The position numbers and the translations under genes were made by a program. Below are positions 1-64,000 of a stretch of DNA of 64,000 bases, piece by piece. How positions within the stretch are numbered: position 1 is the stretch's first letter; the number at the start of each line of letters is the position of its first letter. The notes under the pieces were generated by a model. The model saw nothing but the letters and a program-made list of their open reading frames with translations, did no database searches and had not been told where the DNA came from. The DNA comes from Malacoraja senta (Eukaryota): the NCBI GenBank assembly GCA_038087875.1, contig CM075991.1, positions 5,952,001 to 6,016,000 of the forward strand, given 5' to 3'.

Positions 1-195
1 TGGCGGGACTGTCATATGCTGAGAGAATGGAGCAGCTGGGCTTGTGCACTCTGGAGGATGTGCACACTGAGAAGGATGAGAGGGGATCTCATTGAAACAT
101 ATAAGATTGTTAAGGGCTTGGACAAACTAGAGGCAGAAACATGTTCCCGATGTTGGGGGAGTCCAGAACCAGGGGCCACAGTTTAAGAATAAGAA
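1..195 (+). mobile_element. CR1-type LINE, 3' part of ORF2 (fragment)
   Basis: Same C-terminal RT-region sequence (GLSYAERMEQLGL...RMRGDLIETYKI...SRTRGHSL) as the other CR1 copies in the window; contains an internal duplication. Confidence 0.8.
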
Positions 196-199
196 TGTT

Positions 200-1365
200 T
201 AAGAATGATTTTACTCTGCCTTGGTCCACGCTTGCTTCTGACATATTCGAGTAGCGTGGCAAACAGTATCTGGTTCTTGTTGACTCGTATTCGGGCTGGT
301 ACGAAATCGACCTGCTCCAAAGCCCAACATCCGCTGCAGTAATCCAAAAGCTGGCGCGCCATTTCGCCATACACGGTGCCCCCGCACGCCACTTGTCAGA
401 TAACGGCAGTCAGTCAACTAGCCAGTGTTTTAGAAACTTTGCTCAACGATGGGATTTTCGCCATGTCAACAGCAGTCCAGAATTCCCACAATCAAGCTTA
501 CTTGCAGAACGGGCTGTCCGGAGCGCCAAGCAATTGATGGAGCGCTCACACTTTGCTAAATCCCATGTCTCACCTGCGAAACCTGAGAAACATCGCCTGA
601 GACCCAATACTCGGGTCTCCTGCCCAACACCTGTTGTCCCGACATCCCGTGCTGCACTTCCTGAGCCCCAACATCTACTGCAGCCACAGTTTCGTTCACC
701 ACTTGCCATCCAGAAGCAACTCCAAATGAAACGCGATACCCAAACACGATTTTTTGACCACTTAAACCTCTACCCAGTGGCCAAGTCGCTCGCCTTCAAA
801 CCAACAAGGATTGCGACGTTTGGGCTTCATCCACAATTCCGAAAAAGATTTGCGCTCATGCCTGGTGAGTGCAGAGGAGGGATCTACAGGCGCAACCGTC
901 AACATCTCCTTCCTGTGAAGGAACCACGTCCTGCTGTCTCGTGTCCTGATGCGACGCGTCCGATCTACACATCTACTGACGGACTTTCTCCTCTCTCACG
1001 ACGTGCAGCTGCAGACCAACCATTGATTTTGACTCCAGCTCCCTCACCACCACCCTCGGTGCTCCGCTCGTCTGCCTCGCCGTGTTTGTCCCCCGAGTCC
1101 CCGGTGCTCCCGCCGCACGGTGAAGGGAGGAAATGCGGATCTGGACCGATGCGCGCGGAATGGGTTTGTAGGCCGCCCTTTAGATATGGGGACTTTGTTT
1201 GTATCAATAGTACGTATGCGCTATTCGCGCTTCGGTTACATTATTAATCAGTCAGCTGGTAGTAACGTGCTTCTACATATATATCACTTTATTGTAGATG
1301 TGTTTCACTTTATATTCTTACAAGAAAGATGTAGTTTTGTTACTTTACCTACTAACTAATGTAGT
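200..1365 (+). mobile_element. Gypsy/Ty3 LTR retrotransposon fragment: integrase core and C-terminus, PPT, start of 3' LTR
   Basis: Reads DIFE*RGKQYLVLVDSYSGWYEID...LARHFAIHGAP..LSDNGSQ (rve core), then YRRNRQHL and ...PPFRYGDFV; purine tract followed by TGTAG at ~1330; frameshifted. Confidence 0.85.
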
Positions 1366-4300
1366 ACATAGATACATAGATACATAGAAAATAGGTGCAG
1401 GAGTAGGCCATTCGGCCCTTCGAGCCTGCACCGCCATTCAATATGATCATGGCTGATCATCCAACTCAGTATCCCGTACCTGCCTTCTCTCCATACCACG
1501 TGATCCCCTTAGCCACAAGGGCCACATATAACTCCCTCTTAAATATAGCCAATGAACTGGCCTCAACTACCCTCTGTGGAGAGAGTTCCAGTGATTCACC
1601 ACTCTCTGTGTGAAAAGGTTTTTCCTCATCTCGGTCTTAAAGGATTTCCCCCTTATCCTTTAGCTGTGACCCCTTGTCCTGGACTTCCCCAACATCGGGA
1701 ACAATCTTCCTGCATCTAGCCTGTCCAACCCCATAAGAATTTTGTACGTTTCTATAAGATCCCCTCTCAATCTCCTAAATTCTAGCGAGTATAAGCCAAG
1801 TCTATCCAGTCTTTCTTCATATGAAAGTCCTGACATCCCAGGAATCAGTCTGGTGAACCTTCTCTGCACTCCCTCTATGGGTATAATGTCCTTCCTCAGA
1901 TTTGGAGACCAAAACTGTACGCAATACTCCAGGTGTGGTCTCACCAAGACCCTGTACAACTGCAGTAGAACCTCCCTGCTCCTATGCTCAAATCCTCTTG
2001 CTATGAAAGCCAACATACCAGTCGCTTTCTTCACTGCCTGCTGCACCTGCATGCCTACTTTCAATGACTGGTGTACCATGACACCCAGGTCTCTCTGCAT
2101 CTCCCCATTTCCTAATCGGCCACCATTTAGATAATAGTCTGCCTTCCCGTTTTTGCCACCAAAGTGGATAACCTCACATTGATCCACATTATACTGCATC
2201 TGCTAAACATTTGCCCGCTCACCCAGCCTATCCAAGTCACCTTGCAGTCTCCTAGCATCCTCCTCACAGCTAACACTGCCCCCCCAGCTTAGTGTCATCC
2301 GCAAACCTGGAGATGTTGCTTTCAATTCCCTCATCCAGCTCATTAATATAAATTGTAAATAGCTGGGGTCCCAGCACTGAGCCTTGCGGTACCCCACTAG
2401 TCACTGCCTGCCATTGTGAAAAGGACCCGTTTACTCCTACTCTTTGCTTCCTGTTTGCCAGCCAGTTCTCTATCCACATCAATACTGAACCCCCAATACC
2501 GTGTGATTTAAGTTTGTATCCTAATCTCTTATGTGGTACCTTGTCGAAAGCCTTCTGAAAGTCCAGATACAACACATCCACTGGTTCTCCCCAATATCCA
2601 CTCTACTCGTTACATCCTCGAAAAATTCTATAAGATTCGTCAGACACGATTGACCTTTCGTAAATCCATGCAGACTTTGTCCAATGATTTCACCACTTTC
2701 CAAATGTGCTGCTATCCCATCTTTCATAACTGACTGTTAGACTAACTGGTCTGTAATTCCCCGTTTTCTCTCTCCCTCCCTTCTTAAAAAGTGGGGTTAC
2801 GTTTGCTACCCTCCAATCCTTAGGAACTACTCCAGAATCTAAAGAGTTTTGAAAAATTATCACTAATGCATCCACTATTTCTGGAGCTACTTCCTTAAGT
2901 ACTCTGGGATGCAGCCTATCTGGCCCTGGTGATTTATCGGCCTTTAATCCATTCTATTTACCCAACACCACTTCCTGACTAACCTGGATTTCACTCAGTT
3001 CCTCCATCTCCTTTGACCCGCAGCCCCCTGCTATTTCCGGCAGATTATTTATGTCTTCCTTAGTGAAGACGAAACCAAAGTAGTTATTCAATTGGTCTGC
3101 CATATCCTTGTTCCCCATGATCAATTCACCTGTTTCTGACTGCAAGGGACCTACATTTGTTTTAACTTATCTCTTTCTCTTCACATATCTATAAAAACTT
3201 TTGCAGTCAGTTTTTATGTTCCCTGCCAGTTTCCTTTCATAATCTATTTTCCCTTTCCTAATTAAGCCCTTTGTCCTCCTCTGCTGGTCTCTGAATTTCT
3301 CGCAGTCCTCTGGTATGCTGCTTTTTCTGGCCAATTTGTACGCTTCATCTTTTGCTTTGATACTATCCCTGATTTCCCTTGTTATCCACGGATGCACTAC
3401 CTTCCCTGATTTATTCTTTTGCCAAACTGGGATGAACAATTTTTGTAGTTCATCCATGCAGTCTTTAAATGCCTTCCATTGCATATCCACCGTCAACCAT
3501 TTTAGAACTAATTACCAGTCAATCTTGGCCAATTCACGTCTTATACCCTCAAAGTTACCTGTCTTTAAGTTCAGAACCGTTGTTTCTAAATTAACAATGT
3601 CACTCTCCATCCTAATGAAGAACTGAACCATATTATGGTCACTCTTGCCCAAGGGGGCACGCACAACAAGACTGCTAACTAACCCTTCCTCATTACTCAA
3701 TACCCAGTCTAGAATAGCCTGCTCTCTCGTTGGTTCCTCTACATGTTGGTTTAGATAACTATCCCGCATACATTCCAAGAAATCCTCTTCCTCAGCACCC
3801 CTGCCAATTTGATTCACCCAATCTATATGTAGATTGAAGTCACCCATTATACATGTTTTGCCTTTGTTGCACGCATTTCTCATTTCCTGTTTGATGCCAT
3901 CCCCAACTTCACTACTACTGCTAGGTGGCCTGTACACAACACCCACCAGCGTTTTCTGCCCCTTAGTGTTTCGCAGCTCTACCCATACCGATTCCACATC
4001 CTCCAAGCTAATGTCCTTCCTTTCCACTGCGTTAATCTCCTCTCTAACCAGCAACGCTACCCCACCTCCTTTTCCTTTCTGTCTATCCCTCCTGAATATT
4101 GAATATCCCTGGATGTTCAGCTCCCAGCCTTGGTCACCCTGGAGCCATGTCTCCGTGATCCCAACTATATCATAATCATTAATTGCTATCTGCACGTTCA
4201 ACACATCCACCTTATTACGAATGCTCCTTGCATTGAGACACAAAGCCTCCAGGCTTGTTTTTACAACGCTCTTACCCCTTATACAATTATGTTGAAAAGT

Positions 4301-4540
4301 GGCCCTTTTCGATTTTTGACCTGGATTTGTCTGCCTGACACTTTTACTTTTCACCTTGCTACCTATTGCTTCCGCCCGCATTTTACACCCCTCTGTTTCT
4401 CTGCTCACCCATTTAAGAACCCCACCACCTCTTATTCTCTGTTTATTGTTGTTTTCTTCTTCCCCCCCTACATGTTGGGTCTGAGTGCTTTCCTTCTCTG
4501 CCTCCTGCCTCACACACTGTCTAATAGCATTCTCTATTCT
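1366..4540 (-). mobile_element. CR1-type LINE ORF2 (APE endonuclease + reverse transcriptase), decayed, with 3' tail
   Basis: ORFs 3512-4513 (CLNARS, GITETW, GDFN, SDH), 2270-2581 ([27 protein letters not shown]), 1660-2199; (CTATGTAT)n-like tail at ~1366-1390. Confidence 0.95.
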
Positions 4541-5089
4541 CTATCTAGTGTTTTATTATTTAAAGCCACACCTACTACCACGCCATTAATATTATGGCAA
4601 CCCGACATGCGCTGTCAGTCAGTACTTCTGCATGATAGGAGTAACATGCTGAAGTGTTTTGTAGACGTTTCTTAATAAATATTGTTAAACCAGATCTGTG
4701 AGTACGTGTGATTTACTCAACAAGCTTTTAGCCTGTTCCGAATCTCCTCCCGCTTACCTCAATGTTTTTTTCCGACTTGTTCCCGGAGCCGCGCTCCCAT
4801 CGTTGTTGCCGCGGATCGCTCTCATGATCTCTGCGGGCCATGCTGGATCGGTGAATAAAGTGTCTACAAAGAATGGGTTACGCTAAAGTATGTTTGAACG
4901 TGTTTTACGGTCGTAGAGTGTTAGTGCTGATGTGCTAGTCTGAAAGATATTAAAAATAAAAGTAATAGTTTAAAAAACTCACAATCTCCACGGAGCTGCC
5001 ACGATGGCAACTGGACCAGGCCGCGCCATCTTGAGAGGGCGGTTCTTCAGGAGCTGACTGTGACTGGACCCGGCCGCGCCATCCATTAT

Positions 5090-6420
5090 ACTTCTTTTAC
5101 TTCGCGCATTCATATATAATACTTTAAATCCATTACTCACCTCACCTTTCACATCGATTCTTATTTGACTTGGTCATACCTATCCCTTCGTGAGCTTCCT
5201 GCCCCGTTAATTCTGGTGTCTTTCTTAACTTTTCCTATCCTCTCTTTCCCTTTAACTCGATCCTTATATTTCAAATTTGACTGCTGCCCCCCCCCCACCC
5301 CACCCCCACTATTAATTTACACCCACGTGTAGCAGTGGCAAACCGTCCTGCCAGAATGCTGGTCCCCCGCATGTTAAGGTGCAACAAGTGCCTTTTATAC
5401 AACTCACCCGTTCCTCAAAACAGATCTCTAAGAATCTACATCCCTGCCTCCTGCATCAGCTCCTCAGCTACACATTCAGATCCCCTATCTCCCTGTTCCC
5501 GCCCTCACCAGCACGGGGAACTGGAAGCAAACCACACATAACCACCCTGGAGTTCCTGCTTTTCTGCCTTCTTCCGCGCTTTCTGAAGTCACGCTGCAGA
5601 ATCTCTTTCCTCATTTCCCGCCGTCATTTGTACCGACATGCACTACCACTTCTGGCTGCTCACTTTCCCCCTTGAGGATGCTCTGTAATCGGTCCATGGC
5701 GACCTGGATCTTGGCACCAAGGAGGCAACACACCATCCTTGAATCCCGCCTGTTATCGCACAAACCCCTGTCTGTACCTCTCGCGATCGTCCCCGACTAC
5801 CACGGCTCTGCCTGACGTCTGTCATTTCGGCTTTGAATCAGCGCTACGTTTTGACTCGCAGACTTGTCTCTTCTGTCCCGACAGCTTCCAAGAGGGTGAA
5901 CCTGTTTTTCAAGAGGTACATCCCCCGGGGTCTCCTATACTCTCCAGCTTCCTTCCCATCCTCATCGTCACCCACCTTCTCTCTTCAGGTACCCTCGGTA
6001 TAACAATCTCGCTGTATGTCCTGTCCAGCAAACTCTCGTTTTACCGGATGATCCTGAGGTCATCCAATTGCCTCTCCAGTGCCCCAACACGGTCCTTCAG
6101 GAGCTGAACCAGGATACTTCCACAATTGTAACAGCCAGAAGTACCAGCAGTGTCCCTGTGCTCCAACATCGTGTAAGCATCGCACTGAATCAGCGTACCT
6201 GTCATTTCTTCTCTGCGTCTCACCCTCTCCAACTTTTGGCGTAGTCTCCTCCCACAGCCTCCTCGATGAAGACTCTCGAGCCAAAGACTCGTACTTTTCT
6301 CACAAGACCCACGATCCAAAGACTCGCACTTTTCTCACAAGTTACTTCCCTCGACAAGGCCGCTCCCCGACAGGCCACTCCACTAGAGCAAGTCTTGCTT
6401 ATATTGGCTGATAAAGTGAC
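5090..6420 (-). mobile_element. CR1-type LINE ORF1 region (Zn-finger/coiled coil + esterase-like), decayed
   Basis: IQCDAYTMLE...YNCGSILVQLLKDRVGALERQLDDLRIIR and a frameshifted GDS...RMVCCLPGA-like segment, typical of CR1 ORF1. Confidence 0.75.
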
Positions 6421-6499
6421 CAATTCGCTAACTTACAATTTGTTGGTAATTATATTCCTCAGCCAATACCCTCACTCACTCTTTCACCTGCCGATCCTC

Positions 6500-6950
6500 T
6501 GCCAACCTTGACTAACCCGCGCTTGGTCCCTATCCTCCAAACCTGTACTATCCTTGCACCTGTCTAACTGTTTCTTAAAGTATGGGATAGTCCCAGCCTC
6601 AGCCACCTCTGCTGGCAGCTTGTACCACACACTCACTATCCTTTTTGTGACAAGGTTACACCTCGGATTCCTACTCAATCATTTCCTTGAACATAAGTCT
6701 TCTGGCAATCGATAGATCTATACTTGGCCAGAGACTCTGTGCATCTACCCGATCTATTTATCTCATGATTTGTACACCTCTATAAGACCACCCATCATCC
6801 TCCTGCTCTACATGGAATTGACTACTCAACCTCTCCCTATAGCTCACACCTTCCAGTCCTAGCAACATCCTCATTAACCTTTTCTGAACACATTCAAGCT
6901 TGACAATATATTTCCTATCACATAGTGCCCAGAAATGGACACACTGTTCT
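6500..6950 (-). mobile_element. CR1 LINE 3' fragment
   Basis: HLEQCVHFWA..RKYIVKLECVQKRLMRML; KRIVSVWYKLPAEVAEA. Confidence 0.75.
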
Positions 6951-6957
6951 AGATGCT

Positions 6958-7968
6958 CAGGCACAGGGTGGCATTCTAATGTTCGCTACCCACCAAGTCC
7001 CCAATTTGATATCGAATCAACAACTGGAAAAATTGAGTCAAGATATGCAATGTGACTGTCACGTAAGATCGTTGTCTATAGCGAGAAAACTGGATCGGAT
7101 ATACCAAGATGCTCAGGGAACATATATTTTTGGACTTCTTCTCCATGTCCTACGCCAGCTGAAGAATAAGACGTTTATCCTATACCAGTTGCATTTATTG
7201 GGCAGTATAAACAATGAGCTTCGATAACAATGCACTATGCTCTTGAACATAATGTGATAATTGATAAAGTATCAAGGGGCATCATAATGGACCGGTCATC
7301 AAACAAGAAATAATGAGTAGGATGGAGTTTGGTTGAGGATTTACTCATTATAATAACGGTAAGCTTTAGATTGATCTAAAACCTAATGCTTCTTTTGCTA
7401 GTGTTGCCTATACATGGGAAAATATTAGGTCGCTGCCTCTGCTAAGTGGCATTGAACGAGTGGTCGGGAATGTACTCTACGTTGGCATAATATTATAAAC
7501 TGGAGTTTTACGAGACAGATCACTATCCGAGACAAGAACTTAATGGTACCGTCGGTGGGAAAATCGATAACAGTAAGCTTCATTGACTCGGACGAGACAT
7601 TAAGAAGATTTATCGCAAACAAACTTCAACCAATACCATACCTCCATGCTGATTGGAAGACACTGACTAAGGAGGGTGAAATGGTTATACATGACTGGGA
7701 TGAGAGCACTAAGCCTATTCGGATGAATGGCAGCGAAGCAGAGGACATATTGGAGAAAATGGACTTGGTGGAAAAGAGCCTGGAACTGGGGTCTGAATAC
7801 TAACGTGCACCCTTTGATTAGTTTTTGTACAGTTATTGATAGTGATTACTTTGTTCTTATTTTTGGTTTCACGGGATGTTGAAAGCCCTGATTTTAGTTA
7901 GGAGGAAGAGGGGATAACAGACAACAATTAGTTTCAGTAGGTGTATTAGTGGGTGCTGGTTAATATGG
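6958..7968 (+). pseudogene. Decayed viral envelope/fusion glycoprotein gene (env/F-like), copy 1, C-terminal two thirds
   Basis: Inverted homolog of 19405-21895; ends with WWKR.WNWG..NVHPLISF followed by a hydrophobic TM-like stretch; stops and frameshifts. Confidence 0.65.
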
Positions 7969-10919
7969 ATTTTACTTCGGAGTCACGTGAGTGACTACGT
8001 GAAGAACCCGCCAGCCCGCATGCGCGTATTACGTCTAACGCATGGCGCAGCGACTAAGTTTAAAGACCTCCAGGTAAGTTCTCGAACTCAGCTTGCGGTC
8101 GTTTTTCCTCGTTCTTATTACAGGTTAAGAACAAACAACTATGGACAAGGCGAGGGTGAAGTCCAGACGGGCCGCAGGGAGAACCGCTACGGAAGACCGC
8201 GGCAGTACGGTTAGCGGGCGGTCGTCGGTTTCACCATCACGGTCACTGGCAGCACAGCCAGCGACTTCGGACGCGGTGCCCGTAGAAAGCACCGTGGCTA
8301 CGCGAGAGTTGGCAAGGCCAAAAAGAAGTACGACAGACCGGTTGACTCGGACAAGTCCAGTCGGGAGGGTTCACCTCCTCCAGCAGGGAACATCTTCGGA
8401 CATCGTTCCCGTATGGATCATCTAATGGAGGAGATGCTCCAACATGATATACTCCATGGACGGGAGTCATATCAGCGGGGGGCTCCAGGTCCAGCGGCAG
8501 CGCATGGCGCAGGGCTGCATTATATCTCCCTATTTAAGGAAGGGAGCGTAGGTCATCAGTCCTGGGTTGGCTCACACTACAGTGGTATGTCGGGGGAACG
8601 CTCCACGAAACAAGATCTGCGTGAAGCAGAGATACCCACTATGGTGCCGAAATTTGCATTGCCGTCGCAAATCGGCGAGCCACTGGACGAAGAACTAGCG
8701 GCCAGTATCAATTACCTGGCTTCTCACCAGCTACAGGAAGAGCTAATGTTGGAGACGGCCATGAAATACCACACACACAGCAACTGCGCCTCGCTAAGAG
8801 TTCTGGCCGTAAATAGCTCCATTTGGAGTTACATGGGTGGAGGCATAAAGATTCAGGAGGTTAAACTCCAAAGGATCCTGAGCCTGCTGGCATCCGGGGT
8901 CACGGCCTTCGGCAGGTCAATGGACGGAAGCGCCCTGTCTGAGGTTCAACGGAACGCATTGGCACTGATGTGCAATGCACATTTTCAGATAAATTGCTTT
9001 TGCAAGAATGCCATTCGTCCTGTCCTCAATCCCAAGTTTGCGGGTTTATGCAGGTCCAGCAATGTGCAGCCGGCCAATTATTTATTTGGGAAAGACCTGT
9101 CCAAACAAGTCAAGGACCTGGAATTAGAATCAAAGGCTGTGGGGCTTCTCAGAGCTGCACCAGCGAACAGACCTTTGTCGTTCCAACGGCAGCACCCTTA
9201 TGCCTCTACCAGCAACAGACGTACAGGAGCCAGTACCAGCTCAAGGACCGAAAGAACCAGCAAAGGGTCTTTTTTAGGACAAGGCTCAGGCCGGCCGACA
9301 TCGAAGATGCGCAGTTGGCGCACTCCAATACCCTTACCCCTCAAACATCGAGGGCGGATATAAACATCGCAGAACCACCAATATCTATGGAGGTAGGTGG
9401 GTCTGGTTCTCGATGGAACATGCGGTGTGTGGGTCAATCACATGTTGGTGGGATATTACGTTTCTTTTTGAATGAATGGCGTTCGATAACATCGAATTTG
9501 TTTATACTGCACAGTATAGATGATTTCCAAATTGAATTTTCTGATTCACTTCCACCCACACAGCATACTCCAAACCATACTTTTGTTTGTTCACAACAAA
9601 ACGGTTTGGCTGTACAAATTGAAATTCAATCATTATATTCAAAAAGGGTAATTGAGAAGTCGAATCATGAATCTCGCCAATTTGTGTCCAATATATTGAC
9701 AAGACAAAAGAAAAATGGGGGATGCCGAGTCATCCTGGACTTGACCCAACTAAACACCTTTGTGCAGTACAGACATTTAAAAATGGTAAATTGTGTTACT
9801 CCCAAACAATTGATTTCCAAAGAATGTTATATGGCATACATCGATCTTAAAGATGCATACTATTCGGTGCCTATTCATAAGGATCACCGGAAATACTTAA
9901 AATTCAACTGGATGGGGCAGCTTCGGCAGTTTAAAGCATTGCCTAATATGTTAACTTCAGCCCCCAGATTATGCACCAAATTATTAAAACCAGTTCTTGC
10001 TCTTTTACGAGCGCAAAAACACACCGTAATGGCGTACTTGGACGATATCCTTATTATAGGCAAGACTCTGGAATTGTTTTTTTCAGCGGTCTCAGCCACC
10101 AAGCTCTTATTTGAGCGATTGGGATTTCTCATCCATCCAGTTAAATCCAAGTTGACACCATCCAAAGTTATGGATTATTTGGGATTCACTATTAACTCTG
10201 TTCATATGTCTGTAACTCTGCCTTGGAGCAAGAGATTGGAGTTAATAGAGTGCTGTAATTACCTCTTAATGAAGCAACAGCCTTCCATCGGACAAGTGGC
10301 CAGTTTAATTGGCAAATTAGTGGCTGCTTTCCCAGCTGTAACATTTGGACCTTTGTATTATCAACAATCACAACGAGCAAAGGTGCAGGCACTCAAACAT
10401 CATTGAGATCACTTTGACAGTCCTATGCAATTGCCGGCTGAACCATTGCTGAGTTACAATGGTGGAAGTCCAATATTCAGCATTGCTCTAGCAATATTTC
10501 GGTTGATGGTCCGTCAGTTATTTTACAAACGGATGCCAGTGCTATGGGATGCGGCGCTACTGACACCATCTTTGGCTGCGGTGGCAGATGGAACATGCAT
10601 GAGCTATCATTATTTCAGTTGCATGGTGTTAATTATTTGGAGTTACTGGCAGCTCTCTGTGGATTGAGGGCTTATTGCGGGTATATGCACCATCTGCATG
10701 TTCGATTACAGATTGATAACACCACAGCGGTGGCATACATGAATCACACGGGTGGAATCAAGACAGTATCCTGTGATAAATTGGCTAACCTCCTTTGGCA
10801 CTGGTGCATTGCAAGATATATTTGGGTTTCAGCTACACACCTGCCAGGTAGGTTTAATACGGTGGCAGACACTAGGTCATGCAAATTAAATGACAACACA
10901 GAATGGATGTTGAATCATA

Positions 10920-13900
10920 GAGTGGCGGCGTGCACCTAGCTCTGCTCCCGAAAAAATTCGCGATTTCTCGCGTTAAAACGGGTCCATAACTCGGAATTGG
11001 ATTAAAAATCTTACCGGAGCTTCTGGTCGCCGGGCTGATTACGTCATCAGTAAGCGCGATGTTTTAAACGGTGGCTTAAAGCCTTTTAAATGAGAAAACT
11101 GTCTCCAGCCAAGAGCCCTCAGAGATCAGTTAAAAAACAGCTGCTGAAAAATTTGAAGAAGCCTGAAGGACAAGTTACCTGAAGTTTCTGAAGTGGCTGT
11201 AGAAATGGATACAAGATCTAAGACAGAGCTGACTAAGGATAAAGAACTTGAGGATTTGAAGAAATCAGTGAAGGATATGAAAGATGAAATTATGGATGAA
11301 AATAAAGCTCTGATTGGACAAATGATGGAAAAAATCGAAAAGATGATGTGGATTCGAATGCTGCTAATCAGAAGATGGCTGATTCTATAAATAAACGAAT
11401 TGATGATGTGAAAGATGGACTATCGGGGAGAATTGATAAGATGGAAAAAATTACTATGGACAGGTTCACTGCTGTGCTTTTAACAGTAGCTGCAAGTATG
11501 GCCACAATTACGGAATTGGAGAAAAATATGGCTCGAGTGGTTGAAGACATGGTGAAAATGAGGCAAGAACATGATCAAATGAAGCAAGAATATGAACAAA
11601 CTTCAGTACAGATGACGACTCAACTGGGGAAAGTTTCAGATAAATGCCTGGACCTGGAAGCTCGCTCTAGACGCCAGAATTTGAGAATTCTTGGAGTCTC
11701 AGAGGGAACTGAGGGAAGGGACGTTCGTGAGTTTGCCATGGACTTACTTAAACAACTGCTTAATCTCTCCAAAGAACCGAAAATTGAAGTGGCTCATCGG
11801 GTTCCAAGATTTAAACCGAGACCTCAAGCTGGAAAAGACCACCCACGACATGTTATTGTGAAATTTCGAGACATTTCAGAACTGGAAGAGGTGATGAGTA
11901 AAATTAAATATGGAGTGCAATTGCGGATGGATAATGACATTATCAAAATATTCAGGGACTATCCATATGAAATTGTGCAAAAGAGAAATCAATTCGGAAA
12001 GGCAAAATAACTTTTAAGAGTTAAACAAGGTGTTAGATACGGTGTTTTTTATCCAGACAAAATGCGTATTTCTTATAATGGACGTGAAAGATCATTTGTA
12101 AAACTGGAGGCGTAGTACAAATATGCCCAGAGCATCGTTGAAAAGTAAAAATTAATGGCATGAATAAATCCTCTTTTTTATTAGAATTCCACGGTTATTG
12201 GAGGTTTGGCAGCTCAGAACCATTTCAAGCAGTGTTTTGTTTAGGATGGCGAGACTGTTATCTGTGGAATTTTGACTCAAGGACATTCTGTGTTCCAAAC
12301 GAAGTAAACAGCCGGACTGAAGAAAATGGACTATACCAGAAGCATTAATTGTTTAACAGATTATAATATTATATCCAATTGTAAGAATTGATCCTATTAA
12401 CAACCTAACAATTTAACAAGTTATCAATATTAAACTAGAATAGTAACGGACGCTAATAAAAATAAAAAATAACGAACTAAAAAAACTAATATAAATGTTT
12501 ACTAAATCCAAACCTTATCTATAACTGGGAGGAGGGGATGAGAAACGAGCACCTGGCTTAGGTCCAGGGGCGCGTTTCGCTAACCCCTTCAACCATCAGT
12601 TGACTATTATTGAAGCTAAAATCATTTGTTTAATAATTAGTAGCTAAAATTGCGATATATATATATGATATGTTATAATGAAATATATAGGGTAAATTTG
12701 TATCATATATCTGAATGTGAGGCCCCGTTCTAATATGCTATGATTAACCAAGAGAGCGGAGTTATTTGTTTAACATCAACAATGGAAGTCGAAACAACGT
12801 TTTCTCCCACCTACAGGTGGGCCACTTGTTACAGTGTCAACTATTTTAGACACTATTTTCACTTTTTCAATTTTTTTTAAATTATTATTATCACATAAAC
12901 TCACATGTTTGTGTTTTGTGTTCAGTGATAAGCGTAAAAGGGATATGCCAACAAAACTTAGTAATTCAAAGGTTCCCCAATACACAAAGACCTGGGATAT
13001 GGTTGCACCACAAGATTTAAACGTACTATAATTATTCAAAATGCAAGATGCTAAACAAAAGAACCTAGGAGGCGTCTCATTCTGCAGTTGGAATATAAGA
13101 GGTATTAACGAACCTATTAAAAGGGGTAAGATACTAGTTCAGCTGAAACTGTACAACTCTGACATCATCTTCTTACAAGAAACTCATCTAAAATCTCAGG
13201 ATCAAGCTAGGTTGAGGGCGAAATGGATAGGTCAAATATACCATTCTTCATATACTTCGAAATCTAGAGGTACGTCAATCATTATTAGAAAATGTATACC
13301 ATTCAAAGCAAAGAATACCATAACAGACATTGAAGGGAGATATTTGATAGTTAACGGAGAAATTTATGATACTCCAATTACTTTGGTCAATATATACGCA
13401 CCTAACTTTGACAACCCTCATTCTTTCAATAACATTCTGAACATAATCGCAGAGTTTAATTATCAAAATGTTATAATAGGAGGAGACTGTAACTGTGTTT
13501 TAGATCCGTATTTAGACAAATCAAGCCAAACACAGAGAGGGAATACGAAATCTAAAACCGGTGAACTTTTAAATACTTATATAAACAATACTAATATAGC
13601 AGATGTTTGGAAAATTGCTCATCCAACTGGCAGGGAATACTCGTTTTATTCAATGGTACATAAAACATACTCAAGTATAGATTATTTCCTGCTGGATACA
13701 AAATTAATCCCTCACACTTTGAACCCAGCATACCATACAAACTCGATTTCAGAACATTCACCACTAACTTTATTTTTAAAACTGGAAGGAATGTCTAAGA
13801 ATAAATCGTTTTGGAGATTTAATTCTCAAATCCTAAAAGATCCGCAAGCGAGTATATATTTAAAAGAACAAATGGACACCTTTTTTGAAATAAATGACAC

Positions 13901-16900
13901 TCCAGATATATCGCCTACTGTACTATGGGAATCTTTTAAAGCATTCATTAGAGGTATTATAATCTCATATCAAGCTTTTCAAAATAAAAAGAATAAGACT
14001 GAACAAAGACAGTTAGAAGAACTTATTAGACAAACGGATATAGATAATGCTAAAGATCCATCAATAGATAAACATAATAAAATAATAATTTTGAAATTTA
14101 AATTAAATAAACTATTATCAGCCAAACTTATAAGAGTTTTCCAAATTACAAAACAGGAGCACTTTGAATTTGGGGATAAACCGCATAAATTTTGGCTCGC
14201 CAGCTAAAAAAACGAGAAAAAGAACATACGGTCCCAAAGATTAAATCAGATAGAGGGGAATTATTAACCATACCGAAGGATATTAATAAAAGATTTGCGC
14301 AATTTTATGAGAATTTGTATACATCTAAAACGACAACTGACTCCAATAAAATGACAGAGTTCTTGGATAATTGTAATCTTCCAAAGTTAGAGTTGAAGGA
14401 ACAAGAGGAATTGGGTGCACAAATCTCAATTAAGGAATTAGAACATACAATAAACTCATTAAAGAATGGAAAAACACCAGGTCCTGATGGATTTACTAAT
14501 GAATTTTATAAAAGCTTTTATGACAAAATTATACCACGATTACAAAAAGTGTATCAATATGCTTAAAAAAAACAAATATTACCTGATACATTAGCTGAAT
14601 CAACGATCACACTAATACTTAAAAAAGGCAAAGATATAGAAGAACCGGGTTCATGTGGAGCTATAGCATTGTTAAATACAGATAAAAAAATATTAGCGAA
14701 AACATTAGCTAGAAGATTAAGTAAATATATTAGTAAACTAATAAACCCAGATCAGACGGGGTTTATCCCTAAGAGATATTCATCTAATAATATGAGACGT
14801 CTACTCAATATAATGTACTCACACAAAATTGAAGAACAAGAATTATCAATTATTTCGCAGGACGCTGAAAAAGCATTTGACCAAGTAAAATGGAATTATA
14901 TGGATAAATATGACAAAAATTCCAACTGGGAGAGAATTTTAGTTTATGGATTAAACTATTATATAATAAACCTACAGCTAGAATATTAACTAATAACATA
15001 TTATCCTCGAAATTTCAACTATAAAGGGGAAATAGACAAGGATGCTCATGATCACCACAGTTGTTTGCTCTCATAATTGAACCGTTAGCAGAAAAAATTA
15101 GAACACATCCAGATGTCCATGGGTATAATACTAAATGTCCAAATAATAAAATATCTTTATACGCAGATGATATATTATTGTACATTACAAAACCTCAAAT
15201 TACTATACCAAACATATTAAATCTAATTGAGGACTTTGGATCTTTTTCTGGATACAGAATAAATTGGAATAAAAGTGAAATTATGTCAATAAAACCGAAA
15301 GACTCAACACATCTTTTAAAATGCCCTTTTAAAATAGCTACAGAAAAATTTAAATACTTGGGTATTGAAATCACTAGAACATATCAAGGCATGTTTAAAG
15401 CACATTTTGATCCTTTACTTAATAAATTAAATACACAAATTAAATTTTGGAAAACGCTCCCGATGTCTTTAATAGGCCGAATCAATGCAATAAAAATAAT
15501 CTTCTTACCACAAATTTTATACCTATTTCAATCGATTCCTATATATCTACCAAAGAAGTTTTTTTTTAAACTGGATTCAGTCATTACTAATTTTATATGG
15601 GACTATAAATCACATAGAATACAAAGAACACACTTGAACAAAGCTAAAGTATTAGGGGGCGTAGCACTCCCTAACTTCATGTATTTGAGTCCTGAAAAAC
15701 GCTATATAAATAAAATCTATTATTATTATTATGGTCAGTAAATATTAAAAAAATATGATTCAACTGATGGACAACTCTGCCCAGCAACTGGACAGGATTG
15801 TAATGGAGAGAGAGGACTGCTCCTCTGGAAACATTGGAGCGATCCTCCTCTCACCAATGAAACTGAATAACATAAATTATAACAAAAACCCAATTATACA
15901 TAGTACAATCAGAACTTGGAAACAAATAAAACAAAATTTAAAACTAAGAAATCTATCGCTGTTATCTCCAATAGTTAATAACCCTTCGTTTAATCCCTCT
16001 ATTACAGACACATCTTTTATACAATGGGATAGACTAGGAATTAAAACGTTCAGTGACTTGTATGAAACTGGAAAATTATTATCATTCCAACAATTACAAA
16101 TAAAACATAAACTGGGAAATAATCAATATTTTAAACATTTTCAATATGTGACTATTTCAAAAAATATACAAAAGATCATTATATTATCCCAGCTGATGTA
16201 CTGGATGAAGCAATGCAGATACAAGCTGAATCAGCAAACTTAATATCATATTTGTATAATATTATCTTAAATGTAGAAATACCATCTACGGAAGGTATGA
16301 GAAGAGACTGGGAACAAGAATTTGCTATTAAAATCTCAAAGGAAAGGCGGAATGAACATTTACTAAACGTGCATAAATGTTCGATTAATGTAAGGCACAC
16401 TTTAATACAATTTAAAATTTTACATAGATTATATTATTCCAAAACTAAAATTAATAAAATTTTCCCTAATGTATCATCCATTTGTGATAAATGTCAATCT
16501 CAAGAAACTACTATAGCGCACTCATTTGTTTTCTGTACAAAAATTCAAAAATTTTGGATTGACATTTTTGAAATCTTTACAAAATTATTAAAAATACAAC
16601 TGATACCTAAAGCAGAATGGATTATCTTCGGAACAACGGAAGATAGTCCAGAACTAAATGTGTTTCAAAAGAAATTAATAGACTATGGGTTAATAACTGG
16701 AAAAAAATTAATCCAAAGAATTCTGGAAAAACGCTCCAATACCAACAATAAACATGTTGATTTCAAATATGTTCGAAACATTACACCTAGAAGAGATAAT
16801 TCTCCTCCTGGCAGGTAAACCAGATCACTTCCACCTGACGTGGTCTGCATTTATAGAATTATTACAAGTATAGGGTGCAAAAGTAAGGGGGGATGAAAGC

Positions 16901-17235
16901 TGGAGAGTTGGTATATCCCATTTGCGTGATGCTTATAATAAAGTATTTGTCTTTCTCTTTACCCTCTTTCTCTTTTTTCTTCTTCTTTAGGATCTATCTC
17001 TTAATTCTTTTTTTAAATGTAATTCTTACAGGGTCTTTGTTCTTTCTTGTTGTCACGTTCTTACACCTTCATTATTTTCCTTCACTTTCTCCTTTCTCGC
17101 AATCTCATCCTTTCCCTTTTATTAGTGTAAAAAATGACGGAGTATATTAATTGTAATAAGATATACGTGACGAGTACTAATGTAATTGGTTGTAATGTAA
17201 TGTACTTCTAATAAATAAAAATGTATTAAAAAAAA
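10920..17235 (+). mobile_element. Full-length (~6.3 kb) L1 LINE nested in DIRS1; ORF1 ~11193-12148, ORF2 ~13041-16870, both disrupted
   Basis: ORF1 coiled coil + RRQNLRILGVSEGTEG; ORF2 endonuclease (SWNIRG, LQETH, NIYAPN, IDYF), RT (YADD), CCHC (CDKC..AHSFVFC); AATAAA + A tail; splits the DIRS frame EWMLNH / ...KDIISRYGTPDIDLFAS. Confidence 0.95.
15685..15728 (+). mobile_element. Very short L2/SINE-type 3' tail inserted in L1 ORF2
   Basis: ttgagtcctgaaaaacgctatataaataaaatc(tat)n interrupts the L1 PNFMY..VNIK segment. Confidence 0.6.
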
Positions 17236-18920
17236 TTGTTTTAAGGATATTATTTCTAGGTATGGAACACCGGATATAGATTTGTTTGCATCCAGGCTAA
17301 ATCATCAGTTACCGAAGTATGTTGCATGGGAACCAGACCCAGGGGCTGTAGCGGTAGATGCTTTCTCGATACATTGGGGAGGAATGTTTTTCTATGCATT
17401 TCCCCCATTCTGCCTTGTCAGTCGATGCCTGCTTAAAATTAAGCAAGACTCTGCCTCGGGTATTCTAATAGTCCCTGACTGGCCTACTCAGCCATGGTAT
17501 CCACTCATTTTGGGTATGATCATAGAACCCTTCATGGCGGTTCCCAAATGCAGGAATCTGCTAATTCACCCCATCACTGGGGAAGAACATCCTCTACATG
17601 ATCGGCTAAACTTATTCGTTTGCAGGTTCTAAGAAGACCTTTCCTCGGGCTTGGACTGTCTGGACGTTCGGTGGATGTGCTGACTGAAGCCTGGAAAGAC
17701 AGCACTAAAAAACAATACATCTCCTACATGAAGAAATGGGAGATCTTCTGCTTGCAATCGAATATCTCGTATGACATAGCGCACATAACCAATATTTTGG
17801 AATTCCTCGCAAAGCTTCATTTTGACGAGAGACTGAGCTATAGTGCTCTAAATTGTGCCAGAAGTGCGCTGTCGTCATACTTGTTACCGAGCTCGGGACA
17901 CCACTTTGTTGGGTCTCATCCATTAATAACCAGATTCATGAGGGACATCTTCAACGAACCCTCCCAGGCCCAGATACACGGAAATTTGTGATGTAGGGGT
18001 GGTACTAACTCTGCTTCGCCAATGGGCTCCAGCAACAATCCTGTCCCTACTCCGGCTTACGTACAAGGTCGTGATGCTTATGGCACTAGTGTCAACTCAA
18101 CGAGTCCAGTCATTGCAGAAGCTACGTCTGGATAGGATGGCTACTTCTGCCAGTGTTATAACCTTATTTGTGTATGATCCAATCAAACAGAGTAGAGCAG
18201 GTACTTCCGGCCTTAAGCTACTGTTCATGGCATACCCCTTGGACCCCCGGATATGTGTGGTCTTACACCTCCAGCAGTATATTAAGATCACCGAGCGACT
18301 CAGGGGGTCAGAACTAGCGTTATTTGTTAATTACAAGAAACCGCATAAAAAGGTTTCAGCTCAGACCATATCCAGGTGGTTGAAACAGGTTCTGGCTGAT
18401 GCTGGTATAGACACTGAAATATTCAAATCTCATTCCACCAGGGCTGCAGTTACGTCCGCAGCAAGGGTCTTGGACGTCCCGCTGGACCATATTCTAGCAG
18501 CCGCAGGATGGTCCTGATAACGCACATTCCAGACATACTTTAACAAGCCCTTAGCCAGACCATGTGTGTTTGCAATCTCCATTTTAAGTTCCGTTTCAGT
18601 CTCCTCTCGGGTGAGAGAGGTTACTATTATTATTTTGTCCATTACACCTCAGCATGTTTAAATTTATGTCATGTCTGAATGCTTAATTTCCACTCTTCCT
18701 TGGTCAACTGCAGTGGTGACGTATGAACTCGTTCCACGGCATGAAGTCACAGAGCTTTAAAATCTTCACGTAGTCACTCACGTGACTCTGAAGTAAAATA
18801 GTAAGATAAACGAGAACTTACCAGTTTGAAGTTTGATCTTTATTTTATGAGGAGTTACGATGAGGGATTATGTGCCCTCCGCTCCCAACCCTCCTCATAA
18901 AAGTTCAGCTGGTAGTTCAG

Positions 18921-19150
18921 CTCATATTATTTGGATACCCTATGTGGTTCATACTCTGAAATGGCAAGCACGTAATTTATTTTACATCGATAGATATTTG
19001 AGCAGCCTGGAACAGTTTGGATATATGTTGCAGATTGTCAGTATGTGCACAAACACGTGTATCTATACACTGACACAGAGGAAATTCAGGGATAAGCTGA
19101 AGAGTGGAGTGAAATATCTACTCACATTGAATGGCCGATTATGTAGTTGA
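18921..19150 (+). pseudogene. Class A GPCR fragment (TM6-TM7-helix 8), GPR139-like family expanded in elasmobranchs; 5' part missing
   Basis: IIWIPYVVHTLKWQARNLFYIDRYLSSLEQFGYMLQIVSMCTNTCIYTLTQRKFRDKLKSGVKYLLTLNGRLCS*; AATAAA at ~19186. Confidence 0.7.
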
Positions 19151-20432
19151 CGTGTAACTCTGATAGCAACTTGGATGAAATTTCAAATAAATGTCTTTAA
19201 CAATTCGTACGTTCGGTAAAATGCAGAATGACAGAATCTCAGCAGAATGTTTCATTTTTAGCTATTTTAACTACGTTCTATCTTGGCCATTTTCCCATCA
19301 TGCTCGCCAGTATGTGAGCTCCAGTGTTACCCAAACTACAACCTACTCATCTTCCTTATAATTCTCAAAATTCTCTACATTTCCCCCTCTTGGCAATTGG
19401 TCACACCCAATTAATCCATATTAAACAGCACCCACTAATACACCTACTGAATGAAACTCATTGTTGTCTGTTATCCCCTCTTCCCACCTGCCTAACTAAA
19501 ATCAGGGTTTTCAACTTATTGTATATCCTCCTGTGAAACCAATATAAGAACAAAGTAATCACTATCAATAACTGTACAAAAACTAATCAAAGGGTGCACG
19601 TTACTATTCAGTCCCCAGTTGCAGGCTCTTTCCCACCAAGTCCTTTTTCTCAATATGTCCTCTGCTTCTCTGCCATGCATCCGAATAGGCTTAGTGCTCC
19701 CAGGCCAGTTATGTATAACCATTTCACCCTCCTTAGTCAGTGTCTTCCAATCAGCATGGAGGTGTGGTATTGGTTGAAGTTTGTTTGCGACAAATCTTCT
19801 TAACTGCACGTCCGAGTCATTCCGTACGACAATGAAGCTTACTGTTATCGATTTTCCCACCGACGGTACCATTAATTTCTTGTCTCGGATAGTGATCTGT
19901 CTCGTAAAACTCCGGTTTACAATATTATGCCACAGTAGAGTACATTTCCGACCACTCGTTCAATGCCACTTAGCAGAGGGAGCGACCTAATATTTTCCAA
20001 TTTATAGGCAACACAAGCAAAAGAAACATTAGGTTTTACATCAATCGAAAGCTTACCGTTATTATAATGAGTAAATCCACAACCAAACTCCATAATACGC
20101 ATTATTTCTTCTTTGATGACATCGGTCCAATATGATGCCCCTTGATACTTTACCACTTATCACATTATGTTCAAGAGCATTGTGCATTGTTATCGAAGCT
20201 CCCTCTTTCTACTGACCATTAATGTGCAACTGGTATAGGATAAACGTCTTATTCTTCAGCTGGCGTGGGACATGGAGAATAACTCCAAAAATATATGTTC
20301 CCTGAGCATCTTAGTATATCCGATCCACTTGTCTCTCCATAGACAACGATCTTATGTGACAGTCAGATTGCATATCTTGACTCCATTTTTCCAGTTGTTG
20401 GTTCGATATCAAATTAGGGACTTGGTGAGTAG

Positions 20433-21860
20433 TGTAAATAGTCATTACACACGTGTAGCATTATAATAGTCTTTAATAAGTATACAGAGTTAAACAACAC
20501 ATGAGTGTTCCCGGACTCCAGTCTGCTACTCTACTGCGCAGGAGAAGCAGGCGTTATTATAAATGATACTTATGGCGGGGTTAGTAGTGGTGAGGTAGCT
20601 ATATGATTGGTTGCATGCATAAACCATCTACATCCTTCCCCTTAGAAGATTAAACATGAACGCATGATTAAACATGGTGGATAACTATGGCAACGAATTA
20701 AACAAAATCACCATACCGAACAGGCGGCTTGCTGACACGGCCCAAGCGCGTACGGATCAACCCTCCCCCCCCTCCCCTCACCAGAAACGACAGGCATCAG
20801 AGAAATGGTTCAATTTCTTGCAATAGTTGCAGGCTTTACCAAAGGCAGGGCTTGGCGACTGCCTGCGATGCATGTAGTTACAGTTCGGGCATTTGGGGGT
20901 TTCACCGCCAGATACGGGGCCGGGCAGAGGCACAAATGGTGCGTTATCAAATCGAGGTTGCGGTCTATTGAACCCGGTCAGGTTGATAGATTTAGTGTCC
21001 GAATCACGCTGACTGTCTGGCGGGTCAATGGCCTCAGCCATTCTGCAGGTATGCATGGCTTCGTTTAAGGTCAGGTTGGGTCGGCGGAGGAGCTCTGATC
21101 TCAGTTTCTGATCTAGCATCCCTGTCACCAAAATATCTCTAGTTAGCTGGTCTGTCATAGCTTCGAACCTGCACCTCTGGGCTAGGTAGCGTAAATCGGC
21201 GATGAAGCACTCGACAGGCTCCCCGGGCAACTGCTTGCGAGTAAAGAATCGCGCCCTCTCTAAAATACGTTTAGAGGGCCGGTCACAAATCTCCCCGAAC
21301 TTGCGTAGCAGTACATGCGGATCTTCCGCAGTTTCCATGGGTACGAGTACCTGATTGTTGGCACCCAGGACTTCTGGGGCAAAATTGAAGGTCCTGGCTC
21401 TTGTCATGGCGTCGGGGCCGGCAAGGTTGAGAAGAAGCGAGGCTTTGACATCATCGGGCTCGTTCCGATGAGCAATAGTCATGTAGTGGCGGTAGTCCAG
21501 TTCGAAAGTAGCCCAGCGCTCCGCGATGCCCGAATCGAAGACGGGCTGAGCAGGCTTTCGGCAAGAGGAAGCCATTGTCAACATGAAAATAAAAACTTAG
21601 CAAAAGAAATAAAAACCTATAAACAGGAGACGCGAGTAGTCACTGTCTGACACCATGTAAATAGTCATTACACATGTGTAGCATTATAATAGTCTTTAAT
21701 AAGTATACAGAGATAAACAACACATGAGTATTCCCGGACTCCAGTCTCTGCTACTGTACTGCGCAGAAGGAGAAGCAGGTGTTATTATAAATTATACTTA
21801 AGGCGGGGTTAGTAGTGGTGAGGTAGCTATATGATTGGTTGCATACATAAACCATCTACA
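20433..21860 (-). mobile_element. Non-autonomous gag-only Gypsy LTR element (1.43 kb)
   Basis: LTRs 20433-20632 and 21656-21860 (TG...CA); PBS TGGTGTCAGA at 21655-21646; PPT at 20633-20645; 5-bp TSD agtag/ggtag; gag ORF 20778-21584 with CNYCKKLNHFSDAC knuckle. Confidence 0.92.
20778..21584 (-). CDS. Gypsy gag (268 aa), open frame
   Basis: ERARFFTRKQLPGEPVECFIADLRYLAQRCRF...RDILVTG; C-terminal Zn knuckles. Confidence 0.8.
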   Translation of the reverse strand: MLTMASSCRKPAQPVFDSGIAERWATFELDYRHYMTIAHRNEPDDVKASLLLNLAGPDAMTRARTFNFAPEVLGANNQVLVPMETAEDPHVLLRKFGEICDRPSKRILERARFFTRKQLPGEPVECFIADLRYLAQRCRFEAMTDQLTRDILVTGMLDQKLRSELLRRPNLTLNEAMHTCRMAEAIDPPDSQRDSDTKSINLTGFNRPQPRFDNAPFVPLPGPVSGGETPKCPNCNYMHRRQSPSPAFGKACNYCKKLNHFSDACRFW

Positions 21861-22847
21861 GGTAGCTAACATTAGAATGCCACCCTGTACCTGACACATT
21901 AGCCAGTTGGAATAAATACCACATACCTGTTCCCTACGCTCATCCTGAGAAATATTACTCAATAGATTACTCAGTCTATCGTTCTGTTTTTTGACTCCTC
22001 ATTGGGTTTAAGAACGTTATCTCCCGCAAGGAAGATTTGCAGTGCTTTCTCCCCTACCTTACAAAGTGTTTCGGCACCTTTAAATCCCAGTAGGCCACTT
22101 TCCATGTCTTCTTTCCAACTGTTCTAATTTCACAATAGGTTCTGCTACATCCATCACATTAACCCGTGGATAACTCTGTTGCATATCCAGCGCCCATTAT
22201 CTCTATAATTTCCCTTCGGGTTCTATTAGGCAGTGGGCCGAGGAGCTTTTTTGTGCAGTTTGGTGACCCAACACGTAACTACGTGAAATTTTCATATATT
22301 GTGTAAAAATATTATATAAATCATCCCTGCAACTCGTCAAGAACAAAATTGCGCATATTTATTAAATTAGAGAAAAACCGGAACATTTTCGGGTATTTTT
22401 AGTCCAATCAATGCACACTTAACATTGAGTCGGACGACAGTTGGCCAATCACGCGGTTTCATGCTAGCTAGGCAGGGAGCACACAACATGGCTTCTACTG
22501 ATGCCTGTTTTACTGGAGATTCCGACGAAGGTTCTTTGTTGTTCTGTGGATTACATGTCGTGGAAACTTGCAGCAGGGTAATTGAATTTAGTGAGAAAAG
22601 CATTAAGAAGTCTGAAGAATGTGCAGCTAAGTGGATAGAAGTGGAACAAAGCCTTGAAAGCAAAGTCCCTGCTGAGGTGCTGCAACACAAAGAGGACAGC
22701 CAATTCGTGAAACCAGTCAAACTTTGTGAACGAATTGGAACTGAAAGGTAAGATCTAAAGTCTGAATTTATGAAAATGTATCTGTATGGACTTTAATTAA
22801 TTTAATTGCACCCTTTTATAATGTGAAAAAATGAGATTTGGAATGAG

Positions 22848-22972
22848 ATTCACTCATTCATTCACTCACTCGTTCACGCATTCACTCATTCACTCATTCA
22901 TTCACTCATTCATTCACTCACTCGTTCACGCATTCACTCATTCACTCATTCATTCACTCATTCATTCATTCA
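22848..22972. repeat. (CATT/CACT)n simple repeat with a higher-order duplication
   Basis: Direct inspection. Confidence 0.9.
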
Positions 22973-23634
22973 TGAAGTTGAGGGCCTAAATTATGTGTAT
23001 CCATAACAAAGTAAATTAAACATTTCCGCTAATGCCAGCTTGTTGAATTCAAATAAGTTTTCTTTAGCATCTATTCTCGGAGCTGCTGCGATAACTTACC
23101 GGAGGCTGTACATAGTGCCGTCCGTAGCGGCCGTTTCCAGGCCCCGACCACGGGAGAAAAATGGAGGAATTATTCACTGCACTTTATAGGCTTCCATTGG
23201 AGTGAGAAATGGTCAGAAATGGCTGATGTTTATGTCGAAATGAATTGGTGTATATGAACTTGAACTAATTTACCTATGGTAGTAACAATGTTATTCTCAT
23301 TAACATTAAGAAGAGGTTGAAATATTATGAATTGAAGTCCATGCAGATTTAATGACTATGAGATGTTTTTTTTATAGCCTCTGCCTGGCCCTCAACTTGA
23401 ACTTGAACTAACTTATCAATGGACTTATCAAAACTTATCAAAAGACTTGGAATCTGATGAAGAATATTCAGATGAAGATCAGATGTAATTTAAACAAATA
23501 AATTAGGGAAATAAATGATTATATAAAGTTTTATTTTAATGTCGATCGTTTCAATGTTTATTTGGTCAAATTATTTAAACAATGAGTGAATTACTTGTGA
23601 TAATGGCGTGCTGGTGAATGACAGTGCGACAGTC

Positions 23635-23935
23635 CACCCACGACCCACCCATCCACACATACATACATTCATACACACATACACACGTACATCCGTACGC
23701 ACAGTTCCATGCCTGCACACACGCACACATGCATGCACATATACATCCACACACATCCACACATCCATCCGCACGCAGACATACATGCACACATCCATGC
23801 ACACACATACATCCACACACATACATCCACACATACATCCACACATCCATCCATCCACACATACATACACACTTACATCCACACACCCACAGATACAGGT
23901 TTGACAGGAATACACAGACACACACACTAACTACA
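23635..23935. repeat. Degenerate CA-rich low-complexity repeat
   Basis: Direct inspection; source of spurious HT/CV ORFs. Confidence 0.9.
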
Positions 23936-24716
23936 GATACTCAAACAATGCAACACTTTTAGGGTTATTTTAGGTTAAAAGTAATAGCCCTCATTTGCAA
24001 AGGCACCATCGGGGGATCTCTGACATAAATATAGGCTCATTGTAGGTTAAAATGAATACTCATCAAGGAAACATCAGAGCATTCGAATCTTGGTCAGGAT
24101 TGACATTCACATCAGAAATAAGACAGGTCTCTTACAGGTCTGTCACCCAGGTTAATTCTCTCGTGGGTGTTGAGCACCATTCCGCAATGTCCAACCCCGT
24201 AAGGTTCAATCGGTATGTAATCTTCCGCCGTCCTGGAGGAGACTGGAAAAAATCAAGGCAGGACAAAGCGTAGCAGCGTGAATCACATTGGGGGAGCAGT
24301 GAGAGACTGTCTCGCAGTGGCATTAAATTACATTTAGACGGGCTCGTGGATGGGAAAGGTTGAAAGGGACATGGACCAAACACAGGTAGCGGGGACTAGC
24401 ATGAGTGGGATATGTTGGTCGGCATGGGTACGTTGGGGTAAGGGGCAGTTTCGTTGCTGCATGACCCTATGACTCGAACGGTGATATGGAGGTTGTGGAG
24501 GCCAGTGAGTTGAAAGGTGGGACTAGAGAAACTCCACCTCTCTTCGTGAAAGTTGAAAGACTGGTTCTCCAAGGCGGAGAATAAAGTCTGCAGACGGTTC
24601 CAGCGGGACAGAGGTTGGCCGCTCAGACACTGCGGAAAATAAAATCTGCAGGCGGTGTCACCAGAAAATAAGTTGCCCTCTCAGACACTTGGGAGAAGCG
24701 ACCTGGTTGGGAGATA

Positions 24717-27067
24717 ATGGTATGTACGGTGCAGCTTTTCGGTATTTGGGTGTTGTTTGGTCTTCGATAAACTGACGTTGACAAAACTCGATTGCCTGAG
24801 CTATAGGGAGAGGTTGGGGACGCTGGGAATTAAACCTTGGCAGCGCAGAAGCATGAGGTGTGAACATAGAGGTGGGTAAAATCATAAAGGAAATAGATAG
24901 ATTCAATGTACAGAGTATTTTAAGCGGACTTGGGAAATACATCACCAGAGGACATGAATTCAAGGAGAAATTTAATAGGAGCCCCGGCGTCAACTTTTTC
25001 ACACGGAGAGTGGTGGGTGCATGCAACGATAAGCTTTGTGCATCTGGCTGTTGCTGGGTGACAGCTGTACAACCGCCTGCCGCGGCGATGGTGACAGGGA
25101 CATGTTGCAGTCTTAGTTACTTAACCACGTCGATCATCGAGCTCCTTATTTCTCTCCCTCCTTGCCTCCGCAGAAACTCCTTTTGTGCATCGCTCTGCTG
25201 CTTCTCGCTGCTCAGCTGTCGGAATCCGGCTGCTTCTTTCAGCGACAGAAGACAAGAGGTAATCTATCAATGTGAATCTCTCTCAGATCTGGTAGTTCGG
25301 CCCACCGAGACCGCGCCTTTCAACAATCACCCGTACACGAGTTCGAGGGACTAGGGACAATTAGGGACACTAGGGACAATTTACCTAAGCCAATTAACCT
25401 ATAGACCTTCTGGTCTTTGTAATGTGCGAGGAAGCCGGAGTGCCGGTGAATACCCATGCGGTCACAGGGAGAATGTGCAAACTCCTTACACAGAGCACCC
25501 GTAATCGGGGTTGAACTCGGGTCTCTTGTGCTGTAAGGCAGCAACTCTACCGCTGCGCTGCAGTGCCGCGTAAGTTAGCCATTCATGGGTCCCGGCGCCA
25601 GGCAGACGAGGGCTCCACCCGAGCCGACTGCCTGTCCCTTTTCCGGGGTTACGACCAAAGATACTAGAGGAGTATCTTTGGTTCCGACGGCGCCCTGCTG
25701 ACCCTTGAAAAAGAACACGCAGTGCCCACTGGCACCATGGTGGCATTCCAGGAGCGCTGGGCGCCGCTGGGGATTGACTGGGGGGAGGCTGGGTGTTAAG
25801 TCGGGGTGTTGAAGACTGAACCCGGGTTAAACGGTACAGTGTGGCCAAGGGCCAGGTCCGGGTCAGTACACAAGAGGATGGATGCTGGCTCTTCTCACAC
25901 GTTTTGACGGCTCATTTCATGGGTGCCTTGGTATTGAGCGAACACAAGAGACCCTCTCCCTCCCATGTCCTCGGATCACTCCACTCCCTGATGGGGCACT
26001 GACCATCCGCTGTCTTTATCACCAACAGCCAGAGGCAGACCCCGGATGCTCATGAGGTGCATTGATAAATCTGATGGGACGGTTCATCACATCGGAGAAA
26101 GTTGGTACAGTTCCAACTGTCTGAAATGCGAGTGTTCGTCTGATGGTTATGAATGCTGTGAATTGTAAGTAATCCTCCGCCATCCAAAGGTCATGATCTG
26201 ACCCCAGCGGCTGAAATTGCAGTGTAGAGCTTGGGTGGGTATTGCCGATGTCAGCCAGTGAGCCGAGTGGGGTTGGCGATGGATTAGGACTTGATGGGCA
26301 CAGTCGACGGAACGGCCTGAGCGCCGACTCTCCCCATCTCTGTGCTAAACCCGATACACAGGCTCGGGCCCGAATCTGGTTTTAGGTTGGGATCGGTAGA
26401 GGAGTCTTGATGGAGGGAGGAAAGGAGAAACTGCATGGCGGACAGTGATGTACAGTCGAAGCCAGCCATAGAGGCACACGGCAAGGACACAGGCCCTTCA
26501 TCCACCGAGCCCATGCCGACCATCAACTGCCCATTTACTCGAATCCCACCCTAACCCATTAAAGTCTAACATGTAGACACAAGGAACTTCAGATGCTCGT
26601 TTAATTTTTTTTTTAAACCGCATTGGCTGGAGTAACTCAGTGGGTCAGGGCGCATATCTGGAGAACATGGATAAGCGACTTTTCGGGTTTGGACCCTACC
26701 TCAGAGTGACTGCACCTCCGACCGCTCCCAGTCCCGGCCACCAAATGGGACTAATTGGAAAGGTCGCGTAGACAAGAGGGTCAAGAGCCAAGATTGTCTT
26801 GTGTAGGATACAAATGCAGATGCTGGTTTAAATCGAACGTGGACACAAAATGCTGGCGTAACTTAGCAGGACAGGCACCATCTCTGGAGAGCAGGAATGG
26901 GTGACTTTTCCGGCGATACCCTTTTAGTTTAAGAGTGTCTTGTTGTCATAGGTGCCAGATAGAAAATGAAATCCAAACTTACTTGTGTATGATGCAGAAG
27001 AGTTGCAGTCTGCGCCTCTGAGTTACTCCAGCACTTTTGCGCCTTTTTCAAAATTGTGTATACACAC

Positions 27068-27114
<47 letters not shown>

Positions 27115-27313
27115 CACACATACACACACACGCACACACACACACACTCTCACACACACACACACACACACACATACACACACACATACACACACACACG
27201 CACACACGCACACACATACACACACACATGCACACGCACACACACACATACACACACACATACACACACACATACTCACACACATACAACACATAAACAC
27301 ACACACACGCACA

Positions 27314-27365
<52 letters not shown>

Positions 27366-27634
27366 TACACACGCACACACACACACACACATACAGACAC
27401 ACGCACACACACACACACACACAACCGATTACCATTGCAGGAATGGGTGACATGAGAGCAGGAATGGGTGACTTTTCCGGCGATACCCTTTTAGTTTAAG
27501 AGTGTCTTGTTGTCATAGGTGCCAGATAGAAAATGAAATCCAAACTTACTTCTGTATGATGCAGAAGAGTTGCAGTCTGCGCCTCTGAGTTACTCCAGCA
27601 CTTTTGCGCCTTTTTCAAAATTGTGTATACACAC

Positions 27635-27672
<38 letters not shown>

Positions 27673-27905
27673 ACACACACACATACACACACACACACAC
27701 ACGCACACACAGACACACACACACATACACACACACACACGCACACACACAAACACACACACACATATATACACACACACGCACACACACGCACACACAC
27801 ACACACACACACATACACACACACACATGCACACGCACACACACACATACACACACACATACACACACACACACACTCACACACATACAACACATAAACA
27901 CACAC

Positions 27906-27948
<43 letters not shown>

Positions 27949-28359
27949 TACAGACACACGCACACACACACACACACACACACATACAGACACGCGCACA
28001 CACACACACACACAACCGATTACCATTGCATACATACAGACAATAATTGTGAAAAGGCAGAGACAATACCCCCAGGTCTATGTAGTCTGGAGCACATTTG
28101 GAGGTCGTTGTGTTTAATAGCCTGATAGCTACAGAGAAAAAGCTGGGAGGGGGGCATCCTTTTGTGAGCATCCTTGGTGACTTTGACGTTCCGAATCGTT
28201 CACCATTGAATCTCTGATCTGTTCCCCAGGTATTCCACGCCAGCTAGTTTCCCAAAAAGTTGTACCGTACTTTTCGATCGTAAGGCTTGTGAGTTTCGAT
28301 TCCATGTGCAGTCCGACCCCTCTGCCGAGTGTCCAGTGCTTGCAGCTGTTGCGAGATGA
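24717..28359 (+). CDS. MSMB-like: Beta-microseminoprotein (PSP94)-like gene A, intact; exons 24717-24719, 25174-25258, 26029-26164, 28230-28359; 117 aa
   Basis: GT-AG introns, phases 0/1/2; [117 protein letters not shown]; signal peptide + 10 Cys; AATAAA at 28365 and 28451. Confidence 0.92.
26888..28030. repeat. Tandem duplication (2 x ~570 bp) each containing ~370-390 bp of CA repeat, in intron 3 of gene A
   Basis: Units start agagcaggaatgggtgacttttccggcgatacc at ~26888 and ~27455 and end caaccgattaccattgca. Confidence 0.92.
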
Positions 28360-28869
28360 GCTGCAATAAACCGGCAGCTCCCTTCCAAAGTGGAGATATT
28401 CCTCAATGGGATACAGAAGCGTTGCCTCTTGCATGTAATGTCTGCATCGCAATAAACATATACCAAACCCATTCTATCGTCGGCTGCGTCGTTTTAATAA
28501 GAAATGGGGGTGAATATGAGGAGACTTTGGGAGATGTTTTGGCGCACTTGGGAACTTGAGCGTCTGAGAAATTCTAAGTTAGAGTGCGTGCAAGTAAACG
28601 TTCTAAGAATCTATTCAGCTGGAAGTGGGGAAGTCGATAACATTAATATCAATAACAAAATCTATGAAATAAATCATTTAACTGAAAAGTATTACATTTC
28701 AAATATTTAATGATACATAGTTTTGAAAGAAGCGCTTGTTGTATTTAGATGCATTGGTCATCTTACATACTTAAATTCAGCTTGGATTGCATCCTGCAGA
28801 TGGAACGGTGCCGCACGTGAGCTCACAACTGGAACAAGGAGGGAGAAACGAAACAGAGGACGACTGACC

Positions 28870-31800
28870 GACACCAGCAATTGGTAAAATGTTGGAATGC
28901 AGCATAGACGTGATAATAGGTTACATTACAATTAAAAACACAAAGTACGTGCTATAACACCAGGATAAGGGATAAAGGCCCGTGAGAGTCTAGAAGTTGG
29001 TATGGAAGTTGGTGTGGGAAAGGATAGTGGACAGTTGAAAGGCGGAGAGCGAGGAAGGAGGGTTGGTTTAAACTGGACATATTTTAATGCAAGGAGCCTG
29101 ACGGTTAAGGCAGATGAGCTTAGTGCATGGATAGGTACGAGTGACTGGGATGTTGTAGGCATGACTGAAACCAGGATAAGAGAGGGGAAGGACTGGCAGC
29201 TCAATGCTCTGGGTGCAGGAGCTTCTGGAGAGACAGGAGTGATGGTACAAGAGGAGGGGGGGTTGTTGGTCAAGGAGGATATCATGGCAGTGATCAGACG
29301 TGACATTATGGATGGTTTGTCTAGTGTGGCTATATGGGTGGAGCTGAGGAACAAGAAAGGAATGGTCACCTTGGTGGGTGTGTACTACAGTCCCCCGAAT
29401 TGTCAACGGGAATTAGAAGAACAAATATGCCAGGAGATTGCAGACAGCTGCAGGTCTAATAAGGTTGTTGTAGTAGGGGATTTTAATTTTCCCAATATAG
29501 ACTAGGCAAATCATAGTGTGAAGAGTTTAAATGGGATGCAATTCCTCAAAAGTGTTCAGGAGAGTTTTCTTAAGCAATATGTAGAGGCCCCCACACGTGA
29601 GAGGGCAACGCAGGATCTCGTATTGAGAATTTGGGAAGGCAAGTTATTTAAGTATTTGTGGAGGAGCCTTTTGGGACCAGATTAGGATTAAGATAGTTGT
29701 GGACAGTGACGGAGAGGGTCCACGTGTTAAAATGCTCATCTGGGGTAAGGCCAACTTTGAGGGTCTAGTTCAAGTTGATTGGAACAGGTTATTCGAGGGG
29801 AAAGGGACTTCCGCTAAATGGGATGTTTTTAAAAGTGTGCTGTCGAAAGCTCAGAATATGTACGTTCCCATTAGAGTGAAGGGCAAAACAGGCAGACGTA
29901 AGGAAGTTTGGCGGACTAGGGAAATTTGGGGCAAGGTCAAAAACAAGAAGGGTGCATGGGACAGGTATAGTCAGCTGGGATCAGGTGCAACCCTGGAGGA
30001 GTTTCGGGAACTAAGGGGCAAACATTTTTTTAAAGGAGATCAGATGGGCAAATAGGAGCCAGGAGATAGCTCTGGTGGGCAGCATTCAGGACAATCCCAA
30101 AAGCTTTATTAAATACATGGGTGGAAAGGGTAACTAGAGAGAGAGTTGGACCTCTCATGAATCAAAGCAGTCACCTCTGTGTGGAGCCCCAGGAGATGGG
30201 CAAGGTCCTCAATGAGTATTTCTCCTCTGTATTTACCGAGGAGAAAGACATTAGGACGGAGGAACTTGGGGTAGTCAATGGAAGTGTGTTGAGAGCAGTC
30301 AGTGTTACCATCGAAGAAGTACTGAAGGTACTGTCATGTATGAAGGTAGAGAAATCTCCAGGGCCTGATCAGATATATCCGAGGACATTGTGGGAACCCT
30401 GGTTGAATTTTACGATTCATCCTTAAATACAGGAGAGGTGTTGGAATACCGGAGGATGGCAAATGTTGTGCCTCTTTTCAAGAACGGCTGCAGGGAAATT
30501 GCTGGGAACTATAGGCGGTGAGCTTATCATCTGTTGTTTGAAAGATATTAGAGTGCATTCTGAAGGATAGGTTATGCAGGCAGTTGAATGGGCAGAGGCT
30601 GATTGGAGATAGTCAGCATGGTTTTGTGCATGTGAGGTCGTGTCTCATAACTCTGATATTTTTGAAGACGTGACCAAAAAGGTCTATGAGGGCAGAGATT
30701 TACGTGCTGTGTACATGGATTTCAGTAAGGCATTCAACAAGTTTCCGCGTGGTAGGCTTCTCTGGGAGGTTAAACCGCATGGGATCCAAGGGGAGATAGC
30801 GGAATGGATAGCAAATTGGTTCCATGGAAGCCGAATGTGATGGTGGAAGGTTGCTTCTCGGACTGCACGCTGTGACTAGTGTTTTTTGTTCAATATGGTT
30901 TAGGGATACAGAACAGAAACAGGCCCTTCGGCCCACCGGGTCCGCGCCGATCAGCGATCTCAGCACATTAAACTGCATTTTTTAACATTTACCAAGCCTA
31001 TTAACCTACAAACATGTACGTCTTTGAAGCGTGGGAGGAACCCGAAGATCTCGGAGAAAACCCCCGTAGGTCCGTACAGACAGCACCCGTAGCCGGTGTC
31101 AGGCTGGACCCGTTACTATTTGTCATCTGTATCAACGATGTGGATGAGAACATACAGGACAAGATTAGCAAGTTTGCTGATGATACAAAAGTGAGTGGTT
31201 TTAGTGAGTGCCAGATAGTGAAGATTGTTGTGAAACATTGCAGAAGGATCTGGATCGATTGGCCAGGTGGGCGGAGGAATGGTTGCTAGGTATTGAGTAT
31301 AGAACTTGGGAGGTCATGTTGCAGTTGTATAAGATGTTGATGAGACCGCATTTAGAATATTGTGTTCAGTTCTGGGCACCATGTTATAGGAAAGATATTG
31401 CCAAGCTTGAAAGGGTTCAGAAAAGATTTACGAGGATGCTGCAAGGAATAGAGGGTGTCAGCTTTAGGGAGATGTTGGATAGGCTGCGTCTCTATTCCAT
31501 GGAATGCAGGAAGATGAGGGGGGGGGTCTTATAAAGGTGTACAAAATCATGAGAGGAATAGTTCGTGTATATGCACAGTCTCTTGCCCAGAATAGGGGAA
31601 TCGAAGACCGGAGGACATAGGTTCAAGGTGAAGGGGAAAAGATTTAATAGGAATCCGAAGGGTATTTTTTATCACACAAAGGGTGGTGGGCGTATGGAAC
31701 AGCTGCCAGAGTAGGTAGTTGAGTTTGGGACTATCCCATCGTTTAAGAAACAGTTAGACAGGTATATGAATAGGACAGGTGTGGAAGGATATGGACCAAG

Positions 31801-31880
31801 CGCAGGCAAGTGGGACCAGTGTAGCTGGAACATTGTTGGCCGGCGTGGCCACGTTGCGTCGAAAGGCCACAACGTATCAC
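28870..31880 (+). mobile_element. Decayed CR1 LINE ORF2 (endonuclease + RT) with a SINE-like insert at ~30890-31095
   Basis: YFNARS, GMTET, GDFNFPNID, YMDFSKAFNK, FADDTK, RPHLEYCVQFW. Confidence 0.9.
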
Positions 31881-32059
31881 TCTACGACTCTAAAAATCAA
31901 AAGACACAGAATGTTGATTAACTCTGGGTCGGGCAGCATCGATGACGAGCGTTTCGGGTCGGATCACTTCTGACTAACTGTGGTGGGTGGTGGTAGGGCG
32001 GTAGGAGAAAACTCGAGGAAAGCCAGACCAAACCGTCGCAGGTAGCAGCAGCAATCACA

Positions 32060-32575
32060 GAGGGGGAGCACTTGCCGTGGAGGCCAGTGGGGTGAAAGGT
32101 GGGGCCAGCGGAAGTCCACCTCTACTCTGAGTGGATTGGTCACTGTAGCATAAGGAACAGTTAAAAGACCGGTTCTCGAGAGCGGAAAATACAATCTGCA
32201 GGCGGTGTCACCAGAAAAGAAGTTGCCCTCTCAGACACTTGGGAGAAGCGACCTGGTTGGGAGATCATGGTATGTACGGTGCAGCTTTCGGTATTTGGGT
32301 GTTGTTTGGTCTTCGATAAACTGACGTTGACAAAACTCGATTGTCTGAGCTATAGGGAGAGGTTGGGGACGCTGGGAATTAAACCTTGGCAGCGCAGAAG
32401 CATGAGGTGTGAACATAGAGGTGGGTAAAATCATAAAGGAAATAGATAGATTAAATGTACAGAGTATTTTACGCGGAGTTGGGAAATACATCACCAGAGG
32501 ACATGAATTCAAGGAGAAATTTAATAGGAGCCCCGGCGTCAACCTTTTCACACGGAGGGTGGTGGGTGCATGCAA
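32060..32575 (+). other. Duplicated promoter + exon 1 (ATG 32267-32269) + intron 1 part of gene A, upstream of gene B
   Basis: Near-identical to ~24635-25025; gagatcATG|gtatgt donor intact. Confidence 0.85.
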
Positions 32576-33087
32576 TGAGTTGCCAGACGAGGCACTGAAG
32601 GCAGATCCTGTAACAAGATTTAAAATACAAAATAAGACACAATATGTTGGAGTAACTCCGTGGGTTAGGCAACATCTCTAGGGAACATAGATGGGCGATA
32701 TTTCGGGACGGGACGCTTTCCAGACTGATTGGGGTGAAATTGAAGGGGGCGGGAGAACTGGAATAAGGAGGGGAGGGGCAAATCGTAGCAGATAGTAGCA
32801 GGAATCACAGTGGGGCAGAAGTGAGAGTAGCTCAGAACTCCCGTCAGGAAGAGGAGGACAACATCTTCAAAGTGGTGAGAATTTCAGCAGCAATTACAGT
32901 CGGGGAGGGGGGGGGGGCTCTGGTTGTGGAGGCCCAGCGGAAATGCACCTCTACTCTGAGTGGATCGGCCATTGGCAGCATCAAGCTTAAGTTAAAAGAC
33001 CGCTTCTCGAGAGTGGGGAATGACGTCGGTAGCGGAACAGAGCTTGTCAACTCGGACACTTGAGAGAAGCGACCTGGTTGGCAGATC

Positions 33088-35716
33088 ATGGTATGTACGG
33101 ATCATTTTGTGCATCTGACTGTTGCTTGGTCTTCAGTAAACGACTCAGCGCAGCTCGAAGTCGCTGCACAACCGCCGCCCGAGGTAACAGAGACGCGGAC
33201 ATGTTGCAGTGTTAGTTACTTAACCACGTCGCTCATTAAGTTCTCTCTTTCTCTTCCCCTTTCAGAACCTCATTATGTGCATCACTCTGCTGCTTCTCGC
33301 TGTTCAGCTGTCGGATTCCGCCTGCTTCGTTCAGCGGCGGAAGGCAAGCGGTAATCTATCTATGTGAATATATCTCTCAGATCCGTCGCAAGTACTTAGC
33401 CGACATTGGGGAGCAGGACATCATTCTTAGGTCCAGCGCCAACGTCCCCTTTGACATCCCGCCTGTTCCTCAGTCGGGTTGGAGTCTGAGGATAGTGGAG
33501 TTGATGCACCGACCAATTTTCAATTGAGGGAGCGCTCCTCTACTGCACTTCAGCTGAGGCACAGACCGCGTCCAGAGGATCTCCTCAGACGGATATGCAG
33601 CCGCCCCAGAACTAAGATCAATAGTTCACCCGCAACAGTTGTTGATAGAACAGGTCAATCACTGGTCATGCTGCGCTCGTAACGGAATCCACGCTATTCT
33701 CAAGAATGGCGACATCTCGCCAAATCCTCATTGGCCGAGATGCGTTTTGCCTGAGAATGGGGAAAATACCCCCGAAGATCCTCCCAAACATGTGACTGGT
33801 CCCGGGACCCACAGCCTGGATCCCATTGCGTCATGGGTTCATACCTTAACCAGGGGCAACGGCGAGGACTAGCAAAGTATGGGTGCCCTACGAGAATGGG
33901 CTGCACCCTGCTTTCTGGCTCCACTTCAGGCCCAGCATCCTGATCTTTTGTCACCCGGTGCGGACAGGGAAGGGGAGGGAGGGAGGGAAGAGGGGATGGG
34001 GGGGTGTTTGGGGGTGGGGTGGTGGGGGAGCGGGTGTCCCTGTCGGTTTGCTCCTGGGCCCGGCCAAGATGGCCATTCACGGGTTCAGGCTGCGGGTAGT
34101 TGAGGGTTCTGTCCGAGTCGACTGCCTGTCCCTCTTCCAGGTCTACGTCCGTGCCCGCGAGTCCCTGGAGATGGAGCATGCAGTGTCCATGGGAACTCTG
34201 GAGGCCATCGTGATGGCTGGTCGCCGCGGGGGACGAGAGTATTGTAGATAAAGTTGACAATATCTTTAATCTTATAACTGTTAGATTGTAAACTGCCAAT
34301 TGCAGTCTTAAATGTGTTACTACTCTGTATCTATGTTTGAATGAATAAAAGCATAGGATTTTTTTAATGCGGAAGGGAGAGTGAAGATAAGAGGGTGATC
34401 TGATTGGTTTGCTCCTGGACTTGGTCAAGCGGGCCATTAGTGGGTGAAGGCGCCAGGCAGACGAGGGCTCTAACCGAGCCGACTGCCTGTGACTTTTTGG
34501 GGTCACGACGGCGCCCAACTGTCCATTGCAAAAGAACACGTGGTGCCCAATGGCACCATGAAGACGCTCCAGGGCGGCTCGGTGCCGCGGGCAGGGTGTT
34601 AGGTCTGACCGCTTCAGACAGAACCCGGGTGAAACGGCAGCGCGACGCCTAGGGCCGGGCGAGGCCCGGTCAGTGCTCACTGGGACAGACCCTGGCTCTT
34701 CCCAAACACCTGAATGGCACATTTCCAGGGTGCGTTGGTTGATCCAGCACCAGGGCTTCGCACGACGTCGGGTCACTCGACTCCCAGATGGGACACTGAC
34801 CAACCGCTCTCTTTATCACCAACAGCTGCGGGGATATTCCGGGCGCTCCACAAGTGCATTGATAAATTCGACGAGACGCATCATAAATTAGGTGATAAAT
34901 GGACAAACTCCAACTGCCACCAATGCACGTGTACCTCCGACGGTTCTGAATGCTGTGAACGGTAAGTAATCCTCCACCTTTCAGCTCACAGGATCTGACC
35001 GCGGTGGCTGAAATGGCGCCGCAGGTCACTCATGGGTGTCGCTGAAGCCACGAACATATCCATGTGGCTTGGCGATGGATTGGAAATAGACTGGCATACT
35101 ATACAGAACACACCGAACGCCGGCCTCTCCATATCCGTACCAAACCCGACACACGGAAAGGCTTGACCCGGGATCTAATTCTATGTAGGACTGGTGGAGG
35201 CTTGGCGGGGGAATGAGGGGTGTAATGGCCTGGTGGACAGTAATAGTTGAAGCAAACCATAGACTCACACAGCATGGATACAGGCCCTTCAGCGCCACGC
35301 CCATATCCCCTGATTCCTCCAACATCATTTTTGTCACTCTGGATAAAGACAATTGTGGTAAACGGAATTTTAAGAATCAATAGTGTTTTGTAGTCATATG
35401 TCCTGAAACGGAACAATGTAATTCTTAATTGCAGCAGCAACACCATATGGAGGTCAGAGATAATTTTGAGATTGTAGTGCTTAATAGTTTTATGGTTATA
35501 GGGAAGTAGTCAAGGGGCCTCCTTCTATGAGCATCTTTTCTGTGATTCCGAATAGTTTATCATTGGATCTCTGATCTGTTCCTCAGGCTTTTCAGGCCAA
35601 CTACTTACCCAGAAGATTGTACCTTAATTCTCGATCAGAAGACTTGTGTGTTTCGTGTGCACCTGACGAACGACCCGTCTGTCGAATGTCCAGTGCATGA
35701 AGCTGTTGGAAAATGA
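33088..35716 (+). CDS. MSMB-like: Beta-microseminoprotein-like gene B, intact; exons 33088-33090, 33266-33350, 34826-34961, 35587-35716; 117 aa
   Basis: MNLIMCITLLLLAVQLSDSACFVQRRKASAAGIFRALHKCIDKFDETHHKLGDKWTNSNCHQCTCTSDGSECCERLFRPTTYPEDCTLILDQKTCVFRVHLTNDPSVECPVHEAVGK; canonical splice sites; AATAAA ~35722. Confidence 0.92.
33860..34610 (+). mobile_element. Two Tx1-like LINE 3' fragments in intron 2 of gene B
   Basis: LLLGPAKMAIHGFRLRVVEGSVRVDCLSLFQVYVRARESLEMEHAVSMGTLEA; second decayed copy at ~34400-34600. Confidence 0.7.
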
Positions 35717-35984
35717 GCCGGAATAAACAGGCAGCTCCATTCCAATGTGGAGGCATTCGTCAATGGGATACAAGAGCCTTGACTCTTGCATGTAATGTCT
35801 GCATCGCAATAAACGCATACCAAACATATTCCGTTTACGTCTTCTGGCCCATTATTTTAATAAGAAATAGGCGTAAAGAAGAGGAGCCTCTGGGAGATGT
35901 TGTGGCGCATCTGCATGGTGCCGAAGGATGTGATGGAGGGGCAAGTATTGCACTCTCAAAGTTTGCAATGGAGTGTGCCAGAGG

Positions 35985-36655
35985 CCAGGTGCAGCAGGCT
36001 GTGAGGAAAGCAAATGCATGTTCATAGCGAGAGGATTTGAGCATAGAAGCAAGGAGGTCCAACTGCAGTTGTACAGGGCCCTGGTGAGACCGCACCTGGA
36101 GTATTGTGTGCAATTTTGGTTTCCTAATCTGAGGAAGGACATTCTTGCTCTTGAGGGAGTACTGCGTAGGTTCACCAGATTAATTCCCGGGATGGTGGAA
36201 CTGGTATATGGTGAAAGAATGGGACGACTGGGCTTATATTCGCTGGAATTTAGAAGGATGAGAGGATATCTTATAAAACATATCAAATTCTCAAGGAATT
36301 GGACAAGCTAGATGCAGGAAAATTATTCCTCGTGTTGGGGGAGTCCAGAACCAAGGGTCACAGTTTAGGAATAACGGCTGGCCATTTAGGACTGAGATGA
36401 GGAAAAACGTTTTCACCCAGAGAGTTGTGAATCTGTGGAATTCTCTGCCACAGAAGGCAGTGGAGGCCAATTCATTGGATGTCTTCAAGGGAGAGTTAGA
36501 TATAGCTCTTGCAGCTAACGGAATCAGGGATATGGGGAAAGGCAGAAACGGGGTTCTGATTTTTGGATGATCAGCCACGATCATATTGAATGGCGGTGCT
36601 GGCTTAAAGGCCCGAATGTCCTACTCCTGCACTTATTTTATATGTATCTATGTTT
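35985..36655 (+). mobile_element. CR1 LINE 3' fragment with tail
   Basis: RPHLEYCVQFW...; cctactcctgcac..tatgtatctatg tail. Confidence 0.9.
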
Positions 36656-36854
36656 CGTGGAGTTCTACAGAGTACGGCCAGGAGCCCAAGTCAACACAAT
36701 TTATACCAGTGACTTACTGTGGGACCAAATTAACATTTCCAAACTCTCTGATGGCATCAGCATGCACAGAGATTGTGTGGCAACTGAAACCGAATGCAGA
36801 ACTCATTATTTTTTGAACAATAGAAGCAAGTTTGGAGCTGACTTCGTTTCAAAT

Positions 36855-37423
36855 GAGTTTTCTTAATTATGGCTTAATAACGACAAAAAAAACATACTGA
36901 AATTTTGGAAAAATGCTCCCACGCCAACGACAAAAATGTGGACTTCTAATATGTCGGAATTGTTACACCTAGAAGATATGAGATTCTTCCTAGCAGTAAA
37001 CCAGACCAATTCCAAAAGATTTGGTCTCCATTTATCGACTTATTACAAACATAGGGTGCAACAAAATGTTGATAATAAATTGTTTCAGGACCTGGCGAGG
37101 GGTGAGTAAAGATATGAAGTAGGTACATCCCTTTCATATTGTCCTATCTTATCTTATTTTTTCTTTTTTCTTTTTCCTCCTTTCGGTTTTTCTCTTTTTT
37201 TTCCTTCTTTTTAAAACTATTTCTTGTGGTTTAGGTCCATATGGGTGTTCCTGGACGACTCTTTCAATCACTCACTTGCTACCTTTACTAACTATTTCTA
37301 TCCTTTTCTCTTATTAAAGTTTAAAATAAGAAGTGGTACAAGAAAAGTATAAACTTACGTTATTGCAGATTACTGTAATGTACAATACTTCTAATAAAAT
37401 AAAAAATAATAAAATAATAAAAA
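36855..37423 (+). mobile_element. L1 3' end (ORF2 C-terminus, 3' UTR, A tail)
   Basis: ILKFWKNAPTPTTKMWTSNMSELLHLEDMRF; similar to the end of the 10920-17235 L1; tacttctaataaa + A-rich tail. Confidence 0.8.
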
Positions 37424-38270
37424 AGAGATTGTGTGGCAAATTAATTATAATGTAGGAATTATGAAGTTAGTTTCTATGCAGCGTCTTCGACCCATTTCTC
37501 TATCCACAAATGCAGCCTGACCTAGTGAGTCTTTCCAACATTTGCAGTTTCTCGATTTTCATGCAGTATGTATGCCGCTTCAATTTTCTATGCTGGTTCC
37601 AATGTTTCTAATTCTACAATCAGGGGCATTTCAAAATCGGACCTGGAATAGCCCATGGATACACAAGGTTGCTCTGCCCTTCAGTGTCATCGGCGTTGAT
37701 TTGACCCACACGGAATCTCTTCCTCCAAACCAGATGCAATGGAATGCTTAATTCCTCAATGTTTCAAAAAGGACCATTCCAATACCCCCGATGGTCGGAT
37801 TTCCACCATCCCGAGGTAGGGAATCGAAGAGGTTCACCACCCTCTGCAAGAACAAATTGTCTACTCACATCAGATTTAAATTACTGGCTCTAATGTTGTA
37901 ACCATCATCCCTGGTTTGAGATTCACCCAGGCATGAAAACATGGTAAAATGCGCCATGCAATACTCTTTAAATATCATATATGTTTCAAGAAGAGCAATA
38001 CCCATTCTTCTAAAGCCTAAAAGCATTTGGACGAGATTTGTTCAGTCGTCCATGATAGAATAGCTCCCTCATCCACGGAAGTAGCCCAATGAATCTCTCT
38101 GAACTACGTCCAAAGCCTGGATATGATTTCCTAAATAAGGTAGCTAACACTGTGTCCAGGATTCCAGATATCATGTGCAATTATTGCAACACCTCCGCAT
38201 TTCTAAACTCCAATCCACTTGAAAAGAATCCCAACATACCGTTCCCCTTCCTAAACACTTGGCGTACTAA

Positions 38271-38480
38271 AGGGCCTGTCATTTGTGCATAATTTACGCG
38301 ACATCATTTACCCGTCACGACGCACGTGGTGGACGCATGGTGCGCATTACGCACGCATGGTGCTTGGTGATGTAGGCAGCGACGCGCTGTCGCGCGCCGC
38401 GCCCCAGGATTTTGGGATGTTCAAAATCTTCGCGCGCTATCTGCGTGTCGCGCAAATGACGCTCAAGTGGGACAGGCCCT
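38271..38480. mobile_element. PIF/Harbinger-type MITE
   Basis: TIR AGGGCCTGTC...GACAGGCCCT flanked by TAA on both sides (38268-38270, 38481-38483). Confidence 0.8.
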
Positions 38481-38639
38481 TAACTTTCTGCAATTTATAG
38501 AGAGGCAAGGTTCGCACTGCAATTTGTTCGTCTGCATTTTCTCCCATTTAAATGCAAATTAACTTCAAGACAAGGCAAATTATTCCTTGGTTGACTGCAT
38601 TAATCACATCCTATAAAAGAGCTCCATCTTTAATGTTAA

Positions 38640-39190
38640 AGAAAGAACTGCAGATGCTGGAAAACTCGAAGGTAGACAAAAAAGCTGGAGTAACTCAGCG
38701 GGTGAGGCAGCATCTATGGAGCGAAGGAATAGGCGACGTTTCGGGTCGAGACCCTTCTTCAGACTGATGTCGGGGCGGGGGAGGGGGGAGAAAGGAAGAG
38801 GCGGAGACAGTAGGCTGTGCGAGAGCTGGGAAGGGGAAGGAAGGAGAAAGCAAGGACGACCTGAAATTGGAGAAGTCAATATTCATACCGCTGTGGTGTA
38901 AACTACCCAAGCGAAATATGAGTTGCTGCTCCTCCATTTTGCGGTGGGACACACTCTGGCCATGGAGAAGGCCCAAGACAGAAAGGTCGGATTCGGCATG
39001 GGGGAGGGGTGGAGTTGAAGTGCTGAACCACCGGTAGATCAGGTTGGTTATTGCGATCTGGACGGAGGTGTTGGGTGAAGCAATCGCCAAGCCTATGCTT
39101 TGTCACGCCGATGTAGAGCAGTTGACACCGGGAACAGCGGATGCGATAGATGACGTTGGAGGACCTGGAAAGACTGTTTGGGTCTTTGGG
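38640..39190 (-). mobile_element. Penelope-like element fragment (GIY-YIG) with SINE-like repeat
   Basis: SSNVIYRIRCSRCQLLYIGVTKHRLGDCFTQHLR. Confidence 0.8.
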
Positions 39191-39456
39191 TCTTGGGCGC
39201 TTGTTATAATTGATTAAACCTACATTTCGTTCAATGTAATTTTTCTCAAACACTCAAGTTCCGAAAGGCGCCAGTCACGTCCCAGAGCCTCTTCTATCTC
39301 GCGCCGCTTTCGTATTGAATGATGGGTCACAAGAAGACGGTAGTATCGGTTTGGTATTTGTTTATTGTGATGCAAGAGTCATTACATTACATGCAAGAGT
39401 CAAGGCTCGTTGATGTACGTCTCAACATTGGAAGGGAACAGTCTGTTTATTCCAGC

Positions 39457-40405
39457 TCATTTCCCAACAATGATAGTCACTGGACAGTCGATACTCGGGT
39501 TGTTCCTCTTTTTGACACGAAACTGACAATTCTGAATATCGAAAGTTAACATACAATCGTCTGGGTAACCTTCTGGCATGAAATACCTAAGGAACAGATT
39601 AGGGAACCAATGATAAACGACTCGATCCGAGCGCGCAGGTGGAGAGTAATATCTAGGTCCAACCGTCACATCCAACCCTGATCACGTTTCGATCTCCCTC
39701 TCTCTTTTCTTCTCTCTTGCTTTCTCTTTCTTTTTCTCTTTCTCTCCCTATTTTTCGTTCTACCTATTTCTCCACTTCCTCTCCCTTCCTCTCCCTCCCC
39801 TCCCCTCTCCCTCTCTCTCATCCCCACTCTCTCTTCCTCTCTCTTTTTTCTGTTCCAAGGAATTTATTCAACAATTGCTTATTAAACTGTACCAAAAGTA
39901 CAGAAACGTTCAATGGTCACTTTACAGCAATCAGTCATTATAGTACAATCGTTATCACAATGCTCTCGACACCCCGCAGCGACGAGCGTTCACGGAAGTC
40001 CTCCAGAGTCCGTGTGGACACCGCGTGTTCCCTCTCCAGGGACACGCGAGCACAGAGGTAGGCCCGGAAGAGTGGCAGGCAGCCGACTCTGGTGTGACCA
40101 TCGACCGCCCGCTGCCTGGATCCGCGAATGGGCATCTTGGCTAGGCCCAGGAGCAAACCAACAGGGAGATCCCACCTTCCCTATCGGCTCTCCCCACTCC
40201 CTGCCGTGTGTCCAAACACCAGGATCGTTGGACTATAATGCAACCAAACCTTGAGGAACAGCTCCGTCAGATATTCGGACAGGGGCAGCAACCTCTCACA
40301 CTCCACATATATGTGGAACACGGTCACTTCCTCGCCGCAGAAGTTACAACGGCGCGAGTCCGTGAACCGACTCAAAAGTTTATTAAGCACCACAGCTCTG
40401 TGCAA

Positions 40406-40473
<68 letters not shown>

Positions 40474-42521
40474 CTGTCTCTCTGTCTCTCTTTCCCCATC
40501 TCTCCCCCTTACCCCCACCCCTCCCCCCCCCCCCCTCCCCACCGCACCCCCCCTCCAAGCGTGCAGGTGGAGGTCTAATATCCAAGTCCAACTCGAAGAT
40601 CCAGCCCTGATCGCGTTGCGATTTCTCGCTCGTCACCCTCCCCACATCTCTCCTTCAGCCCTGCGGTGCCAGTTCCGTGATCGGCCGGATGTTTACTTAC
40701 CGATCACAGCAAATATAACCAATGAGCGCACACACGCAGTCCCAGCAATTGGAGCTATTCCAACGTTCCCCGAATTCATGAGACGTCCCGTCGTTTGTGT
40801 CAAGGCAGAAGCCCCTCGCTGTTGGTGATAAACACAGCGGGCGGTGATTGTCCCGTCAGGGAGTGGAGTTACCCTCGCGGGTGGCGCGTCCGTTGTGTTG
40901 CCTCAATACTAACTCACCCTAGAAATGAGTCATTCAGACCATTGGGAAGAGCGTGTGCACTGACCCGGACTTGGCATTTGGCTGCACGGTACCGTTTCAG
41001 CCAGGTTCGGACATCAGCACCCTACCCAACGCCATGTTACTCATCTCGGAGGCCCAACTGGGGATTAATGTCTAGAACTCAATCCATATCTGTTTAAATA
41101 AAATTCAATGTATTCAGCTATTTACAGAATTATTTATGCACGGAACTGTATCAAAACAGCCAGCGCCATAACATCAGACTATCAATGATCGCAAACAAAT
41201 ATCAAATCACCACGTTCCGATTCAAGAGACAGTCAGGCCCTCGCGGCCGCCAGCCGTCCTGGCTCGCCTCCCGGATGTCAATGGACACTAGGTGTTCTTT
41301 TTCAAAGTGGCGCCAACATAAACTCGGGGAAGAAGCGGGCAGTCTGCTAGTGTGGAGCCTTCGTCTGCCGCAAATGGCCAGGTTGGCCAGGCCCAAGGTT
41401 GATAGACACGAGTCCTCCTCTGATCTACCCACTCTCCTCTGCACAGGGTGGTTCTGAAGTGGAGCTAGAAAGCAAGGAGCAGCCCATACAAGTAGCTCAC
41501 TCCATAATTGTGTCGGAGGAAACTTCAGATACTGGTTTGCACCGAAGATTGACATAAAATGCTGGAGTAACTCTGCGGGTCCGCGGGTGCGGTCTGAAGA
41601 AATGTCTGGACCCGAAACGTCACCTATTCCTTTTCTCCAGAGATGCTGCCTGAACCGACAAGTTACCCCAGCATTTTGTGTCTGTCACTCCATAATTGTG
41701 TAGGTTTCACAGTTGCCCCTTGATTACAGTGTGAACCCCTGACCCACTGTGATCCCCAATACCCATCCGGGCTGTGGGTGCCGGGACCAGTCACGGGTTT
41801 GAGAGGAACTCCTGGGGCACTTTCACCATTTTCGGGCAAAACCCGTCTCGCGGCCAAAGAAGAGCCGGTGAGGTGTTGCCATTGTTGTCGGGAAGCGGGA
41901 CTTCCATTGGGTGCACGGCATGATCCCACACAGCCCAGTGATTGGCTTCTGATGAACAGGTCCATCAACAGCTGTTGAGGGACAAACGTTGGTCAGTGTA
42001 AAGGGGCAGCGGTACCTCATTCTGATGAGATCATTCAATCCACCTGTGAACAAAGTTTAGTGCCTCAGCTGAAGTGCGGCAGAGGAGCGCACCCTCAACT
42101 GAGGGTTAGTCTGGGCATCAACCTCCATTACTGTCAGACTCCTACCCGACCGCGGAACCAAGTGTGACGAGCTTTAGTGATGTCCTGCTCAGTCCCTGTT
42201 GTCGGCCGAATCTCACTGCCGGATCTGAGAGTGAGATTCATATCGATAGATTACCGCTTGTGTGCTGTGCCGTAATGAAGCAGGCGGATTCCAACCGCTG
42301 AGCAGCGAGAAGCAGCAGAGCGATGCACAGTAGGTGTTTCTGCAGAGAGAGAGCGAGAGATGGAGAGCTTGGTGACCGTCGTGGTCAAGTAACTAACATT
42401 GCACCCTGCCCCTGTCACTGTCACATCGGGAGGCGGCTGTGCAACGACTCAAAGCTGCGCTGGGTTGTTTATTGAACAACCAAGAACAGTCGGATGCACT
42501 AACCTGATCCGTACATACCAT
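39457..42521 (-). CDS. MSMB-like: Beta-microseminoprotein-like gene C, intact; exons 42521-42519, 42339-42255, 40818-40701, 39586-39457; 111 aa
   Basis: [111 protein letters not shown]; canonical splice sites; AATAAA just after the stop. Confidence 0.92.
39850..40660 (-). mobile_element. Tx1-like LINE 3' fragment (zf-RVT) in intron 3 of gene C, containing (GA)n
   Basis: VLHRAVVLNKLLSRFTDSRRCNFCGEEVTVFHIYVEC; LAKMPIRGSRQRAVDG...SLEREHAVST. Confidence 0.8.
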
Positions 42522-43832
42522 GATCTCCGAACCAGAGATCTCTTCAGTGTTAGAGCGGACAATCTCTGCCCTGCTGGCACCGCCTGCAGACTTCATTCTC
42601 CGCTCGCGAGAAACTGCATTTGAACCTTGGCTGATGCTGCCTGCGTTTTATTTATTCAGAAAAGAGGTGGAGTTCCGCTGGTGCCGCCTTTCACTTCACC
42701 GGTCTTTCAACCAGCGTATCATCCTTAAAGTCACAGAGCACCGAAGCAGACCATGCCTCCAAACTGCCCATATCAGCTAGTTCCACCCGCAAGTGTTTAG
42801 CCCGTGTGCGTCTAAACTTTTCCATTCCATGGACCCATCCAAATGCCTTTGTATGCTACTGTGAGAACTTGTCTCACTGCTCTCCATCAGTGACGGCTGC
42901 TACTGCTAGGCTTTGTCCTTCTCCTCCGGTCTTACAGATTTCTCCCTACCCCACCACCCAATTTCAATCAGTTTGAAGAAGTGCCGAACCTGAATTGTCA
43001 ACTAGAGTCAGAGAGTCATACAGCGTGAAAACAGGCTCTACGCCTAAACTGCCCCCTGACCAACATGCCCCACTACATTAGTCCTACTTGCCTGCGTTTG
43101 GCCCATATCCATCGAAACATATCCATCTATACTTGTCTAATTGCTTCTTAAACGTTGCAATAGTCTGTGCTTCAACTACCTCCTCCGGCTGCTCGTTCCA
43201 TGCACCCACCTCCATTTGTGTCAAAAGGTTATGCCCCAGATTCCTATCATATCTTTCCATCTTCACGTTAAAACCGTGCCCTTTGTTTCTCCATTTCCCT
43301 GATCTGGGCAAGAGACTCTTAGTATCCACCAGGTCTATACGTCTGATGATTTTATACACTTCCCTGGAATTCTTTGAATTTTTACTTGCACGTCTCCAAC
43401 TTACATTTCCTCGCACACTCGGGTTCCCAAACACGCCATAACATTTCCCAGAACCTTCTATTTCTCCAGCCCATTTCTTAATGGGTTAGATGGAACCAAT
43501 CACAGGTTTATTAGAACCGCTGGGCCTCGTTCCCCATTTTCATGCTAAACGTATCAAAGCCTTCGTATGTATTACTTTTCAGGTTAATTCACATATTTCA
43601 TAGTTATGTTCTCTTACAAACTACATTTCGTTCAATTTAAATGTTCTCAAACACTCAAGTTCACAGAGCCTCCTCCATCTCACGCCGCTTCCCTATTAAA
43701 TGATGGGCCAGAAGACCACGGCATAATAGGTTTGGCATTTGTTTATTGTGATGCAAGAGTCATTACATTACATGCAAGAGTCAAGGCTCATTGGTGTGTC
43801 TCCACGTTGGAAGGGGGCTGCCTGTTTCCAGC

Positions 43833-46937
<3,105 letters not shown>

Positions 46938-48529
46938 GATCTCCGAACCAGACCGCTTCTCCCCAGTTGCGGAGAGGACAACCTGCGTCCCGCCGGCACC
47001 GCCTGCAGACGTAATTCTCCACTCTTGAGAGCCTGCATTTCAACCTTGGCTTATGCTGGCTGTGACCTATTTATTCAGAAAAGAGGTGGAGTCCCCCTGG
47101 TCCCGCCTTTCACCTCACCGGTCTTTCGACCAGCACTTATCCTTAAAGTCATAGAGCAGCGAAACTGACCATGCCTCTTAAAATGCTTCATCTCCTTCAT
47201 CTCTAGTCCCACCCGCAAGTGTTTAGAATGTTTCCCTTCAATGGACCTGTCCAAATGCCTTTTGTTACTACTACTGTGGGTGCTACTGCGCTACTGTGCA
47301 GAACTGTGCTACCGCGCTACTGTACATGCTACTGTGAGAACTTGTCTTACTGCTCTCCATCTGTGACGGCTGCTGCTACGCGTTGTCCTTCTTCTACCGT
47401 ATTCTAGTTTACTCCATCACCGCCCCCGCCCCTCCCACAACTGTAATCAGTTTGAAGAAGTGCCCCGACCTGAATCGTCACCTGGTCAGAGAGTTGTAGA
47501 GCGTCAAAACATGCCCCACCTTCCAACATGTCCCATCTACACTAGTGCTACTTGCCTCCGTTTGGCCCATATCCATCTAATCGTATCGTGCCCATGTACC
47601 TGTATAATTGCTTCTTAACTGTTCTGATAGTCTGTGCCTCAAGTACCTCCTCCGGCTGCTCGTTCCATACACCCATCAGCATTTGTGTGAAAGGGTAATG
47701 CCTCAGATTCCTATAAAATCTATCCCTCTTCACCTTAAATCTATGCCCTCTGGTTCTTGGTTCCCCTACTTTGGGCAAGAGACTCTGAGTATCCACCCGG
47801 TCTATCCCTCTCATGAGTTTAAACACTTCCTTAGAATTCTTGGAATTCTTACTTGCATGCACTCCAACTTACATTTTCTCACACATTCAAGTTCCCAATC
47901 GCGCACAAAGTTTCCCAAAGCCTTCTCTTTCTCCAGCCCATTTATTATTTGAATGATGGGTTAGAATCAGATAGAATCAATCACTGGTTTAGGAGAACCC
48001 CTGGGCCTCGTTCCCCATTTTCAGGCTAAACGCATCAAATCCTATTAAAGAATCTATTACTTTTCAGGTTAATTGACATAGTTCATAGTTACATTTTATT
48101 ATAATCTACTTTTCGTTCAATTCACATTTTCGCAAACACTCAAGTTCCAAAGCGCGCCATGATATTTCCCAGAGCCTCCTCCATCTCACGCCCCTTTCGG
48201 ATAGAATGATGGGTCAGAAGACGAAGGCGAAATATGTCCTTGCTGTCTCCTCCCCTTCCTCAGCCCTCTGGCTGTCTCCTCCCATCCCTCAGCCCTCGGG
48301 CTCCGCCTTTTTCCTTTCTCCTCCCCACCCCCTATCAGTCTGAAGAAGGGTTTCGGCCCGAAACGTTGCCTATTTCCTTCGCTCCACAGATGCTGCTGCA
48401 CCCGCTGAGTTTCTCCAGCATTTTTGTGTACCTTTGGTATATGTTTATTGTGATGCAAGAATCATTACATTCCATGCAAGAGTCAAGGCTCATCGATGTA
48501 TGTCTCCACATTGGAAGGGAGTTGTCTGT

Positions 48530-48668
48530 TTATTCCAGCTCATTTCCCAACAATACACCCACTTGACAGTCGGCAGACGGGTCGTCCTTCCTTTTGGCAT
48601 GAAACGAACAAGTCCTAATATCGAAAGTTAACATACTATCGTTCGCGTAACCAGATGGCATGGAATAC
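48530..48668 (-). pseudogene. Orphan MSMB-like exon 4 (4c): Cys>Ser and 1-nt deletion
   Basis: ccctag|g YSMPSGYANDSMLTFDIRTCSFHAKRKDDPSADCQVG then frameshift to VLLGNELE*; upstream replaced by repeats. Confidence 0.85.
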
Positions 48669-50008
48669 CTAGGGAACAGAGCAAGGAATCAATGATAAGC
48701 AAATCGAAAGATCTGCCTCGCTGTGCTCGGGAAGCTAGTTGGATCCTGACCCCGGGTCCAGTCTGTGTGGAGTTTGCATGTTCTCCCTCTGATTGCGTGA
48801 GTTGTTTTTTATGGATGCCTGCGGCCTACAACATCTGGAAGCCGCGCTCTCCGGTAAGGAGGTGGCCGATTTGCGAGCTCCGGGCCGCGTGGTGTGCTCG
48901 ACCTGTCCCGGCGTCGGCGTTCCGACGATCCCGACCAGACGGCATGAACATTGGGCCGTTGGTGGCGGCGACCACGGAGAGTCTGGGTCCCGACCACGGG
49001 TGAACAAGGGAGGAGGAGGAGGAGGACTGTCTGAAATGTATTGCCTTCCACCACAGTGAAGAATGCTGTGGTGGATGTCTGTATTGAATTATGTTGTGTA
49101 TTGTGTCCTTGTTTAATTGTAACGCTGCATGGTAAATTACATTTCACTGGACCTTATGGTGCATGTGACAAATACATTTGAATTTGAACTTAAACTTAAG
49201 ATCGGCTGTCCATCCAATAAACTCGAAACACACAAGCCTGATCGTCGAGAGTTAACATACAACATTTTGGGTGGCCAGTTGGCTCGAAATATCCATCAAA
49301 TCCTTAGCATTTTTTATTTTTCAGGGTCAGAGTGATACAGAGTGGAAACAGAGTGATACAGAGTGGAAACAGGCCCTTCGGTCCAACTTGCCCACAGCGA
49401 CAAACAAGGCCCATCTCCACGTCCTACTTACCTGCGTTTGTCCCAAATCCATGTAAATCTATTCTATCCACCTGTCTAATTGCATCTTAAACATTGCGAT
49501 AGTGCGATGCCCCTACTCTGGGCAAGAGACTCTGGGCGTTCAACCGGTGTGGCCCTCTCACTGCAATTTACATGTTCTCAGACACTCGGGTTCCCCAAAA
49601 CGCCACATTCCGCAGAGCCTTCTCTTTCTCCAGACCATTTCTCACTGGTTTCAGATAAACCACTAGGCCCCCCACTACATTTTCTGGCAAAATGCATAAA
49701 TCCTTAGAATGTATTACTTTTCATCTTTATTGACATAATTCATAGTTACATTTTTTTACAAATTACATTTCGTTCAATTTCATCTGCTCAAACACACTCG
49801 GGTTCCCAAACACGCCAAATCATTTCCCAGAGCCTCCTGCATCTCACGCACTTTCTTATTGAAAAGATGGGTCAGGAAATGGCGAGCAGAGTAGGGTTGT
49901 TATATGTTTATTGTGATGTTGCGGTTACATTACATGCAAGAATCAAGGCTCCTGTATCACATTGATGAATGTCTCCACGTTGGAAGGGAGCTGCCTGTTT
50001 ATTCCAGC

Positions 50009-50138
50009 TCATTATCCAAAAGCTCCATCCACTGAACATTCGACAGACGGGTCAATCTTCACATAGACTTGAAACGAACAAGTGTGAATATTGAAAGTTA
50101 ACAAACAGTCCTCCTGGCAACAATCTGGCATGAAACAC
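50009..50138 (-). other. Extra MSMB-like exon 4 (4b), open frame with three additional Cys; possible alternative last exon of gene E
   Basis: ccccag|g CFMPDCCQEDCLLTFNIHTCSFQVYVKIDPSVECSVDGAFG**; AATAAA follows. Confidence 0.8.
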
Positions 50139-50747
50139 CTGGGGAATAGATCAGGGAACCAATGATGAACAATTCGGAAGATATGCCCCACAGCGCCGGG
50201 GACGCGGGTTCGATCCTGACCTCGGCTCCTGTCTGTGTGCAGTGTGTACGTTCTCCCTACGCCTGGCAGAGTTATTTTTATGGATGCTTAAGTTTCCTCC
50301 CACATCCCAGAGACTTGCGGGTCGGGAAGTTAACTGACGCTGTTTAATTACCATACAATTTCGCAGTGCCTTCCCTTTCTCCAACCCATTTCTTCACTGG
50401 TTTGTGAGGGTCACAAGGCCTCGTACCCCATATTCAGGCTAAACGCATCAAATCTTTAGAATTTATCACTTTTCATATTCATTGAAATATTTCACCGTTA
50501 CATTTTCTTACAAATTACATTTCGTTCAATTTACATTCTCTCAAAAACACTCAAGTACTCAAACACTCAAGTTCCTGTATCTCACGCTCTTTCTAATTGA
50601 AATGATGGGTCAGATGATGACAGCAGAATAGGTTTATTATATGTTTATTGTGAGCAAGAGTCTTTACATTATATTCAAGAGTCAAGGCTCTTGTATCCCA
50701 TTGATGAATCTCTCCACAGTGGAAGGCAGTTGCCTGTTTATTCCAGC

Positions 50748-52696
50748 TCATTTCCCAATAGCTCCATCCACTGGACATTCGACAGACCGGTCATTCTTCA
50801 AATGGACTTGAAACGAACAAGTGTGAACATCGAAAGCTAACATACAAGCATCCGGGACACCAATTGGCATGAAATACCTGGGGAACATATCAGGGAACCA
50901 ATGATGAGCAATTCGGCAGATATGTCTTTCAGCGCATGGGAGGCGGGTTCGATCCTGACCTCGGCTCCTGTCTCTGTGGAGTTTTTTTACGTTGTCCCTG
51001 TGACTGCCTGGGTTATTTTTTTAAGGATGCTCAAATTTCTTCCCACGTCCCAGAGACTTGCGGGTCGGGAGGTTAACTGACGCTGTTACTTGTCCCGAGC
51101 GTGCAGGTGGAGAATAATATCTAGGTCCTGCCCTGAGATCCAACCATAATGCGAGGTGGATAATGGAGGATTAACGCATGGTCGTAGCTAACGGTCAGTT
51201 ATGGTCACTCTCTCCTTGTAGAATAATCCTAACCTCGGTGCATTTTTTTTTTCATGGGCACAGTACTTTGAGGCCAGGCAGAACCCCTGGACTTTTTGAG
51301 TCGGTCGCAGTCAATGCACCCGGACTGGGAGCGGCTGGAGATGCGGTCACTCGAGCGACGGGTCCCAACCTGAGAACACACTTAGCCAGCTCACACGTCG
51401 GGGGTCAGATTATGTGAGCTAAACGGCGGATGATTACTTACCGTTCGCAGCATTCATAACCTTCGCGCGCACACGCGCACTCCCAGCAGTTGCTGTTCAT
51501 CCAACCTTCTCCGAGTTGATGAGACGTTCCGTCGTTTGTGTCAATGCACGTTCCCCCATCTGTTGGTGACAAAGATAGCGGTCAGTGTCCCGTCGGGGTG
51601 TGGAGAGACCCGAGGGGTGGCGGGCCAGTGGCGTTGACTCAATACAAAAACACCCTGGAAATGAGCCATTCAGACCACTGGGAAGAGCCAGGGTCCGTCC
51701 CCGTGTGTAATGCCCCGGACCTGGCACTTGGCTGCACGGTAGACACAAAATGCTGGAGTAGGTCAGCGGGTCATCGGATCAGGTCTGAAAAAGGGTCTGG
51801 ACTGGCAATGTCACATATTCCTTTCGTCCCGAAATGCTGCCTGGACGGCTGAGTTACTCCGGCCTTTTGTGTCTATCACTCCATAATTGGGTGAGTTTCG
51901 CCGTTGCCGCTGGTTGCAGTGCGAACCCCTGACCCGCTGTGATCCCGAATACTCATCCAGGCTGTGGATGCCGGGTGGATGCAGTCAAGGGTTTGGGAGG
52001 AACTCCTGGGGCACTTTCACCATTTTCAGGCAAAACCCGTCTTGCGGCCAATGAAGAGTTGGTGAGTTGTCACCATTGCAGTGCCGCGTGGCTTCCATTT
52101 GGTGCAGGGAGCGATCGCACACAACCCAGTGATTGACCTTTGATGGCCAGTTCTATCAAGAGCAGTTGAGGGACAAATATTGGTCAGGGTTCATGGCCAG
52201 TAGCACTTAATTCTGAGGCGGTCCTTAAATCCACCCGTGAACAAGCTTTAGTGCCCCAGCTGAATTCCAGAAGAGGAGCGCTCCTTAAGCTGGAGTTTGG
52301 TCGGGGCATCAATCTTCACTACCCTCAGACTCCAACCCGACCGAGGAACAGGCAGGAGCCAAGGGTGACGAGCTTTAGCATCACGCCATGAGTATAATGT
52401 CCCTGCTGTCGGCCTGGTCTCACTGCCGGATCTGAGACAGAGATTCACATCGATAGATTGCCGGCTATGTTCTGTTTCTGAAAAAAGCAGGCGGATTCTA
52501 ACAGCTGAGCCGCTGGAAACAGCAGAGCGATGCGCAGTAGTTTCTGCAGAGTGAGAGGGAGAGAGATTGTTGAGCGACGTAGTCAATTAATAACACTGCA
52601 ACATGTCCCTGTCACGGTCACCTCAGCAGGTGCGCTGTGTTGTTTATTGAGGACCAAGCACCAGTCACATGCACAAAGCTGACCCGTACATACCAT
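50748..52696 (-). CDS. MSMB-like: Beta-microseminoprotein-like gene E; exons 52696-52694, 52543-52462 (GC donor), 51559-51442, 50877-50748; 110 aa; possibly impaired
   Basis: MKLLRIALLFPAAQLLESACFFQKQNIADGGTCIDTNDGTSHQLGEGWMNSNCWECACAREGYECCERYFMPIGVPDACMLAFDVHTCSFQVHLKNDRSVECPVDGAIGK; the exon 2 donor reads G|GCAATC instead of G|GTAATC. Confidence 0.78.
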
Positions 52697-53489
52697 GATC
52701 ACCTAACCCGACCGCCTCTCCCCAGTGTCTGCGCGGACAGCATAGGTGTCGCTGGCACCGCCTACAGACTTCTTTCTCCGCTCTCGAGAATCTTTGTTCC
52801 AATCTCGGTTTATGCTGCCTGTGTCCTATATATTCAGAAAAGAGGCGGAGTTCCGCAGGTTCAACCTTTCACTTCACTGGTCTCCGCAACCAGCATAATG
52901 TCATTAAACTCATATAGCAACGAAACTGAGCACGTCACCAAAAATCCCTTATATGTGCTAGTCCCACAAGCAAGTGTTTAACCCATGTCCGTCTAAACCT
53001 TTCCTATCATTAGACCCGTCCAAATGTCTTTAATGCTATTGTGCGAACACCTCTCAGTGCTCTCCATCTGTAATGGCAGCTGCTACATGCTACGCTTTGT
53101 TCTGCCCCTCCCACTTCCCGTTTTCTTTGCCCCCCCCCGCCCCCCGCCCCCCAATTCCCACCTCTACAATCAGTCTGAAGAAGTGTCCCCACATGAATCG
53201 TCACGTATAATCATGATCATCCAGTAATAAAGCGTGAAAACAGGCTTTTCGGCCAAACTTGCCCCCACCGACCAAAATGTCACATCTACATTCGTTCCAA
53301 CGGCCTGTGTTTGCCCCATATCTATGTACCCGTCTAATTGTTTTCTAAATATTGCTATAGACCCTACATCAGCTACCTTCTCTGGCAGCTTCTTCCATAC
53401 ACCCATGGCCCTTTGTATGGAAAATGTTACCCCTCAGTCTCCTATTAAAATTTTCTCCCTTCACCTTGAACCTATGTCTTCTGGTTCTC

Positions 53490-54205
53490 CATATAATGAT
53501 TTACAATGTGTATTAACGATGTAGACGAAGGAATTTAATGTAACATCTCCAGGTAGAGCAGGATGTGAAGAAAGCAAATGGCATGTTGGCCTTCATGATG
53601 AGAGGACTTGAGTATAGGATCAATTAGGTGCTACTGCATCTACATCTGGAGTATTGTGTGCAATTTGGGTCTCCTAATTTGAGGAAGGACATTCTTGCTA
53701 TTGAGGCAGTGCAGCGTAGTTTCACCGGTTAATCCCGGGATGGCGGGACTGACATGTGATGAAATAATGGATCGACTGCGCTTATATTCACTGGGAGTTA
53801 GACGGATGAGATGGGATATTTTAGAAACATATAAAATTCTGAAGGTATTGGACAGGCGAGATGCATGAAAGATGTTCCCGATGTTGGGGGTGTCGACAAC
53901 CAGGGGTCCCAGTTTAAGAATAATTGGTATGGCATTTAGGGCTGAGATGAGGAAAACCATTTTCCCAGTGAGTTGTCAATCTGTGGAATTCTCTGCAACA
54001 GAAGGCAGTGGAGGCCAATTCACTGGATGTTTTAAAGAGAGTGTTAGATATAGGTCTTAGGGCTCGCGAAATCAAGGGATATGGGGAGAAAGCAGGAACG
54101 GGCTACTAATTTTGGATGATCAGCCTTGATCATGTTGAATGGCGCTACTGGCTCGAAGGGCCGAATGGCCTACTCCTGCACCTATTTTCTATGTTCCCAT
54201 GTTTC
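53490..54205 (+). mobile_element. CR1 LINE 3' fragment, internally deleted
   Basis: HLEYCVQFGSPNLRKDILAIE; ggcctactcctgcacctattttctatg tail. Confidence 0.85.
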
Positions 54206-55538
54206 TGTTCCCCCACTCTGGGGCAAGAGAATCCCAGCGTCTACCCGATTTATTCCTCTCATGATTTTGTACACCTTTATAAGTACACCCCCTCATCCTC
54301 CTGCGCCCTAAGGAATAGACTCCCAGGCTGTTCAACCATATCCCGTTAAATTACATTAATTTCCATCAACCAGAGATGCTCCCCGATCCATTGAGTTACT
54401 CCAGCGCTTTGTCTCTTTGTTTGTCTTAAAAAGTATGTGATATTACATGCATCACTACCTCCTCTGGTAACACGTTCCATGTACCCACCGTCCTCGTTGT
54501 GACAAGATTAAAGCTCAGGTTCCAGTTAGATTTTGTCGCTGTGTCCTCATACCTATGTCCTCAGGTCCGTCATATCCCTGCTTTGGGTGAAATTCGCTGC
54601 GCATCCATCCTATCTCCCCCCCCCCCCCCCCCTCCTTACGATTTTATCACAGTCTGGTCATCTGATGCCACCCTCCACATCTGCCTCCTGGCACGTTTCG
54701 CTATAAACTTAGAGAATGCAAACTTGAAACTGCACCTCCTCCCTCATCACCGTCCAGGAACCAAAACATCTCTTCTCAGGCGAGGCGGAGACTCACGTGC
54801 ATCTCTCCCAACGTGCGTGTTTGTTCGTCGAACGTCAACCAATACAACACGGGAACAGGGTTTCGGCCCACAATGTCTGTGCCAAACACGATGCCTACAT
54901 ATTCCATTCCTTTCTGCCTACATGTGATCAACATCCATTTATTTCCTTCATACACATGCGCCCATCGAAAACATCTTAATAAAAATCAAGGCTGATCACA
55001 ACACTTGCCCCTGGCACCGGGTTCCAGACACCTAGCGCTCTTTTTGTCTGAGAAACTGGACCGATATTATTCCTTAACATTATCCCGTCCGACCATTATG
55101 CCCCACCTGCAAAAGACTGTCTTGGGCCTGCATGGTGATGTGTGAGGAGGGGCAGGGTCTCAGTATTGCAGTGTCTCTGTATGCAGAGGAAAGTACCAAG
55201 TGTCAGGAGGGGAGGGTTGGAGGGGATGAACAGATTTGTGAGTCAGGAAGAGTGTGGTCCCCGCGGAAAGCAGAAAGGGCAGGGGAGTGGGTGATTGGGC
55301 TGGGGATAAGATCCCATTGGAACTGACAGAGGTTGACAATGATGATGTGTTGCTTGTGGGGGTTTTGGGTTGAATGGTGGGACCAAAACTGCGCCGACCT
55401 TGTGAGTAGATAGGACACATGGATCTTAAGCTAAAGTTGAAAGGTCCGGTTCTCGAGGCCGGAGAATAACAGGCTGTCGGCGGTGCCATTGGGGAGGTTC
55501 CGCTCAGACACTGGGGAAAAGCAGCCTGATTGGGGATC

Positions 55539-57377
55539 ATGGTAGGCATCAAATTTAGCACAGACATTGAAGGGCGAAAGCCTGTTCCTGTGTGGTATTG
55601 GTCGATGCTAGATGGATGAACGCGCCAGGTTGGGGGAGATGCACGTGAGAAGACCTGTTTAGGACTCTGAACTTTGATGAGGGAAAGGTGCAGTTTAAAG
55701 TGATGCGTTCTCAAAGTTTGTAACGAAAGATGCCTGGGTCAGGTGGGGAGAGTGGGACGAGATGAGCAGAGATCTGAGTTAGGAAGAAAATTGGCCATGC
55801 GGGAAGCAGGAAGGGGTGCCCATGAGATGAGAAGATGTGGTTGGTGGTGAGATGGCCTTGGAACTGCCAGATGTGGAGAAGGATCAAGCACATAAATCTA
55901 GGAATGCAGGTCCACAATTCCCTGAAAGTGTTGTCAAATGTAGATGGTTAAACGTCGTGGGTTTTCGAATTATTGGACTTTTCATTCAGGTTATTGAGTA
56001 TAGAAGTTAGGATGTTATGTTTCAGTTCCACAACACTTTGATGAGACTGCGTTGGGTGTATTGTGTCCAGTTTTGGTCATCATTAGGTCATAGGAAGGAT
56101 GTCATGAAGCTGGAAAGATAGCAGAAAAATTTCGTAAGGACTTTGGCGGACACAAAGGCCTGAGTTATAAGGGAATGGTGAGCAGGTTAGGACTGTAGCT
56201 TGTGGAGCACAGGAGGCTGAAGGTGTGAACGTGCAGAGGTGTATACAATCATAAGAGGAATAGGATGGATACACAGAGGATTTTACCCAGAGAAGAAGTA
56301 TCAAGGACATAAGGAAAGTATCAAGGACATAAGGAAATATCAAATATTAAGGAAAGGGAGACAAAATCTAACACGAATCTTTTTCACACGAAGGGCGGTG
56401 CGTTTTATGGAACAAGCTGCCAGAGGTAGAAATTGAAGCAGGGACTATTGCAACGTGAAAAAATTATTCTGTGTGAAAAATGTTTCCTCATCTCCGTTCT
56501 AAATGGTTTATCCCTTATTCTTAAACTGTGCTCCCTGGTTCCGGACTCCCTGAACATCGGGAACGTGTTTCCTGCCTCTAGCGTGTCCTTTCCTGGCTCC
56601 TGCCCTTCCTGAACTCTACCTCGAGTTCCCTTATCAAATCCGGTTCATCACACAACACATCGTGTGGTGGGGAGTGGGTAGATCAGAGGAGGATCTGGTT
56701 GGTTTGCGCAAAACTAAAACTAACCATGAGCGGGTCACGGCGTCCTGCAGACGAAGTCTCCATCAGAGCCGATTGCCTGCCACTTTTTCAAGCTTACGTC
56801 CGCGCCCGGCTGTTCCCTTGAAAAAGAACACGCAGTGCCCACTGGCACCAGAGAGGCGATCCAGGGCGCCGAGAGGGACTGACTGTCACCTGGATCAAGA
56901 TTGTAACATCGTAATTTGATTTCTGTTTGTGATCTTTGACCGTCTCATGATATGGAGGTCGGTGTTTTGTTACCGACCTCCATAACAAGGTATGCATAGA
57001 TACTTCTGTACATAGCTGGATATATTTAATGTTACCCGGTACCGTTTCACCCGGGAGCTGTTGTGGGAACCCGGGTGAAACGCTGCCGTGCAGCCAAGTG
57101 CCAGGTCCGGGTCAGTACACACCTGGACGGACCCTGGCTCTTCCCAGTGGTCTGAATGGCTCGTTTCCAGGGTGCGTTTATATTGAGCCAACACCACGAT
57201 CCTGCCACCCCCTCGGGTCACTTCACTCCCCGAAGGGACACTGACCACCCGCTGTCTTTGTCACCGACAGCTAACTGACACAAACGACGGAACGACTCAT
57301 CAATTCGGAGAAAATTGGAAGAACACTAACTGCTGGCTGTGCGTGTGTGCGCGCACGGGTTATAAATGCTGCGAACG
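55539..57377 (+). pseudogene. MSMB-like pseudogene F: exon 1 (ATG 55539-55541) and damaged exon 3 (57271-57377); exons 2 and 4 not found
   Basis: Exon 3 is 11 nt short at its 5' end (first Cys lost, frameshift): DTNDGTTHQFGENWKNTNCWLCVCARTGYKCCER|gtaagt; intron 2 homology 56660-57270. Confidence 0.85.
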
Positions 57378-58124
57378 GTAAGTCATCCGCCTTTTAACTC
57401 ACAGGATCTGACCGCGACGGTTGAACCTGCACGCATGGGTTGGGTTGGCGTCGCAGATGCCAGGGTGTGAGCCGTGTCGATTGGCGAGGGGTTGAGAATT
57501 GACGCGCATAGTAGACGGAATGGTCCTGACCACGGGCTCTCTACATCAATGTACCAAATCCCGATACACGGGGAAGCTTCGGCCGGGATCTGATTCTGGG
57601 TGGTGATCATTGGGGAGGGCTTGGCGGAGGTAGGGAGGGAGGGAGAGACAGAGGGAAGGAGGGAAGAGATTACATGAAGGACTGTAAAGGGCGTCGCAGC
57701 AAACCTTAGATTCACACGGCACGGGCCCATCAGTGCGCTGGGTCAGGCCGCATCTCTGGAAAACATATAAGTGGACATTTCTAGATGTGACCCATCGTCC
57801 GAGTGACCGCATCTCCGGCCGCTCTCAGGCCGGGTCCACCGACTGTAACCGGCTCGGTAATTCGCTTGCGCTTGCTCATCAGAGCTGCTGCCTGACCCGC
57901 ATAGTCACTCCAGCATTTTATATCCTTTCAAAAAAAAATTCCCAACCAGTTTTTAAAAAGTCTCCAAACATTCCCGTCAGTTTCCTCGACTGCTTTAAAC
58001 ACAGGGCAAACTGCAATGGCAAATTCATCACCCTTGTAGTTAGAGCACACGAAGGAAACTCACGTGGTGGCAGGAAAATTGCAATCTCCACACAGACAGT
58101 AACTGAGGTCAGAATTATTCAACA

Positions 58125-58391
<267 letters not shown>

Positions 58392-58529
58392 ATGTGGCGT
58401 TGGAGAGGGGGCAGAGATCCCGTTGAAGCTGACAGGGGTGGAGATGATGTGCTGGTTGTGGGCTCTATTGGGATGAAAGTTACCGCAGTTCTGAGTAGAT
58501 AGAACACATGCAGCGAAACGGGTTGTGTC

Positions 58530-58870
58530 CGTGAAGTTGAAAGACCAGTTCTCGAGACTGGAGAATAAAGGGCTGCAGGCGCTGCCATCCGGGCGGAGGT
58601 TGTCCGCTCATACAATACGGATCAGGTGTTACTTGGCCTTCAGTCAACTGGACATTACCCCCCCCCCCCCCCCAGAGCTACAGTTACCGTGACCAGACTG
58701 CTTGGGAGATCAAGGGTACATATGAATGGGCCAGCTTGGTCTTGTGTAGATAGATCAGCGAAGCTTTGAATCGGGGATCTTCCACCCCCCCCCCCCCCCC
58801 AAAGGTGACGGTGACAGGTACATGTTGCAGCGTTAGTTACTTGACCACGTCGCTCATCGACCTCGGTCTC
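58530..58870 (+). pseudogene. Relic MSMB-like promoter/exon 1/intron 1 (ATG>AAG), truncated before exon 2
   Basis: gttgaaagaccagttctcgag..gggagatcAAGggtacata..catgttgcagcgttagttacttgaccacgtcgctc matches the exon 1/intron 1 regions of the paralogs. Confidence 0.7.
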
Positions 58871-59453
58871 TTATAAGTCCCGTTATAATTAGATTCATAG
58901 AGTGATACTGTGTGCAAACAGGCCATTCGGCCCAACATTCCCACACCGGCCAACATGTCCCAGTCACACTTGTCCCACGTGCCTGCGTTTTGTCCATATC
59001 ACTCCAAAATTGTCTGCTGGGCCTGCATGTTTAACTTAAGACGAGTGAGTGAGCGGCCGAAACAATGGCAAGTGCAGCTTAATATGGGAATTGTGAGCTT
59101 ATGTATTTTTTGGTCAGGTGCATGCAACGGCAGACAATCATTTAATTAAAATCATAGACAGATGAGCAAATTGAGTGGGATCCCTACGTCCATAAATTGC
59201 CAAACTTTAGTACAACAAGAGTTGAAGAAGATAAACGGCATGTTGACAGATTTTCCAAGGAAGTTGGAGTTTAGAAATGGGAGGTATAAGAACAATTGCA
59301 CATAATATCTGGAATATTGTACAGAGTTTTGGTTGCATTATTCAAGGAGGAATATCCTGACTGGACGAGATTTCTCCAGAAAAGATTGCTCCATTACGAG
59401 CAACTAAAGGTATCTCTAGGGTCATTATGGGAATCTAATATCTTTAGTGGGCA

Positions 59454-59980
59454 CTAGACCAGGTGCGGACCCGTTGGGCCTGTTCCGCAACGCAATATTC
59501 CAACACCGACCCATAGCCCCCATATGCACAGGCGCGGCTGACGGGTTCCTGTTGTGACGCCAGGGATCCCCGTTGTGAAGCGAGTCACGGCAACCCCCAC
59601 CCCCCTTCCCCCATCCCGGCCAACTGCAAGTGGGAGCGCGACTGCGACGTTTTTAAAGTTCAAAATGGCAATAATTTGTAAGATATAAGATCAACCTGAA
59701 CGATTCTTCAGTCCCCTATTCCGCTCTTCCATCATCCTCCTTCTGCCCACCCTCCACCAACCCTCCTCTGCTTCCGCCTCTCACACCCTCCCTCCCCTCC
59801 TCCTTCTCCCCCTCCCCTCCTCCATTACCTCGTCATCCCTCTTCCTTCCTCTATCCTCCCCCATTCACCATCATCACTCAGCACTCTTCTTCACCCTCCC
59901 TTTTATTTCCCCTCTGCTCCTTCCCTCCCCCATTCCCTCCCTCACTTCTCCCTCCCTCTCTTTCCCCCTATCCTCAGTCA
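59454..59980 (-). mobile_element. Possible non-autonomous Helitron 3' end
   Basis: Minus strand ends GGCCC-AAC-GGGTC hairpin, short spacer, CTAG|T; the other boundary is uncertain. Confidence 0.4.
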
Positions 59981-60408
59981 CTGGAAGAGGAGAGGGCAGA
60001 ACAAAGCGTAACTTGTAGCAGCAGCAATTACAGATAGAGAGTGAGAGATGAGAGGTGTTCGCACAATAGCATTAAAGACATTTGGACATGACCGTGGATA
60101 GGAAACGTTTAGACGGACTTGGGCTAAACACTTGAAGGTGGGACTAGCGTAGATATAGTATGTTATTAGGCATGGCAAGTTTCGGTGCTTTATGACTTTA
60201 AGGATAATATGGTGGTTGCGGAGACCAGTGAAGTGGAAGGTTGGGCCAGCGAAACTCCACCTCCTTTCAGAATGGATAGGACACAGGCAGCGTACGCGAA
60301 GGTTGGAAAGCAGATTCTCGAGTGCGGAGAATGAAGTCTGCAGGCGGTGGCAGCGGGACAGAGGCTGTCCGCTCATTCACTAGGGCGAATCGGTCTGGTT
60401 CGGAGATC

Positions 60409-62199
60409 ATGGTACATACGGATCAGCTTTGTGCACCTGACTGTTGCTTGGTTTTCAACAAACAACCCAACGCGGCTTTGAGTTGCTGCACAGCAGCCTT
60501 CCGAGGTGACAGTGTCAGGGATATGTTGCAGTGTTAGGTACTTGACCACGTCGCCTGTCAAGGTCTCTCTCTCTTTCCCTTTCTCTCCGCAGAAACACCT
60601 ACCGTGCATCGCTCTGCTGCTTCTCGGGGCTCAGCTGTCGGAATCCGCCTGCTTCTTTCAGCCACAGAACACAGACGGTAATCTATCGATGTGATTCTCT
60701 CTCTCGAATCCAACAGTGAGACTCGGCCGACAGCAGGGACTGAGCAGCGTCATTATTCCCATGGATGGCGCTACGCTAAGGCTGGTCACCCTTGGCTCCC
60801 CGCCTGCTCCTCGGTCGGGCAGGAGCCTGAGGGTGGTGCAGGTTGATGCCCCGACCAATCCCCAGCTTAAAGCGTGCTCCTCTGCCGCACTTCAGCTGAA
60901 GCACTATACCTTCTCCACGGTTGGAGTGAAGGATCTCCTCAGAATGAAGGATCTCCTCAGAATGAAGACCAATATTTGACCCTCAACTGTTGTTGATAGA
61001 ACTGGTCATCAGAGGCTAATCACTGTGCTCTGTGGGATCATGCCGTGTAATCAATGGAAGCCACGCTCCCTACAACAATGGCGACACCTCATTGGCCGCG
61101 AAACGGATTTTGCCTGGTTCATCCCAAACCATTGACTGGTCCCGGCACCCACAGCCTGGATGGATATTGGAGATCCCAGTGGGCCAGGGTTCTCACTGTA
61201 ACCAGGGGCGCGGCGAATCCTTCGTGATAGACACAAAATGCTGGTGTAACTCAGCGGCTCAGGCAGCATCTCTGCAGAAATGGTTCGTGTCAAGACCCTT
61301 CTTCAGACCTGATCCGCTGACCCGCAGTGTCACTCCACCATTTTGTGTCAATCTTCAGTGTAAACCGGTATCTGCAGTTTCTTCCGACACAATTATGGAG
61401 CGAGCTACTTGAATGAGCTGCCCCTTGATTTATGGCTCCGCTTCAGACCCACCATACTAATCTTTGTGCACCCAGTGCGAAGTGGGTAGATTAGCGGAGG
61501 ATCTGGTTGGTTTGCCACTGGGCCTGGCCACGGCTCACGGCGCCAGGCAGACGAGGACTCCACCAGAGCCGACTGACTGCACCTTTGACGAGCTTAGGTC
61601 CGCGACTAGATGTCCCTTGTGAAAGAAAAAAACAGTGTTCACTGGCACAGGGAGGCGTTCCAGAAATGATGGGCGCCTCGAGGGACTGACTGTCTCCTGG
61701 TTCAGGATTGTAACATAGTAATTTAATAGTAGGTTGTGATCTTTTGACAGTGATGTTATGGCGGTGGGTGTTTGGTATAATTCCATGCATAAATACTTCT
61801 GTAGAGAGCTGAATACGTTCTTTTAATTTAAAACTATATGGAGTGAGCGCTGGGTGTTGGTTCAGGCGCAGTTGTCGGAAGCTGGGTGAAACGGGACCGT
61901 GCAGCCAAGTGCCAGGTCCGGGTCAGTACACACGGGGACACACGCTGGCTCTTCCCAATGGTCAGAATGGCTAATTTCCAGGGTGCGTTTGTACTGAGTC
62001 AACACCAGTGCCCCGCCACCCCCTCGGGTCACTCCACTACCTGACGGGACATTGACCACCCGCTGTCTTTGTCACCAACAGGTAGGGGCACATGCTTTGA
62101 CCTAAACGACGGAACATATCATCAATTCGGAGAAGGTTGGTTTAGTACCAACTGCTGGGAGTGCGTGTGTGCGCGCGGGGGCTATAATTGCTGCGAACG
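60409..62199 (+). CDS. MSMB-like: Beta-microseminoprotein-like gene G, partial; exons 60409-60411, 60593-60677, 62082-62199; exon 4 presumably beyond the window
   Basis: MKHLPCIALLLLGAQLSESACFFQPQNTDGRGTCFDLNDGTYHQFGEGWFSTNCWECVCARGGYNCCER; GT-AG sites, but the exon 1 donor (gtacat) is weak. Confidence 0.85.
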
Positions 62200-62609
62200 G
62201 TAAGTAATCATCCGCCGTTTAGCTCACAGAATCTGACCTCGACGGCTGAACTGGCGTCGCAGGGCTCAAGGGGGTATCGCCGATGCCGTGGTTTGAACCG
62301 TGTAACTGGCGATGGGTTGGGAATTGACGGCAACAGTAGACGGAACGGCCAGGCCATCGGCTCTCTCCATGTCTGTACCAAACCTGATACACGGGGAAAT
62401 TCGCCCGGGATCTGGTTCTGTGTGGTGATCGGCGGGGAAGGCTTGGCGGAGGGAGGGAGTGAGGGAGAGAGGGGGGGGGAGGGAAGGGGTTGCATGAAGG
62501 ACTTCAAAGTGCAGTCGAAGCAAATCACAGGGTCACGCAGCACTGACACGGGGCCTTCATTGCACTGGGTCACGCCGCATCTCCGGAGAACATGGATAAG
62601 TGACTTCTC

Positions 62610-63548
62610 AGGCTCGGTGCTGGAACCGCAGCTATTTACAATATACATTGATGATTTAGATGAGGGGTTTGGTGGAAACATTAGCAAATTTGCGGATGAC
62701 ACAAAGCTGTGTGCCAGTGTGATCTGTGACGAGGATGCTCTGATGATGCAGGGTGACTTGCAGGTTGGGTGAGTGGGCAGATGCATGGCAGATGCAGTTT
62801 AATGTGGATAAATGTGAGCTTATCCACTTTGCTGGCATAAAAACGGGAAGGCAAATTATTATCTGAATGGTGTCATGTTAGGAAAAGGGTAAGTACAACG
62901 AGATCTGGGTGTCCTTGTTCATCAGTTCACCAGTCACTGAAGGTAAGCATGCAGGTACCGCAGGCAGTGAAAAAAGCTAATGGCATGTTGGCCTTCATAA
63001 CAAGAGGAGTTGAGTATAGGAGCAAAGAAGTCCTTCAACAGTTGTACAGGGCCTTAATGAGACAATATCGTGTGCAATTTTGGTCTCCAAGTCTGAGGAA
63101 GGACACTCTTGCTACCGAGGGAGTGCAGCGTAGGTTCATGAGCTTAATTCCCGGGATGGCTGGACTGTCATATATTGAAAGAATGGAGCGACTGGACTTG
63201 TATACACTGGAATTTAGAAGGATGAGAGGGCATCGTAATGAAACATGGAAGATTATTAAGGGATTGGACACTCCAGAGGCACGTTCCCGATGTTGGAGGA
63301 GTCCAGAACCAGGGGCCACAGTTTAAGATTATGGGGTAGACAATTTAGAACGGAGATGAGGAACAGCTTTTTCGTCCAGAGAGTTGTGAATCTGTGGAAT
63401 TCTCTGCCTCAGATGGCAGTGGAGGCCAATTCACTGGATGCTTTCAAGAGAGAGTTAGATAGAGCTCTTAACGATAGTGGAGTCAAGGCAGGTGCTGGCT
63501 CGAGGGGCAGAATGGCCTACTCCTGCATCTATTGTCTATTGTGTATTG
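62610..63548 (+). mobile_element. CR1 LINE 3' fragment in intron 3 of gene G (absent from the paralogous site in F)
   Basis: [25 protein letters not shown]; flanks match contiguous sequence at ~57750-57850. Confidence 0.9.
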
Positions 63549-63809
63549 TCCGAGTGACCGCATCTCCGGCCGCTCCCAGGCTGGGTCCACTGACTGCGAT
63601 CGACTCGAACACTCCAGAGCTGCTACCTGGCCCGCTGAGTTGCTTCAGTACTTTGTGTCCTTTTTTTAAATTCTTCAGACGCCTGAACTCTGGGGACAAA
63701 CTGCATTGGCAAATTCATCACCAATGTGCGGTCCTGGCACTTGGATGGAACGTACGTTGTAGCGGGTTAACAATTGCTAACCTCCACGCGAGGTTAGGAT
63801 TATTCTGCA

Positions 63810-63948
<139 letters not shown>

Positions 63949-64000
63949 TGGTGTTCACCGCGCTACCTCAGACCATGCATTATTCCTGCATCATTCTACC

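What the first reader, a model, noticed from the sequence alone, without database searches (positions are those of the whole stretch)
19265..22230. Endogenous paramyxovirus-F-like env followed by PPT and LTR: candidate lokiretrovirus-type or env-bearing LTR element
Seen after removing the Gypsy insert and correcting frameshifts: RTRR|EIIEIMGAGYAT.LST.NVMD (furin site and fusion-peptide-like), ...QVCGIYSNWLM.QVQGGILMLATHQVPNLIS..., IFGVILHVP..FILYQLH, a Cys-containing region, WWERACNWG..HPLISF and a TM segment with a basic tail. About 70 nt later come AAGAGGGGGAAA and TGTAG. I see no CKS-17/CX6CC motif of gamma-type env. Known: lokiretroviruses carry env genes similar to Mononegavirales fusion proteins. 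Inference: a relic of such an element in a cartilaginous fish, a group where I do not recall them being reported.
Basis: partly seen in the sequence, partly recalled or inferred. Interest (0 to 1): 0.7.

Follow-up and report, generated by a model that had tools for sequence, protein, structure and literature searches.

The report
Dead retroviral envelope relic, probably F-type
This is the broken tail end of an old retrovirus-like element. Its envelope gene has shark relatives and probably works like a paramyxovirus fusion protein, but nothing here shows it is a lokiretrovirus, and one clue points to an ordinary retrovirus carrier.

Summary
On the minus strand lie a furin-type site (22224-22213), a broken envelope gene split by a gag-only LTR element (20433-21860), a transmembrane segment, a polypurine tract 66 nt after the stop, and TG. 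A second, inverted copy (6957-7971) shares breaks with it, so the gene was dead before the copies split. No gag, pol or second LTR was found.

HMMER found five relatives; four are named shark proteins (best E 2e-14). F-type homology is likely, not shown. A profile of the shark relatives ranks Loki-like Env first of 352 targets (E 0.013), and landmark spacing from the cleavage site matches. The reciprocal search, Pfam, PDB and two structure models gave nothing.

Lokiretrovirus membership is unsupported: Loki signature blocks are missing and the C-terminus differs. The only pol piece joined to a relative (catshark) is an MLV-type RNase H, which Loki lacks. Best reading: a shark F-type envelope family, probably on a class I (gamma/epsilon-like) retrovirus; the carrier is unproven. 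The scan noted F-type envelopes in another cartilaginous-fish genome before; whether it is the same family is untested.

The parts
22213..22224 (-). Furin-type cleavage motif RTRR of copy B. No signal peptide or N-terminal subunit could be recognised upstream.
   Evidence: upstream stretch does not match the N-terminus of P0002 (65 of 200 shuffles score as high)
21861..22212 (-). Fusion-peptide-like start and helical HR1-like region, broken by frame changes and stops. Assigned by eye; no relative covers it.
   Evidence: heptad amphipathicity p 0.02, 0.06 and 0.15 for its three pieces; no PDB hit
20433..21860 (-). Nested non-autonomous LTR element: LTRs 21656-21860 and 20433-20632 (4.0% apart), PBS-like TGGTGTCAGA, 272-aa gag-like ORF with a CX2CX4HX4C knuckle, short pol-tail remnant, 5-bp target duplication with one mismatch. 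Copy A shows the empty site.
   Evidence: the Gypsy (Mag-like) label is recalled from motifs, Pfam gave no hit
19458..20432 (-). Rest of env copy B: beta-rich cysteine-bearing head, PIPHL motif, amphipathic HR2-like helix, aromatic WW..NWG..HP stretch, transmembrane segment, basic tail. In-frame stops near 20311, 20209, 19987, 19960; frame changes near 20100, 20002 and just before the transmembrane segment.
   Evidence: HR2-like amphipathicity p 0.006
19380..19391 (-). Polypurine tract, 66 nt after the env stop
18903..19379 (-). Candidate 3-prime LTR. Starts TGTAG at 19379; ends either at CTACA (19142, 238 nt) or runs on past an AATAAA at 18981 until cut by the DIRS element.
   Evidence: CTACA expected 0.22 times in 300 nt and AATAAA 0.37 times in 480 nt, so neither fixes the end
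6957..7971 (+). Copy A: second, inverted env fragment, 6.8% substitutions from copy B, without the nested element. Cut on the left by a LINE fragment and on the right, about 20 nt before the PPT, by the DIRS element.
7969..18902 (+). DIRS-type element between the two copies (RT, tyrosine recombinase, 37-nt inverted ends 7969-8005 and 18763-18799) with a nested L1-type LINE at about 10900-17230. A neighbour, not part of the env element; right end inferred.

Best explanation
The locus is the dead 3-prime end (env, PPT, LTR) of an endogenous retrovirus-like element whose envelope family is so far seen in sharks. In life the envelope was most likely a class I fusion protein of the paramyxovirus-F type. 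A host furin-type protease cut it at RTRR and freed a fusion peptide. An N-terminal helix and a membrane-proximal helix then folded back around a beta-rich head to pull the membranes together, with one transmembrane anchor. The PPT primed plus-strand synthesis at the edge of the LTR. The gene was already broken when copies A and B separated; later a gag-only LTR element, a DIRS element and LINEs inserted. The carrier is more likely a class I (gamma/epsilon-like) retrovirus than a lokiretrovirus. Shown: anatomy, shark relatives, shared breaks, insertion of the nested element. Inferred: F-type fold (about 0.75), the fusion mechanism (from the known F family), the carrier (one gene model). Today the locus has no coding function that I can see.
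For: HMMER on 1.84 billion proteins: 5 hits at E<=0.001; 4 of 5 are named shark proteins (3 Scyliorhinus torazame, 1 Heterodontus francisci), best E 2.4e-14. They share the PIPHL.AD and WG...HP.I motifs and the transmembrane end. A profile of two shark relatives ranks the two Loki-like Env ORFs 1st and 2nd of 352 targets (E 0.013, 0.058); 0 and 1 of 1000 shuffles reach those scores. A non-Loki ORF carrying the same search motif scores -2.2 bits. Those Loki-like ORFs have Pfam Fusion_gly as their only family (E 0.02, 0.01, below cut-off) over the same stretch. Codons from the cleavage site, window versus Loki-like L011: 120/121, 170/175, 187/192, 219/226. P0005 joins an RNase H piece to a piece of this env family; all 9 PDB hits of that piece are MLV or XMRV RNase H (E 2.7e-06). 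Its AELIAL motif occurs 0 times in the held text of the Loki supplement, where the RNase H reads QYAE(I/L/V)A.
Against: No direct F hit. Pfam found nothing relevant on 9 env frames or on the five relatives. PDB profile searches found no F protein. Both AlphaFold models failed (pLDDT 41 and 28) and Foldseek gave no match at E<=0.001. The reciprocal Loki profile listed none of 5 shark proteins or 9 window frames in its top 16 of 358. The window itself does not beat shuffles against Loki Env (100 of 100, 99 of 100, 163 of 300, 32 of 100). hhalign gives only E 0.028, probability 1.8%; P0001 alone is not significant (91 and 255 of 1000). L011 and L012 are 99% identical, so they count once. ESM Atlas features of P0001 point to gp64/rhabdovirus-type glycoproteins at 0.89, not to F (lead only). 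The landmarks for spacing were partly picked by eye. P0005 is one predicted gene model, about 30% identical to the window env, and could join two unrelated elements. That RNase H piece has no match in the window.
Confidence: 0.55

Rival explanations
1. A highly diverged lokiretrovirus in a cartilaginous fish.
For: Loki Env is the closest described sequence that gave any signal, with matching spacing and the same order: RxxR, fusion peptide, coiled coil, TM (PMC7947760).
Against: The Loki Env sequences seen in the supplement, lamprey to teleost, share blocks (GxIPxYLV, a HLAY/IAF..G block, FxLNLP, PxLxxC) that the window keeps only in outline, and they lack the WW..WG..HP end (by eye). HMMER returned no named teleost or amphibian protein. 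The Loki screen lists four chondrichthyan genomes and a row 'Chondrichthyes 3 0'. The linked RNase H is MLV-type.
Confidence: 0.12
2. An F-type env on another carrier: a foamy-like or snakehead-like class III retrovirus, or a Gypsy or BEL retrotransposon.
For: Foamy Env shares the F core (PMC11468914). F-type env is widespread on invertebrate Ty3/gypsy elements (bioRxiv 2023.10.26.564294). Elephant shark has snakehead-like ERVs (PMC4422223). No pol was found in the window to exclude these.
Against: The errantivirus study found no vertebrate elements homologous to the invertebrate ones (PMC13524379). P0005's RNase H hit no foamy chain in PDB. Foamy-like fish ERVs have GGGTG at the PPT-LTR border (PMC5210030); here it is AAATG. 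A snakehead-like carrier is not excluded by the RNase H.
Confidence: 0.15
3. A retroviral envelope of another, non-F fold, for example the unclassified epsilonretrovirus-type Env.
For: All direct F tests were negative. Epsilonretrovirus Env is neither gamma- nor beta-type (bioRxiv 2021.11.23.469661), which fits an MLV-like RNase H with no CX6CC.
Against: About 400 codons lie between the cleavage site and the TM segment, far longer than gamma- or beta-type TM ectodomains (recalled) and typical of F1. The in-register match to Loki-like Env beats shuffles. Epsilon-type Env could itself be F-like, which would merge this rival with the best explanation; not tested.
Confidence: 0.15
4. A retroposed F gene of a negative-strand RNA virus (non-retroviral EVE).
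For: Paramyxovirus-like EVEs exist in fish and one shark (PMC11089739; PMC11521997).
Against: PPT plus TG directly after the gene, no Pfam Fusion_gly or PDB F hit as a true paramyxovirus F would give, and a relative joined to retroviral RNase H.
Confidence: 0.03

Closest known systems
Lokiretrovirus Env (Wang and Han, PMC7947760; main text parts 1-3 of 4 and supplement passages read)
   Same: Order RxxR, fusion peptide, helix, beta-rich head, TM; spacing of four landmarks within 1-7 codons; weak in-register profile match through shark relatives; env followed by PPT and LTR.
   Different: No direct sequence similarity to the window; Loki blocks missing; amphipathic helix and aromatic WW..WG..HP stretch before the TM; host group not among Loki hosts; the only linked pol piece is MLV-type.
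Paramyxo/pneumovirus F (Pfam PF00523)
   Same: Predicted layout of a long F1-like subunit; reached only through Loki-like Env, itself at E 0.01-0.02.
   Different: No direct hit; sits in an LTR element.
Foamy virus Env (PMC11468914, passages)
   Same: Retroviral Env with an F-like core and no CX6CC/ISD.
   Different: No PDB sequence hit; PPT border differs from foamy-like fish ERVs; linked RNase H hit no foamy chain.
F-type env of Ty3/gypsy errantiviruses (bioRxiv 2023.10.26.564294 section 6 part 1; PMC13524379 passages)
   Same: Furin site, fusion peptide, F-type ectodomain on an LTR element.
   Different: Described in invertebrates only; the Gypsy-like element here is an insert within env, not its carrier.
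Class I and snakehead-like ERVs of sharks (PMC4422223 part 1 of 2; bioRxiv 2021.11.23.469661 parts 1-2 of 6; bioRxiv 2026.05.06.723177 parts 1-2 of 4)
   Same: Host group of the relatives; MLV-type RNase H in P0005.
   Different: The envelopes characterised in the two preprints are gamma-type with ISD and a CX6CC-type motif; these are absent here.

Membership tests
Lokiretrovirus | RT in the clade sister to all sampled retroviruses | not testable with these tools
   No pol found upstream; no genome held
Lokiretrovirus | gag-pol-env between two LTRs | tested here: inconclusive
   Only env, PPT and one LTR start; no second LTR in the window; no Pfam hit in 22230-26900, minus strand
Lokiretrovirus | Env with RxKR site, fusion peptide, coiled coil and TM | tested here: met
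   RTRR, fusion-peptide-like start, amphipathic helices, TM; signal peptide not found
Lokiretrovirus | Env recognisably of the Loki sequence family | tested here: not met
   Window versus natural Loki-like Env no better than shuffles; reciprocal profile negative; only a weak match through relatives
Lokiretrovirus | RNase H grouping with foamy viruses | tested here: inconclusive
   Not present in the window; in one catshark relative the joined RNase H is MLV-type
Paramyxovirus-F-type fusogen | Sequence match to PF00523 or a solved F | tested here: not met
   broken query and shallow profiles, and even Loki-like Env reaches only E 0.01
Paramyxovirus-F-type fusogen | F fold | tested here: inconclusive
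   Models unusable, pLDDT 41 and 28
Paramyxovirus-F-type fusogen | Long F1 layout: cleavage site, HR1, cysteine-bearing beta head, HR2, TM | tested here: met
   About 398 codons from site to TM, spacing collinear with Loki-like L011
Gamma-type Env | ISD and CX6CC in TM | tested here: not met
   0 of 9 frames
Class I ERV (gamma/epsilon-like) | RT and RNase H of class I | tested here: inconclusive
   One 53-residue MLV-type RNase H piece in predicted protein P0005; no RT
Epsilonretrovirus Env | Homology to WDSV/WEHV Env | not tested
   No such sequence came from a tool; none among the 5 HMMER hits

The most novel reading that the evidence does not exclude
Sharks carry an orthoretrovirus-like lineage (gamma/epsilon-type pol) with its own F-type envelope, separate from Loki and foamy Env. 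F-type fusogens would then occur on Loki, foamy and class I retroviruses alike. That would favour F-type as the ancestral retroviral envelope, later replaced by gamma-type, or show envelope exchange across the deepest retroviral split.
Probability: 0.35. Interest if true: 0.72.

Novelty: new variant of a known kind. Interest (0 to 1): 0.45.

Why it matters
Wang and Han left four scenarios open for where retroviral Env came from (PMC7947760), and foamy Env has since proved F-like (PMC11468914). A further F-type envelope family in the earliest-branching jawed vertebrates, possibly on a class I pol, bears directly on that question and can be tested in public shark genomes. The chondrichthyan env surveys I read searched with gamma-, beta- or syncytin-type queries and would miss it. 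This locus by itself is a dead fragment without pol, so it is a pointer to the family rather than the proof.

Tried and rejected
Word-based homolog searches found nothing in 3 of 3 tries. Related-locus scans found nothing in viral contigs or metagenomes; a Loki motif scan of viral contigs gave 0. The same kind of scan in metagenomes gave 12 loci, of which 3 were Loki-like and 9 chance. ESM Atlas: no usable hit for P0002; sub-threshold viral glycoprotein leads for P0001. Two AlphaFold jobs failed, so no further fold search was run. blastp of Loki-like ORFs against P0002, P0001 and a window frame: E 0.30, 0.087, 1.9; hhalign with the second alignment E 0.078. The N-terminus of P0002 does not match the Loki N-terminal subunit (820 of 1000 shuffles). 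The L011 rows were void through a frame slip and were redone. Sequencing runs: 20 of 24 rows hold part of the stretch, 9 coded organisms; only 4 rows (2 organisms, 2 studies) reach shares of 0.20-0.28, the rest are small shares; none was laid, so this is not used as evidence; no RNA holder listed. Rfam: 0 matches in the window. The bacterial promoter scan is irrelevant to a vertebrate LTR. Rejected: env as part of the DIRS element (DIRS cuts copy A in its 3-prime untranslated part) or of the nested gag-only element (empty site in copy A). Rejected: the 238-nt TGTAG..CTACA as a proven LTR. Literature: 9 searches listed no paper describing an F-type env in chondrichthyan ERVs; the library lacks most subscription papers, the cartilaginous-fish foamy virus paper (PMC9972966) was not held, PMC9040795 was seen only as a listing, bioRxiv supplements are closed and the Loki supplement was cut when stored.

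Full report
1. Observation. RTRR lies at 22224-22213 and is followed by a small-residue-rich, fusion-peptide-like stretch. The frame is broken repeatedly, is interrupted at 21860-20433, and ends in a hydrophobic segment from 19586 with a basic tail and a stop at 19460-19458. A 12-nt purine tract (19391-19380) follows 66 nt later, directly before TGTAG. Twelve purines plus TG would occur about 0.03 times per 150 nt here. No CX6CC or ISD-like motif was found in 9 frames. The LTR is supported only at its start. It may end at CTACA (19142) or run past an AATAAA at 18981 to the DIRS element; both words are common enough to be chance, and the window has no second copy.

2. Surroundings. The interruption is a gag-only LTR element with LTRs 4.0% apart and a 5-bp target duplication; the Gypsy label is recalled from motifs. 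A second env fragment lies inverted at 6957-7971, 6.8% apart, with the empty insertion site. Between the copies sits a DIRS-type element with a nested LINE. The copies share two in-frame stops and at least one frame change at the same places, so the gene was dead before they separated. Whether they arose by local duplication or by spread of a defective element cannot be told. No whole genome is held. Pfam finds no pol in 4.7 kb upstream of copy B on its strand; farther upstream was not scanned. With the shark rate assumed in PMC4422223 the nested insertion would be about 90 million years old, with the mammalian rate quoted there about 9; this is only a range.

3. Relatives. HMMER over 1.84 billion proteins, with one frame and stops as X, gave 5 hits. 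Three are from Scyliorhinus torazame, one from Heterodontus francisci, one unnamed. All are fragments without a fusion-related Pfam family. A frameshift-aware alignment scores 217 against P0001, shuffles at most 46. The family shares an HxPR motif, a cysteine-bearing beta-rich region, PIPHL.AD, an amphipathic helix (p 0.006 in the window, 0.001 in P0001), an aromatic WG..HP stretch and a TM segment. The host of the window is probably a cartilaginous fish, by these relatives only.

4. Is it F-type? Direct tests were negative: Pfam, PDB, two failed AlphaFold models and Foldseek. To get an indirect test I fetched natural Loki-like env from metagenome contigs (3 of 12 loci); two of the three ORFs hit Pfam Fusion_gly weakly (E 0.01-0.02). 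A profile of P0001 and P0002 ranks these two first among 352 targets (E 0.013, 0.058) and beats 1000 and 999 of 1000 shuffles. It aligns LP..K.V.NVG.W and H.LCP in register, as hhalign does (E 0.028). The two ORFs are 99% identical and count once. The reciprocal profile did not recover the shark proteins, the partial third ORF scored -1.1 bits, and the window alone does not beat shuffles. An independent check is distance from the cleavage site, which lies on the far side of the insert: 120, 170, 187 and 219 codons in the window against 121, 175, 192 and 226 in L011; later landmarks drift (233 versus 250). About 400 codons separate cleavage site and TM. I put F-type at about 0.75: probable, not shown.

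5. Is it a lokiretrovirus? Membership rests on RT, which was not found. The Loki Env sequences shown in the supplement of PMC7947760 (16 of 23 places viewed) are alike from lamprey to teleost and end differently from this family (by eye). HMMER returned no named teleost or amphibian protein. That paper's screen lists four chondrichthyan genomes and a row with zero positives. One catshark gene model, P0005, joins an RNase H piece to a piece of this env family. All 9 PDB hits of that piece are MLV or XMRV, whereas Loki RNase H groups with foamy viruses and has another motif. This is a single predicted protein and may be a chimera, and PDB samples few retroviral genera, so a snakehead-like carrier stays open. 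It is still the only evidence on the carrier, and it points away from Loki.

6. Mechanism. From established knowledge of F proteins: cleavage at the basic site frees the fusion peptide; HR1 extends into the target membrane; HR2 folds back; the TM anchors the protein in the virion. The PPT primes plus-strand DNA and sets the LTR edge. These steps are inferred from family knowledge. What is shown is the order of parts, the breaks and the later insertions. No N-terminal subunit survives, so receptor binding cannot be addressed.

7. Known and new. F-type envelopes are known on lokiretroviruses (PMC7947760), foamy viruses (PMC11468914, passages) and invertebrate Ty3/gypsy elements (bioRxiv 2023.10.26.564294, PMC13524379, parts read). 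The chondrichthyan env surveys I read in part describe gamma-type Env. Epsilonretrovirus Env is stated to be neither gamma- nor beta-type and was not compared here. Nine searches listed no description of an F-type env in chondrichthyan ERVs; coverage is incomplete. Earlier scan notes describe young F-type ERVs with an Ig-like head in another cartilaginous-fish genome. They are unchecked, and sequence look-ups found no link to this family.

8. Verdict. A real but dead relic: new variant of a known kind, interest 0.45. The bold reading, a class I retrovirus with its own F-type envelope, has probability about 0.35 and would deserve 0.72.

Noticed in passing
window 26052-26159, 34852-34956, 40706-40807, 45093-45194, 51447-51548, 57274-57372, 62093-62194: Seven related cysteine-rich exon-like stretches on both strands, 48-59% identical; the four tested match PSP94 (beta-microseminoprotein) and VWC-type families below cut-off. 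Looks like a tandem gene cluster.
   Followed up: partly
window 7969-18902: DIRS-type element whose two ends each abut an env copy, in inverted orientation. The expected rest of copy A does not follow the right end, which suggests a deletion or recombination between two DIRS copies.
   Followed up: partly
window about 10900-17230: Near full-length L1-type LINE (ORF1, endonuclease, RT, broken) nested in the DIRS element.
   Followed up: partly
window 20433-21860: Gag-only LTR element with an open 272-aa gag-like frame and a short pol-tail remnant; no Pfam hit. A similar pol tail ends the integrase fragment at 255-1247, but their LTRs do not match.
   Followed up: partly
window 22371-22751: Open 126-aa frame on the plus strand just upstream of the env, preceded by CCAAT-like boxes; possibly the start of another mobile element.
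   Followed up: no
L011:21-1476 and L012:1724-2251: Loki-like env relics, 99% identical, in metagenome contigs; L011 covers most of the ectodomain with one frame change and one stop.
   Followed up: partly
P0002 residues 1-87: Signal-peptide-like start joined directly to the head region, with no cleavage site or HR1; an internal deletion or a gene-model artefact.
   Followed up: partly
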